From Chitinophagaceae bacterium (lineage in GTDB: Bacteria; Bacteroidota; Bacteroidia; Chitinophagales; Chitinophagaceae): a stretch of DNA of 64,000 nucleotides. Location of the stretch: contig JAYURR010000174.1 in the NCBI GenBank assembly GCA_043756605.1, positions 4,641 to 68,640 on the forward strand. The letters run 5' to 3'. A program made the translations under genes and the position numbers. This document shows, one piece after another, positions 1 through 64,000 of the stretch. Under the pieces are notes generated by a model. That model did no database searches. It saw nothing but the letters and a program-made list of their open reading frames with translations, and was not told the origin of the DNA. Numbering within the stretch: position 1 is the first letter of the stretch; every line of letters begins with the position of its first letter.

Positions 1-322
1 TAGTAAGCATTTTAGCTGCACCTGCAATGGCATGTGTGTGAGCCGGGATGTTGGCCGCCGTTATAGTATTGTTTTCGGTACCCGACATTTGTCCAAGCTG
101 GTAATTGCTGAGGCCCGGGCCGTTACCGGTGCCAACGGCTACCCTGCTCTGCATATTGGGCAGGGCAAAATTGGTGGTGCCGTTACCACCATAGGTTGTA
201 CCTAAAATTGAAAAGAGGGCCTGGTTTTGTGCTATAGCTAATAACTGCCCGTTGCAGTAGGCCCAAAACCGTGGGTTGAATGTTGCAGCGAACATGCGTA
301 TTTCGCCAATTGTTCCTTCCAT
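1..322 (-). CDS. Phage tail-collar domain protein (microcystin-dependent protein-like), truncated by the window edge
   Basis: Manual translation from ATG at 322: MEGTIGEIRMFAATFNPRFWAYCNGQLLAIAQNQALFSILGTTYGGNGTTNFALPNMQSRVAVGTG...PAHTH, the tail-collar signature. Not in the ORF track because it runs off the edge. Confidence 0.92.
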   Translation of the reverse strand, partial: MEGTIGEIRMFAATFNPRFWAYCNGQLLAIAQNQALFSILGTTYGGNGTTNFALPNMQSRVAVGTGNGPGLSNYQLGQMSGTENNTITAANIPAHTHAIAGAAKMLT

Positions 323-453
323 AATAAGTGAGGTTTAAAGTTAGAGTTAATTAAGGTTAAAAAAGTATTGTACTGTAAAAAAGAATAAATGTAAAAAAAA
401 TATTTTGATATGTCAAGCCCTAAAAAAAAACGGGTGAAAATACCTGCTTCATG

Positions 454-993
454 TTAATCCAAAACCCACTTTATCATAAAAGGGTAAGGTGGTACGTTAA
501 GTAACAATGCATTTTTGTCGTCGGCTGTCATACCTTTCCATTGCAGCATGGGTAATCCGAAATAATTTTTATTGGCAAAATTATCAGCAATATAGCTGCC
601 GCCGCCCCGGTAGCCTTCATCATGAAAAACAACATATGGATCTAAACCCAGGTGACTACACGCTGCATAAGACCAGGCAATGGCCATCATTTCCTCTGCC
701 TCCCGCTGCTCCCTTTTTTCGATAGAAGATGCTGTAAGGGTGGGCCTTACGGCAGCAGGCACCACGGCAATATGCCCTGCCTCGTGTAAAATATCACCGG
801 GATATTTTAGTACTTCCCTGTCAATAATAATAACCCCGTTGCGAATGGAAAGCCCTGGCAAAAAACAGGGCTCTTCTATTTTTTCAAACCTTGTTTCTAT
901 ACCTATTCTGTTTAAAAACAAAATACACTTTTCAAGATATTCATCCAGCGGCACCTCACGGAGTGGGATAGCTTCAGTTTTGTTTTGGTGCAT
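454..993 (-). CDS. HExxH-motif hypothetical protein (putative metalloprotein)
   Basis: 179-aa ORF with GDILHEAGHIA and a downstream EEMMAIAWSYAA; same strand and directly upstream of the tail-collar gene. Confidence 0.75.
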   Translation of the reverse strand: MHQNKTEAIPLREVPLDEYLEKCILFLNRIGIETRFEKIEEPCFLPGLSIRNGVIIIDREVLKYPGDILHEAGHIAVVPAAVRPTLTASSIEKREQREAEEMMAIAWSYAACSHLGLDPYVVFHDEGYRGGGSYIADNFANKNYFGLPMLQWKGMTADDKNALLLNVPPYPFMIKWVLD

Positions 994-1318
994 TTTTATT
1001 TGTTATAATTTTATGTGTGAAGATAAATTACAGCCATCTTAAAAATAAATAATTCTCAACAGCCCTTTATTTTTCGGCGTTTTTATGCCAGATGCCGCAT
1101 ACCTGAAAATAAAATGAAAAACATAGCTGTAAAAACCCTGCAAACAATACCAGCCTATAAAATGCAATAATTTAAAAATCACTAACGATGGCGATAGATT
1201 GCCGTTGCGATATATATAATCAAAAAAACTTTGTTGTTATGGAGGATTTTATTTGCATTGTAATAAGTTAAATACTATTTTGTAGCATTAATATTAAACC
1301 AGAACCAACCTCAGCAAC

Positions 1319-2032
1319 ATGAATACAAGGAGAAAATTCTTATTAAGCGGCAGCATGGCTACCGCTGCTTTGCTTACAGCCAAACCCTTTACGAGCATTG
1401 CCAACAGCCTTAGCCCGGTAACCGGTTTCAGAATCAATAACAATAGCCTGGTGCTGGCACATACAGGTAATGCAATACTTTTTGGCACAGGCCCGGCATT
1501 ACAGCAAATTACAAACCTTAAAAAAATTGGTGCTAACCTCATCATGTTACATGCGGGCAATTCAGCCCCAGCCCTGCAACCTCCATATGATGCCTCTATG
1601 CACGCAGGCGAATCTTTTTCTGTTAATGCTGATGATTACAAAATTATTTACAAAGGCGATATAAAAACAGGCGTTATAACTGCCAACAATAAATCTGCTT
1701 GTGCCGAGAGTATTAATACGCTTGCAGTATATCTTAAAAAAGAAAAAAATTGCCAACTGGTGGTATGCCTTTCTCAACTTGGGTTTAAATCAGAAACCGG
1801 CCTGGATGACCTGACACTTGCAGCTACCTCTACACAGCTTGATATAATTATTGGCGGCCATGCTACCAATTTCTGCAAAAGCCCGATGACTACTCTTAAT
1901 AAAAATAAAGAAGAAGTTATCATTAACCATGCCGGCACTAATGGGTTCGCTTTACGCAAAATTGAAATCGGTTTTGATAAGCAAGGCAGAAAATATCAGC
2001 TTGCATTTACAAGAACCAGTTTGCCGGCCTGA
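1319..2032 (+). CDS. Twin-arginine-leader protein, degenerate 5'-nucleotidase/metallophosphoesterase homolog
   Basis: RRKFLL leader; remnants LAHTGN, LHAGN, YKIIYKGDIKTG, LVVCLSQLG, DIIIGGH follow the order of the 5'-nucleotidase N-terminal domain, but most metal ligands are changed. Confidence 0.7.
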   Translation: MNTRRKFLLSGSMATAALLTAKPFTSIANSLSPVTGFRINNNSLVLAHTGNAILFGTGPALQQITNLKKIGANLIMLHAGNSAPALQPPYDASMHAGESFSVNADDYKIIYKGDIKTGVITANNKSACAESINTLAVYLKKEKNCQLVVCLSQLGFKSETGLDDLTLAATSTQLDIIIGGHATNFCKSPMTTLNKNKEEVIINHAGTNGFALRKIEIGFDKQGRKYQLAFTRTSLPA

Positions 2033-2062
2033 TAATATCTGTGTATTTCAGCAAATTAATTA

Positions 2063-2779
2063 ATGCAGATCATCAAATACCTTCAATTGCCTTTTTATTT
2101 TGATGCAGGTTTATTGCAGCAGGAGGTTGATGCTATATCCCTGATGCAATGGCAACCGCACTACCAGATAAAACACTATGATGGTGAATGGAGTGCCATT
2201 CCATTACGCAGCATTGGCGGCAAGGCCGATGATATCATTATCTCTCCCTCCAACAACCGGGATTACCGGGATACTGTTTTTTTAGAAGGCAGTCCTTATC
2301 TGCAAAAAATATTACAAACCTTTCAATGCACACTGCAGGCAGTGCGGTTGCTGAAACTGAATACAGGCAGCAGTATTAAAGAACACCGTGATGCTGAACT
2401 GAATTTTGAAAACGGTGAAATACGTTTGCATATTCCGGTAATCACGCATGCTGATGTGGAGTTTTTTCTGGACAAAGAAAGATTGTTTTTAAAAGAAGGC
2501 GAATGCTGGTATATGAATTTTAACCTGTTGCATGCCATCAATAATAACAGCCCCGTAAACAGGGTACACCTGGTTATTGATGCGGTGGTAAATGATTGGA
2601 TTAAAGCATTATTCAACAGTGCAGATATTATTGTAAAAAAAGAAACGGAAGACCTTTCACGGGTTTATGATGAAGCAACAAAGAAAGAAATGATACTACA
2701 GTTCAGGGAAATGAATACTGCTGTAAGCAATAAAATGGCCGATGAACTTGAAGCAGAGATGCTATGTACCTCAGCATGA
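2063..2779 (+). CDS. Aspartyl/asparaginyl beta-hydroxylase domain protein (2OG-Fe(II) oxygenase)
   Basis: WSAIPLRS, VRLLKL...IKEHRD (HxD), RLHIPVITH, LHAINN, RVHLVID motifs. Confidence 0.88.
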   Translation: MQIIKYLQLPFYFDAGLLQQEVDAISLMQWQPHYQIKHYDGEWSAIPLRSIGGKADDIIISPSNNRDYRDTVFLEGSPYLQKILQTFQCTLQAVRLLKLNTGSSIKEHRDAELNFENGEIRLHIPVITHADVEFFLDKERLFLKEGECWYMNFNLLHAINNNSPVNRVHLVIDAVVNDWIKALFNSADIIVKKETEDLSRVYDEATKKEMILQFREMNTAVSNKMADELEAEMLCTSA

Positions 2780-2815
2780 CAGAACAAACTTTACAACCCT
2801 TTAGCAACTTAGCGC

Positions 2816-3514
2816 ATGTTTAATAAATTAAAATTGATTAAAGCCATTGTTTACCGGTTTTACAGTTCCATCATCACTTTCATCATTGCATACCTGTTCA
2901 CCAAAAACCTGCTGGCATCTATATCCATCGGCATTATTGATTCTCTGATAAAAATATTTTCTTATTATGCTTTTGATGAAGTATGGGCAAAACTTACCGG
3001 GTTTAAAAACAACCCGGCTGTAATTTTTTTAACTGGTTTAAGCGGTTCGGGTAAAACCACCATTGCCAAAGCGCTGGTTGAAAAATATAAAAAGAAAGGT
3101 GTGATACCGGTACTGCTGGATGGCGATGAAATAAGAAAAGTGATTCACCAGACCGGTTTTGATGAAGAATCGAGAAAGAAGCATAATTTAAATGTGGGTT
3201 ACATGGCATCCTTGCTGGAAAGCCAGGGTAATGTGGTAATTGTATCGTTGATATCACCCTATATAGACATACGGAACGAAATAAGAACCATGTGCAAAAA
3301 ATTTGTTGAAGTACATGTTTGTACCGATATAAAAGTTTGCATACAACGTGACCCCAAAGGTTTGTATGCAAGAGCCATTGCCGGAGAGATAAAAGATTTT
3401 ACGGGGATATCGGCCCCCTATTACGCACCTGAAAACCCAGAAGTTTTACTTGATGCCGGAGTGCTGAGCATTGCAACCTGTACCGATAAAATATTTAAAG
3501 CAGCTAACAAATGA
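2816..3514 (+). CDS. cysC: Adenylyl-sulfate (APS) kinase with N-terminal DUF2061-like membrane domain
   Basis: P-loop FLTGLSGSGKTT, LLDGDEIR, SLISPY, RDPKGLY, FTGISAPY; the first ~58 aa form a hydrophobic hairpin ending YYAFDEVW. Confidence 0.9.
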   Translation: MFNKLKLIKAIVYRFYSSIITFIIAYLFTKNLLASISIGIIDSLIKIFSYYAFDEVWAKLTGFKNNPAVIFLTGLSGSGKTTIAKALVEKYKKKGVIPVLLDGDEIRKVIHQTGFDEESRKKHNLNVGYMASLLESQGNVVIVSLISPYIDIRNEIRTMCKKFVEVHVCTDIKVCIQRDPKGLYARAIAGEIKDFTGISAPYYAPENPEVLLDAGVLSIATCTDKIFKAANK

Positions 3515-3912
3515 GATACAATTTATTTATAGGAAGGTATCAAAGTCCGCACAAGGGGCACATGCATATTTTTGATACTTTTTTAACAGCAGGAAAGCCT
3601 GTATTGATCGCCATCAGAGACATTGAACCAGATGCCGCCAATCCACTAACTGCCGCCGAAGTAAAAACGCTTTGGGAAAAAGTGTATGAAGGTAACCTGT
3701 TGGTGAAAGTGATCATCATACCCGATATTGCATCGGTGAACTATGGAAGAGGTGTTGGTTATGCCATTAATGAGATTGATGTTCCGGAAACCGTTGCAGC
3801 CATATCGGCCACAGAAATAAGGCGGCAGGTAATTGCCGGTGAAGATGGATGGAAGGAATTTGTGGATGGCAATATTCATGAAATGCTGACGGCTTATCTG
3901 CAATCAAAATAA
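3511..3912 (+). CDS. Small HIGH-family (cytidylyltransferase-like) nucleotidyltransferase
   Basis: FIGRYQSPHKGH (HxGH) and ISATEIR motifs; ATGA overlap with cysC. Confidence 0.82.
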   Translation: MRYNLFIGRYQSPHKGHMHIFDTFLTAGKPVLIAIRDIEPDAANPLTAAEVKTLWEKVYEGNLLVKVIIIPDIASVNYGRGVGYAINEIDVPETVAAISATEIRRQVIAGEDGWKEFVDGNIHEMLTAYLQSK

Positions 3913-3987
3913 TTATTTTAGTGAGCTTGCTTTTTTATAATTCAGGAATCATGCTATATTTCAAACAGTTATTCTGTTCTTTGTCTT

Positions 3988-4139
3988 TTACTTTTTTGCT
4001 TCTCCAAAAAAGTAACAAAAAAAGAGCCCCGAAATCGATTACATCCCGATTTCGGGAAGGAGCCCTGATTGAGCTTTTGTACTACTGTAAACTCAAATTC
4101 GGTTCCCTGATTTTTAAGAGTTCAAAAACTGAACCTCTT
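3988..4139. repeat. Intergenic element of three consecutive hairpins
   Basis: ttacttttttg/caaaaaagtaa (3988-4015), cccgaaatcg/cgatttcggg (4028-4056), aagagttca/tgaacctctt (4116-4139). Confidence 0.6.
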
Positions 4140-4176
4140 TTCATAAAAAAACGGATTAGTATTTTATATTTTCAAG

Positions 4177-5145
4177 ATGAGCAATAATTATACAAGTCCT
4201 GTTAAAGGCTGGATTCCAATAAAATTATACGCGGAAGATGAGAGCCTGCTTTGCCGCTGGCTTTATGTTGGCAATAAAGAATTTAAAGAACCTTTTTTTG
4301 ATGAGACCATTTCGGCATGCCGAGCTTTACCAGAAAACGGGCATCTAAAAAGAAGCATGAGCAGCACGGATATGTTGATTGATTTATCAAAAGAGATTGA
4401 CTTTGTTGAACCAACTGCTTTTATATTTCATATCTCCCGCTGCGGCTCTACTTTAATCTCTCAAATGCTGGGCATGCAGCCATCAAATATTATTTTAGCC
4501 GAAGTACCATTTTTTGATGAGTTGTTGCGATATGGGAAGAAGCATAACTGCATGCCAGAGATGTTGCCACAACTTAAGGCTGCCTTTTATTTGTACGGTG
4601 CCGGGCGAAACGAAAATTATAAAAATCTTTTAATTAAAACCGATAGCTGGCATATACATTTTTATGAGGAGTTAAGAGCGTTACACCCTAACGTTCCGTT
4701 TTTTTTATTGTACCGTAAGCCTGATGAAGTATTGCGCTCACAACAAAAAAAAAGAGGCATGCAGGCCATACCCAATTTACTGGAGGCTGAAATTTTTGGA
4801 TTTGATAAAGATAAAATCTCTACCATGCCGTTTGATGAATACATGGGCCTGGTGATAGAAAGTTATATGCTGGCTTTTGAAAATATTTTACAAAAAGATA
4901 AACTTGCTTATGCAATAAACTATCATGATGGTGCCATGCAGATTGTTGATACCATTGCAACTGTTACCGGCTTGCAGATTACAGAAGCAGAAAAACTGCT
5001 GATGCAAAAAAGAGCGGGCTTTCATGCAAAATTTCCCACGCAGGTTTTTAATGAAGTACAGCCACATGAAGCAATGCCTGCTTATTTAAAAAGATCGTTT
5101 GAGCTGTATGATAAAATTGAAGCCAACAGGCAAAACAAAAAATAA
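4177..5145 (+). CDS. Sulfotransferase-like protein
   Basis: FIFHISRCGSTL (5'-PSB-like PAPS-binding loop) and LYRKPDEVLRS (3'-PB-like); lies downstream of the APS kinase. Confidence 0.75.
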   Translation: MSNNYTSPVKGWIPIKLYAEDESLLCRWLYVGNKEFKEPFFDETISACRALPENGHLKRSMSSTDMLIDLSKEIDFVEPTAFIFHISRCGSTLISQMLGMQPSNIILAEVPFFDELLRYGKKHNCMPEMLPQLKAAFYLYGAGRNENYKNLLIKTDSWHIHFYEELRALHPNVPFFLLYRKPDEVLRSQQKKRGMQAIPNLLEAEIFGFDKDKISTMPFDEYMGLVIESYMLAFENILQKDKLAYAINYHDGAMQIVDTIATVTGLQITEAEKLLMQKRAGFHAKFPTQVFNEVQPHEAMPAYLKRSFELYDKIEANRQNKK

Positions 5146-5156
5146 CGGTTAATCAT

Positions 5157-5834
5157 TTACATATCAGCCCACATCCTGAACAAGTTACTATGTGTTTGTA
5201 ACAACAAATTTGTTGCCGGTGCATTGGGCGCCTGCTTAAACAATGCACTGTGTACCTGATTGAGTTGAAATAATATTTGCCGCTGCCCAGGATCTTTTAC
5301 ATTGCTTTGTACCCAGGTAACCGCTGCCACCCTTTCGCCGCTTTTAATTTCATTTACACAATGCAGGTACTGGCATGGATACAGCACTGCATCTCCTTTG
5401 GCAGGTTTAAAATTTGCGGTGCCGGTATCTGACTGGATCATCAGTTCTCCACCTTCGTAGGTTGCAGGGTTGCTTAAAAAAATGGTCATCGCCAGGTCGG
5501 TACGAATTGGAGGGTTGCCCATCATGGGACTATCTACATGCCAGCCGTAATATTTTCCGGTGCTGTATTTACTAACCAAAAAAGGTTGAATATTTTTAGG
5601 CAGTGCGGCAATATTAAACAATGGGCTTTGCGCCAAAGCACCTGTAATTATTTTTTGAATCGCCGCCAGGTTTTCATTATTTGCTTCTATCTGCAAATTA
5701 TTTTTTACCTCTTTTGCAGCCATGCTGGCCGTTAATTTTCCATCCACAAAATTGGCATTTGCTATAAGTGCATCTATTGTTATTAATTCTGCAGCAGTGA
5801 GCAGTTCGGGTATATGCACCAGTTGTTGACTCAT
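5157..5834 (-). CDS. Fe2+/2OG-dependent dioxygenase, PKHD-type (PiuC/YbiX family)
   Basis: FVDGKLTA, YGWHVD (HxD), RTDLAMTIFLS, YEGGEL, LHCV, RVAAVTWVQS. Confidence 0.9.
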   Translation of the reverse strand: MSQQLVHIPELLTAAELITIDALIANANFVDGKLTASMAAKEVKNNLQIEANNENLAAIQKIITGALAQSPLFNIAALPKNIQPFLVSKYSTGKYYGWHVDSPMMGNPPIRTDLAMTIFLSNPATYEGGELMIQSDTGTANFKPAKGDAVLYPCQYLHCVNEIKSGERVAAVTWVQSNVKDPGQRQILFQLNQVHSALFKQAPNAPATNLLLQTHSNLFRMWADM

Positions 5835-5946
5835 AAAATTTATTTTTTTAAAGATAAAAATAACGCAAATAATTACCTTAAATAATTGTAAGCAATCTAT
5901 TTAATAATTATTTCATACAAGACAAATACCAGACACTTCATACTCT

Positions 5947-6034
5947 CTCCATACTCTAACTATGCTTCATCCATACGGCAGCCATGCTTTAGCTATGCTT
6001 TAGCCATGCTTTAGCTATACACTATCTATGCTCC
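5947..6034. repeat. Degenerate 11-bp tandem array (about 8 units)
   Basis: agccatgcttt-agctatgcttt-agccatgcttt-agctatacact-atctatgctcc (5980-6034), preceded in phase by ctccatactct-aactatgcttc-atccatacggc. Confidence 0.7.
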
Positions 6035-6116
6035 TTACTAGTCAACTACCTAGTCCTAAAATATACATGTTATTGTTATTTTACCAATTACACAAACTCT
6101 TTATTATTTTTAACGC

Positions 6117-6590
6117 ATGAAATTTCAATTCTGGAGTGTTGGTAAAAATCATGAGCCTTATGTAAAAGAGGGCATTGAGTTATTTACAAAACGCATCTCC
6201 AATTATTATGCTGTTGAATGGAACATTATTCCCATGCCTAAAAATGCAGCCAGCCTGAGTGAAACAGACCTGAAAAAAAAAGAAGGAGAAATCATAACCG
6301 GGCTTTTGCAAGAAGATGATTACCTGGTGTTGCTTGAAGAAACGGGTAAAATATTAGGCAGCGAAGACCTGGCAAATTTCATTCAGCACCGGGCTAATGA
6401 AAGCACAAAAAATATGGTGTTTTTAATTGGTGGAGCATACGGAGTAAGTGCTGATGTAAAACAACGGGCCAATTACACCTGGAGCTTATCCAAACTTGTT
6501 TTTCCGCATCAACTGGTGCGGTTGATTTTAGCCGAACAGGTTTACAGGGCCTGCAGCATTAACCGAAATGAAAAATATCACCACAGTTAA
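6117..6590 (+). CDS. rlmH: 23S rRNA (pseudouridine-1915-N3) methyltransferase
   Basis: SPOUT motifs FLIGGAYG, WSLSKLVFPHQLVRLILAEQVYRA, KYHH. Confidence 0.96.
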   Translation: MKFQFWSVGKNHEPYVKEGIELFTKRISNYYAVEWNIIPMPKNAASLSETDLKKKEGEIITGLLQEDDYLVLLEETGKILGSEDLANFIQHRANESTKNMVFLIGGAYGVSADVKQRANYTWSLSKLVFPHQLVRLILAEQVYRACSINRNEKYHHS

Positions 6591-6592
6591 AA

Positions 6593-6700
6593 AATTGGCC
6601 CGCAGATTTCGCTGATTACGCAGATTCTAAAAAACTCTTTCTGCGACATCTGCGAAATCTGCGGGCCAATTCATCCGTGAAAATCTGTGCAATCCGTGGC
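6593..6700. repeat. Nonamer-arm extragenic palindrome plus an extra half-arm
   Basis: aattggcccgcagatttcgc (6593-6612) is the inverse of gcgaaatctgcgggccaatt (6652-6671); arms are made of cgcagattt-like 9-mers; followed by atccgtgaaaatctgtgcaatccgtggc. Confidence 0.8.
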
Positions 6701-6740
6701 AAAAACAAAAAAGCCCCGTCCCGTAGATACGGGACAGGGA
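6701..6740 (-). terminator. Intrinsic terminator of the giant T9SS gene
   Basis: gtcccgt-agat-acgggac stem followed by a U-tract on the minus strand. Confidence 0.65.
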
Positions 6741-6764
6741 CTAGCTTATAGTGTACGGATGGAA

Positions 6765-9700
6765 TTATTGTTTTATCAGCTTCTCCACAATGGTTGCATC
6801 ATCTGTTTTAATGTGCAGCATGTAAGGTGCCGATGGAAGTTTATCGAGATCGTTAATGGTAAACCAGTTAAATCCTTTTAAGCCTTTAACCGATTTGCTA
6901 AATACCATACGGCCGTTGATATCAATAAACCTGAAATCAACGGGTGTATTGTGTGTAAGTGTTAAGTACACATCAATTTTACCGGTAAAAGGATTGGGTG
7001 CCACTTTAGTTACCAGTTGCATACCTGCATCAATTCTGATAATCACTATCTGGCTATATTCGAACTTGCCATCAAAATCTACAATCTTTAAGCGGTAATA
7101 ATTTACACCTTTTAGTGGTGCCGGATCTACAAGATCATAACTGGTTGCAGTATTGCTGTTGCCCTTGGCAATTACTGTTGCAAGTTTGGTAAAATTCTGT
7201 CCATCTGCACCACGCTCTACTTCAAAATGTTTGGTATTTAATTCATTGGCTGTTACCCAGTTCAAATCAACCTTTGTACCGTTTAACCGGCCGCTGAAGC
7301 TGATCAGTTTTACGGGCAGTATCTGGCTCCAGGTTACAGTTACCGTTGCAGGCGATGGATCGTATAATCCGGCTGCATCCCTTGCTGCATATTTAAATAC
7401 GGCCTGGTGTGCATCATCATCGGGATCTACCTGTAACAATGCCGGGTTAAAGTTTGTAATTACCTGGTTTAAGGTAGCCGCAATGCCATTATAGTATAAT
7501 ACAGACCTTGTTGGCAATTGGGTAATCATATATGTTTTACCACTGCCCAGTACCCCGTCTTCTGGATCGGTACCTGTTAACCCGCCTGTGATATCATATT
7601 GCACATTGGGGTCATTTCTTGCGTATGTTAAGGTTTTATCATCCGAATCGGGTAAACGTTCTATTCCAAAATTAACTGCGGTAACATTAACTGCGGCTGT
7701 AGTAACCGTAATAATACAGGTTGCTGCACCAGATTTTATACCCGTACCTGCTGCATTATTTACACCGTAGGCATCTCCGGTTGGTGCCCAGTTACCTGCA
7801 ACATAAGATGTACCTGCATCCGCCGGTGGCGAATCGCCGATGTTTACACTGATTGTACTTAAGCGCAGTGTATAATTGGTAAACATATCTGCATTGGCAA
7901 ATGAATAAGCCCCGGTACCACTAATTAAAGTTGTTCTTTGCACAACCTTACCGGTTGAATCAACCAGATATGCAAAAACCGCAGTACCGGTAATATTGCC
8001 AATTGCAGAACCGTTAACCAGGCCATCGGTTAACCCATTGGCATCATGAAACAAGGTGCCGCTGATACTGATTTTATTTTTTGCAATACCAAAATCAAAT
8101 GGTGCCAGGCAGGTTTGTGCACTGGTTGCGGTTATGGCATGTTGCAAAACCGTTGTGGTGTGGTGATAAGGTGGAACAGTTGTTGGATCAAGGCGTGTAA
8201 TATAACATATGGGGTACCTGATGAACTGAATTTTTACATTATCAATATACACCGTATCGGCATCATCTACATTATTATTGGTTAAGAAACGGATATAAGT
8301 TGTTGCTGCAGCATATTGTGTAATATCCTGGTTATAAATATTTACATAAGCGGCATCGGTTGTGCCATCGCCTGCAATTGTAAATACGGTTGCAAAAGCT
8401 GTTCCGTTTGTAGAGGCCTGCACAATCACGTCTTCACCGGCTGTTAAGGTTGCACTTTTTCTGCGGTAAGAGAAACTCATGAATGCATACGAAGCCCCTG
8501 ACAGATTTACCCTTCGGGTTGCTGATACATCATTATCTTTTAACCTGATGGCATTGGTAAAAGCTCCATCTTTATAAATTTCGGCATCTGTGTTTGCTTC
8601 GCTTTGAGCAGGGGTAACGCAAAATGCTGCATTGCCCGGGCCGGTTGAAGGGTCGCCGGCATCTACCCAATCTGTGAGCCATGCTCCAGATCCATCAGAA
8701 CCATTGTTACAGGTTCTGGCACCACCCACACCATCAAAATCATCTTCTACTGTTTTTTCGGGATAAGTTATAAACTGATAAGTACCAGACCCATCAACGG
8801 TAACCGAGTCTTTCAACTCATCCGTATCAATTACGGTATTACAGTTACCATCTACATATAAATACACTTTGCCTCCCGCAACACCGGTACCGCCGTCGTT
8901 ATTAACGCCATCGTCATTTTTATCTAAAAACACGGTACCAGCAATTACGTTTTGTGTAAATGGTGCCGGGCAAATGCTGATATCAACATAAACCGTTGCC
9001 ACATCGCACACAGTGGGCGTAGGTGTGGAGCATACATTGTACTCAAAAGTATCTTTACCGGTATAACCCGTATTAGGTGTATAAATAACCGTACCATTGG
9101 CATTTACAGATACGGTGCCATGTTTGGGCTGCAATAAAGCGGTTGTGCTTACCGAGCCGGGATCTACCACTGCAAGGAAGCCAAAATCGTTTATCAAAAT
9201 AGGTATAGTAACCGGCTGGTTAACCATTGTACGGGCATAATCGTCATTAGCAAAAATGAGTTTTTGTTTACAGAAAGGCTGAATGGTAGAACCCACATCC
9301 CAACTCGGACTACCTACAACTGCTGTAGAAGCATCTTCGCCATAAACCGCTGCCAGTTTAGCGCCGTTGCAGGTAAACACAGCTAAACCGCTCTGATCAT
9401 TATCACTGGCATCGAGTAAGCGCCTGTAATTAAGTGCATTGAGCGTATAAGATACATCATAACGCATACCGCATGGACTAAGCAAACCGGTACTGCCACT
9501 GATATTGCCATTATATTTTACATAAATGGTTGTATTAACTGTTGGTGTAACCCAAACCGGATTATCATTCCTGGTGCCATCTATAGAACCCGGGGCCCAG
9601 GCAATGGTAGCAAAGTCTGTAAGCCTGCTTTCGGCAATCAGGTTAAAAGACCAATCGTATGATGTTCCGGTGTTTCCGCCACCTCCAGGTGTGTAAGAGT

Positions 9701-12700
9701 CTAATATTTCAATAGCAGTAAAAGATTCGCCGGTTGGATTTACAAATTTGTAAGCAGCCGTTGCCGACAAAACAAGTGGAAAACGTATTACAGTTTTAGC
9801 AGGAATAGTTAAAGTGCCGTTAGATGGAATACCTGAAGACCAGTTTATATCTAAAGGCCTGTTTAAACTGTTATATAACATTACCACAGCCGTATCTTTA
9901 ATAGCGGTACTGCTTCCGGTTGTAGGTACCGGCGAGTAATAGGTATTTGAATACCAGGTGGCCGGAAATATAGGTACATCACGTGAGGAGTAATTATCAT
10001 TGCCGCCAAAATGCAGCTCTACACCAATTAATGCCGAAGCTGTAACTGTAGCACCGGATAATACACTGCCATTAACAAATAAAACCTCTCCTTCATTAAT
10101 AGTGGCCGTAGTTTCCAGTGTTCCGTTATTATCCTTATCAATTTCAACAACTGTATTATTCTGTGCTGCTCTTATAAAGAGTGATGTGTACCTGAAATCC
10201 TGGCTGGTAAAGTTCTGGCCTACCGGTATTGTAAATGATGTGCCATAATCTTTAACAGCAGATACATTGGTTTTCATACACTGTACCGCCATAATGGAGG
10301 GTTCTCCACAAACCTGTGTTACTGTTATCTGTCCGCTGGAAGTGATTTTATCTCTTCCATCGTAGAATATATTTGAAACAACCCTGGGATTGGTAGGCAT
10401 TGTATTGTCTAATACAATATTGCCACCGGCAGGGATAATATCAGAAGCATATCCCGGAACAATACCGTTGTAAGGGTTACCATCGCCCCAAACTTTGGTG
10501 GTAGCCTGTAATGGATCCAATGCATTTAGTTCATAACCATCCTCCCACTCATCCCATACTATCGTCATGCCGGGATATGGCATTTTCATACTGATAACCG
10601 TTCTTATATTATTACTTGGCGTAGCCGGACTTCCGGAACTATCCAATGCCATACGGGCTTCATTTTCTGAAAAAGGCAGATAAAACACGTGTGTCTTTGT
10701 TGCTTCCGAGCAGGGATCTATCAGCAAAGGATTTACTGTTAAGTAAATATAAGCTGTTGCACAGGCATTTGTACTATCACAAATCTGGTAAACCAGTGTA
10801 TCCTTACCTGCATAAGATCCATTGGGCAGATAAACCACTTTACCGTTTGATATAAAGCCGGTTCCGTTTCTGGGCTGTGTATTTATGGCAAGTGTAGAAA
10901 CTTTCATATTATTATTGGGATCATAATCATTACCCAAAACATCTACTATTATTGGTGCACCACCTGCCCCGGTGGCAGAATCGTTCAATGCTACCGGCGG
11001 ACAAACCGAGCATATATCAAAAGCCAGCAGATCAGAGTTTTTAATTAAATTTTCATATCCTTCCCTGGCTGTCGCCATCAGGTAATATAAATTGGTTGAG
11101 CCGGGGGTTGTCCATACATATTCATAAGTACGGGTGCAGGTAGTTGAATCTACACAGTTTACCGCATAAGTAGTACCCGGAGGATTAACTCTTAAATCCA
11201 TACCGGTAATATCGCTATAACCAAACGGTGTGGTAACTTTAGCCCTTACATAATAAGTGCTGTTTACCAATCCACTGGTTCTGATGGAGCCGGCCGGATA
11301 TGGTGCATTGTACACATTAAAACTAACAAAATCGATAAAGGTAGAAACCGGCAGCAGGCTTATCCTGGAGGGTTTGCTTGCGCTGTGGTATTCTATCTGG
11401 AACTGTACACCCGGTTGGGCAGAAGTAATATTTAATGCTACAGCCTGGCCCGATGGTACAGTTACGTCGGCACCAAGTGTACCAGTCCAGCTTAATATTT
11501 TTGTACTACTATTATATACGGGGTTGCTTAAACTTATAAAAGTTGTACTGCCGTATTTTAAACTGGCTGTTATAGCCGGATTTACCGGCATGGTACCACT
11601 GGTTACGTTAACATAAACCAGCATTTGTATGGTTTGTGCTTTAATTACCAGGTCGTTGCATAATGCCGGGCTTTGGGTAAATGTGATTGTATTTTGAGAT
11701 GCTGCTGGCTTTATGGGCACTGCTCCTAAAGCCCAGTCTGTTGATGCAGAAGTCCAGTTCATAATTGTAGTTGCTGCACCTGGCTCTGTACTTCCTGCAC
11801 CGGTAATTTCATTACCCGAACTCATATTCCATCTTTGTGTTTGCCCGGCAGTAACTGTAACTGGTTGATTTCTTATTGAAACAACATCATAAACCAGTTC
11901 CCCGCCTGCAGATGTTACATTTACGGACGGGTTTGTTGAACCTGCCTGTTGCGATGCAAATGTTCCTAGCGGAGTAGTTTGGTCTATACCGGTATAGGTT
12001 GTTACATTTACAACTGCACCCCTATCGGGAGCCGAGCTGAAATTAACAACCACATTAGCTGTGCCCGAAGGTGGATTAATCAATCGATAAAGCGCAATAC
12101 GGGCATTGCTATTTAAATTGTTTTCACCAACCAGTGTTAGTGCTGTTGCTCCATAAGTAACACTGGTAACGGTTCTGTTCTTTTGCGAAATACCCACCAG
12201 CATCAGCCTGTTGGCACCTGTACCGGTTGTATGTGCTACGGTTATTGGCATAGTGTTTCCGGTAACCGTATTTGACGCATCTATGGCAATGGGCGCCGTT
12301 GTTGATGAAATGGCATAAGAGGTAGCTGTAGTAGTAATATTAGTTGCTACCGGGTCTATCCTGTCGAGCAACATACCCGGATCGGATAAATACAGCGGCG
12401 TTTGCACCACCGATGGGTTGGCATTAACTATATGTGATGAAGTTGCAGGACCGTTACAACCAGTAGCCGAAGCCGTGATTGCCGAAGATCCAAACCAACT
12501 TGCCACCCAGGTAACCTGTCCGGTAGTTGTATTAATGGTATTACCGCCGGCTAAACTGGCAGCATCTAAACTATAAGTAATGCCTGTATTATTGGTAGCC
12601 GTAGCCGAATAAGTTATGGTTGCAGCACCCTGTGTACGCACCGATTGTATGCCCAACCCAAATACCGGAGTACCTACGGTTGGTGTAATAGTTACGGTAT

Positions 12701-15700
12701 GATTGGCTGTTCTGGGGCCATTGCAACCAGTTGCTGATGCAGTTATGATGGTACTGCCGGTCCAGTTTGCAACATAAGTCACTTCTCCGGTTGAACTGTT
12801 GATTGTATTTCCGGCAGTTATAGCAGCAGCATTCAAACTATAAGTTATACCTGTGGTATTTGTTGCACTTGCAGTATAGGTTACTGTAGCTGCTCCCTGA
12901 CAACGGGTAGATGTGGCACCCAAGGTAAATACCGGAGTACCTACAGTTGGGGTTATAGTTACCACATGTGCTGCAGAAGCAGGCCCATTACAACCTGCTG
13001 CAGAAGCTGTAATGATTGTTGTACCACTCCAGCCTGCAACATACACAACCACACCGGTTGTTGAATTGATGGTGTTACCACCTGTTATGCTGGCTGCATC
13101 AAGAGAATATGTAATAGATGTTGAATTGGAAGCTGTTGCTGTATAACCTACAAAAGCCCCTCCCTGGCAACGGGTGCTGGCAGCCCCCAATGTAAATACC
13201 GGTGTACCTACTGTTGGGGTTATGGTTACGGTATGGTTAGCTGTTGATGGGCCATTACAACCCGCTGCAGTTACTGTAATAATTGAAGTACCCGACCAGG
13301 CTGCATCATAAGTTACAGCACCGGTTGTTGCATTTATTGTATTACCGCCTGTAATACTGGCAGCATCCAGGCTATATGTTCTTGATGTACTGTTGCTTGC
13401 TGTGGCTGTATAGGTAACTGTACCTGCACCCTGGCAACGGGTGGTTGTAGCCCCCAATGTAAATACCGGAGTACCTACGGTTGGTGTTATGGTTACTGTA
13501 TGTATTGCGGTTCTTGGGCCGCTACAACCGGCGGCACTGGCAGTTATGATTGATGTACCACTCCAGCTTGCAACATAGGTTACCACACCCGTTGTTGCAT
13601 TTATACTATTACCGCCCGATATACTGGCGGCATTTAAAGTATAGGTAATTCCGGTTGTAGTTGTTGCTGTAGCATCATATTGTACTGTGCCGGCTCCCTG
13701 GCATCGGGTTGATGTTGCACCCAATGTAAATACCGGTGTACCAACCGTTGGAGTTATAGTTACTGTATGTGTTGCAGTTGATGGCCCGTTACAACCTGTG
13801 GCAGTAACTGTAACTATTGTGGTACCAACCCAGCCTGCAGCATACGTTACTGCACCGGTGGTTGTATTGATGGCATTACCACCAGTAATACTGGCAGCAT
13901 CCAGGCTGTAAGTAATACCTGTATTATTGGTGGCATTTGCAGTATAAGTAACTGTATTAGCATTCTGGCAACGGGTTGATGTAGCCCCCAAAGTAAATAC
14001 AGGTGTACCCACGGTTGGGGTAATGGTTACAGTATGTGTTGCTGTTTTGGGGCCATTACAACCTGTAGCAGTTACTGTAATGGTACTTGTTCCTGTCCAT
14101 GCAGCAACATAACTTACTTCTCCTGTTGATGAATTAATACTGTTTCCACCAGTAATACTGGAAGCATCGAGGCTATATGTTATGCCGGTGTTTGTTGTAG
14201 CTGTTGCTGTATAGGTAACATTTCCGGCTCCCTGGCAACGTGTAGATGTGGCACCAAGTGCAAATACCGGTGTACCAACTGATGCAGTTATGGTTACCAC
14301 ATGCGTTGCAGATGTTGGCCCGCTGCAACCTGCTGCTGTTGCTGTAATGGTAGTAGTACCACTCCAGCCTGCGGCATAAGTAACCGCACCGGTTGTTGTA
14401 TTGATTGAATTACCCGGGAATGCATCTGTTGTTGCATCCAGGGCATAGGTGATACCTTGATTGTTAGCTGCGGTTGCAGTATAAGTTACGGTAGCAGCTC
14501 CCTGGCAACGGGTAGATGTGGCACCCAGCGTAAATGAAGTTGCTCCCAGAATATCGTAGGTTGTAACCGTATGATTGGCCGATCTTGGCCCATTACAACC
14601 GGTTGCAGTTGCTGTAATTACTGAGGTTCCGGTCCATGCGGCAACAAAAGTAACATCACCGTTAATATTATTAATGGTATTACCACCAGCAAGGCTTGCG
14701 GCATCCAGGCTATAAACAATACCTGTGTTATTGGAAGCTGTAGCAGCATATGAAACAGTACCGGCACCAATACATCTTGATGAGGTTGACCCCAAACTAA
14801 ATACAGGGGTGCCAACACCTCCTGTAATAGTAACAATATGCGTTGCTGTTTTAGGGCCTCCACAACCGGTAGCAGTTGCAGTTATGGTAGAAGTACCAGT
14901 CCATAAAACCCAATAGGTTACTGCACCGGTAGCGGCGTTTATAGTATTGCCCCAGGTTAAACTGGTTGCATCCAGGCTGTAGGTTATTCCTGTACTATTG
15001 GAAGCTGTTGCTGTATAGGTTATAGTTCCTGCTCCAAAGCAACGGCTTGAAGTTGCTCCTAATGCAAATACGGGAGTGCCTATGGTTGCTGTAGTTGTAG
15101 CTGTATGATTAGCAGTTGTTGGCCCATTACAGCCCGAAGCTATTGCTGTAATGGTTGAACTGCCAACCCAGGCTACCGTATAATTTACCAATCCGTTTGC
15201 TGAATTGATTGTATTACCCGCAGCTAAACTGGCCGCATCTAAACTGAAAACAATGCCTGTATTATTTGATGCTGTAGCACTGTAATTAACATTTCCACCA
15301 ACCTGGCAACGTGTTGATGTGGCACCCAAGGCAAATACCGGAGTGCCTACTGCAGCTGTAATGGTTACTGTATGGTTTGATGTTCGGGGCCCGTTACAAC
15401 CTGCTGCACTGGCCGTAATGATGGTTGACCCTGTCCAGCCAGCTATATAGGTAACATCGCCGGTTGTAGCATTGATGGTATTACCACCGGTTAATGCTGC
15501 GGCATTCAATGTATAAGTTATGCTTGCTGCATAGGTTGCATTGGCAGTATAAGTAACCGTTGTAGCCCCCTGGCATCGGGTTGATGTTGCACCCAGCGTA
15601 AATACCGGATTTTGCACATCATCATTTGTTGTGGCGGTATGTGTGGCTGTTGATGGGCCGTTACAACCAGATGCTGTAGCTGTTATAATACTAACTCCAA

Positions 15701-17558
15701 CACGTCCTCCATTATAAAATACAGCACCGGTAGATGCATTTATTGTAAGCCCGGCCGCAATACTGGCTGCATCAAGGCTATAAACAATAGCTGTTGAGTT
15801 GGCCGCTGTGGCTGCATAAGTTACTGTAGCACTTGCCTTACAACGGGTAGATGTTGCGCCCAGCGTAAATACAGGTGTAGATACTGTAGGGGTAATAGTA
15901 ACGGTATGCGATGCCGTTTTAGGGCCATTACAACCTGCCGCCGAAACTGTAATTAAAGAGGTTCCGCTCCAGGTGGCTACATAAGTTACATCGCCGGTGG
16001 TTGCATTTATTGTATTGCCTGCGCCCAAACTGGTTGCATCAAGGGCATAAGAAAAACCTGTTGCATTGCTTGCAGTAGCATTATAATTTACGGTACCTGC
16101 TGCCTGGCAGCGGGAAGATATAGCTCCCAGATCAAAAGCAGGGGTGCCCACAGTAGGGGTAATGGTTACGTCATGTTCGGCAGTTAAAGGGATGCCACAA
16201 CTGGCTGCGCTGGCCGTAATGGTTGATGTACCGTTCCAGCCAGCCACATAAGTTACGGCACCGGTTGTTGCATTAATGGTGTTACCAAATGAAATACTCA
16301 ATGCATCCAAACTATAGGTAATACCTGTTGTATTGGAAGCAGTGGCTGTATAGGTTACTGTACCGGCACCCTGGCACCGGGTTGATGCAGGGCCATCATT
16401 AAATACTGGTGTAGTTGCAGGCACACTTGTTGTAGCCAGGTGATCGGCCGTTGTTGGGCCGTTACAACCTGCTGCCGCAACAGTAATTGTAGATATGGCT
16501 TCCCAATTTGCTGTATAGGTAACTGCACCTGTAGCTGCATTAATTGAATTTCCTGCCGCCTCACTTACCGCATCTAATGTATAGGTTAAACCGGTATTAT
16601 TAGAAGCAGAGGCTGTATAGGTTACTATGCCTGCGCCCTTACAACGCAAAGATGTGCCGCCCAGGCCAAATACCGGGGTACCCACATTTGGTGTAATAGT
16701 AACAGCTATGCTGCCTGCGCCTGCACTCCATGCAAAAGTTGTATTATCCCGTGAGCGTACGTAATAAGTACCTGATGTATTAACTGTATAAGATGAAGTT
16801 GAATTAGCTGTACTTGTACCCGCAGCAGTTGTTTGCCAATACCAGGTTTCGCCAACGGGTGGCGTACCTGTAAAATTCATGGTTACACCTGGCGAAGCAC
16901 ATTGTGGCGAATTGGAAGTTGGGTTGGCCGGATTAGCAGGCACAGGTACAGCGGTATTTACAGTACCATTTAAAGTAACTTCATCATTTCTCCAGTTAAC
17001 TAACAGCGCAGTATTTACATTTAATAAATAAAACCTGAACGTAACCGCACCAATATTTGTAAAACTGCCTGCTGGCAGGTTGATTACATCGGTTTGCATA
17101 ATTAATGTAACCGTATCCACAGCAATATTTGAGGTAAAATTATCAAGACTTGAACGTAAAACCCATTTGGTAACACCGCTTGCCGGGTCTCTATCATAAC
17201 GCTGGTTGAGAGACAGTTGAGTAAGTGTTAGATTATATCCTGAGGACGGCGTAACGGTAAATCCAAAGTACTCACTGGTGTTTACTGTATTGGTACCATT
17301 TGCCCAGTCCTGCGTTTCAAACTCGTTCGTCCGGGCTTTACAACTTATTCCTCCGGCAAAAACATAGTTACTAAATGTTGCATTAGCAGGCTGGGTGGTA
17401 ACAGCGGGATTTTGATGAGGGCAGGTTCCGAATCCTGTAAAGGAATAGTAACCCAACTGAGCTGTGGTTGTTAAGCTCAATGTAAACACCAAAAACCCTG
17501 TTATAAGGGCCTTTAATTGCTTTTGGAATATATTCCGGTTAGTAAAAATTGGTTTCAT
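6765..17558 (-). CDS. Giant (~3597 aa) T9SS type-A-sorted surface protein/adhesin
   Basis: Start moved to ATG 17558 ([11 protein letters not shown]...[12 protein letters not shown] signal peptide). Contains 16 Thr-rich Ig/PKD-like repeats, cadherin-like Ig domains (VALNDSA...DVLGND; ANDDYA...ILIND), an IgGFc-binding-like region, an SdrD-B-like domain and a C-terminal LPVKL...APNPFTG...KLIKQ sorting domain. Confidence 0.9.
   Translation of the reverse strand: [3597 protein letters not shown]
12420..16694 (-). repeat. 16 tandem 89-aa (267-bp) intragenic repeats
   Basis: Consensus [30 protein letters not shown]...[39 protein letters not shown].HTVTI; tgtaaataccgg recurs at 13191, 13458 and 13725 (267-bp spacing). 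Confidence 0.95.
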
Positions 17559-18017
17559 GTTGCTTTTATTTAGGATAACAGTGGATAAACTTTTATAAAC
17601 TATGTTTATAAAATCAATTTTTAAATACTTAAAAAAAATTGGTAAATAAAGCCATGCTTTTGCAGTTAGGGGCTGCACATAACCTGTAAACTTGTGTAAG
17701 TCTGGCTTCATTTTGTTTGGATATTGGTTAAATTCAAATTGTTAATAACTAACTAACTAACTGATAATCATAGCATTTAATAGATATTCTACAAAAAACA
17801 GTGTAGAATAACAACTACATAAACGTAATTATTGTGCAATTAGTATTAATACTTGGTAGTTTTTTCACTAACCCTGCATCAACATTTTAATTTTATGCCG
17901 TGGCAGATACGGTATTTTATTTTGCAGGGATTTTGCTCCTTAAAAAAACGATATCTTTTAAACAAACGGAATGGTTTAGATTTGGCTCCCGATAATTAAC
18001 GGGCTAAAAACAAACAC

Positions 18018-18671
18018 ATGAATATTCAGGATTTCCCTATAACTATCGGTTTAATAATTGCCAACGTAATTTTTTCTTTAATTGGTTTTAGCAATGCCGC
18101 TTTTATTGATAAAACCATTATGTGGCCATACCGGGTTGCCCGGGAGAACCAGTACCACCGTTTTATAAGTTCGGGTTTTTTACATGCCGATTGGATGCAC
18201 CTTATCTTTAACATGTTTACCTTTTTCTTTTTTGGTATTGGTTTAGAGAGTTATTTAAAAGCATACGGCCTTGGTGGTAATATATCTTACCTGTTGTTAT
18301 ATTTTTTGGCATTAATTGTTTCTGATATTCCCAGTTACCTAAAGCATAAAGATGATAATAATTACCGGTCGCTGGGTGCTTCGGGTGCGGTAAGTGCCGT
18401 GGTTTTTGCAGCAATTGTGTTTAATCCGTGGAGCAGTATCCGGCTATACGGTTTTATAAAAATGTCGGCAGCATTATTTGCCGTATTGTACATTGTGTAT
18501 TGTGTTTACATGGGCAAAAAAAACAGCGATCATGTAAACCATGATGCTCATCTGTGGGGATCTTTATTTGGCCTGGCATTTATACTGGTTTTAATAGGCG
18601 TAGTAAGACCCGAATTGTTTACCCCCATTTTTGAACAGCTTAAGCACCCCAGTTTATTTGGCAGAGAATAA
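18018..18671 (+). CDS. Rhomboid family intramembrane serine protease
   Basis: FLHADWMHLIFNM, SLGASGAVS (catalytic Ser), NHDAHLWG (catalytic His). Confidence 0.93.
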   Translation: MNIQDFPITIGLIIANVIFSLIGFSNAAFIDKTIMWPYRVARENQYHRFISSGFLHADWMHLIFNMFTFFFFGIGLESYLKAYGLGGNISYLLLYFLALIVSDIPSYLKHKDDNNYRSLGASGAVSAVVFAAIVFNPWSSIRLYGFIKMSAALFAVLYIVYCVYMGKKNSDHVNHDAHLWGSLFGLAFILVLIGVVRPELFTPIFEQLKHPSLFGRE

Positions 18672-20081
18672 TGATAGCTGCAATATATTTTTAGCGCTGT
18701 CCGTTATTTTAAACCTATCATCAATACGCAGGCCAACCACCCAGATGATTTTTTTATCCATTTCAATAACCCATGTTTTTTCTTTTTGGGTGAGGGATAA
18801 TTTCTGATCAATTAAAAACCGACTTAGTTTTTTCTTCTTTTGCATGCCCAGCGGATAAAAATAATCGCCGGGTTTGCATTTGCGGAGGAGTAAGGGGAAT
18901 TTTATTTCAGATGCATTTACTTGGGCGATTTGGTTTGAGGTTTGTAGTTGGTGGTTGGTGGTTGGGAGCAGTTCAATATTAATTGAACCCTGCTGAAAAT
19001 CAACTTTTATATCATTTTTTTCTATAAAAATATTTTGCGCCTCTATAGTTTTATTTGGCGCAATAATAAGCCAGTTGCGGTTTTTAATGATGCGGTGTGT
19101 GGCTGATGAAATATATTTTCCGGTTTCGCTTTTTAATAAATCAACAACTTCATTTGTTTGATGTGCTGTAAAACCGTAGTCTTTTACAATCTCGTAAAGT
19201 ATTGTGTGCAATGCTTCGGTTTTCTGTAATTTTAAAACAGGGATATGTATTTCGTTGCCTTTTTGCTCCAGTAATTTTTTTTTGGCAAGATGTACAGATT
19301 GCTGGTACAGCGTTTCAATTTCCCGGAAACGTTCAATATTGTTCAGCAAATTATCCTGCACCTGCGGAAACACTTTTTGCAGATCGGGAATGAGTTGGTT
19401 GCGAAAATAATTGCGGGTGTATTTATCGGATGCGTTGGAAGAATCTTCCACAAAATTTAAATTATTTGCTTTTGCAAATGCAGCAATGTCTTCTTTTTTG
19501 GCAAAGAGTAAAGGCCGGATAATATTGCCTTGTTTTGGTAAGATACCATGCAGCCCATTAATGCCGGTGCCTTTAAAGAAATTCATTAAGAGGGTTTCGA
19601 TGTTATCGTTGGCGTGGTGTGCAGTGATAAGAAAATTGGCAATGGGCAATTGGCAATCCGGCTCTGAAGTTTCAATCTCTTTTGCATTTTGCATATTGCC
19701 TATTGCCAATTGCCCATCGCCCTTTGCATATTGCATATTGCCTGTTAACTCTGCAAACCAGTTGTAACGCAATTCCCTGGCGGCAACCTGTATGCTGAGT
19801 TTATTTTCGGTTGCAAATGTTTGTGTGTCGAATTTTTTAACCTGTACTTCAACATCATATTTTTTACCAAGTTCTTTTACAAACGCTTCATCACGTTCGC
19901 TTTCATCTCCACGCAATTGAAAGTTGCAGTGAGCAATGGTAAAATCGTAACCAGCCTGTTTGCAGAGTTCGCAAAGCACTACACTATCTACTCCCCCGCT
20001 TACGGCAAGCAACAGCTTATCTTTTGGTTGAAAAAGATTTTTGTGTTTGATGTATTGCTGAAATTTTTCTAAAAGATTCAT
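18654..20081 (-). CDS. tilS: tRNA(Ile)-lysidine synthetase carrying a repeat-derived insertion
   Basis: AVSGGVDS PP-loop, AARELRY, TAHHANDNIET, YTRNYFR, C-terminal KKKLSRFLID. Confidence 0.96.
   Translation of the reverse strand: MNLLEKFQQYIKHKNLFQPKDKLLLAVSGGVDSVVLCELCKQAGYDFTIAHCNFQLRGDESERDEAFVKELGKKYDVEVQVKKFDTQTFATENKLSIQVAARELRYNWFAELTGNMQYAKGDGQLAIGNMQNAKEIETSEPDCQLPIANFLITAHHANDNIETLLMNFFKGTGINGLHGILPKQGNIIRPLLFAKKEDIAAFAKANNLNFVEDSSNASDKYTRNYFRNQLIPDLQKVFPQVQDNLLNNIERFREIETLYQQSVHLAKKKLLEQKGNEIHIPVLKLQKTEALHTILYEIVKDYGFTAHQTNEVVDLLKSETGKYISSATHRIIKNRNWLIIAPNKTIEAQNIFIEKNDIKVDFQQGSINIELLPTTNHQLQTSNQIAQVNASEIKFPLLLRKCKPGDYFYPLGMQKKKKLSRFLIDQKLSLTQKEKTWVIEMDKKIIWVVGLRIDDRFKITDSAKNILQLSLFSAK
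18929..18965. repeat. Heptamer tract inside the 3' part of tilS
   Basis: Coding strand caaccac-caaccac-caactac-aaacctc-aaaccaa, encoding PTTNHQLQTSNQ. Confidence 0.6.
19634..19742. repeat. Heptamer-arm palindromic element in frame inside tilS
   Basis: ggcaatg/ggcaatt repeats (19634-19657) are inverted relative to attgcct-attgcca-attgccc (19695-19717); two ttgcat(a/t) tandem tracts are also present. Confidence 0.85.
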
Positions 20082-20106
20082 ACCCCTGTCCCCTAAAGGG
20101 GAACTT
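20082..20106. repeat. Solo C/G hairpin arm abutting the tilS start codon
   Basis: acccctgtcccctaaaggggaact; on the tilS strand it reads agttcccctttaggggacagggt-ATG, resembling the DUF559 element right arm. Confidence 0.65.
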
Positions 20107-20228
20107 AGTTAATTAGTGTAAAATAATCTGCCTGCAGTATTCCATTCATTCGCTTCAAAAAAAGTTCAATAGAGTTATACTGTACAAGAGTGCGACGCCA
20201 ATGAAGCTGATTAAAGATTAAAAGCCGG

Positions 20229-20262
20229 GAACCAAAAACTAAAAACCACAAACCTCAAACTA
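20229..20262. repeat. Heptamer arm starting at the TPR gene stop codon
   Basis: Minus strand TAG-tttgagg-tttgtgg-tttttag-tttttgg-tt. Confidence 0.6.
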
Positions 20263-20571
20263 TTCCTCCACATCCTCCAACGCTCCCTGCAGCTCCATCT
20301 TTGTATGATGATCATCTGCTTTTTGTGCCTCCTCTATACCCCGTTTGTATATCCTTATCGCTTTATCGTAATCGCCAACCCGCTCTAATAATTTGCCCAG
20401 GTGATAGTAAGAGCCAATATAAGTTGGCTCCCGCAGCAAAATTTCGTTAAACAGTTTGCGGGCCTGCTCATCATCGCCAATCTTAATGTACTCCAGTGCC
20501 AGCGCATGTTGCAGAAAACTATCCTTGCCCGATGTTTTCATGTACTCCAGTAATTTTTCTATCCTGCTCAT
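20260..20571 (-). CDS. Tetratricopeptide repeat protein
   Basis: DSFLQHALALEY, YIGSYYHLGKLLE TPR pattern, 103 aa. Confidence 0.88.
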   Translation of the reverse strand: MSRIEKLLEYMKTSGKDSFLQHALALEYIKIGDDEQARKLFNEILLREPTYIGSYYHLGKLLERVGDYDKAIRIYKRGIEEAQKADDHHTKMELQGALEDVEE

Positions 20572-20619
20572 TAAACAATATTTTTTTCTGATTTTTTATC
20601 AATTTATCTTTTCAACACT

Positions 20620-20627
20620 TATCTTTG
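20620..20627 (+). promoter_or_regulatory. Bacteroidota housekeeping promoter -7 element upstream of etfB
   Basis: tatctttg matches TAnnTTTG, 48 bp before the ATG at 20676. Confidence 0.55.
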
Positions 20628-20675
20628 CATTAGTTGCATAAACAACTTATTTCCCGATTTTTAAAATTTTACTAC

Positions 20676-21419
20676 ATGAAGATCTTAGTTTGTATCAGTA
20701 AAACCCCCGATACTACCGCAAAAATAGCCTTCGCCGATAACAATACGAAATTCGCTGCAGATGGCGTACAATGGATCATCAACCCGTACGATGAATGGTA
20801 TGCCCTGGTAAGAGCCATTGAGTTGAAGGAAGCCGATGCTGCAACAATAATACATTTGGTTACCGTTGGAGGTGCCGACAGCGACCCAATCATCCGTAAA
20901 GCATTGGCCCTTGGTGGCGATGAATCTTTCCGGGTAAATGCTGATAGTCATGATAGTTTTTACATTGCATCGCAAATTGCAGAAATTGCAAAAAAAGGCA
21001 GCTACGATTTAGTGTTTACCGGTAAAGAAACCATTGATTATAATGGATCTTCTATTGGCGGCATGGTGGCTGAACTGCTTGACCTGCCCTATGTTTCACT
21101 GGCAACTAAATTTACACTGGAAGGAACGGATGCCATTATTAACCGTGAAATTGAAGGTGGAGAAGAAACCAATAAAGTAGCATTACCGCTGGTGGTTAGC
21201 TGCCAAAAGGGAATGGCTGAACAACGAATACCTAATATGAAAGGCATTATGGGTGCCAGAAGCAAACCATTAACTGCTGTTGAGCCGGTTGCGGTTAATG
21301 CGCTGACAAGCGTTGCATCTTTTGAATTGCCACCTGCAAAGGCTGGAGTAAAATTAGTTTCAGCAGATAATCCTGAAGAGTTGGTAAGATTATTACATGA
21401 AGAAGCAAAAGCAATTTAA
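20676..21419 (+). CDS. etfB: Electron transfer flavoprotein beta subunit
   Basis: MKILVCISKTPDT, INPYDE, GKETIDY, RIPNMKGIMGA; start moved to ATG 20676. Confidence 0.95.
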   Translation: MKILVCISKTPDTTAKIAFADNNTKFAADGVQWIINPYDEWYALVRAIELKEADAATIIHLVTVGGADSDPIIRKALALGGDESFRVNADSHDSFYIASQIAEIAKKGSYDLVFTGKETIDYNGSSIGGMVAELLDLPYVSLATKFTLEGTDAIINREIEGGEETNKVALPLVVSCQKGMAEQRIPNMKGIMGARSKPLTAVEPVAVNALTSVASFELPPAKAGVKLVSADNPEELVRLLHEEAKAI

Positions 21420-21881
21420 TGGATAGTTGATAATGGTATAATGGATAATGTTTTAAATTTATAACATCACTCATTACCAAAACTATACATTATGAAAGAG
21501 AATATTTTAAAAGACAAGAGTTTCAATTTTGCGATAAGAATTGTAAATCTTTATAAATTTCTTAAGTAAGAACATGGTGAATATATTTTATCGCAGCAAT
21601 TAATAAGAAGCGGAACATCAATCGGGGCAATAGTTAGAGAAGCTGAACATGCAGAAAGCATTAAAGACTTTGTACATAAATTGAGTATTGGTTTAAAGGA
21701 AGCAAATGAATCGAAGTATTGGCTTGATCTGCTTTTTGCGACAGAGTTCATTACAAAAAAAATGTACGAATCGTTAAACAAGGATTGTGAGGAGCTTTTA
21801 AAATTGCTTATTGCAAGCGTAAAAACGAGTAAGCTTAAAATTAAATAAATTATCAATTATCCATTATTAAATTATCCATTG
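21417..21881. mobile_element. Heptamer-inverted-repeat cassette carrying a four-helix-bundle gene
   Basis: Left arm taatggatagttgataatggtataatggataatg (21417-21450) includes the etfB stop; right arm aattatcaattatccattattaaattatccattg (21848-21881) ends 2 bp before the etfA ATG. Mobility is inferred. Confidence 0.65.
21492..21848 (+). pseudogene. Four-helix-bundle protein (TIGR02436/23S rRNA IVP family) with an in-frame stop
   Basis: Manual translation MKENILKDKSFNFAIRIVNLYKFLK*EHGEYILSQQLIRSGTSIGAIVREAEHAESIKDFVHKLSIGLKEANESKYWLDLL...; TAA at 21567-21569. Confidence 0.88.
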
Positions 21882-21883
21882 TC

Positions 21884-22843
21884 ATGGTTTTAATATTTTT
21901 AGATCTATCAGAAGGCCACATTAAAAAATCATCTTTTGAAGCAGCAAGTTACGGTGCAAAAGTTGCCGAACTTTTAGGTACCACTGCCGATGCCATTGTA
22001 TTGGGCAATGTTGCAGATGATTTAACAACTTTGGGCAACTACGGCATTAAAAAAGTGCATACCGTAAAAAATGATGCACTTGATCATGTAGATGCACAGG
22101 TGTTTACAAAAATAATTGCCGATGCTGCTAAAGCCATTGATGCTAAAGTAATCATCTTCTCCAATAACTTTAATGGCAAAGCCATTGCGCCACGTTTAAG
22201 TGTAAGGCTTAAGGCTGGCCTGGTTTCTGGTGCTGTTGCCCTACCGGATTTGAGCAACGGATTTACGGTTAAGAAAAACGTTTTCAGCGGTAAGGCTTTC
22301 GCCAATATCACGGTGGCAACTGATATTAAGATCATTGCATTAAATCCAAATTCATATACCGTTGTACCAACAACAGCCACTGCAGAAGTTGCCGAATTTA
22401 CAGCAACAGTTGATGCTGCAAAAGTACAGGTAACTGCAACCGATAAAGTAGTTGGCGAAGTTCCATTGAGCGAAGCGGAAATTGTAGTAAGCGGCGGACG
22501 TGGTTTAAAAGGCCCGGAAAACTGGGCATTGGTTACCGACCTTGCAAAATTATTGGGTGCAGCTACGGCCTGCAGCCGCCCGGTTGCTGATAGCGACTGG
22601 AGGCCGCATCACGAACATGTAGGACAAACAGGCCTTGCCATTGCACCAAACTTATACATTGCCATTGGTATTTCTGGCGCCATACAACATCTTGCCGGTG
22701 TAAACCGCAGTAAAGTAATTGTGGTAATTAATAAAGACCCCGAAGCTCCGTTTTTTAAAGCGGCAGATTATGGTATTGTAGGCGATGCTTTTGAAGTGAT
22801 GCCGAAGATTATTGAAGCGGTTAAAAAATTGAAGCAGGCGTAA
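21884..22843 (+). CDS. etfA: Electron transfer flavoprotein alpha subunit
   Basis: VVSGGRG, ACSRPVAD, HVGQTG, YIAIGISGAIQHLAG, AINKD-like VINKD. Confidence 0.96.
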   Translation: MVLIFLDLSEGHIKKSSFEAASYGAKVAELLGTTADAIVLGNVADDLTTLGNYGIKKVHTVKNDALDHVDAQVFTKIIADAAKAIDAKVIIFSNNFNGKAIAPRLSVRLKAGLVSGAVALPDLSNGFTVKKNVFSGKAFANITVATDIKIIALNPNSYTVVPTTATAEVAEFTATVDAAKVQVTATDKVVGEVPLSEAEIVVSGGRGLKGPENWALVTDLAKLLGAATACSRPVADSDWRPHHEHVGQTGLAIAPNLYIAIGISGAIQHLAGVNRSKVIVVINKDPEAPFFKAADYGIVGDAFEVMPKIIEAVKKLKQA

Positions 22844-22862
22844 ACTGATAAAATCTATTCAT

Positions 22863-22893
22863 AAAAAAACCTCCATTCTCTGGAGGTTTTTTT
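22863..22893. terminator. Bidirectional intrinsic terminator
   Basis: aaaaaaacctcca-ttctc-tggaggttttttt between convergent genes. Confidence 0.8.
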
Positions 22894-22916
22894 ATGCCGG
22901 ATATTTTTAATACTTT

Positions 22917-24422
22917 TTAAATTGTATTGGGTGTAAATATTTTTACAACCCCATCATTTTCGCTGCTTACAATCAATAAACTTTTTTTAGTAGGACTGTC
23001 TTTTGCTGGTATAAACAAAACGCCCTCCGGTGCATCGCCACATTTTATCATTTGCAAAAATACCGGTGCCGCAGGGTTACTTATATCATACATGGCCACT
23101 GCATCTACCCTTTCCATACCCACAAATGCAACCATTTTATTGCCCACTTTTCCAATGCAAACACCTTCCGGCTCTACCGATTTATCGTCGCTACGGGTAT
23201 CATCATACACACTCAAAGCAAGGGCTTTTTTATCAAGTTCATTTTTACTATCAAAAACCTGTACGCCTGTATTGCCGTTCCATACACTAAAAGAGCGGGC
23301 ACCAAATGAATACAGGGCATCAAAATCGCCATCGCCATCAGTATCGCCCATGGTATTGGTAACATTCAGGCGGCCCATTTGTGCATCTAATTTTAAAGTG
23401 GCCGCATTGGGAAATAGAGTTAAATCAAGCGATAAAGATTTAACCCTTTTTGCTTCTGCTAAAGCCGTGTACTCTCTTGCATCGCCTTCGTTGGCAGTAA
23501 ACAGATAAGGTATGCCATTGAACTCGTACAACGAAATTGCATCAGGCATGTACATGCCTTTAACCGGCCATTTTGCAGGCGTGCCCACGGCTCCATCCAG
23601 ATCACTTACATCAATAGCATTTTCAGCAGTGTTATAATCTTTAAATCCTAAAGGAAAAATATTGCTTATAGCTTTAGAGGTAAGATCAATTTTTGCAATG
23701 CCGTTGTTTTCCTGCAGGGTAACCCAGGCAGTTTTTGAGTCGGATGAAATGGTTATATACTCAGGCTCAATATCTTTTACAAAATTATTGCCAATACCAA
23801 AAACCCTTAATCCGCCTGCTTTTAAAGCAGCCTGCTGTGATGTAAAAGCAGCAAAATCAATGGTAGTTACCGTATAATTATTATTTACCTCAATAATAGA
23901 AACTGTACCTGCCGGATCGTTGGTATAATCATTACTTGGTTCACCTTCGTTTGCAGTTAATAAATAATTGCCATCATTGCTAAACCTGATCATATCGGGC
24001 AAAGCACCAACCGTAACAACTTTTACTTCGCTGTAAGTATCGGTTTTAAAAACAACTACTTTGCCATTATCCTGCTTATTTAAACCCTCAATAGCTGCAG
24101 CCAGTTTGCCATTGCTTACATCCAAACTGTTAACTGCACCTGCATAGGCAGATAAAGCAATACTATAAACCATTGCCGGAGCAGCCGGATTTTTTATATC
24201 CAACACATCAATTTTATTAGTTGCACTGTTGTTTACCACAAACAAGCGTTGTGTTAAGGGATCGTAAGCAGATATTTCTGCAGCGCCAACACCACCAATG
24301 CCAATACTTCCAATTTCTTTAAAAGTTGAAGGATCTTCGTTAACAAAAAATTCGGGTGTGTCATTTTTTTTACACGACGCCATAATTACAGTGCATACCA
24401 TTAACAGGTTCAATAATTTCAT
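22917..24422 (-). CDS. Choice-of-anchor I family beta-propeller lipoprotein (alkaline-phosphatase-associated)
   Basis: Lipobox MKLLNLLMVCTVIMASC; AAEISAYD, GALPDM, TANEGEP, EPEYI, QENNG, FGARSFS, RSDDKSVEPEG. Confidence 0.82.
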   Translation of the reverse strand: MKLLNLLMVCTVIMASCKKNDTPEFFVNEDPSTFKEIGSIGIGGVGAAEISAYDPLTQRLFVVNNSATNKIDVLDIKNPAAPAMVYSIALSAYAGAVNSLDVSNGKLAAAIEGLNKQDNGKVVVFKTDTYSEVKVVTVGALPDMIRFSNDGNYLLTANEGEPSNDYTNDPAGTVSIIEVNNNYTVTTIDFAAFTSQQAALKAGGLRVFGIGNNFVKDIEPEYITISSDSKTAWVTLQENNGIAKIDLTSKAISNIFPLGFKDYNTAENAIDVSDLDGAVGTPAKWPVKGMYMPDAISLYEFNGIPYLFTANEGDAREYTALAEAKRVKSLSLDLTLFPNAATLKLDAQMGRLNVTNTMGDTDGDGDFDALYSFGARSFSVWNGNTGVQVFDSKNELDKKALALSVYDDTRSDDKSVEPEGVCIGKVGNKMVAFVGMERVDAVAMYDISNPAAPVFLQMIKCGDAPEGVLFIPAKDSPTKKSLLIVSSENDGVVKIFTPNTI

Positions 24423-24626
24423 ATTCAGTAGTTTTATGGCTGTAATTTTCAAAGATTGATGTTATCAATTTGTAACCGGAAGGTTAAGAAAATATTATTT
24501 GCATTCAATTGGTCTTCAGTTGCCGATTTTATGATGATTTTTCGATTGAAAAAAGTAAGCGGTAGAGAAATCATTATTTTTTATATTTGCTGTTTGCTAA
24601 ACGCATGATGACAACCCGGAAAGGAT

Positions 24627-25208
24627 ATGAAAAAAATAGAATTGGAAATAGTGGCTTTATCGCACAGCATTACCCAAACCCATTCGTATGCAGTTGTGCT
24701 GGGCGAGTTAAACGGATTACGCAGGCTGCCGATAGTTATTGGCGGCTTTGAGGCGCAGGCTATTGCTGTAGCTTTGGAACGTATGAGCCCAAGCAGGCCG
24801 CTTACCCACGACCTGATGAAGAATTTTATGATGGCCTTTAATGTAGAACTGCACGAAGTGGTTATAAATGATCTGCAGGAAGGAATTTTTTACAGCAAAC
24901 TGGTTTGCAGCTCAGCAAACGATACGGTTGAAATTGATTCCCGTACATCGGATGCTTTGGCTTTGGCTGTACGTTTTGGCTGCCCTATTTATACTTATGA
25001 TAATATTTTAGAACAGGCCGGAATACTGATGGAAGATGATGGCAAACCAAAATCACCCACCACAGTTACAACCGAAACAGTTGGAGGCGATAATTTAAAA
25101 TCATTATCGCTGGAAGAACTGGAAGGTTTGTTGACCGAAGTGCTGGATCATGAAGATTATATAAGGGCCATTGCTATACGGGATGAGATAAAAAGCAGGA
25201 AGAAGTAA
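24627..25208 (+). CDS. Bifunctional nuclease family protein (DUF151) with C-terminal UVR domain
   Basis: RRLPIVIGGFEAQAIA, RPLTHDL, DSRTSDALALA, EDYIRAIAIRDEI. Confidence 0.9.
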   Translation: MKKIELEIVALSHSITQTHSYAVVLGELNGLRRLPIVIGGFEAQAIAVALERMSPSRPLTHDLMKNFMMAFNVELHEVVINDLQEGIFYSKLVCSSANDTVEIDSRTSDALALAVRFGCPIYTYDNILEQAGILMEDDGKPKSPTTVTTETVGGDNLKSLSLEELEGLLTEVLDHEDYIRAIAIRDEIKSRKK

Positions 25209-25341
25209 TGGATAATTGTTTAATGGATAATGGATAATTTTTCAAATTCGTTGCAGTTTTTCAATAGCAAACTTTAAGATACTTAGCATACATTTCCATT
25301 CTAAAACATTATCCATTATAAATTATCTCATTATCCATTAA
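25206..25341. repeat. Empty TAATGGA-heptamer inverted-repeat element filling the stop-to-start gap
   Basis: taatggataattgtttaatggataatggataatt (25206-25239) ... cattatccattataaattatctcattatccattaa (25307-25341); ispE ATG at 25343. Confidence 0.82.
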
Positions 25342-25342
25342 C

Positions 25343-26164
25343 ATGCTCCGGTTTCCCAATTGCAAAATAAATCTCGGCTTACATATTCTTGATAAAAGAG
25401 AAGATGGGTTTCACAACCTGGAGACTGTTTTTTATCCGGTTGCATTTAAAGATGCACTGGAATTACTTCCAAATACAACTAATACAACTGAAATTGAATT
25501 TACAGGCACAGGCCTGGCTGTTGATGGCAACACAGATGATAATCTTTGCGTAAAAGCATATCATTTAATAAAGAAAGATTTTACACAACTACCTGCAATA
25601 AAAATTCATTTGCATAAAGCCATACCCATGGGAGCCGGACTGGGCGGCGGTTCTGCCGATGCTTCTTTTATGCTGCAAATGTTGAATGATAAATTCAAAT
25701 TAAACCTCTCAACTTCTAAACTCCTAAACTATTCTTTACTGCTCGGCAGCGATTGCCCTTTTTTCATCATCAACAAACCCTGCTTTGCAACAGGCCGTGG
25801 AGAATTGCTGGAAGAAATAAAAGTTGATTTATCTGCTTACAAAATTGTTTTAGTTAATCCCGGCATTCATGTAAATACCCGTTGGGCATTTTCAAATATT
25901 AGTCCTTCCCTGCCCAAAAAATCAGTTAAAGAAATTGTGCTGCAAACTATTGAAACCTGGAAGGCTGAATTAAAAAATGATTTTGAAACGGCAGTTTTTG
26001 CTGCTCATCCGCAGGTAAAAGAAATTAAAGAAACGCTGTATCAACAGGGAGCAATTTATGCTGCTATGAGTGGAAGCGGCAGTACGGTGTTTGGAATTTT
26101 TGAATCAAACGCAGGCGCAGTCTCATTAAAACACAGCAACTATTTTATTAAAACAATAAATTAG
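25343..26164 (+). CDS. ispE: 4-diphosphocytidyl-2-C-methyl-D-erythritol kinase
   Basis: FPNCKINLGL, KAIPMGAGLGGGSADA, GSDCPFF, MSGSGSTVFG. Confidence 0.96.
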   Translation: MLRFPNCKINLGLHILDKREDGFHNLETVFYPVAFKDALELLPNTTNTTEIEFTGTGLAVDGNTDDNLCVKAYHLIKKDFTQLPAIKIHLHKAIPMGAGLGGGSADASFMLQMLNDKFKLNLSTSKLLNYSLLLGSDCPFFIINKPCFATGRGELLEEIKVDLSAYKIVLVNPGIHVNTRWAFSNISPSLPKKSVKEIVLQTIETWKAELKNDFETAVFAAHPQVKEIKETLYQQGAIYAAMSGSGSTVFGIFESNAGAVSLKHSNYFIKTIN

Positions 26165-26360
26165 TATATCTTGCACAAAAATTAATCATCATTAACACGC
26201 TGTTAAACATATCTTCTTTCCTCCGCAGCAATCTCGATTTACTCAATCATCGAGCTTAAAAACCCTTCCTAACCGCTCCGCCAACTGGCGGAAGGAACAG
26301 TACTCTGTGTATTCAACTTTTTAAACCTTTTCAACTTTTTAAAATTCCCAACTTTAAGTT

Positions 26361-27593
26361 ATGAATTCAACTATAGCTTTATCAGCAAACGCACAACAAT
26401 ATCTAGAACTGGAAGAAAAATATGGTGCACATAATTATCATCCATTACCCGTTGTGTTAAACCGCGGCGAAGGCGTTTTTTTATACGATGTTGATGGCAA
26501 ACGTTACTACGATTTTTTAAGCGGCTACTCTGCCGTTAACCAGGGACACTGCCACCCAAAAATTATTGCAGCATTGGTTGAGCAGGCACAAAAACTTACA
26601 TTAACATCACGTGCTTTTCACAGTAATTTATTGGGCGAATATGAAAAATACATTACTGAATATTTCGGCTACGATAAAGTTTTACCCATGAACACCGGTG
26701 TGGAAGCCGTAGAAACAGCCATAAAACTCTGCCGCAAATGGGCTTATGAGGTAAAAGGCATTGCGCCAGATCACGCAAAAATTATTGTGTGCGATGGAAA
26801 TTTTCATGGCAGAACGGTAAATGTTATTTCTTTCAGCAGCGATCCTTCTGCAAAAAATAATTTTGGTCCGTTTATTTCCGGCTACAAATCTATCCCACAC
26901 AATGATTTAGCTGCGCTTGAAAAAGCCTTTCAGGATAAAAATGTTGCTGCTTTTTTATTTGAACCCATACAGGGCGAAGCTGGGGTGGTTGTGCCTGATG
27001 CTGGTTACTACAGCAGTGTACGTAATCTTTGCAATGAGTATAATGTTTTAATGGTGGCCGATGAAATACAAACCGGCCTTGCACGTACAGGTAAAATGCT
27101 GGCATGCGATCATGAAAATGTGCGGCCCGATGTGTTAATCCTGGGCAAAGCCTTAAGCGGCGGTGTGTTGCCGGTTAGTGCGGTGCTTTGCGATGATGAA
27201 ATTATGATGACGATAAAGCCTGGTGAACATGGCAGCACTTATGGCGGCAATCCGCTTGCATGTGCCGTTGCCATAACTGCCTTGCAGGTTTTAAAAGATG
27301 AAAACTTATCTGCCAACGCAGAAGCAATGGGTAATTTATTGCGCAGCGAAATAGAGAAACTGAATTCGCCTTTTATATCCATTGTACGTGGTAAAGGATT
27401 GTTAAATGCCATTGTTATTAAACATACAAACCCCGATGCTGCATGGGATCTTTGTTTGTTACTAAAAGAAAACGGCCTGCTGGCAAAACCAACGCATGGC
27501 GATAAGATACGTTTTGCACCACCGCTTGTAATCAATAAAGAACAGGTGATGGAGTGTGTGGGGATAATTGAGAGGAGTTTGAAGCAACTCTAA
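26361..27593 (+). CDS. rocD: Ornithine--oxo-acid transaminase
   Basis: [55 protein letters not shown]. Confidence 0.95.
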
Positions 27594-27594
27594 A

Positions 27595-27629
27595 TAAGGA
27601 AGTCAAACTTTTAAAGCTTGACTTCCTTA
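27595..27629. terminator. Hairpin between convergent rocD and transporter genes
   Basis: taaggaagtcaa / ttgacttcctta 12-bp stem; no long U-tract. Confidence 0.5.
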
Positions 27630-27635
27630 AAAGAA

Positions 27636-28427
27636 TCAATTACCTTTTGTTGTTTTTAACCTAAAAGATGCTCCAATTGAATAAAAATTATCAGGTGCTT
27701 TTTTATTTAAACCAAAACCAGCAGAAGCATCAATTTTAAAATTATTACTTAGATAATAAGCAAAACCAAAATCAATACTATTTTCTGGACTATCATTTTT
27801 CCATATAAATCCAAAAATTTCAATAAAGGCAAACCAATTTTCAGTTATGTTTAACCTTGGCGAAAAGCTGAATAAATAAGTAGGATTACGTGTATCAAAT
27901 GTTTTCCATTCTATACCTACATTATAAGACAAAAAAATATTTTCAGAAAAGGTATGCTGAAAAGCAACCCTAAAATTTGCACCATCAATTGTGTCTCTGC
28001 TTTTGTACATAGTACGGAACCTTCGAAAATCATAATGTGCAATTAAAGAAACTCTTGGACTAAATCCTTTTCCCTTTAAAAAATTTAATTTCCCTCCTAA
28101 TTGAATACTATTTAAACCAGTACGACTTGTATTGCCATTTACATTTTTTTCTTTAATTGTTGCAAATTCTGATATTAATCTTATTTCAATTCGCTTTCCA
28201 AGTCCGTATTTTGTTAATAAAAATGGATGCTGTACATAAAGATCTTTTTTGGGAACATTAACTTTTTCAGTTTGTATTGTAAAGCCGCTCTCAAACTGCA
28301 TCCATTTTTTGAGAACCGTAACAGGGCTAATGGTTTTTCCTGGACGATCTGTTTCTATTTTTTCATTTTGTGCGGATACGATAAGAGAAATCAAAGCAAA
28401 CCAGGTGCTACATATTATCTGTTTCAT
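27636..28427 (-). CDS. Outer-membrane beta-barrel 'transporter' (MetA-pathway-like family)
   Basis: Signal peptide, IETDRPG motif, KYGLGKRIEIR, C-terminal alternating aromatic strand (IGASFRL). Confidence 0.75.
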   Translation of the reverse strand: MKQIICSTWFALISLIVSAQNEKIETDRPGKTISPVTVLKKWMQFESGFTIQTEKVNVPKKDLYVQHPFLLTKYGLGKRIEIRLISEFATIKEKNVNGNTSRTGLNSIQLGGKLNFLKGKGFSPRVSLIAHYDFRRFRTMYKSRDTIDGANFRVAFQHTFSENIFLSYNVGIEWKTFDTRNPTYLFSFSPRLNITENWFAFIEIFGFIWKNDSPENSIDFGFAYYLSNNFKIDASAGFGLNKKAPDNFYSIGASFRLKTTKGN

Positions 28428-28517
28428 TTTTTTGGTTATTTACTTGCAAATATTTCTGAGAGCGTAGAAATATTTGCAAGTAAAATTATAAAATGTTTCT
28501 TTTTAAAAGAAACTTAT

Positions 28518-30356
28518 TTATCTAATAAATTGAACATTACCATAAGGATTATTACATCCCCCACAACCACCATTAATAATATTATAAGGGCAGCCAGGTA
28601 TAGCCACACGCCATGTATAAGTACCCGGGTCGGCTGGTTGCCCGCCATATCTTCCATTCCAAGAGTAACTGGCAGCGGTTGGGCCTGTAGAGTAAAAAAC
28701 CAGGTTCCCCCAACGGTTCCAAATCCAAAATTCTCCTCCTGAATAATCTTCTAAGTTTATTGGTCTGAATACATTATTAGGAGGATTAGAAGAAGGTATA
28801 AATGCATTTGGGATGGCAACTTTTCTTGGGTTATGGTGCAAAACAGTTTGATTGTTAGAACCTATACAACCTGCATAATTTGTATTTGCTACAGTTAAAG
28901 TGTATGGATAAGATATAGGGGTTTGCGCTGGTGCATTTACAGCAGGTGGAGTTTGAGGTGGTAATAATATTGTTGGCTTTTCATCACTTGTACTACTAAG
29001 GTAAGTTGCTGGTGACCATGTGAATGTATAGTTTAGATTTGTTATGCTAGGATCACGATATTGTAGATTATAAGTTGGTATTAATTGAACGGCAGATGGA
29101 TTACAGTTATAAACACGATAAGTCTTTGCATCAACCACCATTTTTTGTACATAATAGGTTATAACATTTGATAATACAAATTGTGTTGGGTTTGAAATAT
29201 TATAAGCGTACATTCTGTATTCGTATAGACCGGCCACGCTCTCTGTTCTTACATAATTCATAGTAGTTGCACTTGGAATATCAATCCAATTTCCCCCATT
29301 GGTACTTTTTTGCCATTTGAAGCCTGGGTTTGCATATGGAATTGTTGGCGTTGGCCAACGGGAGTATATGTTAACTGTACCACTATTGCATGTATATGAT
29401 TTAACGTCGATAGTAGTGGGAGAAAATGAGGCAAGTATTGGCGGATAACAGGGTGCAAATGAAATGTCATCAACACAAAAATCATTCCCCTGCCCATCAT
29501 TATTTTTGTTTATAAGGATAATTTGTACAGCGGTAATACCACTGGGAAGATTGAACAAAAAAGATATTTTTTTCCATGGATCAGATGGGTCATACTCTAT
29601 TCGATAAGAGCCACTTTGTTGAATTAAATTATTTGACAAGTCATATATTTCAAATTGAAGTCGAGGTCGTTCAAAAGATGGATAGTTTGCTAAATTTGCT
29701 ACGTAAACTGAAAATTCATAACCAAAGGCTTGAGTTAAGCCTGTTGCGGTGGTTCTATATACCTCTCCTCGATTTTCATCACCATCAACCATCAACATAT
29801 AACCATTTACATCACCGGGAGTGTGATCTTGAATTAACCCTAACCAATTGCCATTGCACCCCACAGTATTGTTTGATATAGTGTAATATCCTGGCTGGAG
29901 GTTGCAAATTGGAATATAAGGATAAGTTATCGTCCCTGGAGGTAAAGCTGGTCCGGGATTAAAACCAGTTCCAAAATCTTCATAAATTGCCGCTGGTCCT
30001 AAAACACCGCTACATGTTTCTAAAATGCCTTCAACAAAATTTACAATATCAACATTTGCAAATCCGGTTTGGCTACCTAAATCTTCATAAACTTCAATAG
30101 AACCCGTTGCGTTTTCCCAGGCTGGAATATTATCCCATTGAATAGTTACCGTATGTTTATCAGAAGATAAAACAGTCCCCAGATACACTGTCCAAGTAAC
30201 ATTTGCATAATTTTCATAAATACTGCCCCAGCTTGGCCAATTAGCTGTGTAAGTTTCTACTGCTCCGGGCGTTACAGATTTGTTGCCCACTATAAAATCA
30301 TCTGCCTTAACAAAAAAGCAAAGTATGCTTAGCATACAGGTAAATAAAAGTTTCAT
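28518..30356 (-). CDS. T9SS type-B (gliding-motility-associated CTD) surface protein
   Basis: Signal peptide; DHTPGDVNGYMLMVDG domain; C-terminal IPNAFIP...FWIWNRWGNLVF...WNG...GTY...VQFIR. Confidence 0.88.
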   Translation of the reverse strand: MKLLFTCMLSILCFFVKADDFIVGNKSVTPGAVETYTANWPSWGSIYENYANVTWTVYLGTVLSSDKHTVTIQWDNIPAWENATGSIEVYEDLGSQTGFANVDIVNFVEGILETCSGVLGPAAIYEDFGTGFNPGPALPPGTITYPYIPICNLQPGYYTISNNTVGCNGNWLGLIQDHTPGDVNGYMLMVDGDENRGEVYRTTATGLTQAFGYEFSVYVANLANYPSFERPRLQFEIYDLSNNLIQQSGSYRIEYDPSDPWKKISFLFNLPSGITAVQIILINKNNDGQGNDFCVDDISFAPCYPPILASFSPTTIDVKSYTCNSGTVNIYSRWPTPTIPYANPGFKWQKSTNGGNWIDIPSATTMNYVRTESVAGLYEYRMYAYNISNPTQFVLSNVITYYVQKMVVDAKTYRVYNCNPSAVQLIPTYNLQYRDPSITNLNYTFTWSPATYLSSTSDEKPTILLPPQTPPAVNAPAQTPISYPYTLTVANTNYAGCIGSNNQTVLHHNPRKVAIPNAFIPSSNPPNNVFRPINLEDYSGGEFWIWNRWGNLVFYSTGPTAASYSWNGRYGGQPADPGTYTWRVAIPGCPYNIINGGCGGCNNPYGNVQFIR

Positions 30357-30427
30357 AAGTGAAATTTTTGGTTTAAAAAATTGTTAGTATTTGATTTTTC
30401 AAAAACACTGGATAACAACTATTAACA

Positions 30428-31432
30428 TTAAAATTTTATAAACTTGTCTTCTAAAAACCGTTCTCTTGTATTCGCTCCTTTATAAATTAAAGAGATTTCA
30501 ATTGCTCCTTTTTGATTGGTATTTTTTGTAGTGATGTTAATATCATACGAAGTATTTAAAGTAAACCCACCAAAATTTAAACCAGCAGTTGGTATTATTG
30601 AAGTTCCTCTGATAACAGTATTTCTTAACCATGCCCCTAAAAGAAATTGATTATTTCTGTTTAACTTAAGCTGAAAGTTTAAACCGCCAAATAAGTCATT
30701 AACTGATTTATTTGAATAACTCATCAGAAATGCTGCATACAGTTTTTTCTCATCAGAGATTGTTTTTTCCCAGCCTACATGAGTCCAAATCTGCCGGGGC
30801 AGGTTAAATTCTCCTCCCTGAAAAACACGGTTTGGTTTTGTAATATGATACATAGAAACTCCGGCAGTAAAAAAATTGTTTGAATTAAACCTACCCTGAT
30901 AAATTAAACCTGCGTTAAGATCGGTATATGTAAAATCTACATCATTGAGCTGAAAAATATTAATTGCATAGCCAGAGTTAATCCAGGATAAAAGCTGATC
31001 TTCAAACACCAGGGTTGGTTTTTTTAGTTGCCTTCGTGCAAAAGTTGTTTGAAAGCCAATGCCAAGTTGTTGCTTACCCTCATCATCAAGTGCTTTTTGG
31101 TAGGCAAGTGAAATTGCTAAATAAGTGTTTTTAATTCCCTCTGTTTGGCTAATTTCGGAAAGCCCTAAAATACCAATTGCAAAACAGTCGTTCTCAGGTG
31201 CTATCTTATTTAAAATTTTCGAATCGAAAAATGTAGTGCTTTGGGTATAAATTTTTTCCTGCGCATTTACTTCTCGTCTAAAAGCACCACCAATTCGATA
31301 GCTTTTATTATACCGCCCTGTATTGGCAGGATTAATTAATAAAGGAGATGAATAAAATTGAGAAAATCTTATCTGGCATTCAGCAGTTTCAGTAATTAAA
31401 AAAAAGGTAATTAAAAAGAAATAATGTTTCAT
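30428..31432 (-). CDS. PorP/SprF family T9SS membrane protein
   Basis: QIRFSQFYSSPLLINPANTG, N-terminal signal (start moved to ATG 31432), SYDIN...GAIEISLIY. Confidence 0.88.
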   Translation of the reverse strand: MKHYFFLITFFLITETAECQIRFSQFYSSPLLINPANTGRYNKSYRIGGAFRREVNAQEKIYTQSTTFFDSKILNKIAPENDCFAIGILGLSEISQTEGIKNTYLAISLAYQKALDDEGKQQLGIGFQTTFARRQLKKPTLVFEDQLLSWINSGYAINIFQLNDVDFTYTDLNAGLIYQGRFNSNNFFTAGVSMYHITKPNRVFQGGEFNLPRQIWTHVGWEKTISDEKKLYAAFLMSYSNKSVNDLFGGLNFQLKLNRNNQFLLGAWLRNTVIRGTSIIPTAGLNFGGFTLNTSYDINITTKNTNQKGAIEISLIYKGANTRERFLEDKFIKF

Positions 31433-31564
31433 TTTTATGAATTTTGACTGACCTACCAAATTTGAAGTATTACAAAACAAAGAAAATTACAAATAAATAA
31501 AAATCCTAACCCATTAATAGATACTTTATCCAAATTTTGTTTACTTTACATAAAATATCAATTT

Positions 31565-31921
31565 ATGATACACCAGAACCTAAAAAAACTAAGAGAATTC
31601 AGAAATTATAGTCAGGAGTTTATGGCAAGCGAGTTAGGTAAATCACAAAATGCTTATAGCCAAATGGAAACGGGGAAAACAAAAATTAAAGAAGAAGAAA
31701 TAATTAAACTATCAGCAATATTGGAAGTAACTCCCACAGAATTAATGTCTGATGAACCAATTGTAATAAAAATAAACAATACCAAAGTTGAAAATGGTGG
31801 TATTTTTAATGGCAACCTACAGAATTTATATTATGAACAAAAAGAAGAAATATCATTTTTGAGGGACCAATTAGCAAAAAAAGATGAGCAAATTGATAAA
31901 ATTTTATCTGCCTTAAAATAA
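31565..31921 (+). CDS. XRE-family helix-turn-helix regulator
   Basis: LKKLREFRNYSQEFMASELGKSQNAYSQMETGKT, with a C-terminal coiled coil. Confidence 0.9.
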   Translation: MIHQNLKKLREFRNYSQEFMASELGKSQNAYSQMETGKTKIKEEEIIKLSAILEVTPTELMSDEPIVIKINNTKVENGGIFNGNLQNLYYEQKEEISFLRDQLAKKDEQIDKILSALK

Positions 31922-31949
31922 ACAATCTTCCCAACCAATATTCACTAAA

Positions 31950-32660
31950 TTGGATACCCATCTACATCACGACCACATAGAATCTCATTTAAAAAGCAGC
32001 GACCTATTAAGAGATGTGGTTATTGGTATGAGTGATGGCCTTACGGTACCTTTTGCACTGGCGGCGGGTTTAAGCGGTGCTGTTGATACAAGCAGCATTA
32101 TTGTAATTGCTGGTATTGCCGAAATTGCGGCAGGCAGTATTGCCATGGGTTTGGGTGGTTATCTTGCCGGAAAAACAGAACAGGATCACTACCGCAGCGA
32201 AGTAAAACGGGAATACAATGAAGTGGAAAACCTGCGCCACAAAGAGATTGAGGAAACCAAAGAATTTTTTGCCAACATTGGATTAAGTCCGGCTTTGCAA
32301 CAACAGGCAACCGATGAAATTGCACAGGATAAAGATCGCTGGGTTGATTTTATGATGAAGTATGAGTTGGGTTTGGATAAACCTGATCCGAAACGTGCAA
32401 CCAAAAGTGCTTTGAACATTGGATTGTCTTATATCGTAGGTGGTATCATTCCGCTTAGCCCGTATTTTTTTATTGATGATTCTATTGAAGCACTTAAAAT
32501 ATCGCTTATTGCTACTTTAATCTGTCTTTTTGTTTTTGGTTTTTTTAAAAGCAAAATAACTGGTGTTAATCCACTTTGGGGTGCACTAAAAGTAACACTT
32601 ATTGGCGCATTGGCTGCTGCTGCTGCATTTGGTGTTGCAAAACTATTTGAAATGCATTAA
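31950..32660 (+). CDS. VIT1/CCC1 family iron/manganese transporter
   Basis: LRDVVIGMSDGLTVPFALAAGLSG, SIAMGLGGYLA; TTG start uncertain. Confidence 0.9.
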   Translation: MDTHLHHDHIESHLKSSDLLRDVVIGMSDGLTVPFALAAGLSGAVDTSSIIVIAGIAEIAAGSIAMGLGGYLAGKTEQDHYRSEVKREYNEVENLRHKEIEETKEFFANIGLSPALQQQATDEIAQDKDRWVDFMMKYELGLDKPDPKRATKSALNIGLSYIVGGIIPLSPYFFIDDSIEALKISLIATLICLFVFGFFKSKITGVNPLWGALKVTLIGALAAAAAFGVAKLFEMH

Positions 32661-32769
32661 GAATATCGAATGTGCGAATAGCGAATTGAGAATGTAAAGT
32701 GACTGCTAAAGTATTAAAACCTAAAAAGTAGAAATACATTCGATATTCAACATTTACAAATTCAATATT
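32661..32769. repeat. Empty heptamer inverted-repeat element (gaatatc/gaatgt family)
   Basis: gaatatcgaatgtgcgaatagcgaattgagaatgt directly after the VIT stop; inverse arm acattcgatattcaacatttacaaattcaatatt (32736-32769) just beyond the CDF stop. Confidence 0.65.
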
Positions 32770-32774
32770 GTATT

Positions 32775-33758
32775 TTATGCATGGTGCTTATGATTGCTGC
32801 TGATATTCTCCATCGTCCATTCAACCTTCTTTTCAAAAGCATGTTTACGAACAGGGCAATCTGTTTTTGTGCAGATTTTACAGGAGAAATCGAGGCAGCC
32901 ATCTGAATGTACAAACAGTTCAACCGATTCGCCATATTCGTTTTTAACTAAGTTAGATAGCTCATCAATTTCTTTGTGTGCTTCATGCACATTTAAATAC
33001 CAGGGCACAGTAAGATGGCAATCAAGGTGAATGGTGCTGCCATATTTTATAATACGCAGGTTGTGCAGGTCTATCCAGTTTTCCCGCCGGTTTGCATTCA
33101 GCATTTCCACCATTTTTTTTAGCAGGGTTGTATCAGCCTCATCCATAATACCAGCTAGTGAACTCCTCAAAATTTTATAGCCTGTAAAAATAATAAAGAG
33201 TGAAAAGGCAATAGCAACAGCACTATCAATCCAAAGCAGATCGGTAATTAAAATCAAAATCAAGCCTACCACAATTCCCAAAGTACTCCAGGTATCTGTT
33301 TGCAGGTGTTTACCGGTTGATACCAATGCCATCGAATTATTTTTTTTACCGGTTTTAATACAGAAAGAACCTGCAAAATAATTGAGAAGCCCGGTTATAG
33401 CAACCAACACAATTCCGTAGTCTAATTTTTTTATGGTATGCGGATGAACAAGATTGTTGAAAGCCTCGTAAATGATAATAAAACCCGCAATAGTAATTAA
33501 AGTGCCTTCAACAGCAGCAGAAATAAACTCTGCCTTACCATGCCCGTATGGATGATCCTGATCACGTGGCTTTGCAGATACATACAAACTGTAAACACCT
33601 ATCAACCCGGCAACCACATTTACTATACTTTCAAATGCATCGGTTAAAATAGCAACCGATCCGGTTAAATACCAGGCAACCGTTTTACCAATTAATAATA
33701 AAATAGAAAGAACCGCAATGCGTTTCTGAATTTTTAAATTGTATAATGCTTTTTGCAA
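32775..33758 (-). CDS. Cation diffusion facilitator family transporter
   Basis: AILTDAFESIVN, PRDQDHPYGHGKAEF, HLQTD, WIDLHNLR. Confidence 0.92.
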   Translation of the reverse strand: MQKALYNLKIQKRIAVLSILLLIGKTVAWYLTGSVAILTDAFESIVNVVAGLIGVYSLYVSAKPRDQDHPYGHGKAEFISAAVEGTLITIAGFIIIYEAFNNLVHPHTIKKLDYGIVLVAITGLLNYFAGSFCIKTGKKNNSMALVSTGKHLQTDTWSTLGIVVGLILILITDLLWIDSAVAIAFSLFIIFTGYKILRSSLAGIMDEADTTLLKKMVEMLNANRRENWIDLHNLRIIKYGSTIHLDCHLTVPWYLNVHEAHKEIDELSNLVKNEYGESVELFVHSDGCLDFSCKICTKTDCPVRKHAFEKKVEWTMENISSNHKHHA

Positions 33759-33838
33759 GAGACGTAATTATTGGTTGTAAAGATACAAAAGCGATATGGA
33801 TGAAGCGGCTTAACCGAGTAACTTACCAAAAGAAGATA

Positions 33839-34127
33839 TCCCACAAAGGCGCAAAGGCACAAAGTGAAGTTGCTGCGCAACTTTGGGCTTGGCACAGAAG
33901 CTCAGAAACACAGAAAAGAAAATCAATTGTATTTATTTGTGCAATCTGTGGCAAAAAAAATTCCGGAGAGAATTAATACTTTGCAGAAGGTAAAAAGATA
34001 CCACAGCTTAATAGGATTTTTTCTGCTACACAGAAATTTTTAGACACAAACACTAATCACACAAAGATATTTTGAAGATAAATTAATAGTTCTTTGTGTG
34101 CTTTGTGACTTAGTACCTTACTGGGAA
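33839..34127. repeat. Cluster of nested nonamer-arm palindromes
   Basis: tcccacaaaggcgcaaaggcacaaag (33839-33864); cacacaaag/ctttgtgtg pair (34058-34100); atttgtgcaatctgtggc half-arm (33935-33952). Confidence 0.6.
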
Positions 34128-34140
34128 ATACAAAAAATTA

Positions 34141-35487
34141 TTACAACAACTGTATTCTTTTATGCGGATTTGCCTCGGCAAATGAGTATATATTACTGCG
34201 GATATAATCGTTATCAGCATAAGGATTAAGCACAGCCTTCAAATCGCCCGAACTGCTGATGGCAAAGGATTTTGGCAGGTAACCCATGCCCCAGAAACTT
34301 CCACGCTCTATCAGTAAACATAATTTTTCATCTTCCTTAATACCTTCATCAACCAATGCAAATGTTGGCAGGTTTACAGACAAAGCATCCAGTGCATTTT
34401 TAATTTTAAGGTTGTAAACTCCCGGTAGTTCCAATGCCTCAACTTCTGGTTTGGAGTAAGGCGTTTTATCAATAAAACATAACCGGGCATCCAGGTTAAA
34501 TTCTTCTACCATTTTTTTTATCAATACCAAACCTTCGTTCAGCAAATTAAAATTGTATAAATGCGGCAGGTTTTTTTTCTTTTTATCAATGGCCAATCTT
34601 ATGTATCCCCGGTTATCTTCAAAAGAATACAAAGCATATTTTACCGCCGGTTGTTTCTGACTTTTATTGTAGCGTGGCCACAATCTTTTTATTTCGGTGC
34701 TTTCAAATACAATCGCCTCCAACTCTGTTGCACATTGTTTGTAAGAGACTTTATAAATATTGCGGATAAAATTTTGCCGTTTTAAATCAGGATTATTATG
34801 CGTAAAATGGCTGGTCACTCTTTTTTTAAGGTTGATGGCTTTGCCAACATAAATTACTTTGTCTTTGCTGTTGTGAAAATAGTAAACGCCTGGCCTTGCA
34901 GGCAGTTTATCAATAACCTGTTTATCCAGGTTCATCGGCAGCCAATGCTCTGCAGATGTACGTTTTAGCATTAAATCAATGTGAGTTTGAGAACCATTTG
35001 CCAGCATATGTTCAAACAGTTTAACTGTTGCTTTTGCATCGCCACCGGCCCGGTGTCTGTTTTCAATTGGTATTTTTAAAGATCGGCAAAGGTTTCCCAG
35101 ACTGTAAGAAGGCAAACCAGGAAAAACTTTTCTTCCAAGCCTTACGGTGCATAATTTTTTTGCAGTTAAATCGTAGCCAGATTGTTTTAGCTGATGTTTT
35201 ACAAAAGAGTAATCAAAATTTACATTATGGGCAACAAAAATGTTTTCATTTAAAATTTCAAAAAGCACATCGGCAATTTCATCAAAAGCAGGCGCATCTG
35301 CAACCATCGCATTATCAATACCGGTTAGCGATGTAATAAATTTTGGAATAAGTTGCCGTGGATTGATAAGCGTTTCAAAATGTTTTATCAACCTTTGGCC
35401 ATCATGCACAAATACAGATATCTCAGTAATGCCATTTGCCGAAGCATGGCCACCAGTTGTTTCAATATCTACAATTGCATAATTCAT
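34141..35487 (-). CDS. DnaQ-like 3'-5' exonuclease fused to a GIY-YIG (UvrC-like) nuclease domain
   Basis: IVDIETTG, VAHNVNFD, HRAGGDA (ExoI-III); GVYYF...IYVGKAINLKKRV. Confidence 0.9.
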   Translation of the reverse strand: MNYAIVDIETTGGHASANGITEISVFVHDGQRLIKHFETLINPRQLIPKFITSLTGIDNAMVADAPAFDEIADVLFEILNENIFVAHNVNFDYSFVKHQLKQSGYDLTAKKLCTVRLGRKVFPGLPSYSLGNLCRSLKIPIENRHRAGGDAKATVKLFEHMLANGSQTHIDLMLKRTSAEHWLPMNLDKQVIDKLPARPGVYYFHNSKDKVIYVGKAINLKKRVTSHFTHNNPDLKRQNFIRNIYKVSYKQCATELEAIVFESTEIKRLWPRYNKSQKQPAVKYALYSFEDNRGYIRLAIDKKKKNLPHLYNFNLLNEGLVLIKKMVEEFNLDARLCFIDKTPYSKPEVEALELPGVYNLKIKNALDALSVNLPTFALVDEGIKEDEKLCLLIERGSFWGMGYLPKSFAISSSGDLKAVLNPYADNDYIRSNIYSFAEANPHKRIQLL

Positions 35488-35575
35488 CGGGCAACGAAAA
35501 TACTAATTATCTTAGTCATTAAATATTTTTTCTCTGAAAGTAATATTGCAAATTTGATTTGATAATAAATATAAC

Positions 35576-35905
35576 ATGGAAATAAAATCATTCCCTTTTC
35601 AAACACTCGACTGGGCTGTTATTGAAACCGAAGAACACGCAGGAACAACCGGCATGGCTTACTGGAAAATTTTTAACATGGGCGATATCAGAATGCGCAT
35701 GGTTGAATATTCAGCCGGTTTTTTCGCCGATCATTGGTGCAATAAGGGACATATCATTTACTGCATCAGCGGACAAATGATAACAGAACTGGAAGACGGA
35801 AGAACATTTATTTTATCGGCTGGCATGAGCTATCATGTTGGCGACAACAGCAATGCACACCGCAGCAGATCAGAAAATGGATGCACATTATTTGTTGTTG
35901 ATTAA
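35576..35905 (+). CDS. DHCW-motif cupin-fold protein
   Basis: MVEYSAGFFADHWCNKGHI. Confidence 0.88.
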   Translation: MEIKSFPFQTLDWAVIETEEHAGTTGMAYWKIFNMGDIRMRMVEYSAGFFADHWCNKGHIIYCISGQMITELEDGRTFILSAGMSYHVGDNSNAHRSRSENGCTLFVVD

Positions 35906-36579
35906 ACCGGATTTTCTTCCTCGGGGTGTGTAAATTTATGTATGGCATCTTTATGCCGTATCATTTTAATAGCCTGTATTAAAGCCGTTAAAGCAAAAAT
36001 GCCACCTATCACCCAATTAAGATATTGCTGGCTGTTGCCAATTCTTTGCACCAGCCACTTCCCCCCAAAAATAAAAACACAATTACCGGCCAGTGTGCCC
36101 AAACCAATGCCAACAATGTAAATATTGTATTGTGTTTTTACGGGCTCCAAAAATTTTTTAGTAAACAACACCGTACTCCAGCCAAACCAAAATGGTATTT
36201 GCACCGGGTTGATGGCACACATAAACATACCCAGTAAAAAACGGTGCATATTATTTTGCAGCAACACGTTTTTTCCGTCGCCGCCCTCTTTGGCTGCCGC
36301 TATAAAACTGCCCACAGCCAAAGCAATAATAATGATGAGTGTAAACCATTCCATCGCCTTCATCAGCTTTTCCTGTTTGCGAATCCAATCAACACCTACA
36401 AGCGATAAGCGTACATAAATCATTTCAACCAATAAAGATCCAAAGGAAAAATAAATTGCATTGGTAATACTTTCCTGAATACCGATTTGCATGGCCGCCA
36501 CATTTAATGTGCCCAACGGCAACGACCCCAGGAAACTGATGAGTAGCCCCCATAAAAAAACACGGAGTAATTTTGGCAT
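35902..36579 (-). CDS. LysE family transporter
   Basis: FLGSLPLGTLN, INPVQIPFW, multiple TM segments. Confidence 0.82.
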   Translation of the reverse strand: MPKLLRVFLWGLLISFLGSLPLGTLNVAAMQIGIQESITNAIYFSFGSLLVEMIYVRLSLVGVDWIRKQEKLMKAMEWFTLIIIIALAVGSFIAAAKEGGDGKNVLLQNNMHRFLLGMFMCAINPVQIPFWFGWSTVLFTKKFLEPVKTQYNIYIVGIGLGTLAGNCVFIFGGKWLVQRIGNSQQYLNWVIGGIFALTALIQAIKMIRHKDAIHKFTHPEEENPV

Positions 36580-36641
36580 GGCACAAAGATAACGGCCAGA
36601 GCCAATACCAATAATAAAAAAATTCTTAAAACGGCTATAGA

Positions 36642-37184
36642 TTACTTTGCATAAACCGATAAAGAAACCGTTAAATTATCCGACAAGGAGACACTGCTGC
36701 CGCCCACGCCAAAATCTCTTCTGTTAATTTTAAATTCGCCATCAAATACATAACCGCCATTTTTTTGTTTTGCTGCAAACCCAAACTCCACAGGCTTTGT
36801 AACGCCCTTAATGGTTAAATTACCAAACATATAAAACCTGCCTGCAACTTTAGACAGTGCAATTTTTGTACTCTTAAACTGAATGGTTTTATTTGTTGCG
36901 GCATCAAAATATTCTGGTTTACGCAAATGCTCGTCACGGCTGTCGTTATCGGTATCAATGGTGCCGGCATCAATGGTTACATCAAATGAAGATGCTGGCA
37001 AATTTGCCGGATAAAATTTAACATTGCCTTTCAAGCCTTTAAAATTGCCATTTGTTTTTATGCCGAAATTTTTAATTACAAATTTCACATTACTCTCTGC
37101 ATCAACCGGAGTTAAAGATGACTGTGCATTTATACAATTTGAATAAATGAAGAAAAAGAAGAGTAAAAAAAATATTTTTTTCAT
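36642..37184 (-). CDS. YceI family protein
   Basis: Signal peptide; IDTDNDSRDEHL, GNLTIKGVTKPV, INRRDFGVG. Confidence 0.9.
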   Translation of the reverse strand: MKKIFFLLFFFFIYSNCINAQSSLTPVDAESNVKFVIKNFGIKTNGNFKGLKGNVKFYPANLPASSFDVTIDAGTIDTDNDSRDEHLRKPEYFDAATNKTIQFKSTKIALSKVAGRFYMFGNLTIKGVTKPVEFGFAAKQKNGGYVFDGEFKINRRDFGVGGSSVSLSDNLTVSLSVYAK

Positions 37185-37203
37185 GATGGCTTGTTTATAA
37201 TTA

Positions 37204-37956
37204 TCACTTTCGTTTTTTAAAGCTAGCTAAATTATAGGTTACTCCAATCGCTCCTCCCCACATCTTTTTGCGAAACCTGTCATTTTTATCGCCGCCAGGG
37301 GTAGTTTGTACATCGTTATCTGTTGTATATTCCGCAAACAAAAACTGAAATCCAGCTTTTACAGCCCAGGTATCGTTCCATTTGTACTTTACAAAAAATT
37401 CGCTGTTTAACGATCCTTTATCGTTATCGCTTACCAGAAAAATATTAAATCCGGTTGGCTTAGCCGTTACCGGAACACCCGTTGCAAAATTATTACCATA
37501 ATAAATGCCACTTTGTTTTTTTCCAAAACTAAAACCAATTAAATCAATATTCAGGCCAACAGATATTTTTTTTGTGAAGTTATAGCCAAAATTAAGCGAT
37601 AGGTTCAGCGCATTTACCTGCGCTTTTGGAAACAACACAGAATCAATATTTGGCAAAATATCATCTGCAAAAAAAACACCTGGGCCGGTTTTGCCACTTG
37701 TTAATTTAGCAGGAGCGGTTTTAAAATACTGGCTTTTTGCAAAGTAACTGGTAAAACTAAAACCGGGTCCGATCTCCAGCCTCTTACGTTTTCCAAATTT
37801 CCAGTTGTAAACATAAGCCAATGAACCGCTACCCTGCGATGAACCGATAGCACCGGTAAGTTCTGCAAAATTATCAACAGGCCTTTTCCTTTTTTGTGCT
37901 GCTGCTGTATTAAAAAGAAATACAGTAAAGATAGATGTGATGAAAATCTGTTTCAT
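37204..37956 (-). CDS. Secreted/outer-membrane hypothetical protein (beta-barrel-like)
   Basis: Signal peptide, amphipathic beta-strands; co-oriented with YceI and DM13 genes. Confidence 0.6.
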   Translation of the reverse strand: MKQIFITSIFTVFLFNTAAAQKRKRPVDNFAELTGAIGSSQGSGSLAYVYNWKFGKRKRLEIGPGFSFTSYFAKSQYFKTAPAKLTSGKTGPGVFFADDILPNIDSVLFPKAQVNALNLSLNFGYNFTKKISVGLNIDLIGFSFGKKQSGIYYGNNFATGVPVTAKPTGFNIFLVSDNDKGSLNSEFFVKYKWNDTWAVKAGFQFLFAEYTTDNDVQTTPGGDKNDRFRKKMWGGAIGVTYNLASFKKRK

Positions 37957-37966
37957 GTGTTTACAT

Positions 37967-38413
37967 TTATTTTAATTGGGTATAACCAAACTGAATACGG
38001 TATTGGGCGCACCAGATAATTACATATTTATAGGTGTCAACATCCGGTTTGGTTGCTAACTCATAATTAAATGATCCGTTTAGGTATTTTAAAAATCCCA
38101 AATCTTTGTAATCAACAGGTGGCATTGCATTATTACCAATTGTTTTTGAAAAATAAACATGCAAATCAGGGCCGTTGTACGATGAGAAATTTTTAAATAC
38201 CAGGTAGTATTTTGAACCCGCTTTTTCAATACTCACATTTCCCCTGGCTTTGTCGCCAAATTCGCCTCCAATTAAAGTACCGGTATATAAAACAACTGTT
38301 TGTGTATCTGCCGGTGGCGTAATAATCTCATTGCCATATGCAGGGATAATTTCCTTTTTGCAACCTGCCACAAATAAACCTGCTACAAATAATAAAATGT
38401 AAAATGCTTTCAT
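37967..38413 (-). CDS. DM13 domain lipoprotein
   Basis: Lipobox LFVAGC; GPDLHVYFS, VIIWCAQYRIQFG. Confidence 0.85.
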   Translation of the reverse strand: MKAFYILLFVAGLFVAGCKKEIIPAYGNEIITPPADTQTVVLYTGTLIGGEFGDKARGNVSIEKAGSKYYLVFKNFSSYNGPDLHVYFSKTIGNNAMPPVDYKDLGFLKYLNGSFNYELATKPDVDTYKYVIIWCAQYRIQFGYTQLK

Positions 38414-38629
38414 AAAAAATATTTTAGAATATAAAAGTAAAACGCTGCTCCAGCTGATTTTGTCGCGTACATGACAAAGTACTTTTTTTACAGTTTTTTA
38501 ACTTAACTGAAAGTTTGCCACAAAATGAACCAGGTGTTTTTTTGTTTACCACATGCAGTAAAACCCCATCCTTAAAGTATCACTATCTTTGATGCCATTA
38601 TTATAAAATCATTTACAAATAACCCGGCA

Positions 38630-39769
38630 TTGCAAAAACATTCAGCAGATATAATTATTATTGGCGGCGGCCTGGCCGGACTGGTAAGCGCTATACATTT
38701 ATCTAAAGCGGGATTACAGGTAACATTGATAGAAAAAAACGAGTATCCAAAACACAAAGTTTGCGGCGAATATATCTCCAACGAAGTGTTGCCTTACCTG
38801 CAATATCTTGATGCAGATCCAATGCTGACAGGTGCAAAAAAAATTTCACGTTTTCAATTAAGCACCACCCGTGGAAAAATAATTGAAACAACACTGCCGC
38901 TCGGCGGCTTTGGTGTAAGCCGTTTTACACTCGATAATTTTCTATTTCAAAAAGCAGTGCAAAATAATTGCAGCATCATTCAGGATACAGTTTTGGATGT
39001 GCATTTTAAAAATGATATTTTCAGGGTAACAACCAAACAAGGAACAACATTATCTGCAAAAATAATAATTGGTGCATTTGGCAAGAGAAGCAATCTGGAC
39101 ATTACGCTTAACAGAGATTTTATAAAAAACAAATCCCCTTTTGTGGGCGTAAAAATGCACATGCAGGGCAATTTTCCCGATGATCTGGTAGCCTTGCACA
39201 ACTTTAAAGGTGGCTACTGTGGCGTATCGCAGGTTGAAAATGGGAATATCAATGTTTGCTATCTTGCCAATTACAATAGTTTTCAGCAGTACAAAAATAT
39301 TGATGCCTTTAATAAAGAAGTGCTTTACAAAAATCTGCATTTAAAAAATATTTTTGAAAACTGCACCCCCGTTTTTGAGCAACCATTAACCATTAGCCAG
39401 ATTTCTTTTTCAGATAAAACAACCATGCAGAATCACATACTTATGTGTGGCGATGCGGCCGGCATGATACACCCTTTATGTGGCAACGGTATGGCCATGG
39501 CTATACACAGTGCAAAAATAGCTACCGAACTGGTGATTGATTATTTTGAGAAAAAAATAAAAACGAGAGAAGATCTGGAAGCAGCCTACAACCTGCAATG
39601 GAACAAGGCATTTAAAAAAAGAATAACCACCGGCAGAATGCTGCAATCCCTTTTTGGTAAAGACAATCTTACAAGAGCAATCATGTATGGCCTTACACAT
39701 GTACCGGGGTTACTGCCCGCAATTATAAAAAAAACCCACGGCAAGCCTTTAAACGTATCTACTTTATGA
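38630..39769 (+). CDS. FAD-dependent oxidoreductase (geranylgeranyl-reductase/halogenase-like fold)
   Basis: IIGGGLAG, HKVCGEYIS, CGDAAGMIHPLCGNGMAMA. Confidence 0.85.
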   Translation: MQKHSADIIIIGGGLAGLVSAIHLSKAGLQVTLIEKNEYPKHKVCGEYISNEVLPYLQYLDADPMLTGAKKISRFQLSTTRGKIIETTLPLGGFGVSRFTLDNFLFQKAVQNNCSIIQDTVLDVHFKNDIFRVTTKQGTTLSAKIIIGAFGKRSNLDITLNRDFIKNKSPFVGVKMHMQGNFPDDLVALHNFKGGYCGVSQVENGNINVCYLANYNSFQQYKNIDAFNKEVLYKNLHLKNIFENCTPVFEQPLTISQISFSDKTTMQNHILMCGDAAGMIHPLCGNGMAMAIHSAKIATELVIDYFEKKIKTREDLEAAYNLQWNKAFKKRITTGRMLQSLFGKDNLTRAIMYGLTHVPGLLPAIIKKTHGKPLNVSTL

Positions 39770-39820
39770 AAAATTGGTTAGAATATTGCTGACTATTTTC
39801 CCCATCAGAAAAAATTAAAC

Positions 39821-40531
39821 GTGTTTGTAAATACAAAATACCGCAGTACAGAAGAAGAAATAATGGATAATTTATCTATGGAAGGAGAAATGCTGCGTAA
39901 AGCGCTGGATAATATTGCGGCTATAAACAAACGGCTGGGCGGCAATCAGGCAACTATCAGTGGATTGAAAACTTTATTGAAAACTGAGTCAAAAGATGCT
40001 GTTATTACCCTTGTTGATATGGGATGTGGTAGTGGAGATATGTTGAGGGCTGTGGCTGATTATGGAAGAAGAAATAATTTTATTTTTAAGTTGATTGGCA
40101 TTGATGCAAATGAATTTACAGTAAATTATGCCCGCAAGCTTTCAGAAAACTATCCTGAAATAAGCTACATTAAAATGGATATATTGGGTGATGAATTTTC
40201 GGGCATAACCTTTGATATAGCTATTACAACCCTGTTTCTTCACCATTTTACCAATCAGCAAATTGAAGACCTGTTGATTTCAATTGTAAAAAATGTAAGG
40301 ATAGGTATTGTGGTTAACGATCTGCACAGGAGCAGTGTGGCTTATTATCTTTTTAAAGGCTTAAGCTTTTTCATAAATAATTCAATGGTAAAAAAAGATG
40401 GAGCCATTTCTGTTTTACGCGGATTTAAAAAAAATGAATTAAATGCTATCAGTAAAAAATTAAAAGATTCGGTGAGTACCATCCATTGGAAATGGGCTTT
40501 CAGGTATCAATGGATAATAAAAAAAGTATGA
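39821..40531 (+). CDS. Class I SAM-dependent methyltransferase
   Basis: VDMGCGSGD motif I, LFLHHF, NDLHRS. Confidence 0.85.
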   Translation: MFVNTKYRSTEEEIMDNLSMEGEMLRKALDNIAAINKRLGGNQATISGLKTLLKTESKDAVITLVDMGCGSGDMLRAVADYGRRNNFIFKLIGIDANEFTVNYARKLSENYPEISYIKMDILGDEFSGITFDIAITTLFLHHFTNQQIEDLLISIVKNVRIGIVVNDLHRSSVAYYLFKGLSFFINNSMVKKDGAISVLRGFKKNELNAISKKLKDSVSTIHWKWAFRYQWIIKKV

Positions 40532-41580
40532 GCGTAAAAATAAAATCAGTAGCAAAGCAATTACCACCTTACTCACGTGAAACCGCAGATATTGTGCCAT
40601 TGGTAGAAACCTGGCTTGCAGGGCAGGATGAAAGATTTATAAGAAAAGTGATAAAGATTTTTGGCAATGCAGGTGTAGATAAAAGGTACTCTATTATGAG
40701 TCCTGAAGAAGTTTTTACAAGTACTTCGTTTGAGCAGAAAAATGATATCTACGTTCGTGAATGCACAAAACTGGCGGAGCAATCTTTACAAAAAGCATTG
40801 GATAAAGCCGGCTGGAAAGCTGATGAAATTGATTACCTGATAACCGTAAGTTGTACCGGCATTATGATACCCTCAATTGATGCATACCTGGTGAACAAAT
40901 TAAAAATGAAACAGGATATTGTGCGCCTGCCGGTTACCGAAATGGGCTGTGCGGCTGGCGTTTCGGGCATCATTTATGCAAAAAATTTTTTAAAAGCCAA
41001 CCCTGGTAAAAAAGCGGCGGTGGTTGCAGTTGAATCGCCCACTGCTACTTTTCAGTTGAATGATTTTACAATGGCCAATGCAGTAAGTGCTGCTATTTTT
41101 GGGGATGGTGCTGCTGCTATTTTGTTATCATCATGCCCCGAAGATGAAGGTCCGGAAATTATTGCAGAAGAAATGTATCACTTTTATGATGCAGAATACA
41201 TGATGGGTTTTAAACTCACCAACAATGGCCTGCAGATGATATTGGATGAAACTGTGCCTGAAACTATTTCGGCACATTTTCCAAAAATTGTGCATCCTTT
41301 TCTTGAAAAAAATAATACAAATATTGAAGCAGTAGATCATCTTATTTTTCATCCCGGCGGCAGAAAAATTGTACACACTGTGGAAGAGTTGTTTGGCTCG
41401 TTGGGAAAAAATATTAACGACACCAGAGAAGTTTTAAAACAATATGGAAATATGAGCAGCGTAACCGTACTTTATGTTTTAGAAAGGTTTCTGGAAAAAG
41501 ATATTGCAAAAGGAGATAAGGGTCTAATGCTTAGTTTTGGCCCCGGCTTTTCGGCACAAAGTATTTTATTACAATGGTAA
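40528..41580 (+). CDS. Type III polyketide synthase (chalcone-synthase-like)
   Basis: Catalytic triad EMGCAAG (Cys), IFHPGG (His), YGNMSS (Asn); FGDGAAA, FGPGF; start moved to ATG 40528. Confidence 0.95.
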   Translation: MSVKIKSVAKQLPPYSRETADIVPLVETWLAGQDERFIRKVIKIFGNAGVDKRYSIMSPEEVFTSTSFEQKNDIYVRECTKLAEQSLQKALDKAGWKADEIDYLITVSCTGIMIPSIDAYLVNKLKMKQDIVRLPVTEMGCAAGVSGIIYAKNFLKANPGKKAAVVAVESPTATFQLNDFTMANAVSAAIFGDGAAAILLSSCPEDEGPEIIAEEMYHFYDAEYMMGFKLTNNGLQMILDETVPETISAHFPKIVHPFLEKNNTNIEAVDHLIFHPGGRKIVHTVEELFGSLGKNINDTREVLKQYGNMSSVTVLYVLERFLEKDIAKGDKGLMLSFGPGFSAQSILLQW

Positions 41581-42371
41581 AAGAATTTGAAAATAAAAAT
41601 TACTGGGCACTCATTTTGGGTGGTTCGGCAGGCTTGGGTCTGGCATCTGCCAAAAAACTGGCAGCACATGGTTGTAATATTATCATTGTGTATCGCAGTA
41701 CCAGGGCCGATGTTGTAAGTATTGAGCAGGAATTTGATGCTATAAAAGCAACGGGTGTTGACCTTATTTCTTTTAATAAAGATGCCATGTCGGCTGAAAA
41801 AAGAGAAAGCATTATAAGTGATATACAGGAAAAACTGGGCCAGGCAGGAAAAATAAGATTGCTGCTCCACAGCATTGCCAAGGGAAATTTAAAACCGATG
41901 ATTGCAGATGAAAATGCGGCTTTGCAAAATGATGATTTTCATTTAACGCTTGAGTCAATGGCCATAAGTTTATACGATTGGACCAAGCTGCTTTTTGAAA
42001 AAAAATTATTTGCAGCCGATGCTAGGGTTATCAGTTTTACCAGCGAAGGAAACCGGAAAGCTTTTAAAACCTATGCTGCCGTATCTGCCGCCAAAGCTGC
42101 GCTGGAAGCAATTACCAGGAACATTGCATTGGAATTTGCTCCATATGGCATAAGGGCAAATTGCATACAGGCAGGTGTTACAAACACTTTTTCATTCAGG
42201 ATGATTCCCGGACATGAACAACTGGAAGAAGCGGCAATGAAACGAAACCCTTTTAAAAAATTAACAACTCCCGAGGATGTGGCAAATGTGCTGTATCTTT
42301 TGTGCAAAGATGAAGCCGCCTGGATAAACGGAACCATCATTATTGCCGACGGAGGAGAACATATCAATTAA
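41574..42371 (+). CDS. SDR enoyl-ACP reductase-like (FabI/FabL-like)
   Basis: LILGGSAGLG, YAAVSAAK (YxxxxxxK), NCIQAG, PEDVA. Confidence 0.85.
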   Translation: MVKEFENKNYWALILGGSAGLGLASAKKLAAHGCNIIIVYRSTRADVVSIEQEFDAIKATGVDLISFNKDAMSAEKRESIISDIQEKLGQAGKIRLLLHSIAKGNLKPMIADENAALQNDDFHLTLESMAISLYDWTKLLFEKKLFAADARVISFTSEGNRKAFKTYAAVSAAKAALEAITRNIALEFAPYGIRANCIQAGVTNTFSFRMIPGHEQLEEAAMKRNPFKKLTTPEDVANVLYLLCKDEAAWINGTIIIADGGEHIN

Positions 42372-42374
42372 ACA

Positions 42375-42827
42375 ATGACAACAAAAGAAATACTAAACTT
42401 ACTACCCTATTCACCACCCTTTTTATTTGTTGATGAATTGGATGAAGTATCTGAAGATGGAGCTACAGGCAGTTATACGTTTAAAACAGACGAATATTTT
42501 TACCAGGGACATTTTAAAAATTGCCCCATAACGCCTGGTGTAATTCTTACGGAAACCATGGCGCAAATAGCTGTTATTACACTGGGCATTTATCTGGGGC
42601 AGGAGAAAATTGCAGCCGCTGCTTCTATGCCTGATATAGCGCTTACCTCGGTGGAAGTTAATTTTCATGCACCGGTTTTCCCTGGCGAAAAAGTTACCGT
42701 CTCTTCTCAAAAAAAATATTTTAGATTTGGTAAACTCAGTTGCGATGTGGAGATGAAAAACAGTGCAGGTAAAGTTGTTTGCAGTGGTAATATTTCCGGC
42801 ATATTAAAATCAAAAAAGTGTGTATAG
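42375..42827 (+). CDS. 3-hydroxyacyl-ACP dehydratase (FabZ-like)
   Basis: LPYSPPFLFVD, YQGHF, PGVILTETMAQ. Confidence 0.88.
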   Translation: MTTKEILNLLPYSPPFLFVDELDEVSEDGATGSYTFKTDEYFYQGHFKNCPITPGVILTETMAQIAVITLGIYLGQEKIAAAASMPDIALTSVEVNFHAPVFPGEKVTVSSQKKYFRFGKLSCDVEMKNSAGKVVCSGNISGILKSKKCV

Positions 42828-44097
42828 CAGGGTTGTAATAACGGGTATGGGCGTGGCTTCGCCGAATGGCGTTGGCATTTCTGCCTTTACCAAAGCCATA
42901 AAAGAAGGTATCTCCGGCATACGTTTTATTCAGCAACTTAAACAGCTTAATTTTTCGTGTTGCATCGGTGGTATTCCGCAAGTGTCTGAAGAAATAAAAC
43001 AACAATATCTTTCCCCTCTTCAATTAAAAAATTTTAACAGCAACGGTATTTTGTATGGCTGCATTGCAGGTATGGATGCATGGAAAGATGCAGGCCTGCC
43101 CATCAATGAAAACAGTGATGCAGATTGGGACAGCGGCACCGTTTTTGGCACCGGAAGTTCCAGCGTTGAAAAACTGCGGGAATCATTTTACAAGATAGAT
43201 GCAGGCCATGTAAAAATGTTGGGTAGCACGGCAGTATCGCAAACCATGGTTAGTGGCGTATCGGCTTATATAGGTGGCATACTTGGCTTGGGAAATTTGG
43301 TAACCAGCAATTCATCGGCTTGTTGCACTGGCACCGAAGCAATAATAATGGGTTTTGAAAGAATACAGATGGGCAAAGCAAAACGCATGCTGGTTGGGGG
43401 ATGCAGCGATGATGGCCCGTATATTTGGGGTGGCTTTGATGCTATGAAAGTAATGAGTTATAAACACAATGATGCTCCGGAAAAAGCATCACGCCCGATG
43501 AGTGCAACTGCCAGCGGCTTTGTGCCGGGCAGTGGCGCCGGTGCAATGTTATTGGAAAGTTTAGAGAGTGCTTTGGAAAGAGGTGCAAAAATTTATGGAG
43601 AAATTTCTGGCGCAGCAATTAATGCAGGTGGCCAGCGTGGCACAGGCAGCATGACGGCACCAAATAATGTAGCCGTGCAACGTTGCATTAACGCTGCGGT
43701 TGAAAATGCCAATATTCATCCAAATGAAATTGATTTAATAAACGGACACTTAACAGCTACCATTAAAGATGCTGCAGAAATTAATAACTGGGCTGAGGCT
43801 TTAAATCGAAAAGCAGACAACTTCCCTTATATACATTCGCTGAAAGCCATGACGGGCCATTGTTTGGGAGCTGCAGGTGCTATTGAAAGTATTGCTGCTA
43901 TTTTATGTTTAGAGCATGATTTTATTTTCCCTTCTATAAATTGCGAAGATGTGCACCCGGATATTGCAGCCATCATCAACCCAAAAAAAATACCCCTAAC
44001 TCTTTTAGAAAATAATAATTTGCAGGTGATTGCCAAAGCCAGTTTTGGTTTTGGAGATGTAAATGCCTGTATCATTTTTAAAAAATATAAAGCATGA
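42820..44097 (+). CDS. Beta-ketoacyl-ACP synthase (FabB/FabF-like)
   Basis: RVVITGMG, SSACCTG (Cys), INGHLT (His), KAMTGHCLGAAG (His), SFGFG. Confidence 0.93.
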   Translation: MYSRVVITGMGVASPNGVGISAFTKAIKEGISGIRFIQQLKQLNFSCCIGGIPQVSEEIKQQYLSPLQLKNFNSNGILYGCIAGMDAWKDAGLPINENSDADWDSGTVFGTGSSSVEKLRESFYKIDAGHVKMLGSTAVSQTMVSGVSAYIGGILGLGNLVTSNSSACCTGTEAIIMGFERIQMGKAKRMLVGGCSDDGPYIWGGFDAMKVMSYKHNDAPEKASRPMSATASGFVPGSGAGAMLLESLESALERGAKIYGEISGAAINAGGQRGTGSMTAPNNVAVQRCINAAVENANIHPNEIDLINGHLTATIKDAAEINNWAEALNRKADNFPYIHSLKAMTGHCLGAAGAIESIAAILCLEHDFIFPSINCEDVHPDIAAIINPKKIPLTLLENNNLQVIAKASFGFGDVNACIIFKKYKA

Positions 44098-44348
44098 CCA
44101 AAGAAGAACTGATAGAAAAATTAAAAGTTATTGTGAAGCCCTATGTAAAGAATGAAGAAGGATTTAGGAACATGGATGAAAACACCGATTTTTTGAACGA
44201 CCTTAAAATAAACTCCGCTAATCTTGTTGATGTGATATTAGATGTTGAAAATGAATTCGACATTATTATTGATAATGAATCCATGGAAAAAATGCTGAAC
44301 GTAAAATCTGCTATTGAAATAATTACCACCAAACTCAGCCAAAAATGA
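44094..44348 (+). CDS. Acyl carrier protein (divergent motif)
   Basis: 84 aa, acidic; DLKINSANLVDVILDVENEFDI. Confidence 0.85.
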   Translation: MTKEELIEKLKVIVKPYVKNEEGFRNMDENTDFLNDLKINSANLVDVILDVENEFDIIIDNESMEKMLNVKSAIEIITTKLSQK

Positions 44349-44923
44349 CCGGCAATGATATTGTAGATATTAAACTGGCCGCTGCCGAAAGTAACTGGAA
44401 AAGAAAAGGATTTATTGAAAAAATATTTACGCCGCAGGAACAGCAATATATTACAGATGCAATAGTACCTGATGAAATGATTTGGAAATTATGGAGCATG
44501 AAAGAAAGTGCATACAAAATTTACACCCGGCAATATAGCGGGCGTTTTTTTGCGCCACTGAAATTCAGTTGTACCCTATTAACCGCTACCGCAGGGCTTG
44601 TAACGTTTAACAATATCAGTTATCAAACAAAAACCATTACTGCAAAAAAATTTATTTACACAATTGCCAGACCAATTGAACTTAAAAATACTGCACTTAT
44701 AAACCAATGTTTTTATTTACCACAAATGATGCATAGCAACCAACAACAATACATTTATAAAAAAATAATTGCACGCTACAACTCCATTACCTGCCAGGGT
44801 CATAAAAATATTCTTCTGGCAAAAGCAAAAAATGGCATCCCTTTTTTATGTTGTGATAATTATCTGCAAGTGCCGGTTTCTATAACGCACCATGGCCGTT
44901 TTGCAGCATTCACCATTCATTAA
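44345..44923 (+). CDS. 4'-phosphopantetheinyl transferase
   Basis: GNDIVD, WSMKESAYK, VSITHHG. Confidence 0.88.
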   Translation: MTGNDIVDIKLAAAESNWKRKGFIEKIFTPQEQQYITDAIVPDEMIWKLWSMKESAYKIYTRQYSGRFFAPLKFSCTLLTATAGLVTFNNISYQTKTITAKKFIYTIARPIELKNTALINQCFYLPQMMHSNQQQYIYKKIIARYNSITCQGHKNILLAKAKNGIPFLCCDNYLQVPVSITHHGRFAAFTIH

Positions 44924-44930
44924 AAAAAAC

Positions 44931-44981
44931 TTCCCTAAACCGGTGAGTCACCCTCTCGGGGTGACGCACCGGTTTAGGGAA
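44931..44981. repeat. REP-like 23-bp-arm palindrome overlapping a stop codon
   Basis: ttccctaaaccggtgagtcaccc / gggtgacgcaccggtttagggaa (one mismatch). Confidence 0.8.
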
Positions 44982-46026
44982 CCATCTGTTCATCCGCTTC
45001 CCTGATAAGTTTGAAATGCGATTTTATCTGCGCTAAAAATTTTCTACCTTTTTGAAAAGGCCATGGCTTTATGCCTTGCTGGCAGTTGTATTTACTGATG
45101 TTGTACAATGCCTTCCAATGCTTTAAAATTTCTTTGTAAGCACCAATCAAAGTGTAACCGGTATCATAAAAATGATTAGGCTCCGCACCACAACCATTAT
45201 ACTCCAGTATGGTAAAGTTTTTTCCGTTTTTTAAGTCTTCTACATTGGTACACATAATATCGTAACGCCCATAAAAAAAATCATTGATACCTAAACTTAT
45301 TTCATCAAAAATAGCCACCAGTTTATCATCAATATGTTCTTTCAAATCTATAAAATACGCTCCCCTGTTGTGATTGGCGGCATAGCTGAGCATATATTTT
45401 TCGCCGGCAGGCAAAATTATTTGCAAATTTTCTTTGTGCTTGCTAAACATTTCGCCCAATCTCTTTTGTGCTTTGGGATGTTGCAAAATCAATTGTTCAA
45501 GCGTATCAATTCCATTACCAGTAACCTGCAAAGGTATCTTGTGCAAAAAGCCGGTAACCGTTCCTTTTTTTTGCTGCGGATGACGGATATAAAACACACT
45601 TACTTCCGTGGGATAACTCACCAGCGCCTGCACAATATACTCAACCGGAATTTTTGCATGATAGTTTTGCAATTCAGTTTCCGTATCAATTTTACGAAAC
45701 AATATTCCCTGGCAACCAACTTCTGGCTTTACAATTAAAGGATAAGTTATGCCGCTGTTTGCAAGATTTTTTTTTAGCGTATTAAAATCCTGTGCAGGCA
45801 AAACATTGAATGTGGCCGGATATAAATGTTGGGGCAACAAATCGTACATCTCCTTCTTGGGCTCACCATCCATGCCACCAAAAGTTATTTTAGGGTTACT
45901 GGGTGTAAAAAACCAAACCGACCAGGATTTTAACATATACCAGCCCCACACCGGTGTAATGGGTGCGTACAAAAGTTTAAAAGGCCAGGCCTCCCAGTTT
46001 GTAATTCGGTTAATCAGTTTTCTCAC
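44974..46026 (-). CDS. ATP-grasp fold protein (D-Ala-D-Ala-ligase-like annotation family)
   Basis: YPLIVKPEVGCQG, YIVQALV, GRYDI, ILEYNGCGAEP. Confidence 0.75.
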   Translation of the reverse strand: MRKLINRITNWEAWPFKLLYAPITPVWGWYMLKSWSVWFFTPSNPKITFGGMDGEPKKEMYDLLPQHLYPATFNVLPAQDFNTLKKNLANSGITYPLIVKPEVGCQGILFRKIDTETELQNYHAKIPVEYIVQALVSYPTEVSVFYIRHPQQKKGTVTGFLHKIPLQVTGNGIDTLEQLILQHPKAQKRLGEMFSKHKENLQIILPAGEKYMLSYAANHNRGAYFIDLKEHIDDKLVAIFDEISLGINDFFYGRYDIMCTNVEDLKNGKNFTILEYNGCGAEPNHFYDTGYTLIGAYKEILKHWKALYNISKYNCQQGIKPWPFQKGRKFLAQIKSHFKLIREADEQMVP

Positions 46027-46058
46027 TATTTATTGATTGCAGCGAAGATAATTTAGTT

Positions 46059-46107
46059 TCCCACAAAGATGCAACGGCACCTAAGTATTTCTTTGTGTTC
46101 TCGGCCC
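46059..46107. repeat. cacaaag-family extragenic palindrome
   Basis: tcccacaaag ... ctttgtggga; shares its end with the element at 33839. Confidence 0.6.
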
Positions 46108-46220
46108 CTTTGTGGGATAATAATTGAAGACAGCTTTACTTTTTTTTAAGGCTGAATGACTTATTTTTGCTGACAGTATTATTTGTTTTAAACTAACTTT
46201 CAAGGATAAAATTTATTTGT

Positions 46221-47003
46221 ATGCATGTTCCAACAATGGCAGAAATGATGGCGAAGGGTGAAAGCCCCGAAATTTTATTTTGGGTAGGCTGCGCCGGAAG
46301 TTTTGACCAGCGGGCACAAAAAATAACCAAAGCATTTGTAACCATTTTGGATAAGGTTGGTATCAACTACGCCATCTTGGGTAAAGAAGAAATGTGTACC
46401 GGCGATCCGGCCCGCCGTGCCGGCAACGAATTTATGTTTCAGATGATGGCTTACCAGAATATTCAGATTTTGAATGGTTATGGTATTAAGAAAATTGTAA
46501 CGGCCTGTCCGCATTGTTTTAATACATTGGGTAATGAATATCCTGAATTGGGCGGCACTTACGAAGTAATTCATCATGCAACTTTTTTACAGCAATTAAT
46601 TGACGAAGGCAAAATAAAAATGACCGAAGGCGGTACTTTTAAAGGCAAAAAAATTACTTACCACGATAGTTGTTATTTGGGCCGTGCCAATAATATTTAC
46701 GAAGCACCACGCAAAGTGCTGGAAGCCTTGGATGTTTCTTTAGTTGAGATGAAACGCTGCCGCAGCAACGGTTTGTGCTGTGGTGCCGGCGGTGCACAAA
46801 TGTTTAAAGAGGAAGAAAAAGGTGAAATCCGCATTAATATAGATCGCAGTAACGAAGCCATTGCAACCGGTGCCAGCGTTATTGCAGCGGCATGCCCGTT
46901 TTGTAATACTATGATGACAGATGGTGTAAAAAACAGTAATAAGGAAGATGAGGTGCAGGTGTTGGATATTGCGGAGTTGGTTGCTGCATCAATGGCAAAC
47001 TAA
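46221..47003 (+). CDS. (Fe-S)-binding CCG-domain protein (GlpC/HdrB-like)
   Basis: WVGCAG, CTGDP, ACPHC, YHDSCYLGR, LCCGAGG, ACPFC. Confidence 0.9.
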   Translation: MHVPTMAEMMAKGESPEILFWVGCAGSFDQRAQKITKAFVTILDKVGINYAILGKEEMCTGDPARRAGNEFMFQMMAYQNIQILNGYGIKKIVTACPHCFNTLGNEYPELGGTYEVIHHATFLQQLIDEGKIKMTEGGTFKGKKITYHDSCYLGRANNIYEAPRKVLEALDVSLVEMKRCRSNGLCCGAGGAQMFKEEEKGEIRINIDRSNEAIATGASVIAAACPFCNTMMTDGVKNSNKEDEVQVLDIAELVAASMAN

Positions 47004-47034
47004 TGGATAATTTAGTAATGGATAATTGATAATG
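47001..47034. repeat. Solo TAATGGA-heptamer arm beginning with the upstream stop codon
   Basis: taatggataatttagtaatggataattgataatg is 31/34 identical to the reverse complement of 21848-21881. Confidence 0.85.
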
Positions 47035-47091
47035 TTTTATGTTTCAGACACTTCATGTTTGATTGCAGATACGTCATCTCAAATACAAAAA

Positions 47092-47610
47092 ATGAATTTA
47101 GATTTCACCGAACATATCCCAGTTGATTTTGCAGATAACTCCCGTGTGTGGATTTACCAAAGCAGCCGCTTATTTTTTATGAGCGAAGCTTTGGAGATGG
47201 AAGAGATGCTGAACAATTTTGCAACCAATTGGAAAAGCCATGGCGCACCTGTAAAAGGTTATGCCAATTTATTTTTCGGGCAGTTTATTGTGCTGATGGC
47301 CGATGAAAGTGCCACCGGTGTAAGCGGCTGCAGCACCGACAGTTCTGTTCATCTTATAAAATCAATTGAAGAAAAATATAAGGTGCAGATGTTCGACAGG
47401 CAAAACCTTGCTTTTGTGGTAAAAGATAAAATTCAATTGTTGCCACTAAGCCAACTGGAATATGCAGTGGTGAATAATTTCATCAATGCCGATACTTTGT
47501 ATTTTAACAACACAGTGCTATCCAAAAAAGAAATGATTGAAAAATGGATTGTACCGGTTAAAGATAGCTGGCTGGCAAAGCGGGTAAATTTTACTGAAAA
47601 TGCAGGTTAA
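47092..47610 (+). CDS. Conserved Bacteroidota hypothetical protein
   Basis: SRVWIYQS, WKSHG, SGCSTDSSV, FDRQNLAF, TLYFNN; start moved to ATG 47092 because the ORF-track start lies in the repeat arm. Confidence 0.75.
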   Translation: MNLDFTEHIPVDFADNSRVWIYQSSRLFFMSEALEMEEMLNNFATNWKSHGAPVKGYANLFFGQFIVLMADESATGVSGCSTDSSVHLIKSIEEKYKVQMFDRQNLAFVVKDKIQLLPLSQLEYAVVNNFINADTLYFNNTVLSKKEMIEKWIVPVKDSWLAKRVNFTENAG

Positions 47611-47723
47611 ATTATTTCTTTAAAACAAATAAGCTGTCAGCCTGAGGCACTCATAAATATATTTTAAGCTCTTTGGAAATTACAATGATTTTTTATTTCT
47701 CAGCTTCGCTGTGAAATAAGTTA

Positions 47724-47786
47724 GCCACGAATTACACGAATTTTCACGAATTGAATACAGTTGCTTTAATTTGTGTAATTCGTGGC
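47724..47786. repeat. Nonamer-arm extragenic palindrome
   Basis: gccacgaattacacgaatt / aatttgtgtaattcgtggc (one mismatch). Confidence 0.8.
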
Positions 47787-47978
47787 AAAAAATAATTATT
47801 TCGAAGAAATAACGTTTGTGCCTGATTGGCTAATAGCTTTTCAGCGCAGCTGAAAAAAAAGATATTTTTTCTTGTTATTTCCAAAAAGCTTAAGTTTTTC
47901 TTTTATCCGCAGTATGCAGAGCATGAGTGGCTCACCCTTACAGACTTTTTAAATAGAACGATAATGACTTACAACTAT

Positions 47979-50420
47979 TTATTTCTTCTGCAACTTCTTC
48001 AACAAAGCTTCTCTCCCCGATTTTTGTGTATTCTTTTTAAACACATAACTCAACACCAAACGATAATTGCGGGTGTTGGTGGTGCTGTAACTTTCCAGAT
48101 TAAAATTACTGCCATTAGTAACATTCAAATTTTGCTGCTGGCGAAAGGGATCAATAAAATTGAGCGTAACAATAAAACGCTTTTGAAAAAATTTGCGCTG
48201 CACACCCAGGTTCATACTCAAAGTGCTTCTTACACTACCCTGCGGGTTAGCAAAACGGTTGTAAGTAAAGCTGGCGTTGGCATTCATCACATCGGAGAAT
48301 TGATAACTACCATTTAAGGTTGAATAAAATGAACCGCCGTTTCTAAAATAGCGCACCGTGCGATCAAAATTGCTGTACACATTGTACGTGTAACCAACAC
48401 TTACATTTGCTTTTGCTTTTTTGGTTAAATTATAACCGCCCCACAAACTGGCTTCATACTCTTTGCGGCCACTTATATTTTGCCAGGTGGTAAATGTGCT
48501 GCCATCGGGTTGTAGCGTTCTTATAGAACTGTAAATATCCTGCAAGGCGTTGTAACCAACCGAGGCGTTTATGTTGTAAAGTTTGTTCCACTTGCCCAAA
48601 CTAAAATCAAAATTATCGGCATAGTATGGTTGCAGGTATGGATTGCCAGAGCGGGTGTTGTACGGGTCGGCATAATCCAGGCTGGGGTTCAGTTCATTCA
48701 GCCGGGGCCTTTGTATGGTTCTTTTGTAAGCAAGATTAATGTTCACATCGTTCTTCCATTTTTTTACCAGCGTGGCAAATGGTAAAAACGACCAGTAATT
48801 ATTTACGTAGTGGTTGCTGTTGTTTTTAATGTCGAAATTGGTTTCGGTGTATTCAGGCTGCAGACCTGCGTTTATAAAAAAGCCAGGCACAATATCATAT
48901 CGCACGGCAGCCCTAAAGCCATACATGGTTTGATGAAAAAGAAAATCGTTACTTAGCAGACTATTTTGTACAAAAATATTTTCAGGCTTTTTCATAAAAG
49001 CTGTGTTTAAAATATTGTGGTTGTTAGAGCGATTGTAAGTAGCACCAAAATTAAGCGACCATTTATTTCCCTTCAACCCTTTATCATAATTTACCCGCAA
49101 ACTAATCACATTGTTTTTACTGTTTGTATTTTGTTGCTGGGTTGAGTCGGAACCTGTTGGCGTGTTATCCGGATTAAGATATTGCTGATAAAAATCACGA
49201 TCATTATTGTACACATTAAAATTAAACCCGCTGATGACACGTAATACCGTTTTAGGATTTTTCCCTTTTAACGTATAGGTAAGGTTAAAGCCCGGACTGT
49301 AGTTTTTATTTTCGGTTCCGGTACTGCGGTTGCTCAATTTATATATCTGGTAAAACCGGTTTAAATTACTGTATTCAGTGCTGTTATCGCTAACAGAATT
49401 GTTGCTGTTGTATTGCGTGGTAAAGCTTAAACTCTGCCGCTTATCAAGATCGTAATCTACGCTGAGCCTTATGTTGGGGCGGCGGCTGTTATTATGGCTT
49501 TCGCCAACGGTGTTAAAATAATTGGTTGAATCAGTGTAATAATTTTGCCGGTTACTGTAACTGTTGCCATTAAAAATGCTGTAGCCATAACCTGCCGAAA
49601 TATTAATGGCCATTTTATTTTTACGATAGCTAAAATTACCACTTATGGCAGCTTCGCCACGGGTACCATAATTTACATTCAATTTGCCATTAAACCCAAC
49701 TTTACCTTTTTTGGTTACAATGTTAATCACTCCTCCCCGCTCATTGGCATACTGCGGTGGCGGCGTTGTCATTACTTCAATTTTTTCAATCAGGCTACCC
49801 GGCATGCTTTCCATCAGGTCCTGCAATTGCTTACTGTCAAGTTCCACCGGTTTATCATCAATCAAAATTTTAACCTCCTTTCCCTTCAATAAAATTTTAC
49901 CATCATTATCAACATTAACCAAAGGTGTTTGCTTTAATAATTCGGTAGCTGTGGCACCAGAACTTAAAGCCGATTCGCCTGTATTAAAAATTATCTTTCC
50001 ATCTTTATTTTCTATCAATGGTTTTTCTGCATATACTATCACTTCATTCAGTATTGCCGAATTTTTATTCAGTTTAATATCGTTCAGGTCAAAATCAAAC
50101 CTCTCGGCCCTTAAGTAAATACTATCAATTGTTAATGGCCGGTAACCAACGGCGGTAATGTGCAGGCGGTAATATCCATAAGCCAGTTTATCAAAAATAA
50201 ATTCGCCATTGGGCATGCTGATGGCATTTCTTTTATAAAATGTATCGGTAAGATTGCAAACATTTATGTTTGCAGTAGCTACCGCTTTGCTGTTATCAGC
50301 ATCCAGCAAAGTGCCAATTATAAGGCCTGGTAAAGAATCACGTGTTTGTGCAACAACAATGTTTGAAGCAAACAGAACTAAGGAATAAAATATAATATAT
50401 TTGAACAAGATTTTCTTCAA
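47979..50420 (-). CDS. TonB-dependent-receptor-like outer membrane beta-barrel protein
   Basis: Signal peptide, carboxypeptidase-regulatory-like domain, plug (IEKIEVMTTPPPQYANERGGVINIVTKK), GNPYLQP, C-terminal LSYVF strand; TTG start. Confidence 0.85.
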   Translation of the reverse strand: MKKILFKYIIFYSLVLFASNIVVAQTRDSLPGLIIGTLLDADNSKAVATANINVCNLTDTFYKRNAISMPNGEFIFDKLAYGYYRLHITAVGYRPLTIDSIYLRAERFDFDLNDIKLNKNSAILNEVIVYAEKPLIENKDGKIIFNTGESALSSGATATELLKQTPLVNVDNDGKILLKGKEVKILIDDKPVELDSKQLQDLMESMPGSLIEKIEVMTTPPPQYANERGGVINIVTKKGKVGFNGKLNVNYGTRGEAAISGNFSYRKNKMAINISAGYGYSIFNGNSYSNRQNYYTDSTNYFNTVGESHNNSRRPNIRLSVDYDLDKRQSLSFTTQYNSNNSVSDNSTEYSNLNRFYQIYKLSNRSTGTENKNYSPGFNLTYTLKGKNPKTVLRVISGFNFNVYNNDRDFYQQYLNPDNTPTGSDSTQQQNTNSKNNVISLRVNYDKGLKGNKWSLNFGATYNRSNNHNILNTAFMKKPENIFVQNSLLSNDFLFHQTMYGFRAAVRYDIVPGFFINAGLQPEYTETNFDIKNNSNHYVNNYWSFLPFATLVKKWKNDVNINLAYKRTIQRPRLNELNPSLDYADPYNTRSGNPYLQPYYADNFDFSLGKWNKLYNINASVGYNALQDIYSSIRTLQPDGSTFTTWQNISGRKEYEASLWGGYNLTKKAKANVSVGYTYNVYSNFDRTVRYFRNGGSFYSTLNGSYQFSDVMNANASFTYNRFANPQGSVRSTLSMNLGVQRKFFQKRFIVTLNFIDPFRQQQNLNVTNGSNFNLESYSTTNTRNYRLVLSYVFKKNTQKSGREALLKKLQKK

Positions 50421-50527
50421 TTATAGTATCAAAATTACCACTTACGTTCTTTAAAAATAAAAATTTATATAAATGGCATGATTTTTTAAGTTGCGTTCTA
50501 TCTATGCCAGATTCTTACATAAAAAAA

Positions 50528-53086
50528 ATGAAATACCATTTTGCATTACTTGCTGTATTAACAGTTTCTGCAACATGCAATATTGTGATTGCGCAAAAAG
50601 TAAATATCAGCCCTACATTTACTACGGTTGCCGGTCAGCAATACTACAGAAGTAACCTGCACCATGCACTATGGGGCAAGCATTACCGCAAAGAGTGGAA
50701 AACACCGGCGCTTTTTAAAGTTGCCATGCTCGATACTTTGGCTGGCGGCGTTACGCCTTACCAGGCCGGCGGTGGGCGGCAAAGCAAATCATTGCGCTTA
50801 AAAGATGCCAATGGCCGTGAGTATGTTTTACGCAGTATTGACAAAACTTTTGAAGGCGCATTGCCCGAAATTGTTAAAGGTACTTTTATTGCAAGCATTG
50901 CTAACGATCAGGTTTCTATAGCCCATCCATACTCAGCATTAACCATTGCGCCCATGGCCGAAACTGTTTCTATTCTGCATGCCAACCCTGTAATTATTTA
51001 TCTGCCAAAGCAAGACAGGCTTGGAGAATTTAACACCGCCTATGGCAATGCCCTTTATCTTTTTGAGCAAAGGCCAGATGAGGACTGGGCTACTGCGGCA
51101 AATTTTGGTAATTCAGCAAAAATTATTGGTACCGATGATTTACTTGAAAAATTAGAAAAAGATAATGATGTAAAAGTTGACCAAACGTTGTACATACGCA
51201 CCCGCATTTTTGATATGTTTATTGGCGATTGGGGCCGCCATGAAGACCAGTGGAGATGGGCCGCCAATAAACAAGGCGGACAAACAATTTATAAACCAAT
51301 ACCCCGTGACCGTGATCAGGCTTACACAAAATTTGACGGGTTGTTGGTGGGAGCATTTAAAGGATTGGCTTCAGGAAAGTTTCAAAGTTTTGGCCCGGTT
51401 ATAAAAAACGTAAAAACATTTAATTTTCCGGCAAGATACCTCGACCGCCGCATGGCCAATGAAATGCCCCTGGAGCAGTGGATTAAACAGGCAACTCAAA
51501 TGCAGGCATTACTTACAGATAATGTGATAGAATCGGCTGTAAAACAGTTACCAGCAGAAATTTTCCCCATTTCGGGTAATGAAATCATCAGTAGTTTAAA
51601 ACAACGCCGTAGCAAACTGGTAGATTATGCACGGGATTATTATCTTTTTTTAGCAAAAGAAGTTGATGTGCCTGGCACAAAAGATAATGAAAAATTTGAA
51701 ATAAAAAGAAATGAAGACGGTACTACACAGATAAATATTTACAAAATTACCAATCAGGGAAAAACAAAAGAAAATCCATTTTATAGCAGAATATTTTATG
51801 CCAGCGAAACGAAAGAAATACGTTTGTATGGCATTGATGCTGCTGATGTGTACGAGGTAAGCGGCAATGCAGATAAAGCAATTAAAGTAAGGCTGGTAGG
51901 CGGACCAGCAAAAGATGAGTATAAAGATATTTCTAAAATAAGCGGTGCATCGCACAGCCTAAAAATATACGACAACCCGGGCAACACAATTGCAAAAGGT
52001 GCTGAAACCTGTATAAATCTTTCAGAAAAAGCGGCCATCAATCAATATAGATACGACGAATTTCGGTATAACAAAAGTGGTATAAAGCCGCTGCTATTTT
52101 ACAGCAACGACGATCGTTTTTTTACCGGGCTGGAGTTTGGCGGCACAAAATATAAATGGAGAAAAGAGCCATTTGCATTCACCCAAAAAGTAAATGTAAA
52201 ATATTCCATCACCGAAAAAGCATTTAGTGCCACCTACCAGGCAATTTTTACTGATGTGATAAAAAAATGGGATTTAAACCTTTACACCAACTACGATTTT
52301 GTAAGATGGACAAACTATTATGGTTTAGGAAACGAAACCATTAATTTAAGTACAGCAAATATTTTTAACAGGCTGCGTACCAAAGAATATATTGCTAAAG
52401 CAGGTTTAAGTAACAGGATAGGCCGGTACCAAAAAATAAGCGTGGCGGGTTTTTATCAGACAGTTGATATAATTAACGATACCACATTTAATAAAGCCCT
52501 TGTAAGCATAGTGCCCGATCTTTATAAAAACAAGCAATTTGCCGGGGCCGAAATTGATTATAGTTTTTTAAAGGTTAACGACTCACTGATGCCCACCAGG
52601 GGTTTTGGTTTTACTGCAGGCATTAACTACACTGATAATTTACAAAACAGTAATAATTTTATCAGTTACAAAGGATCAGCACAGGTTTATATTCCCATAT
52701 CAAAAACAATTACTTTATATATGCAGGCTGGGGGGGCAACTTTATCTGGCAGCCCGGAATTTTATCAATATAATTTTATTGGTGGAGGTAAAACCCTGCG
52801 TGGGTACCGCCGCAGCAGGTTTTTTGGTAAAACAACCGTTTACAGCCAAAATGAAATACGTTGGGTAAAAAATGTAAAATCATATTTATACAATGGCAAA
52901 TTTGGTTTGCTGGCTTTGTATGATGTTGGGCGTGTGTGGATGCCCGGAGAAAAATCAAACACCTGGCATTCGGGTGTTGGTGGTGGCATTATACTTACAC
53001 CTTATAACCGCATTTCTGTGGCAGCCGGTTATGCATACTCAAAAGATAAGGGAAATATCTTTTTCCGCATGATAAAGATCCTCTGA
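50528..53086 (+). CDS. Omp85/BamA-TamA-like barrel protein with an N-terminal atypical kinase-like domain
   Basis: Signal peptide; GGGRQS, YVLRSIDK, GDWGRHEDQW, PIPRDRDQAY; C-terminal TLRGYRRSRF and LYDVGRVW barrel motifs. Confidence 0.7.
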   Translation: MKYHFALLAVLTVSATCNIVIAQKVNISPTFTTVAGQQYYRSNLHHALWGKHYRKEWKTPALFKVAMLDTLAGGVTPYQAGGGRQSKSLRLKDANGREYVLRSIDKTFEGALPEIVKGTFIASIANDQVSIAHPYSALTIAPMAETVSILHANPVIIYLPKQDRLGEFNTAYGNALYLFEQRPDEDWATAANFGNSAKIIGTDDLLEKLEKDNDVKVDQTLYIRTRIFDMFIGDWGRHEDQWRWAANKQGGQTIYKPIPRDRDQAYTKFDGLLVGAFKGLASGKFQSFGPVIKNVKTFNFPARYLDRRMANEMPLEQWIKQATQMQALLTDNVIESAVKQLPAEIFPISGNEIISSLKQRRSKLVDYARDYYLFLAKEVDVPGTKDNEKFEIKRNEDGTTQINIYKITNQGKTKENPFYSRIFYASETKEIRLYGIDAADVYEVSGNADKAIKVRLVGGPAKDEYKDISKISGASHSLKIYDNPGNTIAKGAETCINLSEKAAINQYRYDEFRYNKSGIKPLLFYSNDDRFFTGLEFGGTKYKWRKEPFAFTQKVNVKYSITEKAFSATYQAIFTDVIKKWDLNLYTNYDFVRWTNYYGLGNETINLSTANIFNRLRTKEYIAKAGLSNRIGRYQKISVAGFYQTVDIINDTTFNKALVSIVPDLYKNKQFAGAEIDYSFLKVNDSLMPTRGFGFTAGINYTDNLQNSNNFISYKGSAQVYIPISKTITLYMQAGGATLSGSPEFYQYNFIGGGKTLRGYRRSRFFGKTTVYSQNEIRWVKNVKSYLYNGKFGLLALYDVGRVWMPGEKSNTWHSGVGGGIILTPYNRISVAAGYAYSKDKGNIFFRMIKIL

Positions 53087-53190
53087 TTTCAGTCATTTTT
53101 TTCTGTTAACCATATATTTACGCCGCTTACATAATAAGGGTATTGCTAATTGAGGCAACTTTTATATTTTTATCGGATAAATATTAATGT

Positions 53191-55422
53191 ATGAAAAAAA
53201 ATGTATCGGTTTTGGTTTTAATGTTGATGATTGCTTTAAATCCGCAGTTTATATTTGCACAAACAGGGGTAGATCCTGATCCGGTGCAAAGTGCTAAAAA
53301 CAGAAAAGCAAATGAAGAGCGGCAAAAAGCACAGGCTGCACAGGCTGCTAAAAATACACCGATTATTGTTAATACCAAAGCTGGCCCGGTTACGGTTTCT
53401 GGCCCGGCCACTGTGGTAACAACACCAGTCAACACCACTTCCAGCCAAAAATTTATTGATTCTGCAAACATGGATCTTACCATAAAACCAGGAGATAATT
53501 TTTACCTGTATGCCAATGGTGCCTGGATAAAAAGAACTCCCATACCTGCATCAAAAACCCGTTGGGGAAGTTTTGATGCTTTGGCCGAAGAAAGTTCTCA
53601 GGCTCTTAAAGGTTTGCTGGAAGAAGCTTCAAAAGGCACCGCCGAGCCCGATAAAAAAGGCAGAGGTACAAACGATTTAATGAAACGTGTTGGCGATTAT
53701 TATGCCAGTGCCATGGATAGTGCTGCCATTGAAAAACTGGGATATAAACCCATCAAACCTTACCTGGATGCCATTACTGCATTAAGCTCCAAAGCACAGG
53801 TTTTAAAATACACAAATACTTTACGTGCACAATCAATTACGGCTCCCTTATACCGCATTGGTGTTGGGCAAGATGCTAAAGATGTAACTAAATATATAAT
53901 TGGTATTGGCCAGGGCGGCACCACTTTACCCGACCGTGATTTTTATTTAAAGAACGATGCCCGCAGCCAGAAAATAAGAACAGATTACATTACATACATC
54001 ACCAAACTGTTTAGCCTAACCGGCGAAACCAGTGTGAACGCTATGGCAAATGCTGTAACCGTGATGCAGTTGGAAACCTCCATGGCACAGGCTCAGATGA
54101 GCCGTGTGGAAATGCGTGACCCCAATAAATTGTACAACAAATTTTCGATAGAAGGTTTAACTGCTAAAACACCCAACTTAAACTGGGCTACCATTTTACC
54201 GGAACTTGGTTACAAAGTAAAGCAGGATAGTGTGAATGTAAGTAACCCTAAATACATGGTTTTTATAGATTCTTTATTAAACAAAGTTTCTTTGGATGAT
54301 TGGAAAACTTACCTGAAATGGGGTGTGTTAAAAGATGCGGCGCCTTTCTTAAGCAGTGCATTTGTTAATGCAAATTTTGCTTACAACCAGGCACTCAGCG
54401 GACAAAAAGAACAAACCCCACGCTGGCAGCGCATGAGTGGTTTAATTGACCGCCAGTTGGGCGATTTATTAGGCCAACTTTATGTAGATAGATATTTTAA
54501 CCAGGCTGCCAAAACACGCATGCTGGAACTTGTAGGCAATTTATCAACCAGTTTCGACAGCCGCATTAAAAAATTAGACTGGATGAGTGAAGTTACCAAG
54601 CAACAGGCATTGGCTAAACTGCATTCATTTGTTAAAAAAATCGGTTTCCCCGATAAATGGAAAAACTATGATGGCGTTGTAATTAAAAGAGATGATTTTT
54701 ATGGCAACCTGCAACGCTGCAGCCAATGGCAATACAATGATAATGTTAGCCGCCTGGGCAAACCCGTTGATAAAACAGAATGGGGCATGACGCCGCCAAC
54801 GGTGAATGCCTATTACAGTCCGCAAAAAAATGAAATTGTTTTTCCCGCAGGTATTCTGCGTTTCCCTTTCTTTGATGCGGCAGCAGATGATGCCATTAAT
54901 TATGGAGGCATTGGCGCCGTAATTGGCCACGAAATGACGCATGGTTTTGATGACCAGGGCCGCCAGTTTGATGCCGAAGGAAATTTACATGACTGGTGGA
55001 CAAAAAGCGATGCCGATATATTTAAAAAACGTGCCGATGAAGTAGTGCAGCAATATAATGGCTACAGCATTTTAGATACACTGCATGTAAATGGTAAATT
55101 AACCCTTGGCGAAAACCTGGCCGACCTGGGTGGTTTAAGTATTGCCTACGAAGCTTTTAAAAATACCCCGCAGGGCAAAAGCGCCGATAAAATTGATGGC
55201 TTTACAGCCGACCAGCGTTTCTTTTTAAACTGGGCGCAGGTATGGCGCAATAATATTTTGCCCGAAGCAGCAGCACAACGTATTGTTACCGATAACCACT
55301 CCCCTGGCATGTATCGTGCCAACGGACCACTTACCAATATGGAAGCTTTTTATCGGGCTTTTGATGTAAAATTTGGTGATAAAATGTACAAGGCGCCTGA
55401 GTTGCGTACTAAAATTTGGTAA
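53191..55422 (+). CDS. M13 family (neprilysin-like) metallopeptidase
   Basis: VNAYY, IGHEMTHGFD, GENLAD, HSPG..RANG. Confidence 0.95.
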   Translation: MKKNVSVLVLMLMIALNPQFIFAQTGVDPDPVQSAKNRKANEERQKAQAAQAAKNTPIIVNTKAGPVTVSGPATVVTTPVNTTSSQKFIDSANMDLTIKPGDNFYLYANGAWIKRTPIPASKTRWGSFDALAEESSQALKGLLEEASKGTAEPDKKGRGTNDLMKRVGDYYASAMDSAAIEKLGYKPIKPYLDAITALSSKAQVLKYTNTLRAQSITAPLYRIGVGQDAKDVTKYIIGIGQGGTTLPDRDFYLKNDARSQKIRTDYITYITKLFSLTGETSVNAMANAVTVMQLETSMAQAQMSRVEMRDPNKLYNKFSIEGLTAKTPNLNWATILPELGYKVKQDSVNVSNPKYMVFIDSLLNKVSLDDWKTYLKWGVLKDAAPFLSSAFVNANFAYNQALSGQKEQTPRWQRMSGLIDRQLGDLLGQLYVDRYFNQAAKTRMLELVGNLSTSFDSRIKKLDWMSEVTKQQALAKLHSFVKKIGFPDKWKNYDGVVIKRDDFYGNLQRCSQWQYNDNVSRLGKPVDKTEWGMTPPTVNAYYSPQKNEIVFPAGILRFPFFDAAADDAINYGGIGAVIGHEMTHGFDDQGRQFDAEGNLHDWWTKSDADIFKKRADEVVQQYNGYSILDTLHVNGKLTLGENLADLGGLSIAYEAFKNTPQGKSADKIDGFTADQRFFLNWAQVWRNNILPEAAAQRIVTDNHSPGMYRANGPLTNMEAFYRAFDVKFGDKMYKAPELRTKIW

Positions 55423-55445
55423 GATGATTTTTTAGAAATTTTGTT

Positions 55446-55476
55446 AACCGTCTCACTTGGGTGAGGCGGTTTTTTT
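55446..55476 (+). terminator. Intrinsic terminator after the M13 peptidase
   Basis: accgtctcac-ttgg-gtgaggcggt followed by T7. Confidence 0.8.
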
Positions 55477-55520
55477 GTGGAGGGATGAGCTCTTTCACAA
55501 AAAAAATATTTCACAAAAAA

Positions 55521-55570
55521 TTTGCGCAACCAGATAATTGCATTTATATTTGCAACCAGATAGTTGCAAA
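55521..55570 (+). promoter_or_regulatory. Bacteroidota promoter overlapped by two palindromic ArsR-type operators
   Basis: -33 tttg (55521-24) and -7 tatatttg (55545-52), 20-bp spacing; gcaaccagataattgc (55526-41) and tttgcaaccagatagttgcaaa (55549-70). Confidence 0.75.
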
Positions 55571-55578
55571 ATTATATT

Positions 55579-55905
55579 ATGGAAATAAGAAGAGATATTT
55601 TTCAGGCGATTGCCGACCCTACCCGCCGGGCAATTATTGTGCTGATTGCCATGCAGGCTATGACGCCGAATGCACTTGCCGAACATTTTCATACAAGCCG
55701 GCAGGCAGTATCTAAACATATAAAAATACTTGCGGAATGTGCGTTGGTAAAACAAGAGGTTTCGGGCAGAGAAATTTATTATACGCTTCAAATAGAAAAA
55801 ATAAAAGAAATAGATAAATGGATTGAGCAGTTCCGCAAAATTTGGGAAACACGTTTCAATCAACTCGACCAAGTATTAGCAACAATTAAAAAACAAAAAA
55901 AATGA
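55579..55905 (+). CDS. ArsR/SmtB family transcriptional regulator
   Basis: [34 protein letters not shown]. Confidence 0.92.
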
Positions 55906-56393
55906 AAAACGATTTGCTATTTGATTTTACAGTTGACAAATCAAAAAAAACAGTCTTTATTAACAGGGAGTTTGATGCGGAGCTTTCGCTGGTATGGGAT
56001 GCTTTTACCAAACCCGAAATACTTGACCAATGGTGGGCACCTAAACCCTGGGCATCAAAAACGAAAATTATGAATTTTGAAGTTGGCGGACGAAGATTTT
56101 ATGCTATGGTAAGCCCGGAAGGAATGGAACGCTGGTCTGTTCAGAAATATACTTCTATCAGCCCCAAAACCAATTTTAAATATTTAAATGCCTTTGCTGA
56201 TGCAGATGAAAACCCTGAATTGCCGGGTTCTGAATGGGATCTGAATTTCAGCGAAAATAACGGAACAACAAAAGTGAGCGTTACTATTTATAATGAATCG
56301 CTTGAACGCTTGGAAAAGATGATTGAAATGGGTTTTAAGGAAGGATTTACTATGACACTGAAAAGCCTGGAAGAATTATTGGCAACCAGATAG
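55902..56393 (+). CDS. SRPBCC (Aha1/START-like) domain protein
   Basis: [32 protein letters not shown]; ATGA overlap. Confidence 0.9.
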
Positions 56394-56480
56394 CTATTGG
56401 GATTATCGCAAAGTTGCTGGTCCATCCCATTACTTATCGTCATAAAAAGGCAAATAATCAAACTGTAATTTAATACTTTT

Positions 56481-56909
56481 ATGACAGTACAAAATCAAAT
56501 CAAACAGTATATCAGTAGCCAACCTGAACCAAAATGTAGTGACATGCAAGCCTTACATCAGCACATACTTAAATTGTTGCCATCATGTAAATTATGGTTT
56601 CTGAATGGTAAAGACAGTGAAAATAAAACTGTTTCTAACCCCAATATAGGATATGGATTTTACACAATGAAATATGCTGATGGAAAAACCAGGGAATTTT
56701 ATCAAATTGGTTTGAGTGCAAACACAACCGGAATCTCTTTGTATATCATGGGTATTAAGGATAAGAAATACTTAGCCCAAACCTATGAAAAAAAAATAGG
56801 CAAAGCAAGTGTTACGGGGTATTGCATTAAATTTAAAACGCTAAAAGATATAAACATGGATATACTTGAAGCGGCAATACGGTGTGGGGTTGAGGCTACG
56901 TCCGGATAG
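56481..56909 (+). CDS. DUF1801 (YdhG-like) protein
   Basis: IGYG..KYADG, GISLY, GKASVTGYCIKFKTLKDI. Confidence 0.8.
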   Translation: MTVQNQIKQYISSQPEPKCSDMQALHQHILKLLPSCKLWFLNGKDSENKTVSNPNIGYGFYTMKYADGKTREFYQIGLSANTTGISLYIMGIKDKKYLAQTYEKKIGKASVTGYCIKFKTLKDINMDILEAAIRCGVEATSG

Positions 56910-56954
56910 TTACCGGGAGAAAAGATGAGGTTACCGGGATTCAAAAGCATGATC

Positions 56955-57353
56955 ATGAAAAAACAATTCCTTAATAAGCTGCTTGCCATTTCAATAACAA
57001 CAGTTTCTTTATTGGTTTTATTTATACCATATAGCCTGGTTTATTATGCAGATAATAAAGTTGAAGGCTGGAGGTCAGCTTATATTTTTGAAGACCTTAT
57101 TTTAACACTCGTTTACACGCCCTTTTTTGCTTGCTGGTTTGCCTATATGTCCTTCAAAAACAAACTGCTCAAAACTATCTCCCTCGTTATTTTGGTAGCA
57201 ATTTCAACGTTATATTTCGTTATTTCCTTTCTAAGCTTGTTGATGACTGTGCAGGATTTTTTGCCATATTTTGGGATATATTTATCTTTTCTGTTACTCC
57301 CTCTATTGCTAATTTATTTGATTAATGAGCGTAGTTTACAAAGAAGCAAATAG
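56955..57353 (+). CDS. Hypothetical membrane protein
   Basis: Four hydrophobic segments; start uncertain (56925 or 56955). Confidence 0.55.
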   Translation: MKKQFLNKLLAISITTVSLLVLFIPYSLVYYADNKVEGWRSAYIFEDLILTLVYTPFFACWFAYMSFKNKLLKTISLVILVAISTLYFVISFLSLLMTVQDFLPYFGIYLSFLLLPLLLIYLINERSLQRSK

Positions 57354-57411
57354 ATATACTTCTTTGGCCAGGGTGTAAAAAGTGGCAAATGGATTTTAAA
57401 CATACAGCTAT

Positions 57412-57876
57412 CTACTTCTCCTCAGTATTCACCTTCTTAACAAAACTGTAATTGTTATTGCTGAAATTAAAATGAAAAATGCGGTTGTAATCTTTATTAA
57501 AATGTTCTTCACTATCATCAACATCCAGAATATTGCTAATAACATTAAAGGCTTCGGTGCGATAGCAAAGCAACACATTCTGGCGGCCGGTTTCATCCTT
57601 ATTTATATCGGTAAACATTTTACTAAGTTGCGTTTTATCAAACTCGCTCTTAACACCTTTTGTACCACGTATGGTACTGCGGCAGCGGTTATAGGGATCA
57701 GATGTTTTTACATCTATCGATTGAAAAAGAATATGATCAAAATAAACATCTTTAAAATATTTATCCAGGTATAGCCCAAAATCAAGCCCTTCTTTTGATA
57801 AGTGCAGGTAATCCGGTTTGTTCCGGTCTTCAATAAGCATTTTTCCGTGGCGTACTATGTAAAGGTTATTGGTCAT
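57412..57876 (-). CDS. Small histidine-phosphatase-superfamily protein (SixA-like)
   Basis: LYIVRHG, LSKEG, RCRST motifs. Confidence 0.6.
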   Translation of the reverse strand: MTNNLYIVRHGKMLIEDRNKPDYLHLSKEGLDFGLYLDKYFKDVYFDHILFQSIDVKTSDPYNRCRSTIRGTKGVKSEFDKTQLSKMFTDINKDETGRQNVLLCYRTEAFNVISNILDVDDSEEHFNKDYNRIFHFNFSNNNYSFVKKVNTEEK

Positions 57877-58079
57877 GATAAGAATACTGGGTTAGTTCTT
57901 CAGGTTTCGTAAACACGATTATTGAAAAGTGAAGATGTCAGGCGGCAAATTTACGCTTTTAAAGACAGAATGTACCGATTACATTATAATTGACTTAATG
58001 AGGATAGATAAGTTGCTGCCATACTGTCACGGTTTGCCTGCATTTAACTATCTTTGCCACCTAAAAAAAATGCAGGTTA

Positions 58080-59588
58080 ATGTTGAATGTAGCTACCAAT
58101 AAAAAACATGATGAAGCAAGGCAGGGAGAAGCATTTGCCCTGTTTGCCAACGATACAAACCCATACAAAAAATACTTTTACATTGAAAGTTATGGCTGCG
58201 CCATGAATTTTGCCGATAGCGAAGTGGTGGCTTCTATATTAATGGATAATGGTTTTGGTGCCACCAATAATTTTAAAGAAGCCGATCTTATTTTTATAAA
58301 CACCTGTTCTATCCGTGAAAAGGCAGAAACCACTGTACGCAAACGTTTAACAGAATTTCGCCAGATAAAAAAACAAAAACCAGGCATGCTGGTGGGTGTG
58401 CTGGGCTGTATGGCCGAGCGATTGAAAGCACAGTTTTTAGAAGAAGAAAAATTAGTTGATTTAGTAATTGGCCCCGATGCATACCGCAGTTTACCTGCAC
58501 TAATTGAAGAAGCAGAAACCGGCCAGAAAGCAGTAAATGTTTTATTAAGCCGTGATGAAACCTATGCAGATATTGCACCCATTCGCCTTAACAGCAATGG
58601 TGTAAATGCGTTTGTAAGCATCATGCGTGGCTGCAATAATATGTGTTCGTTTTGTGTGGTGCCATTTACCCGTGGCCGGGAACGAAGCCGTGATGCCGCA
58701 TCTATCATCAACGAATGTAAAACCTTATTTGAGCAGGGATACAGAGAAGTAACTTTGCTGGGGCAGAATGTGGATAGTTACCATTACACAGCCCCCCCGG
58801 CCATCCAAGGGGGGAGTTTGGAACACCCTGCAAATTCAAATAGCACTGTAAATTCGCAGGGTGCTTTTTCTCCCCCCTTGGGGGGCGGGGGGGCTGCTGT
58901 TACTTTTGCCATACTTTTAGAGCAGGTCGCACTAATCTCTCCCCTCCTCCGTGTACGCTTCTCCACTTCGCATCCAAAAGATATTACCGATGATGTGTTG
59001 CACACAATTGTGAAATACGAAAACATCTGCAATTATATTCACCTGCCGGTACAAAGTGGCAGCACACGTGTGTTGCAAATGATGAACCGCACCTACAGCC
59101 GTGAGTGGTACATTGCCAAAGTAAACCGCATACGGGAGTTGATACCGCATTGTGGCATTTCAACTGATATGATAACCGGTTTTTGTACCGAAACAGAGGA
59201 AGATCACCAGCAATCTTTAAGCCTGATGGAATACTGCAAGTACGATCTGGCTTATATGTACTTTTACAGCGAACGGCCGGGAACCCTTGCTGCCCGTAGG
59301 TTTAAAGATGATGTACCGCTTGATGTTAAAAAACGCAGACTACAGGAAATGGTTGACCTCTATCGTGGCCACTCATTACTTGCCATGCAAAAGGAAGTGG
59401 GCAAAACCCGTAAAGTATTAATTGAAGGTCCATCTAAAAAAAGTGAAAACGATTTGTATGGCAGAACCGATCAGAATAAAGTAGTGGTATTTGAAAAAGG
59501 AAATTTAAAGGTGGGGGAATATGTAGAAGTACAAATTACATCTTGCACAGCAGGAACATTGATAGGCAAAACCCCCTCCGCCCCCTGA
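58080..59588 (+). CDS. miaB: tRNA-2-methylthio-N6-dimethylallyladenosine synthase carrying an internal insertion
   Basis: [29 protein letters not shown] radical-SAM motif, C-terminal TRAM domain. Confidence 0.97.
58789..58896. repeat. 108-bp palindromic element in frame inside miaB
   Basis: cagcccccccggccatccaaggggggag ... ctccccccttggggggcgggggggctg, with an inner caccctgc/gcagggtg pair. Confidence 0.88.
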
Positions 59589-60058
59589 AGGGGGAACTTT
59601 GTACTCTGCTGATGCAAAGATTTTTTATTTTGTTTCGAAAGTCGGAATGAATATGAAAGAAAATATGTTTTACGGAGCCGGGCATTTGATTTTTGAAAAG
59701 GCGAAGAAGTTGAGAAACAATGTTACGCCAACTGAAATGATTTTATGGGGAAGATTGAAAGAATATTTTCCCAATGTAAAATTCAGAAGGCAACATCCAA
59801 TTTCATTTTATATTGTTGACATATATTGTCATTCTAAAAAACTGGTTATTGAAATTGATGGAAGCATACATGATTTGGAAGAAATAAAAATAAAAGATGT
59901 ATTAAGACAAAAAGAACTGGAGGCACTGGGATTAAAAATCATCAGGTTTACCACAAAAGAAATTACAAACGAATTGGAAGCAGTTTTACAAACAATTGAA
60001 AAACACTTAAAATAATCATACTCCAAAGTTCCCCCTTCAGGGGGCGGAGGGGGTTTTG
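59567..60058. mobile_element. 492-bp element with perfect 35-bp terminal inverted repeats enclosing a DUF559 nuclease gene
   Basis: caaaaccccctccgccccctgaagggggaactttg (59567-59601) is the exact reverse complement of 60024-60058. Mobility is inferred. Confidence 0.78.
59653..60015 (+). CDS. DUF559 / Vsr-like endonuclease domain protein
   Basis: AKKLRNNVTPTEMILW, KFRRQHPI, VDIYC, LVIEIDGSIH, IRF. Confidence 0.92.
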   Translation: MKENMFYGAGHLIFEKAKKLRNNVTPTEMILWGRLKEYFPNVKFRRQHPISFYIVDIYCHSKKLVIEIDGSIHDLEEIKIKDVLRQKELEALGLKIIRFTTKEITNELEAVLQTIEKHLK

Positions 60059-60060
60059 TT

Positions 60061-61284
60061 ATGGAACTACAAACAATAAAAAACCGTTTCGGCATTATCG
60101 GCAATTCATCGGGCCTTAACCATGCATTAAATATTGCCGTGCAGGTTGCAAATACCGATCTCAGCGTACTTATCAATGGCGAGAGTGGCGTGGGTAAAGA
60201 AGTTTTCTCACAAATCATTCATGCATTAAGTGCACGTAAACACAATCCATTTATTGCGGTAAACTGCGGTGCCATTCCCGAAGGCACTATTGATTCGGAA
60301 TTATTTGGCCACGAGAAAGGATCTTTTACCGGTGCAGTTGACAGTCGTAAAGGTTATTTTGAAACCGTTAACGGCGGTACTATTTTTTTAGATGAAATTG
60401 GAGAATTACCACTGGGTACACAGGCACGTTTGTTACGGGTGCTGGAAGCCGGCGAATACATACGTGTGGGCAGCAGCAAAGTGCAAAAAACAGATGTACG
60501 TGTTATTGCCGCTACCAACAAAGAGCTGATTGAATATACCCAGACAAATCGTTTTAGAGAAGACTTATATTACCGCTTAAACACAGTGCCCATAAGGGTT
60601 CCGGCATTGCGAGACAGAAAAGAAGATATTTATTTATTGTTCCGCAAGTTTGTAACCGATTTTTCTGATCGTTACAAAGGCAACCCGGTACAATTAGATG
60701 ATGGCGCAAAAGCTGTGTTAATTAACTATCCGTGGCCCGGTAATGTAAGGGAATTGAAGAATATTGCAGAGCAGATATCGGTACTTAGCCAGGATAAAAT
60801 GATCAACACAAATACCATGCAGCGTTTTTTACCCGATCATAATTATTCACGCTTGCCGGTACTGGCTGGCGGCGCAGGCTCGGTAAGCCAGAGCGAATTT
60901 GCAAACGAAAGGGACATTTTGTACAAGCTTTTTTTCGACATGAAAAAAGATGTAAACGAACTTAAGAAAATGTTTTTTGATCTTTTACAAAACCCCAACA
61001 TTGCACAGCATGCTCCTGTTTATAACAATCAGGCATTTGCAGAGCTAAATAACAATGCCCCGGCAAATAATTCATCGGCACCCGTTTTTTTACCGCATAA
61101 TAATGATACGATTGATCACCACGAAGATGTGGAAGAATCTTTAAGCATAGTTGATAAAGAAAAAGAACTCATCATCAAAGCATTAAAAAAACACAAAGGC
61201 AAACGTAAAGATGCATCGCTTGATTTAGGGATTAGTGAGCGTACTTTGTACCGTAAATTAAAAGAGTATGATATTGAAGAGTAA
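60061..61284 (+). CDS. Sigma-54-interaction AAA+ / Fis-family regulator lacking a receiver domain
   Basis: GESGVGKE, SELFGHEKGSFTGA, FLDEIGE, WPGNVREL, C-terminal LGISERTLYRKL. Confidence 0.92.
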   Translation: MELQTIKNRFGIIGNSSGLNHALNIAVQVANTDLSVLINGESGVGKEVFSQIIHALSARKHNPFIAVNCGAIPEGTIDSELFGHEKGSFTGAVDSRKGYFETVNGGTIFLDEIGELPLGTQARLLRVLEAGEYIRVGSSKVQKTDVRVIAATNKELIEYTQTNRFREDLYYRLNTVPIRVPALRDRKEDIYLLFRKFVTDFSDRYKGNPVQLDDGAKAVLINYPWPGNVRELKNIAEQISVLSQDKMINTNTMQRFLPDHNYSRLPVLAGGAGSVSQSEFANERDILYKLFFDMKKDVNELKKMFFDLLQNPNIAQHAPVYNNQAFAELNNNAPANNSSAPVFLPHNNDTIDHHEDVEESLSIVDKEKELIIKALKKHKGKRKDASLDLGISERTLYRKLKEYDIEE

Positions 61285-61287
61285 AGT

Positions 61288-61378
61288 AATTGGCAATGGG
61301 CAATGGGCAATGGGTAATGGGCAACAGCCAATGGGCAAAAATATACTGCTCATTGCTTGTTGCATATTGCTTATTGCC
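61288..61378. repeat. GGCAATG-heptamer inverted-repeat element overlapping the lptE-like 5' end
   Basis: aattggcaatgggcaatgggcaatgggtaatgggcaa (61288-61324) ... cattgcttgttgcatattgcttattgcc (61351-61378). Confidence 0.82.
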
Positions 61379-61846
61379 TTATTCAATTTCGCTACCTGCA
61401 AATATGGCTTTAAAGATATTGGTGGTTTACCAACCGAGGTAAAAACCTTTCGTGTAAATTATTTTGAAAATAAAGCCGAATATAAAAATCCGCAATTAAG
61501 CCCGCAGGTTACCGAAAGACTAAAACAAAAAATAATCGGCACTACCAGGCTGCGGCAAACAAACGATGAGGATGCACATTACGATATCAGCGGTTATGTT
61601 TCGGGCTACTACACCAGCACAACAGGCATCAGCGGCAACACTACCAGTCTTAACCGGTTAACGGCCACTTTTCATCTTGTATTTAAAAATACACTGGATG
61701 AAAAAAAGAATTTTGAAGCAGATGTAACTTACAGTCTTGATTTTGATGCCAACCTGAGCTTGAGCCAGGTTGAGCAGGCCCGGGGCGATGAAATATCAAA
61801 AAATTTAACCGATGCTATTTTTAATAAAATTTTTTCTAACTGGTAA
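61331..61846 (+). CDS. lptE: LptE-like LPS assembly lipoprotein
   Basis: Lipoprotein signal ending FAT-C; YFENKA, ISGYV, RLT...DAIFNKIFSNW; position between the sigma-54 regulator and secG. Confidence 0.72.
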   Translation: MGKNILLIACCILLIALFNFATCKYGFKDIGGLPTEVKTFRVNYFENKAEYKNPQLSPQVTERLKQKIIGTTRLRQTNDEDAHYDISGYVSGYYTSTTGISGNTTSLNRLTATFHLVFKNTLDEKKNFEADVTYSLDFDANLSLSQVEQARGDEISKNLTDAIFNKIFSNW

Positions 61847-61860
61847 TTATAGATTTGCAC

Positions 61861-62709
61861 ATGCAGCATAACCAACAGATTTTTGAATCAATCTTTTCCA
61901 GAGATTTTTCTGATACCGGAAACACCGCTTTTCTGAAAACACTTGCAGAGCAGCATCCGTATTTTTCGCCGGCCCAGTTTTTTTTGCTGGAAAAATTGCA
62001 GGGTGATAATGCTGCTTTTGAAAAGCAGGCGGTAAAAACGAATCTCTTTTTTAATAATCCGCACTGGCTAAATTTTCAGATTAATGAAACCGGCGTAATG
62101 GAAGTTGTTAGTGAAGAAGTTTTTGTTGAGACTGCAGCTCCCATTGCCAATGTTGAAAGCAATGATGAAACAACCACCGAAGTTACTGATGTAAAAAATA
62201 TTGAAGTTGAAACGGTTGAAGTAGATGATGCACCGGACAATACCGATATGCCCAACCCCAATACGCACCAGCAGCAAAAAGAGATTGAACCCATGCACAT
62301 TGAATTAAAAATGCCCCTCCAAAATGCGGCATTGCAAAATGCCATGCTTTTTGAGCCCATGCACCTGGTTGATTACTTTGCATCGCAGGGAATAAAATTA
62401 TCAGAAGATGTACAAACGGCCGACAAACTGGGCAAACAACTTAAAAGTTTTACGGAGTGGCTCAAGACCATGAAGAAGGTACATGTGGAAAATGAGGCTG
62501 ATATTTCAACAAAAAATGATACAAATGTGCAGCAACTGGCCGAAAACAGCAATGCCGAAGCCGAGGTTTTAACAGAATCGATGGCCGAGGTATTTGCCAG
62601 GCAGGGTAAAATTGCCAAAGCAGGCGAAGTGTATCAAAAATTAAGTTTGCTCAATCCTGCCAAAAGCACTTACTTTGCAGCCAAATTACAAAACTTAAAA
62701 GGATTATAA
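61861..62709 (+). CDS. Conserved Bacteroidota hypothetical protein with acidic linker and TPR-like C-terminus
   Basis: HPYFSPAQ; LTESMAEVFARQGKIAKAGEVYQKLSLLNPAKSTYFA. Confidence 0.75.
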   Translation: MQHNQQIFESIFSRDFSDTGNTAFLKTLAEQHPYFSPAQFFLLEKLQGDNAAFEKQAVKTNLFFNNPHWLNFQINETGVMEVVSEEVFVETAAPIANVESNDETTTEVTDVKNIEVETVEVDDAPDNTDMPNPNTHQQQKEIEPMHIELKMPLQNAALQNAMLFEPMHLVDYFASQGIKLSEDVQTADKLGKQLKSFTEWLKTMKKVHVENEADISTKNDTNVQQLAENSNAEAEVLTESMAEVFARQGKIAKAGEVYQKLSLLNPAKSTYFAAKLQNLKGL

Positions 62710-62710
62710 C

Positions 62711-63061
62711 ATGTTGATTTTATTTGGAATTTTAGTGATTATTGCCTCTATAATACTCGGATTAATCGTATTGATTCAGAACCCAAAGGGCGGTGGTTTA
62801 TCAAGCAGTTTTGGTGGTTTTGGCAACCAGATAATGGGTGTCAAACAAACAACCGATGTACTTGAAAAAGGTACCTGGCTTTTTGCAGCAATCGTAGCCA
62901 TTCTTTGCATAATTTCTCCGGCATTTATTCCTAAAAAAGGGGCTGCTGTTGAGAAAAACAAAGAAATGATGAAGGATGTAAATTCAAAAATGCCTGCAAA
63001 CACTACGCCTCCAAACACTGCAACTCCCGCAGGTATAGATACCGGCGCAGCTAAAAAATAA
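62711..63061 (+). CDS. secG: Preprotein translocase subunit SecG
   Basis: VLIQNPKGGGLSSSFGG, LEKGTW. Confidence 0.94.
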   Translation: MLILFGILVIIASIILGLIVLIQNPKGGGLSSSFGGFGNQIMGVKQTTDVLEKGTWLFAAIVAILCIISPAFIPKKGAAVEKNKEMMKDVNSKMPANTTPPNTATPAGIDTGAAKK

Positions 63062-63080
63062 TAGCTTATGAAATAATATT

Positions 63081-63110
63081 AAACCCCGTCGTTTATCGTC
63101 GGGGTTTTTT
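63081..63110 (+). terminator. Intrinsic terminator after secG
   Basis: aaaccccg...cggggtttttt. Confidence 0.75.
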
Positions 63111-63262
63111 AATGCAGGATAAAATTGCACATTACTTCAATAACTATTTTAGGCAGCTAACAAGGATTTGTTCAATGATTTTGCAGTAGCAATTTGTACT
63201 TGTCGATTGCATACATTTGTGAAAATATAAACCCATACTCCGGTAGATTTAATTTGCCCAAC

Positions 63263-64000
63263 ATGAAAAAGAAAATTATATACGGAATAGTGTTGATTGC
63301 TTTGCTGATAGGCGGATATGCTGCCTGGCAAATTTTCGGGCCCACAGTTTCTGCCCCCGAAAAAAAATATTTTTACATTAAAACAGGTACTACTTACTCT
63401 GATGTAAGGCAATCGCTTATTGATGAAAAAATCATCCGCAACACTACTTTCTTCGATCTTGTTTCAAAACAATTAAAATACCCCAGGCTGGTAAAAGCCG
63501 GGCGGTACCAGGTAAAAAACGGCAGCAGTATATATAGTTTACTGCGTATGCTGCGTTCGGGCAATCAAACACCAGTAAACCTGGTCATTAATAAATTAAG
63601 ATTACCCGAAGATCTGGCGCAAAAAATTGCTGGCAATTTTGAATGTGATTCTGCAAGCGTAATGGAAGTTTTAAACGATGCGGAAACCTTAAAGAAATAC
63701 AATGTAAACAGCAATACGCTGATGACGATTGTGGTGCCAAACACGTATAGCCTGATGTGGAACACCGCACCAAAAAAAATCATTGATAAACTCTATACCG
63801 AAAAAGAAAAATTCTGGAATACAGAAAGGCTGGCAAAGGCAAAAGCCATTAACCTTACACCCACGCAGGTTTACAGCTTGGCCAGCATTGTAGAAGAAGA
63901 AACAAATAAAGAAGCAGATAAAGGTTTTATTGCCAGCACCTATCTTAATCGTATAAAAACAGGCATGAGGTTGCAGGCCGACCCAACCGTAAAATTTGCG
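63263..64000 (+). CDS. mltG: Endolytic transglycosylase MltG, truncated by the window edge
   Basis: Manual translation from ATG 63263: N-terminal TM, AGRY, LASIVEEET, YLNRIKTGMRLQADPTVKFA. Confidence 0.93.
   Translation, partial: MKKKIIYGIVLIALLIGGYAAWQIFGPTVSAPEKKYFYIKTGTTYSDVRQSLIDEKIIRNTTFFDLVSKQLKYPRLVKAGRYQVKNGSSIYSLLRMLRSGNQTPVNLVINKLRLPEDLAQKIAGNFECDSASVMEVLNDAETLKKYNVNSNTLMTIVVPNTYSLMWNTAPKKIIDKLYTEKEKFWNTERLAKAKAINLTPTQVYSLASIVEEETNKEADKGFIASTYLNRIKTGMRLQADPTVKFA

What the first reader, a model, noticed from the sequence alone, without database searches (positions are those of the whole stretch)
21417..21881. Four-helix-bundle cassette wedged exactly between the etfB stop and etfA start
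Seen: the left arm begins with the etfB TAA (TAA-TGGATA...), the right arm ends 2 bp before the etfA ATG, and the cargo gene has one premature TAA (21567). Established: etfB-etfA are usually adjacent; this protein family includes the rRNA intervening-sequence protein and is related to the Avd accessory protein of diversity-generating retroelements. Inference: a transposase-free mobile unit (heptamer arms plus helper gene) that lands without disrupting operons and is now decaying.
Basis: partly seen in the sequence, partly recalled or inferred. Interest (0 to 1): 0.68.

Follow-up and report, generated by a model that had tools for sequence, protein, structure and literature searches.

The report
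Hairpin-flanked four-helix gene in etfBA operon
A small gene of unknown function, bracketed by mirror-image runs of a 7-base repeat, fills the whole gap between two operon genes; it is built like the inserts long known from ribosomal RNA genes, is old and inherited here rather than freshly landed, and suggests that this gene family and bacterial 7-base repeats belong together.

Summary
A 464-nt insert fills the whole etfB-etfA spacer. Its parts are a left arm that starts with the etfB TAA, a TIGR02436/PF05635 four-helix-bundle gene with an in-frame TAA at codon 26, and a right arm ending 0-3 nt before the etfA ATG. The arms are inverted arrays of about 5 heptamers and pair into a stem of about 31 bp.

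Arms plus gene are a genuine unit. About 150 homologues from at least 10 phyla carry cognate inverted arms with a 7-nt period, and some have cargo-less derivatives nearby. However, this copy is not a recent arrival and the cassette is not decaying as a class:
- Orthologous cassettes occupy the same etfB|etfA site in about 50 Chitinophagaceae species.
- Their divergence tracks Etf divergence (Mantel r=0.63).
- Synonymous divergence is about that of the flanking genes, and dN/dS is 0.04.
- The stop codon is a single SNP; a sister population carries AAA.

Closest known is the 23S rRNA intervening sequence (S23p ORF, heptamers, RNase III-cut stem). The inferred mechanism is a stem in the operon transcript that neutralises the insert, by RNase III cutting and/or by bringing stop and start together. 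What the protein does is unknown. New variant of a known kind; interest 0.6.

The parts
20620..20627 (+). Candidate Bacteroidota -7 promoter box (TATCTTTG) about 50 nt upstream of etfB
   Evidence: TAnnTTTG match on the + strand. No such box lies on the + strand inside the cassette. This is a consensus match only.
20676..21419 (+). etfB (electron transfer flavoprotein beta subunit). Its TAA stop (21417-21419) is also the first triplet of the left arm.
   Evidence: PF01012, E=2.7e-28; sequence; 80 orthologues.
21417..21450 (+). Left arm: about 4.7 tandem units of the heptamer TAATGGA/ATGGATA, with stop triplets in all three frames on the sense strand
   Evidence: Tandem Repeats Finder gives period 7 and 4.7 copies. 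Inverted-repeat pairs I1-I3. Stop positions per frame.
21451..21491 (+). A/T-rich leader between the left arm and the start of the four-helix gene
   Evidence: Sequence. No Rfam match in 20000-26000.
21492..21848 (+). Four-helix-bundle gene (TIGR02436 / PF05635, the S23p/IVP family), 118 codons, interrupted by TAA at 21567-21569 (codon 26; Lys/AAA in relatives and in a sister population)
   Evidence: Translation; HMM hits; PDB 2RLD at E=1e-42 and 2GSC by profile; T/A polymorphism at 21567.
21849..21883 (+). Right arm: about 5.1 units of AATTATC/ATTATCC, the reverse complement of the left arm. It has one stop triplet on the sense strand and stops in all three frames on the antisense strand.
   Evidence: Word depth is 240-400x against 20x in the source metagenomes, so this arm is a multi-copy sequence.
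21884..22843 (+). etfA (electron transfer flavoprotein alpha subunit)
   Evidence: PF01012 and PF00766.
22860..22896 (.). Hairpin followed by a T-run after etfA; the only convincing terminator-like site in 20400-23000
   Evidence: The scan scores this palindrome-plus-T-run on the - strand, with 16 pairs. On the + strand the same hairpin is followed by TTTTTTTAT.
25206..25342 (+). Second element with the same arms but no gene. It runs from the TAA of the upstream gene to 0 nt before the ispE ATG.
   Evidence: Sequence. The fold closes the arms, z=-3.3. It is orthologous in about 19 of 80 relatives, none of which has a four-helix gene there.
47001..47035 (+). Solo left-arm array (TAATGGATAAT...) starting with the TAA stop of the upstream gene; no right arm

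Best explanation
The segment is an IVS-type hairpin cassette. A TIGR02436/PF05635 four-helix-bundle gene (the S23p/IVP family, Avd-like) lies in the loop of a long hairpin. The hairpin's arms are inverted arrays of about 5 heptamers, and together they fill the whole etfB-etfA spacer.

Shown:
- It is an old resident of this exact site in Chitinophagaceae.
- It has been inherited with etfB and etfA, and lost many times.
- Its protein is under purifying selection as strong as that on EtfA and EtfB.
- In this strain it carries a very recent nonsense SNP.

Inferred:
- The cassette has no recognisable promoter or terminator of its own and is co-transcribed with etfBA.
- In the transcript the arms pair into an A/U-rich stem of about 30 bp. 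The base of that stem places the etfB stop next to the etfA start.
- This stem is what makes the insert harmless. As in the 23S rRNA intervening sequences of the same family, it is probably cut by RNase III. Before or without cutting, it lets translation of etfA remain coupled to termination at etfB.
- The four-helix protein is made from the loop. It most likely binds the heptamer arrays, as RNA or DNA, of its own cassette and of the cargo-less hairpins of the same unit elsewhere in the genome.

The biochemical activity of the protein is unknown.
For: Anatomy and pairing.

Same site in relatives:
- 51 homologues lie between etfB and etfA, always co-oriented.
- Empty spacers of 19-40 nt, and spacers that keep only right-arm remnants, are interleaved with them on the Etf tree.

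Vertical descent:
- Four-helix versus EtfBA protein distance gives Mantel r=0.63; 0 of 2000 permutations reach it.
- No near-identical four-helix genes occur in divergent Etf backgrounds.
- dS of the four-helix gene is about 0.82 times dS of the etf genes in the same pairs.

Functional protein:
- dN/dS is 0.040, against 0.056 for etfB and 0.057 for etfA.
- 40 of 50 copies are intact, and the 10 broken ones have different lesions.
- Twelve residues are invariant across phyla.

Recent stop: T against A at 21567 between samples.

Geometry, in 58 cassettes:
- Pairing starts a median 3.5 nt from the first base of the upstream stop.
- Pairing ends a median 0 nt before the downstream ATG.
- Flanking genes are co-directional (13:1 upstream, 10:2 downstream).

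Arms co-vary:
- The cognate right arm is the best partner in 14 of 24 loci with unrelated heptamers.
- It is also the best partner (rank 1 of 78) for the etf cassettes L094 and L106, whose arms use variant units, and for the non-etf locus L130.

Co-transcription: one promoter-like box lies before etfB, none lies inside the cassette, and one terminator follows etfA. RNA contigs cover a homologous cassette in rumen metatranscriptomes.

Precedent: the Coxiella 23S IVS has an S23p ORF, tandem heptamers and a 28-bp terminal stem shown to be cut by RNase III (PMC4990558).
Against: - There is no RNA evidence for this organism; no RNA runs were found. Neither cleavage nor coupling has been observed.
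- Arm mismatches show no significant excess of sense-strand G.U over A.C (90 against 69, p=0.11). Selection on RNA pairing, as opposed to DNA-level symmetry, is therefore not demonstrated.
- The arms are only about 80% complementary and A/T-rich.
- RNase III cutting would separate the etfB and etfA messages, which sits uneasily with the coupling idea. The two sub-mechanisms are alternatives.
- Two gene pairs (L115/L116 and L126/L128) have four-helix dS well below that of the flanks. Some exchange between relatives is not excluded.
- Binding of the protein to the heptamers is pure inference.
Confidence: 0.55

Rival explanations
1. The four-helix protein and the heptamer arrays form a REP/RAYT-like pair that acts on DNA. 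The protein, pentameric in its solved homologues, binds arrays of about five heptamers. It thereby generates, homogenises or mobilises the arrays, and the gene flanked by inverted arrays is the 'master' copy of a genome-wide repeat family. Under this view the RNA stem is a by-product.
For: - The 7-nt period is universal whatever the unit sequence: all 33 strong arms in a second sample from at least 10 phyla.
- Arms in the window have about 4.6-5.1 units. PDB homologues 2RLD and 2GSC each have 5 chains, and 2GSC is described as a homopentamer in PMC4990558.
- The same unit recurs at other junctions of the same genome: three sites in the window and 12 other loci.
- Cargo-less derivatives keep the leader and trailer.
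- Arms at two sites of one genome are somewhat more alike than arms between genomes (9 of 120 and 32 of 720 permutations).
- The site-2 hairpin is commoner in genomes that have the gene at the etf site (6 of 8 against 3 of 11, p=0.07).
- There is no sense-strand G.U bias.
Against: - The protein has no catalytic motif and no nuclease or recombinase domain; it hits only TIGR02436/PF05635.
- There is no sign of movement at either window site over the whole Chitinophagaceae sample.
- Genomes that lack the etf cassette still keep the hairpin (L001/L165).
- The within-genome statistics are weak and confounded by phylogeny.
- Arm lengths range from 3 to 15 units.
Confidence: 0.2
2. The cassette is a host-domesticated regulatory module specific to the etf operon. 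The hairpin and its protein tune the EtfB:EtfA ratio or the stability of the message.
For: The cassette has been retained for a long time at one site under strong purifying selection. The geometry from stop to start is exact.
Against: - The cassette has been lost repeatedly. It has left empty 19-40 nt spacers or been replaced by unrelated hairpins in most relatives.
- The same cassette type sits between unrelated gene pairs in other phyla, between cmr3 and cmr2 in Pleurocapsa (PMC3936711), and inside rRNA (PMC4990558).
- One strain carries a null allele.
Confidence: 0.12
3. One reading: a transposase-free mobile unit that landed recently between etfB and etfA and is now decaying.
For: The cassette has a unit structure. 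The arms are multi-copy. Cargo-less copies exist. There is a premature stop. Presence at the site is patchy among relatives.
Against: - Orthologues occupy the same site in about 50 species with co-divergence, and dS is about that of the flanks.
- dN/dS is 0.04.
- The stop is one SNP, absent from a sister population.
- No target-site duplication is evident.
Confidence: 0.08

Closest known systems
23S rRNA intervening sequences carrying an S23p/IVP ORF (Leptospira, Coxiella, Brucella, Xanthomonas-type; Ralph & McClelland 1993; PMC4990558)
   Same: The ORF belongs to the same protein family (PF05635). It is enclosed by terminal inverted repeats that form a stem of about 28-31 bp. Tandem heptamers with variable copy number lie at the 5' side. 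The element is about 430-470 nt long and is embedded in a host transcript without a promoter of its own.
   Different: This one sits in an mRNA, between two cistrons, not in helix 25 or 45 of rRNA. Its arms span exactly from stop codon to start codon. Its ORF is under strong purifying selection, whereas the Coxiella ORF is reported to be eroding and untranslated. RNase III cutting has not been shown here.
Heptanucleotide repeat arrays of bacteria (cyanobacterial STRR, recalled from my own knowledge: Mazel 1990; TAACTGA direct repeats of Beggiatoaceae, cyanobacteria and Bacteroidetes, PMC4679880)
   Same: These are tandem 7-nt units in intergenic positions. They often overlap the upstream stop and point towards the downstream start, with stop triplets in all three frames in the forward orientation.
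   Different: Those arrays were described as direct repeats with no partner gene. Here the arrays come as inverted pairs around a four-helix gene or its deletion derivatives. No paper found in the searches links the two.
REP/BIME elements with RAYT genes (REPtrons), and MITE-like hairpins processed in operon transcripts such as Neisseria Correia/NEMIS (own knowledge)
   Same: A single gene is flanked by inverted copies of a repeat that is also dispersed in gene-less form at operon junctions. Hairpins form in polycistronic RNA, and RNase III processing is known for NEMIS.
   Different: The gene encodes a small four-helix bundle, not an HUH transposase. The repeats are tandem heptamers rather than a 20-40 nt palindrome. 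No target-site duplication is evident.
Avd, the accessory protein of diversity-generating retroelements (PDB 4DWL)
   Same: The fold and family are related (CDD cd16375; PF05635 is the commonest neighbour of DGR reverse transcriptases, PMC10053308). Both are basic pentameric four-helix bundles.
   Different: There is no reverse transcriptase and no template or variable repeat next to this gene; etfB and etfA are its neighbours. Sequence and profile searches here reach 2RLD and 2GSC but not 4DWL.

Membership tests
TIGR02436 / PF05635 (four helix bundle protein; 23S rRNA-intervening sequence protein) | HMM score above the curated cutoff over the full length | tested here: met
   TIGR02436 scores 99.5 bits (cutoff 24), profile positions 2-108 of 109. 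PF05635 scores 91.5 bits (cutoff 33.8). PDB 2RLD matches at E=1e-42.
TIGR02436 / PF05635 (four helix bundle protein; 23S rRNA-intervening sequence protein) | Conserved motif GxxRxxxSxxxNxxE (Lin 2006; quoted in PMC3936711) | tested here: inconclusive
   R39, S43 and E50 are present. G is replaced by an invariant Q36, and N by I47 in the etf clade; N is present in several distant homologues.
TIGR02436 / PF05635 (four helix bundle protein; 23S rRNA-intervening sequence protein) | Intact open reading frame | tested here: not met
   TAA at codon 26 in this strain. The sister population (A at 21567) is intact, as are 40 of 50 orthologues.
rRNA intervening sequence (IVS) element with S23p ORF | S23p/IVP ORF enclosed by terminal inverted repeats that form a long stem | tested here: met
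   31 pairs, -29 kcal/mol, between the two spacers. The minimum-energy fold closes the arms.
rRNA intervening sequence (IVS) element with S23p ORF | Tandem heptamer repeats at the 5' side | tested here: met
   Period 7, 4.7 copies. For comparison, Coxiella has GACAGAT x2-3.
rRNA intervening sequence (IVS) element with S23p ORF | Located inside a 23S (or 16S) rRNA helix | tested here: not met
   It lies between the etfB stop and the etfA start.
rRNA intervening sequence (IVS) element with S23p ORF | Excised from the transcript by RNase III | not testable with these tools
   No RNA runs exist for this organism. The metatranscriptome data for a homologue are assembled contigs only.
MITE / transposon-like mobile element | Target-site duplication and a transposase, or a source of one | tested here: not met
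   The flanks are ...ATT|TAA and GTC|ATG, with no duplication. The only ORF is the four-helix gene.
MITE / transposon-like mobile element | Insertion polymorphism among close relatives due to gain | tested here: inconclusive
   Presence is patchy. However, co-divergence and matching dS point to old presence with losses. Deletion derivatives at neighbouring junctions in other phyla show past copying.
REP/RAYT-type system | Gene flanked by inverted copies of a repeat that is also dispersed in the same genome | tested here: met
   Three sites in the window share the unit. The arm has 12-20 fold excess depth. Twelve other loci have same-unit arrays nearby.
REP/RAYT-type system | Gene encodes an HUH (Y1) transposase | tested here: not met
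   Only TIGR02436/PF05635 hits.
DGR accessory protein Avd | Adjacent reverse transcriptase with template and variable repeats | tested here: not met
   The neighbours are etfB and etfA. The fold relation to Avd is taken from the literature only.

The most novel reading that the evidence does not exclude
TIGR02436/PF05635 proteins may be the long-missing trans-acting partners of bacterial heptanucleotide repeat arrays (the STRR/TAACTGA type). In this reading a pentameric four-helix ring reads about five 7-nt units. Each gene, sitting between inverted arrays of its own unit, maintains or spreads a genome-wide family of operon-junction hairpins and rRNA intervening sequences. It might do so through the excised RNA, by analogy with Avd-assisted reverse transcription.
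Probability: 0.2. Interest if true: 0.85.

Novelty: new variant of a known kind. Interest (0 to 1): 0.6.

Why it matters
The S23p/IVP four-helix family is very common. The family has had no function since 1993. Bacterial heptamer repeat arrays have been equally unexplained since 1990.

This locus and its relatives show four things. The gene and inverted 7-nt arrays are one unit across phyla. The unit lives in operon junctions as well as in rRNA. Its arms run exactly from stop codon to start codon with a fixed polarity. The protein is kept by selection for very long periods.

That turns two old puzzles into concrete experiments: does the protein bind the heptamers, and is the stem cut or used for translational coupling? 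It also matters for annotation. Four-helix genes found 'associated' with CRISPR or other operons may simply be such inserts.

Tried and rejected
- Rfam: no family matches the cassette or the other spacer motifs.
- PADLOC and PHROGs: no meaningful hit; PDC-M53A at E=0.002 is partial.
I relied on PDB sequence and profile hits instead.
- RNA evidence: no RNA runs exist for the window. Rumen metatranscriptome contigs for homologue L152 show that the gene region is transcribed and that the arms are hugely abundant. Contig 'joints' across the cassette rest on arm matches of 21-35 nt in a mixed community and cannot be read as excision.
- The G.U against A.C mismatch asymmetry test for selection on sense RNA was not significant.
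- The within-genome concerted-evolution test on arms at two sites was only suggestive.
- Target-site duplication: none found.
- A promoter of its own for the gene: there is no + strand TAnnTTTG in the cassette. The sigma-70 scan is not applicable to Bacteroidota.
- Recent horizontal homing was rejected because no near-identical four-helix genes occur in divergent Etf backgrounds.

Full report
**What is there.** The window comes from a Chitinophagaceae bacterium (Ferruginibacter-like). The best EtfB match is 95%, to a metagenome-assembled genome.

- etfB ends with TAA at 21417-21419, and etfA starts at 21884.
- The 464 nt between them hold a left arm, TAATGGATAGTTGATAATGGTATAATGGATAATG (21417-21450), whose first triplet is the etfB stop.
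- A 41-nt A/T-rich leader follows.
- Next is a 118-codon ORF (21492-21848) with an in-frame TAA at 21567.
- Last is a right arm, ATTATCAATTATCCATTATTAAATTATCCATTGTC (21849-21883), that abuts the etfA ATG.

The ORF belongs to TIGR02436/PF05635. It matches PDB 2RLD at E=1e-42 and, by profile, 2GSC.

Both arms are tandem heptamers of 4.7 and 5.1 units, and they are reverse complements of each other. The minimum-energy fold of the region closes them into one long stem.

**The stop codon.** Two runs of a sediment metagenome hold the window sequence exactly, at 20x depth, with T at 21567. Two other samples of the same study hold a contig that differs in 515 nt only by A at that position, which restores Lys as in all relatives. 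The nonsense codon is therefore real, but it is a very young strain polymorphism. In the same data the right arm has 12-20 times the depth of its surroundings, so the arm sequence is multi-copy.

**Relatives at the etfB-etfA junction.**
- Among 78 of the closest EtfB-bearing species-representative genomes for which both genes could be placed, the spacer is 19-40 nt in many.
- It is 440-590 nt and holds the same gene and arms in seven.
- In the rest it holds other things: gene-less hairpins built from other 7-8 nt units, G/C hairpins, or right-arm remnants just before the ATG.
- Searching from the four-helix protein gave the key result. Nearly every homologue at or above about 68% identity (51 loci; Ferruginibacter, Lacibacter and other Chitinophagaceae) sits in this same junction, co-oriented.
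- On an EtfBA tree, carriers and non-carriers are interleaved.

**Old or new?**
- Four-helix protein distances rise with EtfBA distances. Mantel r=0.63, and 0 of 2000 permutations reach it.
- The smallest four-helix distance among pairs with Etf distance 0.2-0.3 is 0.12, so there is no sign of recent transfer.
- In pairs with unsaturated dS, the four-helix gene has a median dS of 0.65, against 0.92 for etfB and 1.09 for etfA (median ratio to the flanks 0.82).
- dN/dS is 0.040, against 0.056 for etfB and 0.057 for etfA.
- Forty of 50 copies are intact. The ten broken ones carry different lesions.

The cassette is thus an old, vertically inherited resident that has been lost many times, and its protein is functional. 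Two pairs have an unusually low four-helix dS, so occasional exchange between relatives cannot be excluded.

**Is arms plus gene a general unit?** Yes.
- Distant homologues (45-62% identity) in Bacteroidales, Chlorobi-like bacteria, Campylobacterota, Acidobacteria, Clostridia and others lie in other gene neighbourhoods. They are flanked by inverted tandem arrays of quite different units, such as GTGAATA, GAAGAAT, GGTGAGC and GAATGCA.
- The cognate right arm is the best partner of its left arm in 14 of 24 such loci. It is rank 1 of 78 for L094, L106 (etf cassettes whose arms use variant units) and L130 (a non-etf locus).
- A second sample of 72 loci from at least 10 phyla, including cyanobacteria, Gammaproteobacteria, a spirochaete and Oscillospiraceae, gave a best period of 7 nt. 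This held in all 33 strong arms and in nearly all the others.
- Pairing begins a median 3.5 nt from the first base of the upstream stop. It ends a median 0 nt before the downstream ATG, and flanking genes are co-directional.
- The arms are polar. The upstream arm carries more stop triplets than the downstream arm in 51 of 51 etf loci and in 19 of 20 informative other loci (p=4e-5). In the second sample the split was 25 to 7 (p=0.002).
- With a period of 7, one stop per unit closes all three frames. The window's left arm on the sense strand, and its right arm on the antisense strand, both do so.

**Evidence that the family has copied itself.**
- In the window the same unit occurs at two more junctions. 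One is a gene-less hairpin running from a TAA stop to the ispE ATG (25206-25342). The other is a solo left arm at 47001-47035.
- The ispE hairpin is itself orthologous in about 19 of 80 relatives. It is never accompanied by a gene there. Other relatives have a spacer of 0-25 nt or hairpins built from other units.
- In Nitratifractor (L143), a gene-less copy lies 1.2 kb from the cassette. It keeps the arms, the leader and the trailer, which is the hallmark of a deletion derivative. L152 shows the same.
- Tests for within-genome homogenisation of the arms are only suggestive.

**How it probably works.**
- A Bacteroidota-type -7 box precedes etfB, none lies on the + strand inside the cassette, and the only terminator-like site follows etfA. 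The three genes are therefore predicted to form one transcript.
- The closest described system is the 23S rRNA intervening sequence. In Coxiella, a 428-nt element with an S23p ORF, tandem heptamers of variable number and a 28-bp terminal stem is excised by RNase III (PMC4990558).
- By analogy, I infer that the arms pair in the etf transcript and neutralise the insert. They could do this by RNase III cutting, or by placing the etfB stop beside the etfA start so that translation of etfA stays coupled. Bacteroidota lack Shine-Dalgarno-led initiation (own knowledge).
- None of this could be tested. No RNA runs exist for this organism. A mismatch-asymmetry test for selection on sense RNA was not significant (90 against 69).
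- Purifying selection says the protein does something. Solved homologues are pentamers and are related to Avd. The constant 7-nt period suggests that the protein reads the arrays, but that is an inference.

**What is known and what is new.**
- Known: the protein family, its presence in rRNA IVSs and next to DGR reverse transcriptases, and heptamer arrays with three-frame stops in intergenic regions (PMC4679880).
- Also known: a 23S_rRNA_IVP gene lodged between cmr3 and cmr2 has been noted, and was read as a functional association (PMC3936711).
- Not found in any paper in five literature searches:
  - a link between the gene and inverted heptamer arrays outside rRNA;
  - the stop-to-start geometry;
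  - the stop polarity of the arms;
  - long vertical retention in one operon.

I therefore rate this a new variant of a known kind.

**Verdict.** For this copy, 'mobile now' and 'decaying' are not supported.

Noticed in passing
window 19630-19745 (inside tilS, 18654..20081, - strand): A hairpin built of GGCAAT-type heptamers lies in frame inside tilS and is translated as TGNMQYAKGDGQLAIGNMQNAKEIETSEPDCQLPIANF. In 60 or more relatives the same spot, between LRYxWF and TAHHxxDN, is hypervariable: inserts of roughly 5 to 55 residues, many reading like translated repeats.
   Followed up: partly
window 61275-61385: Another stop-abutting hairpin lies directly after a gene's TAA. Its arms are (CAATGGG)n, about 7 units, facing (TGCTTAT/TTGCTTA)n.
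   Followed up: no
window 6597-6668: A small hairpin whose arms are tandem 9-mers (CGCAGATTA / TCTGCGAAA).
   Followed up: no
window 58790-58890 (inside the 502-aa MiaB-like ORF, 58080..59588): A G/C-rich hairpin (CCCCCCGG...GGGGGGCGGGGGGG) appears to be translated in frame as [39 protein letters not shown]-rich hairpins also fill the etf spacers of L001, L003, L018 and others.
   Followed up: no
L013, L014, L029, L041, L068, L069 (etfB-etfA spacers); L201, L218, L236, L240 (spacers upstream of ispE): A conserved motif, CATCGTTGTGTCACTCMCTTGTAC or CGTTGCGACGCTCCGTT, recurs in unrelated junctions of different genomes. It has no Rfam match at gathering threshold.
   Followed up: partly
L214, L224, L230, L237 (upstream of ispE): An insert of about 1.0-1.1 kb lies at the same junction that holds the gene-less hairpin in the window. 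It appears to carry an ORF, read by eye from the printed sequence; no ORF listing or domain search was run.
   Followed up: no
window 12660-14535: A 267-nt unit is repeated 7 times in tandem at 70% identity. It is probably a repetitive surface-protein gene.
   Followed up: no
L152:1423-1469 and 1846-1892 in rumen metatranscriptomes X21-X24: The heptamer arms of a Prevotellaceae cassette reach word depths of 57-5700, against about 5-60 for the neighbouring genes. Such arms are very abundant in rumen RNA.
   Followed up: partly
L115 vs L116; L126 vs L128: In these pairs the synonymous divergence of the four-helix gene (0.12; 0.49) is far below that of the flanking etf genes (0.56-0.66; 1.24-1.31). 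Possible causes are local exchange between relatives or constraint on synonymous sites.
   Followed up: no

Follow-up and report, generated by a model that had tools for sequence, protein, structure and literature searches.

An in-frame palindromic insert in the MiaB gene of a Chitinophagaceae bacterium and its probable relationship to a family of DUF559 nuclease-associated elements

Background

In-frame palindromic selfish DNA has for 25 years been a Rickettsia curiosity for which no responsible enzyme is known. The Rickettsia palindromic elements (RPEs) are about 100-150 bp long and are found in frame within unrelated housekeeping genes, with which they are translated (Ogata et al. 2000, summarised in PMC10969869). 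Prokaryotic MITEs are small, non-coding and multicopy, possess terminal inverted repeats similar to the ends of a larger, coding element and occasionally form in-frame fusions (PMC10969869). In the REPIN/RAYT systems two inverted hairpin units and a spacer give one long hairpin, and inverted units also frame a single small gene, that of a Y1/HUH transposase; solo units and doublets coexist, persistence within lineages is long, and the REPINs themselves are extragenic (PMC3116915, PMC3337134). Vsr-fold homing endonucleases, such as I-Bth0305I, belong to the same fold clade as Vsr and DUF559 (PMC3424549), and together with free-standing homing genes they are associated with filled/empty polymorphism at precise sites of conserved genes, with no target duplication.

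Here we report on a palindrome located inside a conserved tRNA-modification gene, and on a nuclease element immediately downstream of that gene, in a 64-kb stretch of Chitinophagaceae DNA (64,000 nucleotides, hereafter the window). A preliminary description had proposed that the palindrome is an empty derivative of the nuclease element inserted in frame. Using comparisons with related loci (denoted by L and a number), protein and RNA family searches and the source metagenomes, we find that the palindrome is real and has overwritten a native loop of the host protein. On balance we favour its membership of a hitherto undescribed family of nuclease-associated elements.

Results and discussion

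The palindrome and its host gene

The palindrome lies directly after the GQNVDSY motif of MiaB, a placement on which repeat search, folding and the list of open reading frames agree with the preliminary description. The features of the gene and the insert are:

58080-59588, + strand: MiaB coding sequence, 502 aa, tRNA i6A37 methylthiotransferase (open reading frame list; Pfam UPF0004, Radical_SAM and TRAM)
58789-58896, no strand assigned: 108-nt imperfect palindrome, a single long hairpin of ~45 pairs with its central loop near 58839-58848
58789-58816, + strand: left terminal unit, consisting of CAG, a C-run (58792-58798), a degenerate second C-run plus loop (GGCCATCCAA), a G-run (58809-58814), AG and then TTTGGAAC
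58824-58863, no strand assigned: central stem CACCCTGCAAATTCA / TAAATTCGCAGGGTG with a 10-nt loop, the AT-richer element interior
58869-58896, + strand: right terminal unit, consisting of the local hairpin CCCCCC-TT-GGGGGG (58872-58885), CGGGGGGG (58886-58893) and CTG

Repeat search recovered two arm pairs, 58789-58813 / 58872-58896 (25 nt, 80%) and 58793-58816 / 58870-58893 (24 nt, 88%), so the terminal inverted repeats have 24-25-nt arms with 80-88% complementarity in a full-length hairpin, as in MITEs; the length of 108 nt also lies within the MITE range of less than ~500 bp, and the only coding is by the MiaB frame that reads through. The segment folds with -79.4 kcal/mol as RNA (z = -8.8; -76.7 kcal/mol in a fold of precisely these 108 nt) and -43.8 as DNA (z = -8.2), and 0 of 200 shuffles folded equally well. 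Both arms are laid out as a C-run, a C-run–loop–G-run hairpin and TTTGGA; the local hairpins of the two terminal units reach -13.8 and -14.5 kcal/mol, and CGGGGGGG of the right unit forms base pairs with the left unit's outer C-run. The left unit of the L001 insert is in the intact form CCCCCCCGGCCCCCCAAGGGGGG. In the window, which has a GC content of 39%, C- or G-runs of at least five are clustered only at the palindrome and at both ends of the DUF559 element described below. Stem pairs are mostly invariant in the four species compared, and the two pairs changed on both sides, both in the central stem, are too few to argue covariation from. Three of the six reading frames across the palindrome are open, and a weak five-pair match to the intrinsic terminator pattern lies at 58884-58898, inside MiaB. 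The palindrome is not an assembly artefact, because two public runs each yielded an independent contig spanning 58653-59042 with zero differences at ordinary depth and homologous inserts are present in the separate assemblies L001, L081 and L002.

The position within the radical-SAM domain, likewise given in the preliminary description, is supported by Pfam and by the alignment with Bacteroides uniformis MiaB (7mjv; E = 2e-155), which consists of two blocks split at the insert and breaks exactly at the loop RFEKPDGETI of that structure. The insert thus follows the GQNVDSY strand of the radical-SAM barrel and precedes the next helix. In the AlphaFold model residues 229-272, between the strand 223-228 and the helix 276-284, have a pLDDT of ~25 and are devoid of secondary structure, and the loop is accordingly predicted to be disordered. 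From the conservation of the frame we infer that the insert is translated as a Pro/Gly-rich segment of 36 residues, which is probably disordered. The span of 36 codons originally proposed holds as a length of 108 nt but not as a set of codon-aligned boundaries, since 58789 falls on a second codon position. An intein would have to be longer than this Pro/Gly/Ser segment of 36 residues, and the Pfam search gave no intein domain. Thus, as in RPEs, a palindromic repeat is in frame in a protein-coding gene at a place compatible with the fold, and its location within the MiaB open reading frame is not the extragenic one of REPINs. Two metatranscriptomes contain 4-6% of the words, which we judged uninformative.

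The neighbouring DUF559 element and its family

A loaded element, i.e. one carrying a nuclease gene, lies ~672 bp downstream of the palindrome (58896 to 59568), matching the 670 bp initially estimated:

59568-60057, + strand: loaded DUF559 element of ~490 bp, filling the entire space between MiaB and the next gene, with ends AAAACCCCCTCCGCCCCCTGAAGGGGGAACTTT and AAAGTTCCCCCTTCAGGGGGCGGAGGGGGTTTT
59647-60015, + strand: gene for a 122-aa DUF559 (Vsr-fold PD-(D/E)XK) nuclease, an intact open reading frame (Pfam PF04480, E = 5e-29)
60061-61284, + strand: sigma-54-dependent activator gene, its ATG 7 nt past the G-run of the element's right end (60053), forming a conserved 'home' junction

The element ends lie in 74-nt inverted repeats (59567-59640 / 59985-60058, 80%), and numerous differing loose ends of metagenome contigs, at 59568 and at 60053-60060, mark its boundaries. 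Its left end supplies the last codons of MiaB (..TPSAP) and the TGA stop at 59586-59588. The DUF559 protein matches PDB 3hrl (E = 3e-11), has 313 homologues and contains the family-invariant residues D58, E69, D71 and H75 (the conserved D/ExD/H). As the gene framed by the units is DUF559 (PF04480), the Y1 transposase domain of REPIN/RAYT systems is absent from it. The order MiaB, DUF559, sigma-54 activator recurs in L008, L022, L070, L082, L172, L175-180, L181 and L183-185.

In total there are 14 distinct loaded copies with near-identical ends at no fewer than four unrelated junctions, the ends of the window element recurring at the 13 others, and none has a target duplication. Both ends are at a fixed distance in all 14 copies examined, i.e. 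the ends travel with the open reading frame. The sites occupied by the family as a whole are the MiaB loop, the junction of MiaB and the sigma-54 activator, the 3' end of smpB and the nuoD/nuoH spacer; the window protein is 93% identical to that of the smpB copy and 73-76% identical to those of other MiaB-junction copies. In the source metagenomes the element ends have a word depth of 1200-2700x, as against 17-25x for the flanks, and are adjoined by many different flanking sequences; contigs that join the left end straight to the right end represent ORF-less forms. The terminal hairpins of L187 and L183 have been swapped for another sequence, likewise able to fold into a hairpin, implying that the structure of the ends matters. 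Solo units occur in L039, L010, L019 and L114, upstream of a regulator in L002 and L004, and in the window itself, where they provide the third and last family member:

20082-20107, - strand: solo terminal unit, degenerate and of the kind found in the DUF559 element (ACCCCTGTCCCCTAAAGGGGAACTT; E = 8e-4 in an nhmmer search with the DUF559-end profile)

This unit abuts the start codon of TilS, and the TilS gene carries a different in-frame palindrome.

The preliminary description had counted 21 matches in 32 positions between the left palindrome arm and the DUF559 terminal repeat. The best ungapped 32-nt windows against the DUF559 ends reproduce this likeness, the left arm scoring 22-23/32 and the right one 20-21/32, against a mean of 14.3 for mononucleotide shuffles (p <= 0.001, a lenient null where sequence is rich in runs). 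Arms and DUF559 ends have a common layout and the TTTGGA motif, and in the loaded element L173 one end (CCCCCCCCACCCCCTAAAGGGGGAGTTTGGAG) takes a form between the DUF559 and MiaB-insert types. A profile of the DUF559 ends matches the arms of the MiaB inserts of L037, L081, L026 and L002 with the orientation and register expected (E = 5e-4 to 7e-3), and gives no significant match to the arms of the window's own palindrome (E = 2.2). The family link is therefore drawn from the shared architecture, the intermediates and the better-preserved inserts of relatives. The MiaB palindrome belongs to a different subfamily from the adjoining element, of which it would be a relative rather than a copy. We rejected a local copying of the neighbour's ends, since in the window, L082 and L070 the end subfamily of the loop insert differs from that of the DUF559 element next to it. 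Hence, of the proposed empty derivative, ORF-less forms do exist in the same metagenomes, and the derivation from the neighbouring copy is not upheld. We likewise rejected, as a strict link, the idea that the insert is an immunity site for the nuclease next door, as in T4-like intronless homing, because element and filled loop occur independently: the element is accompanied by an empty loop in L008, L022 and L175-180, and the loop is filled in L001 without a downstream element and in L002 with a solo right end only. In L183/L184 and L120 the two arms of a palindrome belong to different subfamilies. At 90% likeness the MiaB-type palindrome has single-copy depth in the source metagenomes, and a search of the insert peptide against 1.84 billion cluster representatives (a weak negative, as representatives alone were covered) gave only one unrelated repetitive protein and no other host protein; neither result points to an active MiaB-type family.

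Filled and empty alleles of the MiaB loop

Alignment with close relatives revealed empty alleles, the closest being L003 and L004, whose MiaB proteins are 87% identical to that of the window and have a 10-residue loop ([FH]WVDEQK..). Relative to these, the following stretch is peculiar to the filled allele:

58786-58898, + strand: stretch of ~113 nt with no counterpart in empty alleles, against ~25 nt (GGGTGGATGAACAAAAAGAACTGGTA) in relatives

Seven native codons, forming the loop that links the GQNVDSY strand to the next helix, have been overwritten by the element. When L001-L004, L006-L008 and others are aligned to the window as DNA, ~25 native bases (7 codons) prove to be lost and the net gain is 29 codons. 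No target duplication was found at the insert: there is no direct repeat, and ~25 native bases are missing instead. The insertion initially proposed is thus borne out in that empty alleles lack a counterpart, but it was not a simple one. The same replacement is seen in L120 (filled) as compared to L137, and every GC-hairpin insert has taken the place of the same 7 or 8 native codons rather than being set beside them.

The MiaB insert is not a one-off, as the loop is occupied in many lineages: among 161 species-level MiaB loci, 27 have long loop inserts and 41 have shorter or decayed ones. A same-length loop lacking palindromic DNA, which would have spoken against an insertion, was not found, similar-length loops being palindromic or visibly decayed and the nearest alleles without the palindrome being short. 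Across the MiaB family the loop varies from 8 to 62 residues. The frame is kept, with no stops, in all 68 lengthened loops, and the four closest inserts differ in length by 3, 6 or 9 nt. On a simple neighbour-joining tree of the conserved protein, filled alleles are scattered almost randomly (22 state changes versus 25.4 for shuffled labels), and filled alleles of different subfamilies have empty alleles as nearest neighbours; for example, the filled L120 differs by 4% from the empty L137 and by 14% from the filled allele closest to it. Over the 993 kb of MiaB-centred loci, the 30-nt loop contains 14 intact hairpin units and the MiaB 3' junction 10 (nine, plus one binned within MiaB in L070, where the MiaB reading frame runs into the element), with only two elsewhere.

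The inserts of the window, L001, L081 and L002 have a common junction sequence, and those of other lineages have arms that are decayed, partly deleted or chimeric (L026, L046, L120, L136). The loop also gains unrelated simple repeats (of the QQTTDNGQ.. type), and repeat DNA of at least three unrelated kinds is found in it, so part of the 'hot spot' is plain tolerance. The inserts diverge by 0.11, 0.17 and 0.30 where fourfold-degenerate MiaB sites diverge by 0.32, 0.42 and 0.53, i.e. 2-4 times more slowly. Comparison of six sequences in 20-codon windows gave no dip in divergence beside the insert that would mark a co-conversion tract, and a search for population polymorphism in the source metagenomes gave no contig that skips the insert. 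As in homing systems, filled and empty alleles are site-specific and without target duplication, both at the MiaB loop and at the MiaB/sigma-54 junction.

Origin of the insert

In our assessment the palindrome is somewhat more probably than otherwise a non-autonomous, ORF-less member of an undescribed family of small GC-rich nuclease-associated elements, on which DUF559 would act in trans in a homing-like copy-in. The elements of such a family would consist of two inverted 'double C-run + hairpin' terminal units, and its loaded members would carry the gene for a DUF559 (Vsr-fold) endonuclease of about 120 aa between ends of the same kind. The nuclease, acting in trans, might recognise or cut the structured ends or preferred target sites, and recombination or repair synthesis might then place a copy of the element in the break. 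We infer this homing-like copy-in, and not cut-and-paste transposition, as the mode of movement; it would explain the missing target duplication, the lost target bases and the repeated use of a few sites. The insert would have been retained because it is in frame, stop-free and in a loop whose length can vary from 8 to 62 residues. Against this reading, DUF559 is a putative engine that is not recognised as a transposase. To our knowledge, homing endonuclease genes are normally without long inverted repeats.

The strongest alternative, which we regard as possible though rather unlikely, dispenses with targeting: elements would land at random, the MiaB loop being a rare harmless in-frame coding position from which an insert, when present, is not easily lost, and the recurrence would result from selection and from allele exchange by recombination. 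The wide range of loop lengths, the unrelated repeats within the loop and the in-frame palindrome of TilS are in keeping with it, and the inserts of the window, L001, L081 and L002 could represent one event, with L003 and L004 emptied by recombination. It is countered by the far higher frequency of intact units in the 30-nt loop than in the ~6 kb of flank per locus, intergenic DNA included, although insertions ought to do the least damage there, by the replacement of the same codons throughout, and by the nearness of filled alleles of different subfamilies to empty ones.

Slightly less probable still, and in our view unlikely, is a movement of REP/REPIN-like hairpin units of ~30 nt by an unlinked enzyme, with DUF559 as a passenger or frequent landing place and the MiaB palindrome as a unit doublet. 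The anatomy of two inverted units and a spacer forming one long hairpin fits this, REPINs having been described as exactly such doublets (PMC3116915, PMC3337134), as do the solo units and the palindromes of mixed subfamily, which look as if units arrive singly. But the loaded copies all have both ends at the fixed distance, at four or more sites, and no Y1/HUH or other transposase gene was seen near the units in the window; moreover, ends framing DUF559 mirror the REPs framing RAYT genes, which points to DUF559 being a partner and not a bystander.

It is improbable that the insert has been domesticated, either as an mRNA hairpin slowing or gating translation of the radical-SAM and TRAM regions or as a flexible Pro/Gly loop of the enzyme. 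Its slow divergence and the invariance of most stem pairs in four species would agree with such a role, but recent spread or arm-to-arm conversion accounts equally well for slow divergence, arms decay elsewhere, and many close relatives have no insert. That the very stable hairpin, despite lying inside a coding region, is skipped by the ribosome in the manner of mitochondrial 'byp' elements or removed from the RNA, giving a MiaB protein without the segment, is hardly credible, as the frame and the absence of stops are kept in 68 of 68 lengthened loops with indels in threes, which would be needless in a skipped segment, and an Rfam scan of the whole window gave no family match, introns included.

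Returning to the nuclease-associated family, a wider proposal, which is plausible but which we advance only tentatively, is that DUF559 nucleases with double-hairpin ends constitute an undescribed class of Bacteroidota mobile elements, distinct from IS, introns and inteins. Together with ORF-less derivatives they would be copied by nuclease-initiated repair into a few precise sites, among them the codon-precise MiaB loop, which would have been overwritten independently in at least 12 lineages. In the literature on DUF559 with inverted repeats, homing or MITEs and on in-frame palindromes in Bacteroidetes we found no description of this element. If correct, the proposal would give a role to part of a very large DUF family annotated only as 'endonuclease domain-containing protein', and a single protein of 122 residues with two short DNA substrates would be enough to test the mechanism. 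Inserts of this kind make conserved proteins longer and more variable, introduce stop codons (as in MiaB) and break metagenome assemblies, and therefore need to be recognised by annotators and phylogeneticists.

Comparison with known systems

The element family shares features with several systems. Double-hairpin elements or GC clusters of fungal mitochondria are also short, GC-rich and mobile, have two hairpins and sometimes lie in genes or beside endonuclease ORFs; they are organellar, unrelated in sequence to the MiaB insert and of unknown mechanism. Of the MITE traits listed above, the small size, the non-coding nature, the terminal inverted repeats and the in-frame fusion recur here; the likeness of the repeats to those of a larger coding element may be a further one, and high copy number is seen for the DUF559-type ends, the MiaB-type sequence being at single-copy depth. 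Target bases are lost with no target-site duplication (in loaded elements likewise), and the larger partner encodes no recognised transposase. REPIN/RAYT systems are approached in the paired hairpin units, the single small framed gene, the coexistence of solo units and doublets and the long persistence in lineages; in contrast, the framed gene here encodes a PD-(D/E)XK DUF559 nuclease and not a Y1/HUH transposase, and the MiaB copy is inside a coding sequence. With Vsr-fold homing endonucleases and free-standing homing genes there is agreement in the fold clade and in the filled/empty polymorphism at precise sites of conserved genes. Unlike these, the element is outside any intron or intein, has long structured inverted repeats and ORF-less derivatives, and is accompanied by no detected co-conversion tract.

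RPEs offer the further parallel of inserts that are sited where the fold tolerates them and exist in various states of decay. The sequence of C and G runs is presumably unlike that of any RPE, and the hosts are Bacteroidota (Chitinophagaceae / Ferruginibacter) rather than Rickettsiales. RPEs are spread over many genes, whereas one precise MiaB site has been hit repeatedly here, with replacement of native codons; and a candidate autonomous partner, the DUF559 element, is at hand, none being known for RPEs. Thus, free-living Bacteroidota now display the phenomenon with a candidate partner gene adjacent, alleles that are clearly empty or filled and a single small target that has been hit again and again, and, if our reading is right, this would be the first RPE-like system of 'selfish DNA in proteins' with an identifiable engine.

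Results and discussion

An in-frame palindrome within MiaB

The principal features of this part of the analysis are:

58080-59588, MiaB ORF of 502 codons with UPF0004, Radical_SAM and TRAM domains
58789-58896, imperfect palindrome of 108 nt within the MiaB ORF (repeat finder and folding)
59568-60057, loaded element, a DUF559 nuclease ORF between structured ends
59647-60015, DUF559 ORF (PF04480, E = 5e-29; PDB 3hrl, E = 3e-11)
20082-20107, solo degenerate terminal unit of the DUF559-element type (profile match 20088-20110, E = 8e-4), abutting the TilS start codon

The preliminary description reported an in-frame 108-bp palindrome in MiaB, and the repeat finder, folding, ORF and domain analysis and independent contigs all confirm it. 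The arms of 24-25 nt show 80-88% complementarity in the repeat finder, and the entire 108 nt form a single hairpin of ~45 pairs, with a folding energy of -79.4 kcal/mol for RNA (z = -8.8) and -43.8 kcal/mol for DNA (z = -8.2); 0/200 shuffles were equally stable. In the window, which has a GC content of 39%, C or G runs of at least five cluster only at the palindrome and at both ends of the DUF559 gene, 672 bp downstream. The palindrome has the length of 36 codons as described, but it begins on the second base of a codon. The insert peptide starts directly after GQNVDSY(HYT) and reading continues through the palindrome, three of whose six frames are open; from the sequence we infer that the insert is translated. 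It matched no Rfam family, intron or other. Contigs of independent public runs span the site at normal depth without differences, and homologous MiaB inserts are present in separate assemblies, which rules out an assembly artefact.

Replacement of native codons

The nearest MiaB proteins come from metagenome-assembled genomes of Ferruginibacter and Chitinophagaceae and are of two lengths. The short ones (469-475 aa) have [HY]W[VI]DEQK[ED].. as their loop, and in the long ones (~490-514 aa) a variable segment of 25-45 residues takes its place. Alignment with close relatives yielded the empty allele, i.e. the loop lacking the palindromic insert, in two loci, L003 and L004 (87% identical). In the DNA alignment the window has ~113 nt (58786-58898) against their ~25 nt; the flanks match base for base, seven native codons are missing and no direct repeat flanks the insert. 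The palindrome is thus an insertion, as had been proposed, but more exactly a replacement in which seven codons were lost. In an unrelated event, locus L120 has 149 bases in place of 26 native ones in the empty L137 (4% protein difference), and the same seven or eight codons are replaced by every GC-hairpin insert.

The alignment to the solved MiaB structure of B. uniformis (7mjv) is interrupted once, pairing query 24-240 with chain 11-226 and query 271-497 with chain 227-453. This puts the insert in the loop RFEKPDGETI of that structure, after the strand that closes with GQNV(N/D)SY and before the following helix of the radical-SAM barrel. The insert also falls in this barrel loop in an AlphaFold model made with 72 close relatives, which is of moderate quality as a whole (mean pLDDT 63): residues 229-272 have pLDDT ~25 and lack secondary structure between strand 223-228 and helix 276-284. 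This loop, which varies from 8 to 62 residues over 161 loci, is permissive and lies on the active-site-bearing side of the barrel.

The neighbouring DUF559 element and its copies

Inverted repeats of 74 nt, with the outer 33 nt being AAAACCCCCTCCGCCCCCTGAAGGGGGAACTTT, frame the DUF559 ORF. MiaB takes its stop codon, TGA, from the left-end hairpin's loop and terminates within the element (59572-59588), its last residues TPSAP also coming from the left terminal unit, and a TPSAP-type tail is common to L008, L022, L175, L181 and L183. On the other side, the ATG of the next gene lies 7 nt past the right-end G-run. We recovered 14 distinct loaded copies with near-identical ends at four kinds of site, and target duplication was found in 0/14.

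Sites of the loaded copies of the DUF559 element
Site 1, MiaB / sigma-54 activator, n = 10
Site 2, smpB / convergent serine dehydratase gene, n = 2
Site 3, peptidase gene / deoxyhypusine synthase-like gene, n = 1
Site 4, nuoD / nuoH, n = 1

The window DUF559 protein is 93% identical to an smpB-site copy and only 73-76% to other MiaB-site copies; hence, the gene has moved between sites or genomes. The DUF559 copies of L008 and L022 are disrupted (frameshift; stops), and L002 and L004 retain only a solo right end before the regulator's ATG. At the MiaB/regulator and nuoD/nuoH sites, the right ends of the elements and these solo ends lie 1-7 nt before a start codon. In sediment metagenomes containing the source genome, element-end words reach a depth of 1200-2700x versus 17-25x for the flanks, many differing sequences abut the ends at 59568 and 60053-60060, and in several contigs the left end runs directly into the right one with the intervening 421-429 nt absent, giving ORF-less DUF559-type palindromes. 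Contigs of 0.5-1 kb carry many of the DUF559 homologues, which is what an assembly-breaking repeat should produce. The names 'cyclase' and 'HisF', given by JGI to many of the 120-aa DUF559 proteins (P0121, P0127, P0131, others), seem to have been transferred from an adjacent or fused gene.

In the right ends of L187 and L183/185, another hairpin sequence replaces CCCCC-TTCA-GGGGG, with the outer CGGAGGGGG retained. These substitutes (L187:1575-1605, CCCGACC-AGG-TCGGGA; L183:1578-1608, CCTCCGC-AAACC-GGCGGAGG) still form hairpins, which suggests that the hairpin matters as a structure.

Probable kinship of the palindrome with the DUF559 element

MiaB arms and DUF559 ends have a common layout, an outer C-run, a short linker, a C-run–loop–G-run hairpin and then (A)GTTTGGA. 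The earlier count of 21/32 matching arm positions was reproduced at 22-23/32 (p <= 0.001 against mononucleotide shuffles, a lenient null for such sequence). A profile built from 14 DUF559 ends scored E = 1e-17 and 7e-16 on the two true ends of the element and missed the MiaB arms of the window (E = 2.2); it matched the better-preserved insert arms of L037, L081, L026 and L002 (E = 5e-4 to 7e-3) in the correct orientation and register. Further, the left end of the loaded element of L173, CCCCCCCCACCCCCTAAAGGGGGAGTTTGGAG, bridges the two types. From the common layout, these profile matches and the bridging end, we conclude that the palindrome probably belongs to the same family as the DUF559 element, at subfamily distance. 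Derivation from the adjacent copy is rejected, as in the window, L082 and L070 the end type of the loop insert is not that of the element beside it; of the proposed empty derivative of the nearby nuclease element the kinship is supported, but that copy is not its source. With these corrections, the earlier interpretation is supported overall.

We infer that DUF559 is the trans-acting enzyme of the family, with nuclease-initiated copy-in by repair. Residues D58, E69, D71 and H75 of the protein show no variation across 32 homologues, and the Vsr/DUF559 fold clade counts among its members a homing endonuclease of a group I intron (PMC3424549). A main rival is that the units form a REP-like system and are moved by some other enzyme, as yet unseen.

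Other repeats in the window

TilS, a tRNA-modifying enzyme (ORF 18654-20081), has its own in-frame palindromic insert (19632-19745, minus strand) of ~35 residues, ..GNMQYAKGDGQLAIGNMQNAKEIETSEPDCQLPIA.., which splits the Pfam PP-loop match in two; its DNA folds at -44.6 kcal/mol and consists of GCAAT/TTGCC-type repeats. A AATGGGCAAT-type repeat occurs at 61288-61339 and 19634-19743, is translated at the LptE N-terminus (VIGNGQWAMGNGQQPMG) and is a second dispersed family entering coding sequence. At 12424-16703 a 267-nt unit is repeated in tandem ~16 times, with copies 63-80% identical to the reference one; this is presumably a repetitive surface-protein gene. AT-rich dispersed repeats on TAATGGATAAT / ATTATCCATTA, direct and inverted, lie at 21406-21460, 21839-21880, 25195-25340 and 46990-47044.

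Recurrent occupation of one loop

The most surprising element is the repeated codon-precise colonisation of one MiaB loop. The 161 species-level loci, from genomes and metagenomes, comprise 93 short, 41 intermediate and 27 long loops, and all of the long and intermediate ones keep the frame to the conserved VTF.. helix; the four closest inserts differ in length by 3, 6 or 9 nt. Judged by the peptides they encode, the GC-rich palindromes that make up the long loops fall into four or more end subfamilies (including PPxPQGG.., ..APPSEGFGEA, PSISPEGGGNGE../..VSPTGGDLEGA and a CCCGAC-type). Such palindromes occur in every state of decay, some with mixed-subfamily arms (L183, L120), and several intermediate loops are single units (e.g. 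VSPTGGDLEGA in L039). On a neighbour-joining MiaB tree the filled state changes 22 times against 25.4 expected with shuffled labels, and the nearest neighbour of a filled allele is often empty.

A second rival is pure tolerance of the loop, without targeting. CAGACAA-like non-palindromic simple repeats (e.g. QQTTDNGQQTT) lengthen it in L005, L012, L021, L043, L172 and L181, and since unrelated repeats also gather there, tolerance is part of the explanation. However, intact units under a strict definition in 993 kb of MiaB loci number 14 in the 30-nt loop, 10 at the MiaB 3' junction (nine plus one binned in-MiaB, L070, whose ORF extends into the element) and only 2 elsewhere; this contrast with neighbouring intergenic DNA speaks for genuine site preference or repeated re-invasion.

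A third rival is domestication of the insert. Among the window's locus, L001, L081 and L002, inserts diverge by 0.11-0.30 per site versus 0.32-0.54 at MiaB fourfold-degenerate sites, and by fourfold-site distance the empty L003 and L004 are as close to the window as the filled L081. Three explanations are available, one of which must hold: constraint on the insert (e.g. by arms correcting each other, or by selection), its spread among lineages after their split, or recovery of the empty alleles by recombination. Stem covariation is too sparse to choose among these, and no co-conversion tract was seen at the insert.

Comparison with known systems

In the literature, incompletely covered here, we found no account of inverted-repeat-framed DUF559 genes or their ORF-less derivatives. 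Unlike a MITE, the MiaB palindrome lacks a target duplication. The phenomenon is like that of the Rickettsia palindromic elements (PMC10969869) and the anatomy like that of REPIN/RAYT (PMC3116915, PMC3337134), but it is a member of neither, because partner gene, host and sequence differ.

Follow-up and report, generated by a model that had tools for sequence, protein, structure and literature searches.

E. coli repeats of the BoxC/PIT/triplex-motif class have been on record since the 1990s, and the nuclease family DUF559 is very large. In open-access papers and bioRxiv preprints we found no experimentally established role for DUF559 and no report linking the family to flanking repeats. The repeats, also called 'TMECO' intrastrand-triplex motifs, have been described in E. 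coli and in >260 genomes (Holder et al. 2015, PMC4666352); the study reports that no transposase, integrase or other mobility gene was ever found near them, and earlier work detected no promoter, terminator or in vivo triplex activity (PMC4666352). The homing endonuclease I-Bth0305I works as a dimer, and its target is pseudopalindromic (PMC3239194). Here we analyse a 492-bp segment (59567–60058) of a 64,000-nucleotide stretch of Chitinophagaceae DNA, hereafter the window, and on balance we favour reading it as one copy of a widespread cassette in which a DUF559 nuclease gene lies within inward-facing arms of the BoxC/PIT/triplex type, gene and arms forming what we infer to be a REP–RAYT-like or homing-like partnership. 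As far as the open-access papers and bioRxiv preprints reach, this type of cassette seems to be undescribed so far.

The segment consists of an arm, a DUF559 gene and a second arm, all given on the + strand, and is wedged between miaB upstream (58080–59588, +; UPF0004, Radical_SAM and TRAM domains) and a gene for a sigma-54-dependent transcriptional activator downstream (60061–61284, +; Sigma54_activat, E 1.8e-67). By direct comparison the left arm (59567–59601, CAAAACCCCCTCCGCCCCCTGAAGGGGGAACTTTG) and the right arm (60024–60058) are exact reverse complements over 35 of 35 nt; the identity ends immediately outside the arms and turns patchy inward, where a repeat search stretches the match to 74 nt at 80%. 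Both arms contain CCCCC-TGAA-GGGGG preceded by an additional CCCCC block, giving a left-arm core (59572–59594) of CCCCC-TCCG-CCCCC-TGAA-GGGGG, a three-block C/C/G motif, and a right-arm core (60031–60053) of CCCCC-TTCA-GGGGG-CGGA-GGGGG followed by TTTTG, which is the C/G/G orientation used for the E. coli triplex-motif consensus. The left arm supplies the 3′ end of miaB: it codes for the final residues (K)TPSAP of an open reading frame ending in GKTPSAP*, with the TGA stop codon (59586–59588) in the loop of the arm hairpin, and in syntenic relatives a TAA from the same loop serves as the miaB stop. A leader (59602–59646) that is partly conserved among cassettes (…gcaaagNtttttatttNatttcgaaagtcgga) leads to the intact DUF559 gene (59647–60015), the sole open reading frame between the arms, which encodes 122 aa (PF04480, E 3.5e-29) from an ATG at 59647 to a stop ending at 60015; the second methionine (59653) is the start in many DUF559 homologues. 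The right arm then ends 2 nt upstream of the activator ATG at 60061, and no direct repeat is present at the cassette borders (flanks ..ttgatagg / ttatgga..). An earlier note on this DNA had described perfect 35-bp terminal repeats donating the last codons and stop of miaB and ending 2 bp before the next ATG, a nuclease as the only cargo with no transposase, and no target duplication, and all of this is borne out by a discrete cassette whose gene is under purifying selection (dN/dS 0.07–0.18). What changes is the view of the ends: the hairpin is only part of the three-block C/C/G motif, which belongs to the BoxC/PIT/triplex class (PMC4666352) and is not a REP.

A chance origin of the arm pattern is ruled out by its frequency, as the 23-nt three-block pattern with at most 3 mismatches has 6 matches at 4 distinct sites where shuffled sequence would give 0.09, and the hairpin core occurs at 2 distinct sites (4 counting both strands) against 0.18 expected. 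A single arm folds with ordinary energy (−5.5 kcal/mol, z −0.3) and is no more stable than its shuffles, which led us to reject a lone stable hairpin as the signal; the signal is the inverted pair together with the three-block pattern. An Rfam scan of 58000–61000 returned noise only (miRNA and snoRNA models far under their gathering scores) and no intron family, and the arms are therefore not a described RNA family. A sigma-70 promoter scan gave nothing above shuffles, with a model that is ill-suited to Bacteroidota.

Related arms lie elsewhere in the window. A palindromic insert made of two arms of a related subtype (58789–58900, +) sits in frame inside miaB, where it encodes TAPPAIQGG… in place of the ancestral loop WVDEQKELV; its DNA fold is strong (−43.8 kcal/mol, z −8.2), it is present in some close relatives and absent from others, and the empty allele occurs in one metagenome contig. 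A single degenerate arm (20083–20108, +; CCCC-TGT-CCCC-TAAA-GGGG-AACTTAG) begins one base past the start codon of tilS (18654–20081, −). Both had been proposed as empty copies of the cassette; both exist, and neither is simply an empty copy.

The DUF559 protein is a clear member of its family, also known as COG2852, covering profile positions 5–108 of 109 of PF04480 at 101.3 bits (cut-off 20.6), and it is no YcjD equivalog because its score with the NCBIfam model PRK09767/YcjD (71 bits, E 8.7e-20) falls under the cut-off of 218. Five residues (D58, E69, D71, H75 and D84) never vary across 26 homologues, and the sequence matches PDB 3HRL at E 2.5e-11. An AlphaFold2 model with two N-terminal helices, of only moderate confidence (mean pLDDT 69), was paired by Foldseek with 3HRL (probability 1.00, TM 0.70, at an E-value of only 6e-3 for a model of that pLDDT) and with the catalytic domain of I-Bth0305I (3R3P; probability 0.96–0.98, TM 0.59–0.64, at an E-value of only 0.07 for the same model); a sequence search gave no match to 3R3P. 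From sequence and model, the core is predicted to be a Vsr/EDxHD-like PD-(D/E)XK nuclease. The Vsr HMM PF03852 has no match at E up to 0.01, and a Dcm-type cytosine methyltransferase partner is absent, the neighbours being miaB and the sigma-54 activator gene. Pfam finds no HUH/Y1 (IS200-like) transposase, matching only the DUF559 and MTES_1575 nuclease models, and no intein/Hint splicing domain in the window protein; at only 122 aa the protein has no NUMOD/HTH DNA-binding region and does not reside in a group I intron or intein. A reading as a defence system was also rejected, as PADLOC gave only weak fold-level matches (mREase_II, E 3.4e-7; DpdF, E 2e-4) and no system context.

DUF559 genes and arms are associated across phyla. 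A flanking inverted-repeat score of at least 16 is reached at 42 of 73 DUF559 loci and in none of 254 shifted windows, and three-block arms stand on both flanks of 30 of the 73 genes compared with 0 of 226 other genes at the same loci (on at least one flank, 46/73 compared with 14/226), so that DUF559 homologues do generally carry such ends, as the earlier reading of this locus demanded. The arms beside DUF559 face inward and keep one design, C-block, spacer, C-block, loop, G-block, in many phyla; their sequence varies with the DUF559 lineage and their architecture is constant. Within the clade of E. coli YcjD, which spans Proteobacteria and others, an arm is found on at least one flank of 43 of 76 genes, compared with 5 of 147 controls. 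In E. coli itself, the ycjD TGA falls within a degenerate arm and the triplex motif numbered 9 in PMC4666352 follows ~170 nt downstream, a proximity with a chance probability of ~0.002 given 23 motifs in 4.6 Mb. Two observations count against the favoured explanation: ~40% of DUF559 loci have no detectable arm, and enterobacterial ycjD genes have arms on their 3′ side only. In phylogroup B2 of E. coli, eefRABCD takes the place of ycjD.

The same genomes also contain dispersed arms, far more of them than DUF559 genes, and most of these arms stand singly at stop codons. The exact arm recurs at >119 loci elsewhere, and among the 127 arms listed 89 are single, 31 fall into 25 short pairs and 5 adjoin DUF559; for 69 of the 127, a gene reading into the arm has a stop codon that overlaps it or is at most 10 nt away, and single arms outnumber cassettes ~20:1 among these matches. 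The interiors of the 25 pairs are unrelated and often contain native terminators, which counts against the favoured explanation and led us to reject, as a general rule, the idea that empty copies are deletion derivatives sharing an interior. Because pair interiors are unrelated and arms mostly occur singly at stop codons, the dispersed copies are not simply empty cassettes; one genuine deletion derivative was found, at a miaB/sigma-54 junction. Metagenome depth agrees with a large excess of arms (~1150–1830 on the arms, ~17 on the flanks and 6–45 inside DUF559). Several metagenome contigs fuse the inner ends of the left and right arms (skips of 420–431 nt) and are too short to place. Among the Logan contigs of four metagenome runs, which show presence and not absence, no joint is listed that matches an empty miaB/sigma-54 junction, and this also weighs against the favoured explanation.

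At orthologous junctions the cassette is present in some genomes and absent from others, and it decays to arm-only relics. Many relatives have an empty miaB/sigma-54 junction, others carry the full cassette, one an internally deleted copy and three a single arm, so the locus is not fixed, a further point on which the earlier reading depended; five DUF559 copies are pseudogenised. Cassettes occupy at least 5 distinct junctions, the others lying between nuoD-, smpB-, hisA/hisF- and trpE/trpG-like genes, and genomes have two or three DUF559 copies at different junctions. Both orientations occur at one junction (the smpB side) and all eight miaB-site copies share one orientation; cassette inversion in situ is probable. 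In-frame modules are found at identical positions in MetH (4 lineages) and LeuRS (2), flanked only by arm-encoded Pro/Gly linkers, and once in AroC, and a protein search seeded with the LeuRS-embedded module returned short stand-alone DUF559 proteins only and no fused hosts. Filled alleles substitute target DNA and do not duplicate it. In the DUF559 tree, site-specific clades are accompanied by intermixed miaB-site and smpB-site copies, and moves between sites are rare, which counts against the favoured explanation. Syntenic copies follow host divergence down to ~60% identity, and the window copy is therefore old and mostly vertically inherited, with mobility rare. Cassettes occupy a few permissive homes, namely tight junctions of housekeeping genes and loops of conserved proteins read in frame, where vertical inheritance follows and moves are rare.

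If the favoured reading is correct, a small, probably dimeric nuclease would recognise arms, those at its own ends as well as those dispersed elsewhere, and would nick or cut at them. Host break repair might then copy from another arm-bearing locus, occasionally seeding a new junction with the cassette or with a lone arm, and the same repair would keep the arms homogeneous within each genome and cause local replacements and deletions at arm loci. Every copying step is hypothetical, because a PD-(D/E)XK nuclease by itself is incapable of strand transfer. In function the system would correspond to REP–RAYT, with another nuclease and another DNA motif, and with features reminiscent of homing endonucleases. 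As the pairing recurs across many phyla, DUF559 may be the missing protein partner of the repeats, and we tentatively extend this to the possibility that BoxC/PIT/triplex-motif repeats across all bacteria have DUF559 as their cognate nuclease, E. coli YcjD with its 23 triplex motifs being a single instance.

Many of the same observations could instead result from a free-standing homing-endonuclease cassette, an account that we consider unlikely, in which DUF559 would cut an uninterrupted junction or palindromic site and be copied in by double-strand-break repair, the arms being split halves of the target or insulating ends and single arms being relics, not substrates. The predicted fold and catalytic core shared with the EDxHD enzyme I-Bth0305I, itself a cutter of a pseudopalindromic target, would fit such a history, as would housekeeping-gene insertions at identical positions in distant lineages, presence and absence with decaying copies, the single-arm relics at the miaB/sigma-54 junction, and the replacement of target DNA that distinguishes filled from empty alleles, as after break repair (PMC12817139). 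However, the ~20:1 excess of single arms placed precisely at stop codons is hard to explain as pure relics, DUF559 has no long NUMOD/HTH domain of the kind that gives I-Bth0305I its specificity, and one DUF559 clade occupies unrelated junctions where single-target homing predicts otherwise.

We give somewhat less credence again to an immobile cassette in which the arms are host repeats spread by an unrelated process and DUF559 is a nuclease domesticated for housekeeping (such as hairpin or triplex processing during replication) whose gene lies between arms for regulation. Domestication would fit the strong purifying selection and the long vertical descent at fixed homes, DUF559 stands within operons and is always co-oriented with the upstream gene, and the arms resemble outward-facing terminator-like hairpins that, if co-transcribed, would form a 39-bp stem around the mRNA; yet presence and absence at orthologous junctions, pseudogenes, deletion derivatives and the occurrence of two or three copies in one genome, each at its own junction, all argue against it, and in-frame insertion into MetH, LeuRS and AroC is a signature of selfish insertion and not of a housekeeping gene. 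Most improbable is an invertible-segment switch in which the perfect inverted repeats serve to flip the cassette and so to change how miaB, the sigma-54 activator gene or DUF559 is expressed. Both orientations, even in sister copies, are seen at the smpB-side junction, and DUF559 is enriched among predicted targets of programmed inversion (odds ratio 14.3, PMC9881135), but the cassette contains no invertase gene, the miaB-site copies are uniform in orientation, 35-nt arms can give rise to flipping as a passive side effect, and no strand-changing joints are listed at the DUF559 cassette locus in the four metagenome runs.

Should the partnership of DUF559 and arms hold, it would be a second, independent case of the REP–RAYT kind, with a Vsr-type PD-(D/E)XK enzyme as its nuclease; it would account for how BoxC/PIT/triplex repeats arose and why they are both conserved and unstable, and it would mean that cassettes can lodge unspliced and in frame in essential proteins (MetH, LeuRS). 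The systematic physical link between DUF559 and repeats gives each a candidate partner, and E. coli K-12, which has both ycjD and 23 motifs, allows a direct test. Annotation is affected as well: Pro/Gly peptides encoded by arms, and entire DUF559 modules, occur within real proteins. Separately, DUF559–HisF read-through fusions apparently gave rise to wrong 'HisF/cyclase' names.

Compared with known systems, the cassette resembles Rickettsia palindromic elements and bacterial MITEs in its terminal inverted repeats and differs in having neither a target-site duplication nor a transposase family to borrow, and in that its arms also occur as single units. Genes for EDxHD/Vsr-like homing endonucleases (I-Bth0305I, PDB 3R3P) and free-standing homing genes likewise sit between or inside conserved genes, are polymorphic in their presence and have decaying copies, and the model suggests a related catalytic fold and residues, whereas DUF559 comes without intron, intein or NUMOD/HTH domain, has inverted-repeat arms, and must remain unspliced in the host protein where its copies are in frame. 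The likeness to REP/REPIN–RAYT systems (REPtrons) lies in a small nuclease gene within inverted copies of a genome-dispersed short hairpin repeat, in largely vertical inheritance and in the position of repeats at gene 3′ ends. In contrast to RAYT, an HUH/Y1 single-strand transposase present once per repeat family, DUF559 is a predicted PD-(D/E)XK Vsr-like protein with no known strand-transfer chemistry and two or three copies per genome, and its arm pairs have no conserved interior and no GTAG/CGTC tag. The arms themselves are closest to BoxC/PIT repeats, as the E. coli consensus CCCTCNCCC-N3-6-GGGNGAGGG-N3-GGGNGAGGG and the right arm of the window share the order C-block, loop of 3–6, G-block, short loop, G-block, and both kinds of repeat are dispersed, highly conserved, present as single units or close inverted pairs, and tied to local rearrangement. 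The blocks are 5 nt here compared with 9 in E. coli, which places them under the 6–15 nt range of the ITxF search of PMC4666352, and the second loop is 4 nt compared with 3. Finally, the E. coli repeats are reported as strictly intergenic and gene-less, whereas the arms described here bracket a nuclease gene and also lie in frame inside genes.

The DUF559 gene of the window is bracketed by two arms, 59567–59601 and 60024–60058, that are reverse complements of one another at 35 of 35 positions, with identity that ends sharply on the outside and is patchy inward (74 nt at 80%). The left arm encodes the C-terminus of MiaB, namely part of the preceding Lys codon, TPSAP and the TGA (protein end ...GKTPSAP*), so that the last five residues and the stop of miaB (58080–59588; UPF0004, Radical_SAM and TRAM domains) are donated by the arm and the TGA (59586–59588) sits in its hairpin loop. 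On the other side, 2 nt separate the right arm from the ATG of the downstream ORF, a sigma-54-dependent activator gene (60061–61284). The sole ORF between the arms encodes the 122-aa DUF559 protein (PF04480, E 3.5e-29), and no direct repeat was found at the cassette borders. All of this bears out the earlier note, which had reported exact 35-bp terminal inverted repeats, a borrowed miaB stop codon, a right repeat ending 2 bp before the next ATG, a nuclease as the only cargo and no visible target duplication. The hairpin noted there is only one part of each arm, which has two C blocks and one G block (CCCCC-N4-CCCCC-N4-GGGGG). At ≤3 mismatches this three-block pattern has 6 matches, representing 4 distinct sites, in the 64-kb window versus 0.09 expected. 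The arms also resemble outward-facing terminator-like hairpins and, if co-transcribed, would pair as a 39-bp stem around the mRNA.

The same architecture surrounds DUF559 genes in distant bacteria. In a first set of 80 loci with DUF559 relatives (42–92% identity by best segment; Bacteroidota, Patescibacteria, Cyanobacteria/Melainabacteria, Deltaproteobacteria, Planctomycetota and others), an inverted-repeat score ≥16 across the ORF was obtained at 42 of 73 testable loci, compared with 0 of 254 windows taken at shifted positions in those loci. When the inward-facing three-block motif was scanned for strictly, at least one flank was positive at 46/73 loci and both flanks at 30/73, versus 14/226 and 0/226, respectively, for other genes of the same loci. 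The arm sequence varies with the DUF559 lineage (e.g. CCTCACCCCTAACCCCTCTCC-loop-GGAGAGGGG) and the architecture is constant. A second set based on E. coli YcjD (Proteobacteria, Elusimicrobiota, Marinimicrobia and others) has arms at 43 of 76 loci versus 5 of 147 controls, the arm being on the 3′ side only in Enterobacteriaceae. As the arm scans are positive in both sets, the concern that DUF559 homologues might generally lack such ends does not apply. The data show a systematic arrangement, in which the nuclease gene lies between copies of a repeat that also occurs dispersed in those genomes.

More than 119 stretches, from genomes of Chitinophagaceae, Pedobacter, Mucilaginibacter and others, contain the exact 26-nt arm core. 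Among the matches listed there are 127 arms, 89 of them single, 31 in 25 short inverted pairs (spacing 51–185 nt) and 5 beside DUF559. The interiors of these 25 listed pairs are unrelated and often contain ordinary terminators, so what is repeated is the single arm and not a conserved miniature element. More than half of the listed arms (69/127) begin ≤10 nt from the stop codon of a gene that reads into them or overlap this codon. Just outside the arm, the first three bases are rich in A, and position −1 is almost never C or T. Contig depth in four sediment metagenomes with window sequence is ∼1150–1830 for the arms, ∼17 for the flanks and 6–45 for the DUF559 interior. Several short contigs of the metagenome runs X1–X4 (depth 8–23) link 59595–59609 directly to 60015–60028, so that the inner end of a left arm meets that of a right arm. 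Too short to place, these contigs are either close arm doublets from other sites or derivatives that lack DUF559.

We compared the miaB|sigma-54 junction in 80 relatives (loci L199–L278), many of which have an empty junction with 11–50 nt between the genes. A DUF559 copy lies between them at L200 (the same locus as L010), L211, L220, L233 (truncated to 61 aa) and L276, and six loci retrieved earlier (L002, L003, L020, L021, L025, L026) carry the cassette at this site. L204 has a 203-nt internal-deletion derivative in which the two arms, the leader and the final ∼25 codons survive, a right-arm-like hairpin is all that remains at L202, L203 and L206, and the junctions of L205 and L209 are degenerate. 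As empty, full, deleted and single-arm states exist among relatives, the locus is not fixed, whereas fixation across the family would have spoken against the mobile element proposed in the earlier note. Syntenic DUF559 copies diverge in parallel with the host, from 92% down to ∼60% identity, and the window insertion is therefore old; several copies are pseudogenes. The junction is a hot spot, at which other relatives hold different small cargo (a ∼55-aa small membrane ORF, other repeats, or a ∼650-nt insert with an ORF resembling a HepT/DUF86 toxin gene). The L005 contig runs from a NuoD-like upstream flank through a truncated DUF559 cassette to the start (MELQ) of a sigma-54 activator; either the assembly is chimeric through the repeat or two cassettes have recombined.

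The cassette has further homes 3′ of a NuoD-like gene, in both orientations between an smpB-like gene and a convergent neighbour, at a trpE|trpG-like junction and at hisA|hisF in Pedobacter; genomes typically hold two or three DUF559 copies. In a neighbour-joining tree the nuoD and hisA copies form site-specific clades, the miaB copies are basal, miaB-site and smpB-site copies are mixed at the tips, and L006 and L007, which are sister copies, face opposite ways. Tree and orientations fit rare moves, vertical inheritance and probable in situ inversion through the arms, which agrees with the enrichment of DUF559 among genes predicted to be inversion targets (PMC9881135). Purifying selection acts on the intact copies (dN/dS 0.07–0.18 at dS 0.3–2.2), and the arms have hardly diverged even where synonymous change has reached saturation, pointing to constraint or concerted evolution. 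The cassette appears, disappears and decays at orthologous sites, and its nuclease is under selection.

Arms are also found within coding sequences. A palindromic two-arm insert of 112 nt in miaB (58789–58900) is translated as 38 residues and replaces, rather than extends, the ancestral WVDEQKELV loop; among close relatives, L202, L206, L208 and others share it with the window, and L199, L200 and L203 lack it. One metagenome contig carries the empty allele, and presence varies within the same metagenomes. Complete DUF559 modules, both arms translated as Pro/Gly linkers, are in frame within the essential proteins MetH (L062, L075, L077 and L078; one shared position across the four lineages Flavobacterium, Chitinophagaceae, Ignavibacterium and an unclassified bacterium), LeuRS (L069 and L072; one shared position across two lineages) and AroC (once, L067), with the DUF559 match near 3001 in most of these loci. 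No splicing domain was found around these modules and their positions are shared by distant lineages, and hence they resemble an unspliced ‘pseudo-intein’. In five Pedobacter species (L028, L029, L030, L109, L152) the DUF559 frame crosses the right arm (…PPLGGRGG…) into hisF, whose own start codon is absent; JGI ‘HisF/cyclase’ names on stand-alone DUF559 proteins probably stem from such fusions. A repeat family distinct from the arms, arrays of a 7-nt unit (GGCAATG / ATGGGCA), occurs at 19630–19725 (inside tilS, minus strand, palindromic in layout) and 61289–61337 and is translated in frame as GNMQ/GNGQ or PIAN peptides.

In E. coli MG1655 we take ycjD (1351407–1351760, minus strand) to be the only known DUF559 gene. 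At this locus (L279; NC_000913.3, 1351200–1351830) the ycjD TGA falls within a degenerate BoxC-like arm (CACCCTCTCCC-TGAAAG-AGCGAGGGGG), which is followed by a duplicated 3′ gene fragment and, ∼170 nt downstream of ycjD, by triplex motif no. 9 of PMC4666352 (1351204–1351239); the chance of such proximity is ∼0.002 (23 motifs in 4.6 Mb). The arms share their three-block design with this BoxC/PIT/‘TMECO’ intrastrand-triplex motif, whose consensus is CCCTCNCCC-N3-6-GGGNGAGGG-N3-GGGNGAGGG (PMC4666352), and the window arms are a short-block (5 nt) version of this design. The motif is present in >260 genomes, MG1655 having 23 copies of which five are inverted pairs, and is tied to local genomic variability. 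According to this study, the main one on the repeats, neither a transposase nor an integrase had ever turned up nearby; it identified no partner gene, and ycjD and endonucleases go unmentioned in it (PMC4666352). In E. coli phylogroups A, B1 and C, ycjD takes the position of the eefRABCD operon, as it does, independently, in two further lineages (PMC12817139); this is again replacement and not clean insertion. A link between DUF559 and flanking repeats was not found in the open-access literature examined on DUF559, COG2852 and ycjD; its interest is high, since E. coli K-12 allows a direct test.

Residues D58, E69, D71, H75 and D84 of the protein are invariant across 26 homologues. Among solved structures the closest is 3HRL (E 2.5e-11), which the AlphaFold2 model (pLDDT 69) matches with probability 1.00, and the catalytic domain of I-Bth0305I is matched with probability 0.98, both with weak E-values. 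A PD-(D/E)XK survey places Vsr, DUF559 and the homing endonuclease I-Bth0305I in one group (PMC3424549), the latter being a dimer that cuts a pseudopalindromic site with 2-nt 5′ overhangs (PMC3239194). We infer that the nuclease would recognise the arms and break DNA there, and that host repair would perform the copying, occasionally spreading the cassette or single arms; such copying would homogenise the arms, and repair would leave replacements and deletions behind. Rival explanations are that the cassette is purely a homing element and the single arms its relics, that DUF559 is a housekeeping nuclease, domesticated and set between host repeats, or that the cassette serves as an inversion switch.

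The nearest relatives of the enzyme are Vsr-type homing endonucleases. The window DUF559 has neither the long DNA-binding region of I-Bth0305I nor an intron or intein context. The closest functional analogue of DUF559 and its arms is the REP-RAYT partnership, and the pair would belong to a known kind, a dispersed repeat with its putative cognate nuclease.

Follow-up and report, generated by a model that had tools for sequence, protein, structure and literature searches.

The activator-lptE junction and its features

The window analysed here, 64,000 nucleotides of DNA from a Ferruginibacter-like bacterium, carries between positions 60061 and 63061 a row of genes for a sigma-54 activator, LptE, a 284-aa protein without an assigned family and SecG, in that order. 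The activator-lptE synteny is conserved among the loci that we fetched from related genomes and metagenomes. The features needed for what follows are these:

60061 to 61284, + strand: sigma-54 activator gene, with the AAA+ Sigma54_activat, AAA_lid_14 and HTH_8 domains (Pfam; NCBIfam).
61268 to 61846, + strand: lptE ORF, 192 aa when read from 61268 and 171 aa when read from 61331.
61268 to 61270, + strand: the most likely lptE start ATG, in frame in 62 of 75 species loci, with TAT as its Tyr codon in 62 of 62.
61285 to 61383, + strand: variable cassette, which takes in all of the heptamer hairpin and extends from the first base past the activator stop codon to the end of the 3' arm.
61288 to 61338, + strand: 5' arm, an array of 7.3 copies of GGCAATG that encodes the polar peptide GNGQWAMGNGQQPMG (TRF, translation).
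61331 to 61333, + strand: internal ATG inside a degenerate unit, GCCAATG, in the upper stem/loop region.
61347 to 61383, + strand: 3' arm, an array of five TATTGCY units that encodes the predicted h-region ILLIACCILLIA(L) (TRF, fold).
61388 to 61399, + strand: predicted lipobox F-A-T-C, with its Cys codon at 61397-61399, from which the mature protein would begin CKYGFKD.
18654 to 20081, - strand: tilS ORF, host of a second copy of the heptamer family.
19634 to 19743, - strand: that second copy, in frame, reading GNMQYAKGDGQLAIGNMQNAK...CQLPIANF.

The activator ends in ...KEYDIEE ahead of its TAA stop codon (61282-61284), and its C-terminus, LYRKLKEYDIEE, is kept in most relatives. The gene begins directly at the AAA+ domain, with no receiver or sensor domain; the low-complexity linker before the HTH shows indels between species, and over the last 450 nt of the gene ungapped identity drops to about 0.5 in many species pairs. 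Farther upstream, a 138-aa ORF (59599-60015) sits between miaB and the activator, and the MiaB ORF (within 58080-60015) has a Gly/Ser/Pro-rich insert.

The lptE ORF matches the Pfam LptE model PF04390 at 43.4 bits (cut-off 23), with residues 37-167 aligned over the full profile (1-118), and has 1933 homologues, with the name LptE given by NCBI and JGI; no NCBIfam model matched the ORF. In our alignment of the N-terminal region (A1), T22, C23, K24, Y25 and F27 are invariant and F20, A21 and G26 nearly so, such that FATC precedes a mature start of the form CKY.F in all relatives. The Phe at -3 is unusual when set against the classical lipobox [LVI][ASTVIG][GAS]C. The layout is nonetheless that predicted for a Sec/signal peptidase II substrate, with an n-region MILKSK...GK, an h-region NILLIACCILLIALFNF and the lipobox FATC. 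We considered as an alternative lipobox the LIAC that lies within the 3' arm and rejected it, both for an h-region of only five residues before it and for the conserved mature N-terminus, which starts at the Cys of FATC.

The heptamer arrays and their hairpin

Between the activator stop codon and the lipobox lie two tandem arrays of heptanucleotides in inverse orientation. For the 5' arm TRF gives a period of 7, a score of 67 and a consensus of AATGGGC, which is a rotation of GGCAATG; the 3' arm, some nine bases farther on, is returned as 5.1 copies of TGCTTAT, also with a period of 7. An inverted-repeat search pairs 61292-61323 with 61347-61378, i.e., arms of 32 nt that are 72-75% Watson-Crick complementary. 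Folded as RNA, positions 61262-61405 are predicted to form a single long hairpin of -52.4 kcal/mol (z = -5.26; 200 dinucleotide shuffles average -34.3 +/- 3.4 and none does as well), with 27 pairs in its outer stem, seven of them G-U. The limits of the element can be drawn to within a few bases: 61285-61383 is the sole part that differs among relatives, whose metagenome contigs break or skip exactly at 61284/85 and at 61382-84. Two minus-strand ORFs that run across the repeat (61116-61331 and 61258-61401) were set aside as artefacts of its stop-free sequence.

The repeats at this junction had been described in an initial annotation made from the letters alone, and that description is correct in every particular as regards the arrays, the inverted arms and their translation. 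The internal ATG does lie in the GGCAATG series, in one of its degenerate units, and the hydrophobic IACCILLIA that had been ascribed to the inverse arm is indeed encoded there, by attgcttgttgcatattgcttattgcc (61352-61378) in the LptE frame. The kinship that had been proposed with an insertion in tilS holds as well: with up to two mismatches, GGCAATGGGCAATG has eight matches in the window against 1.5 expected, a number reached in 0 of 100 shuffles, and all of them are confined to the lptE site and to 19638-19721 within tilS. The two copies share the heptamer family and differ in their loops.

Heptamers are not restricted to these two genes. Of 54 TRF rows for the 64-kb window, 20 have a period of 7 (some of them overlap each other), with units that include GGCAATG, TAATGGA, TGGTTGG/AACCAAA and AATTATC. 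Two TAATGGA arrays in inverse orientation (21417-21450 and 21848-21884) bracket a small ORF between two genes, and the unit occurs again at 25206-25238/25307-25340 and at 47001-47034. TGGTTGG (18931-18965) and AACCAAA (20230-20260) form another pair of inverse arrays, 1.3 kb apart, at the ends of tilS.

The start codon of lptE

Whether one or both arms are translated depends on where lptE begins. The initial annotation took the repeat itself to supply the start codon, at 61331. A second candidate, ATG 61268, spans the boundary between the activator's Tyr and Asp codons (TAT GAT), and its use would make the two genes overlap by 17 nt. To compare them we took the orthologous locus from 80 species-representative genomes and 80 metagenome contigs; 75 of the genome loci could be scored. 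The window falls in a clade of 52 loci (51 fetched plus the window; SH-aLRT 99). We refer to the stretch between the activator stop codon and the lipobox Cys as the spacer.

The overlapping ATG shares the lptE frame, with no stop before the Cys, in 62 of the 75 species-representative loci and in 52 of 52 within the window's clade, where the tight overlap of the two genes is itself conserved. Spacers in the 62 in-frame loci range from 64 to 238 nt and come in 23 lengths, every one of which is 1 mod 3. In the spacers of the 52-locus clade there are no stop codons in the lptE frame, as compared with 83 and 91 in the other two frames, which are open in only 11 and 10 of the 52; a lack of stops in the repeats as such would therefore not suffice to explain the open lptE frame. 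The codon for the Tyr that holds the overlapping ATG is TAT in all 62 loci, whereas a control Tyr, two codons after the lipobox Cys, is TAT in 20 of 62; of 13 loci that start lptE separately, 4 have TAC at the overlapping Tyr. Metagenome loci add 34 in-frame cases and one exception, which brings the distinct in-frame cassette sequences to 90 overall. These loci are related, so that 62 of 62 does not amount to 62 independent trials, and yet the 23 lengths and about eight cassette types show many separate events. Length modulo 3 together with the TAT codon provides a clean comparative rule for fixing disputed start codons.

Initiation at ATG 61331 would leave the 5' arm as an untranslated leader, with only the loop and the 3' arm translated, as MGKNILLIACCILLIALFNFATC. 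This has its attractions: the ATG is present and in frame, MGKNILLIACCILLIALFNFATC would be a canonical 22-residue lipoprotein signal with Lys in its n-region, and each G-type unit carries an ATG, such that some ATG is always in frame. Among the in-frame relatives, however, an in-frame ATG lies 15-32 codons ahead of the Cys in only 20 of 62, and several cassette types have no ATG at all; the window genome has two, at -29 and -22 codons from the Cys. A start at 61331 also leaves unexplained why spacers are 1 mod 3, why the lptE frame alone is free of stops and why the Tyr is always TAT. Ribosome profiling in Flavobacterium johnsoniae has identified A at -3, -6, -12 and -13 as positive determinants of initiation (PMC6847099); ATG 61268 has A at all four positions, while ATG 61331 has it at none of them and sits within the hairpin. 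We therefore regard exclusive initiation at 61331 as improbable and 61268 as most likely the conserved start, and the claim that the repeat furnishes the start codon is not borne out by the relatives. In the window genome ATG 61331 may serve as a secondary start, which would yield the same mature protein. With the conserved start at 61268, both arms would be translated, the 5' arm as n-region and the 3' arm as h-region.

The one exception among close relatives deserves separate mention. In metagenome locus L091 (108-251) the overlapping ATG is out of frame with lptE across a spacer of 122 nt; its frame reads MILKSKRKAVSSELLAVSS... to a stop codon, and lptE would need an internal GTG (VCSWQLAIGNLKLLAAC...). 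Behind this shift by one frame may lie a mistake of assembly in the repeat, a natural frameshift or a phase-off allele. The last of these recalls a contingency locus, in which slippage by a single heptamer would put lptE out of frame or onto another start in the manner of Neisseria opa, and the setting would suit one, with a slippage-prone repeat in a leader-coding region, a G-type unit that has ATGs in all frames and a locus, L091, that would be rescued only by its GTG. LptE is essential in E. coli, and by that analogy an off state should be costly. All of the other distinct cassettes (90) are in frame, moreover, and no length variant or indel of the lptE array was seen in contigs from four sediment metagenomes, a kind of data that hides rare variants. 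Phase switching at this locus thus strikes us as very improbable.

The two arms as probable n- and h-regions of the LptE signal

Translated in the LptE frame, the 3' arm gives ILLIACCILLIA and runs into LFNFATC. Without it only LFNF would be left ahead of the lipobox, and it is for this reason that the 3' arm appears to be needed as the h-region; nothing else upstream of LFNFATC could serve. Here the initial annotation was right about the hydrophobic core, even as its start codon is not supported. Orthologues without the GGCAATG repeat have different h-region codons, so the objection that the signal is encoded in the same way with or without the repeat fails.

Over the 62 loci the mean Kyte-Doolittle value is -0.80 for peptides of the 5' arm and +2.05 for those of the 3' arm, hydrophobicity is higher for the 3' arm in 59 of 62, and the purine content is 0.63 in 5' arms and 0.36 in 3' arms. 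By the structure of the genetic code, a codon with a central A, for a polar residue, has as its complement one with a central T, for a hydrophobic residue, so that a palindrome with its purine-rich arm first reads polar and then hydrophobic. This established property suggests that such a palindrome would be pre-adapted to the layout of an n-region followed by an h-region. In the window the 3' arm departs from the perfect complement of the 5' arm at seven positions, all of them transitions that give G-U pairs, and these seven turn ITHCTLPIA into IACCILLIA; the copy in tilS does not encode a signal peptide, and its reading, CQLPIANF, has stayed unpolished. In one cassette lineage, G-109 (L003, L006, L020, L023 and L035), the loop holds a second conserved small hairpin, GGCAATAGAATAGTTTTATTGCC-like, at columns 50-72 of alignment A3, which encodes a basic RRGNR / KK just before the h-region.

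We are thus led to a reading to which we would give a probability of roughly three in four, namely that lptE starts at ATG 61268 and that the hairpin lies wholly within the part of the gene that codes for the signal peptide, its arms serving as n-region and h-region. From an ATG 17 nt before the end of the activator gene, the purine-rich 5' arm would be read as the long polar n-region GNGQWAMGNGQQPMG, the A-rich loop as Lys-Asn and the pyrimidine-rich 3' arm as the h-region, after which signal peptidase II would cut at the lipobox. A heptamer array has no fixed frame, as it shows the same seven-residue period in all three; selection would permit only changes in length by a multiple of 3 nt, frequently by three units (21 nt), and would swap Pro, His and Thr codons of the 3' arm by way of transitions that still pair as G-U. 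The length of the n-region, about 25 residues from 61268, is great for a lipoprotein signal and counts against this reading. As judged from sequence, the long LptE preprotein would presumably be exported and cleaved.

A hot spot with interchangeable cassettes

In the 467 kb made up of all genome loci and the window, TRF finds 110 period-7 arrays, and the lptE sites, ~9 kb in all, account for 77 of these. A heptamer hairpin is present here in almost all members of the clade, with units that differ from one to another. About eight unrelated cassette types can be distinguished, with units GGCAATG; GGACGAC / GTGGTCT; ACAAGAT / CTTGTTA; GGATACT; AGCTATG with AATCTAA; AAGCTAC / GGCTTGC; AAAGTTA; and CGTTGGC. 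The types are distributed without regard to how the flanking genes are related (r = 0.02 for cassette identity versus flank identity). Sister species whose flanks are 92-95% identical can have unrelated cassettes (L031/L036, L016/L024, L049/L051/L052 and window/L010), and the same full-length cassette types recur across the tree at 75-88% identity, no closer than their flanks. Recent horizontal transfer of cassettes was rejected as a general explanation, as even the most similar ones are no more alike than the flanks. Within the G type, spacers of 91, 112, 133 and 154 nt form a series in steps of 21 nt, or three heptamers each.

In four metagenome runs (X1, X3, X4 and X5) the contig depth rises to 5-20x that of the flanks on the perfect GGCAATG array only (61289-61330), and loose contig ends from that stretch run into many unrelated sequences; the rise in depth and the many different flanks indicate that GGCAATG arrays are dispersed in those sediment communities.

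Much of this picture could be had without any foreign element, if a local simple-sequence repeat had grown by slippage and its palindrome had been kept or generated on the spot. The strong concentration of arrays at lptE sites, the 21-nt series and the full-length homology of cassette lineages, loops included, at a divergence similar to that of their flanks would all fit, and heptamers are the commonest long simple repeats of bacteria and have been attributed to slippage (Mrazek 2007, as represented in PMC4679880). Gradual drift, however, is not expected to give unrelated cassettes in sisters with nearly identical flanks, nor is the recurrence of the same types across the tree in its favor, and the presence of the family in tilS and at many other flanks in the metagenomes argues in the same direction. 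Purely local growth therefore seems to us rather unlikely. Mobile cassettes, conversion from dispersed copies and the reshuffling of old alleles by recombination may each account for the turnover. A bolder version, which we hold only tentatively and judge doubtful, would make the activator/lptE junction a fixed docking site for heptamer-hairpin cassettes, exchanged or overwritten by homing, gene conversion or recombination of old alleles, with an RNA hairpin that couples the two genes and arms that have been domesticated as n-region and h-region. If true, it would describe a translated, structured and replaceable junction element of a previously undescribed kind.

Distant relatives and the origin of the cassette

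Distant relatives (57-70% identity) have an ordinary short signal, e.g., MKSKSTIKLFALLTFLLMIFSFATC, with a start codon of its own; in these the overlapping ATG is absent or out of frame, and a real intergenic spacer separates the two genes. Several of them have non-coding heptamer hairpins directly after the activator stop codon (units AATTTGG in L063 and GGATACT in L067; also L057). The intergenic region of L057 (2318-2563) has, along with its AATTTGG heptamers, a near-perfect GC-rich palindrome (...GGTCGGTGTGGACACCGACC...GGTTGGTGTCCACACCAACC..., -75.7 kcal/mol), which lies at the same junction but is a palindrome of another kind.

The cassette could have come about by insertion of a mobile palindrome or by capture of an intergenic hairpin that followed the stop codon, and the outgroups favor capture, since several that start lptE separately have a non-coding heptamer hairpin in this position. 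Under this scheme, heptamer hairpins would favor a position just after the activator stop codon, the lptE ORF of the clade would have come to start at the upstream overlapping ATG, thereby taking in the stop-free hairpin, and the 3' arm of the captured hairpin would then have taken over the h-region. We infer that the cassette arose in this way, from a post-stop-codon hairpin taken into the ORF. Exaptation of a palindromic repeat as an export signal, as first proposed, is a fair word for the present state of the locus.

The same outgroup hairpins raise the prospect that the hairpin is primarily a structural signal in RNA or DNA (an mRNA stabiliser, an attenuator or a device for pacing translation) that pertains either to the 3' end of the activator gene or to how the two genes are coupled, with translation as no more than a constraint upon it. 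Every cassette type forms a hairpin in spite of unrelated units, wobble pairs place G on the 5' side and U on the 3' side in 154 cases versus 62 of the reverse, and both partners have changed in a compensatory way in 5 of the 28 pairs of the A-106 lineage. Against this, the fold has z < -2 in only 24 of 62 species and several cassettes have decayed, the G-109 lineage has 0 compensatory pairs of 37 and many that are broken, and selection for hydrophobic codons would yield the G-U bias too; the covariation test, with 5-6 sequences per lineage (A-106 and G-109), is a weak one. Searches of the hairpin for an intrinsic terminator found no terminator-like site or U tract (its tail reads CCTTATTCAATTTC), those for a promoter found nothing beyond chance, and Rfam gave no match at the hairpin, its lone hit being a chance one to Histone3 (E = 0.27) that falls beyond the hairpin and on the opposite strand. 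The evidence for a function of the hairpin in its own right is mixed, and a primarily structural role appears to us somewhat doubtful.

Comparison with known repeat systems

Several families of bacterial repeats resemble the lptE cassettes in part. The REP/BIME elements share with them a stable hairpin right after a stop codon and, apparently, membership in a multi-copy family, a likeness that is greatest for the non-coding state seen in our outgroups; they differ in that the arms at lptE are heptamer arrays and the copy is intragenic. PARCEL elements of Mollicutes, as described in PMC2996958, are likewise translated palindromic repeats, although they are large tandem intragenic repeats of surface proteins, whereas lptE has a single hairpin in a signal peptide.

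As regards the repeat type, the nearest counterparts are the heptanucleotide repeats known as STRR in Calothrix and the long SSRs of Mrazek et al. 2007, as recounted in PMC4679880 and PMC4692102, and the TAACTGA repeats of Beggiatoaceae, Cyanobacteria and five Bacteroidetes (PMC4679880, PMC4692102). Like them, the heptamers described here form many 7-nt arrays, with several units per genome and positions near start or stop codons, and several such arrays and unit families are present in the window. Arrays of the STRR and TAACTGA kinds are mostly direct, intergenic and untranslated, whereas lptE has two inverse arrays whose hairpin is read as protein. To our knowledge, the units at lptE and elsewhere in the window also differ from those of STRR. 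They are distinct from TAACTGA (PMC4679880) as well. Heptamer hairpins at the gene junctions of Chitinophagaceae may be flagged as an undescribed repeat system.

A parallel of another kind is found in Neisseria opa, which has coding repeats of CTCTT in the leader-peptide region (PMC3960869). There too an outer-membrane protein has part of its signal (leader) peptide encoded by a short tandem repeat. In opa the units are pentamers, no inverse partner is present, and frameshifts turn expression on and off; at lptE the frame is kept in essentially all lineages. Rickettsia palindromic elements (RPEs) are known from in-frame insertions into genes for proteins (Ogata et al. 2000, as reported in PMC10969869), and they appear to share with the present family the dispersal of a palindromic element of which copies lie in frame in ORFs (here lptE and tilS) and are translated as an extra peptide. 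In both lptE and the tilS copy the palindromic element keeps the reading frame. RPEs, in the same account, are ~150 bp in length with a fixed sequence and a conserved peptide, while the lptE cassettes consist of tandem 7-nt units with a peptide that is not conserved; unlike RPEs, moreover, the lptE site has different families in some 90 lineages, and its element supplies the core of a signal peptide that is needed.

If our reading is right, lptE illustrates how repeat DNA that is selfish or prone to slippage can, by simple means, be turned into a functional segment of a protein. The repeat would have replaced, in a whole clade, the ordinary signal of LptE, an essential protein of model Gram-negative bacteria, and its ~90 natural variants amount to a ready-made mutational scan of what the n-region and h-region of a lipoprotein will tolerate. 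The closest precedents are the RPEs for translated palindromes, opa for a repeat in a leader peptide and the heptanucleotide SSRs for the type of repeat. What is new in comparison with these is a read-through hairpin of two inverse heptamer arrays that on our reading supplies both halves of a signal peptide, and new as well is the keeping of its frame over about 90 variants while the repeat family has been exchanged repeatedly.
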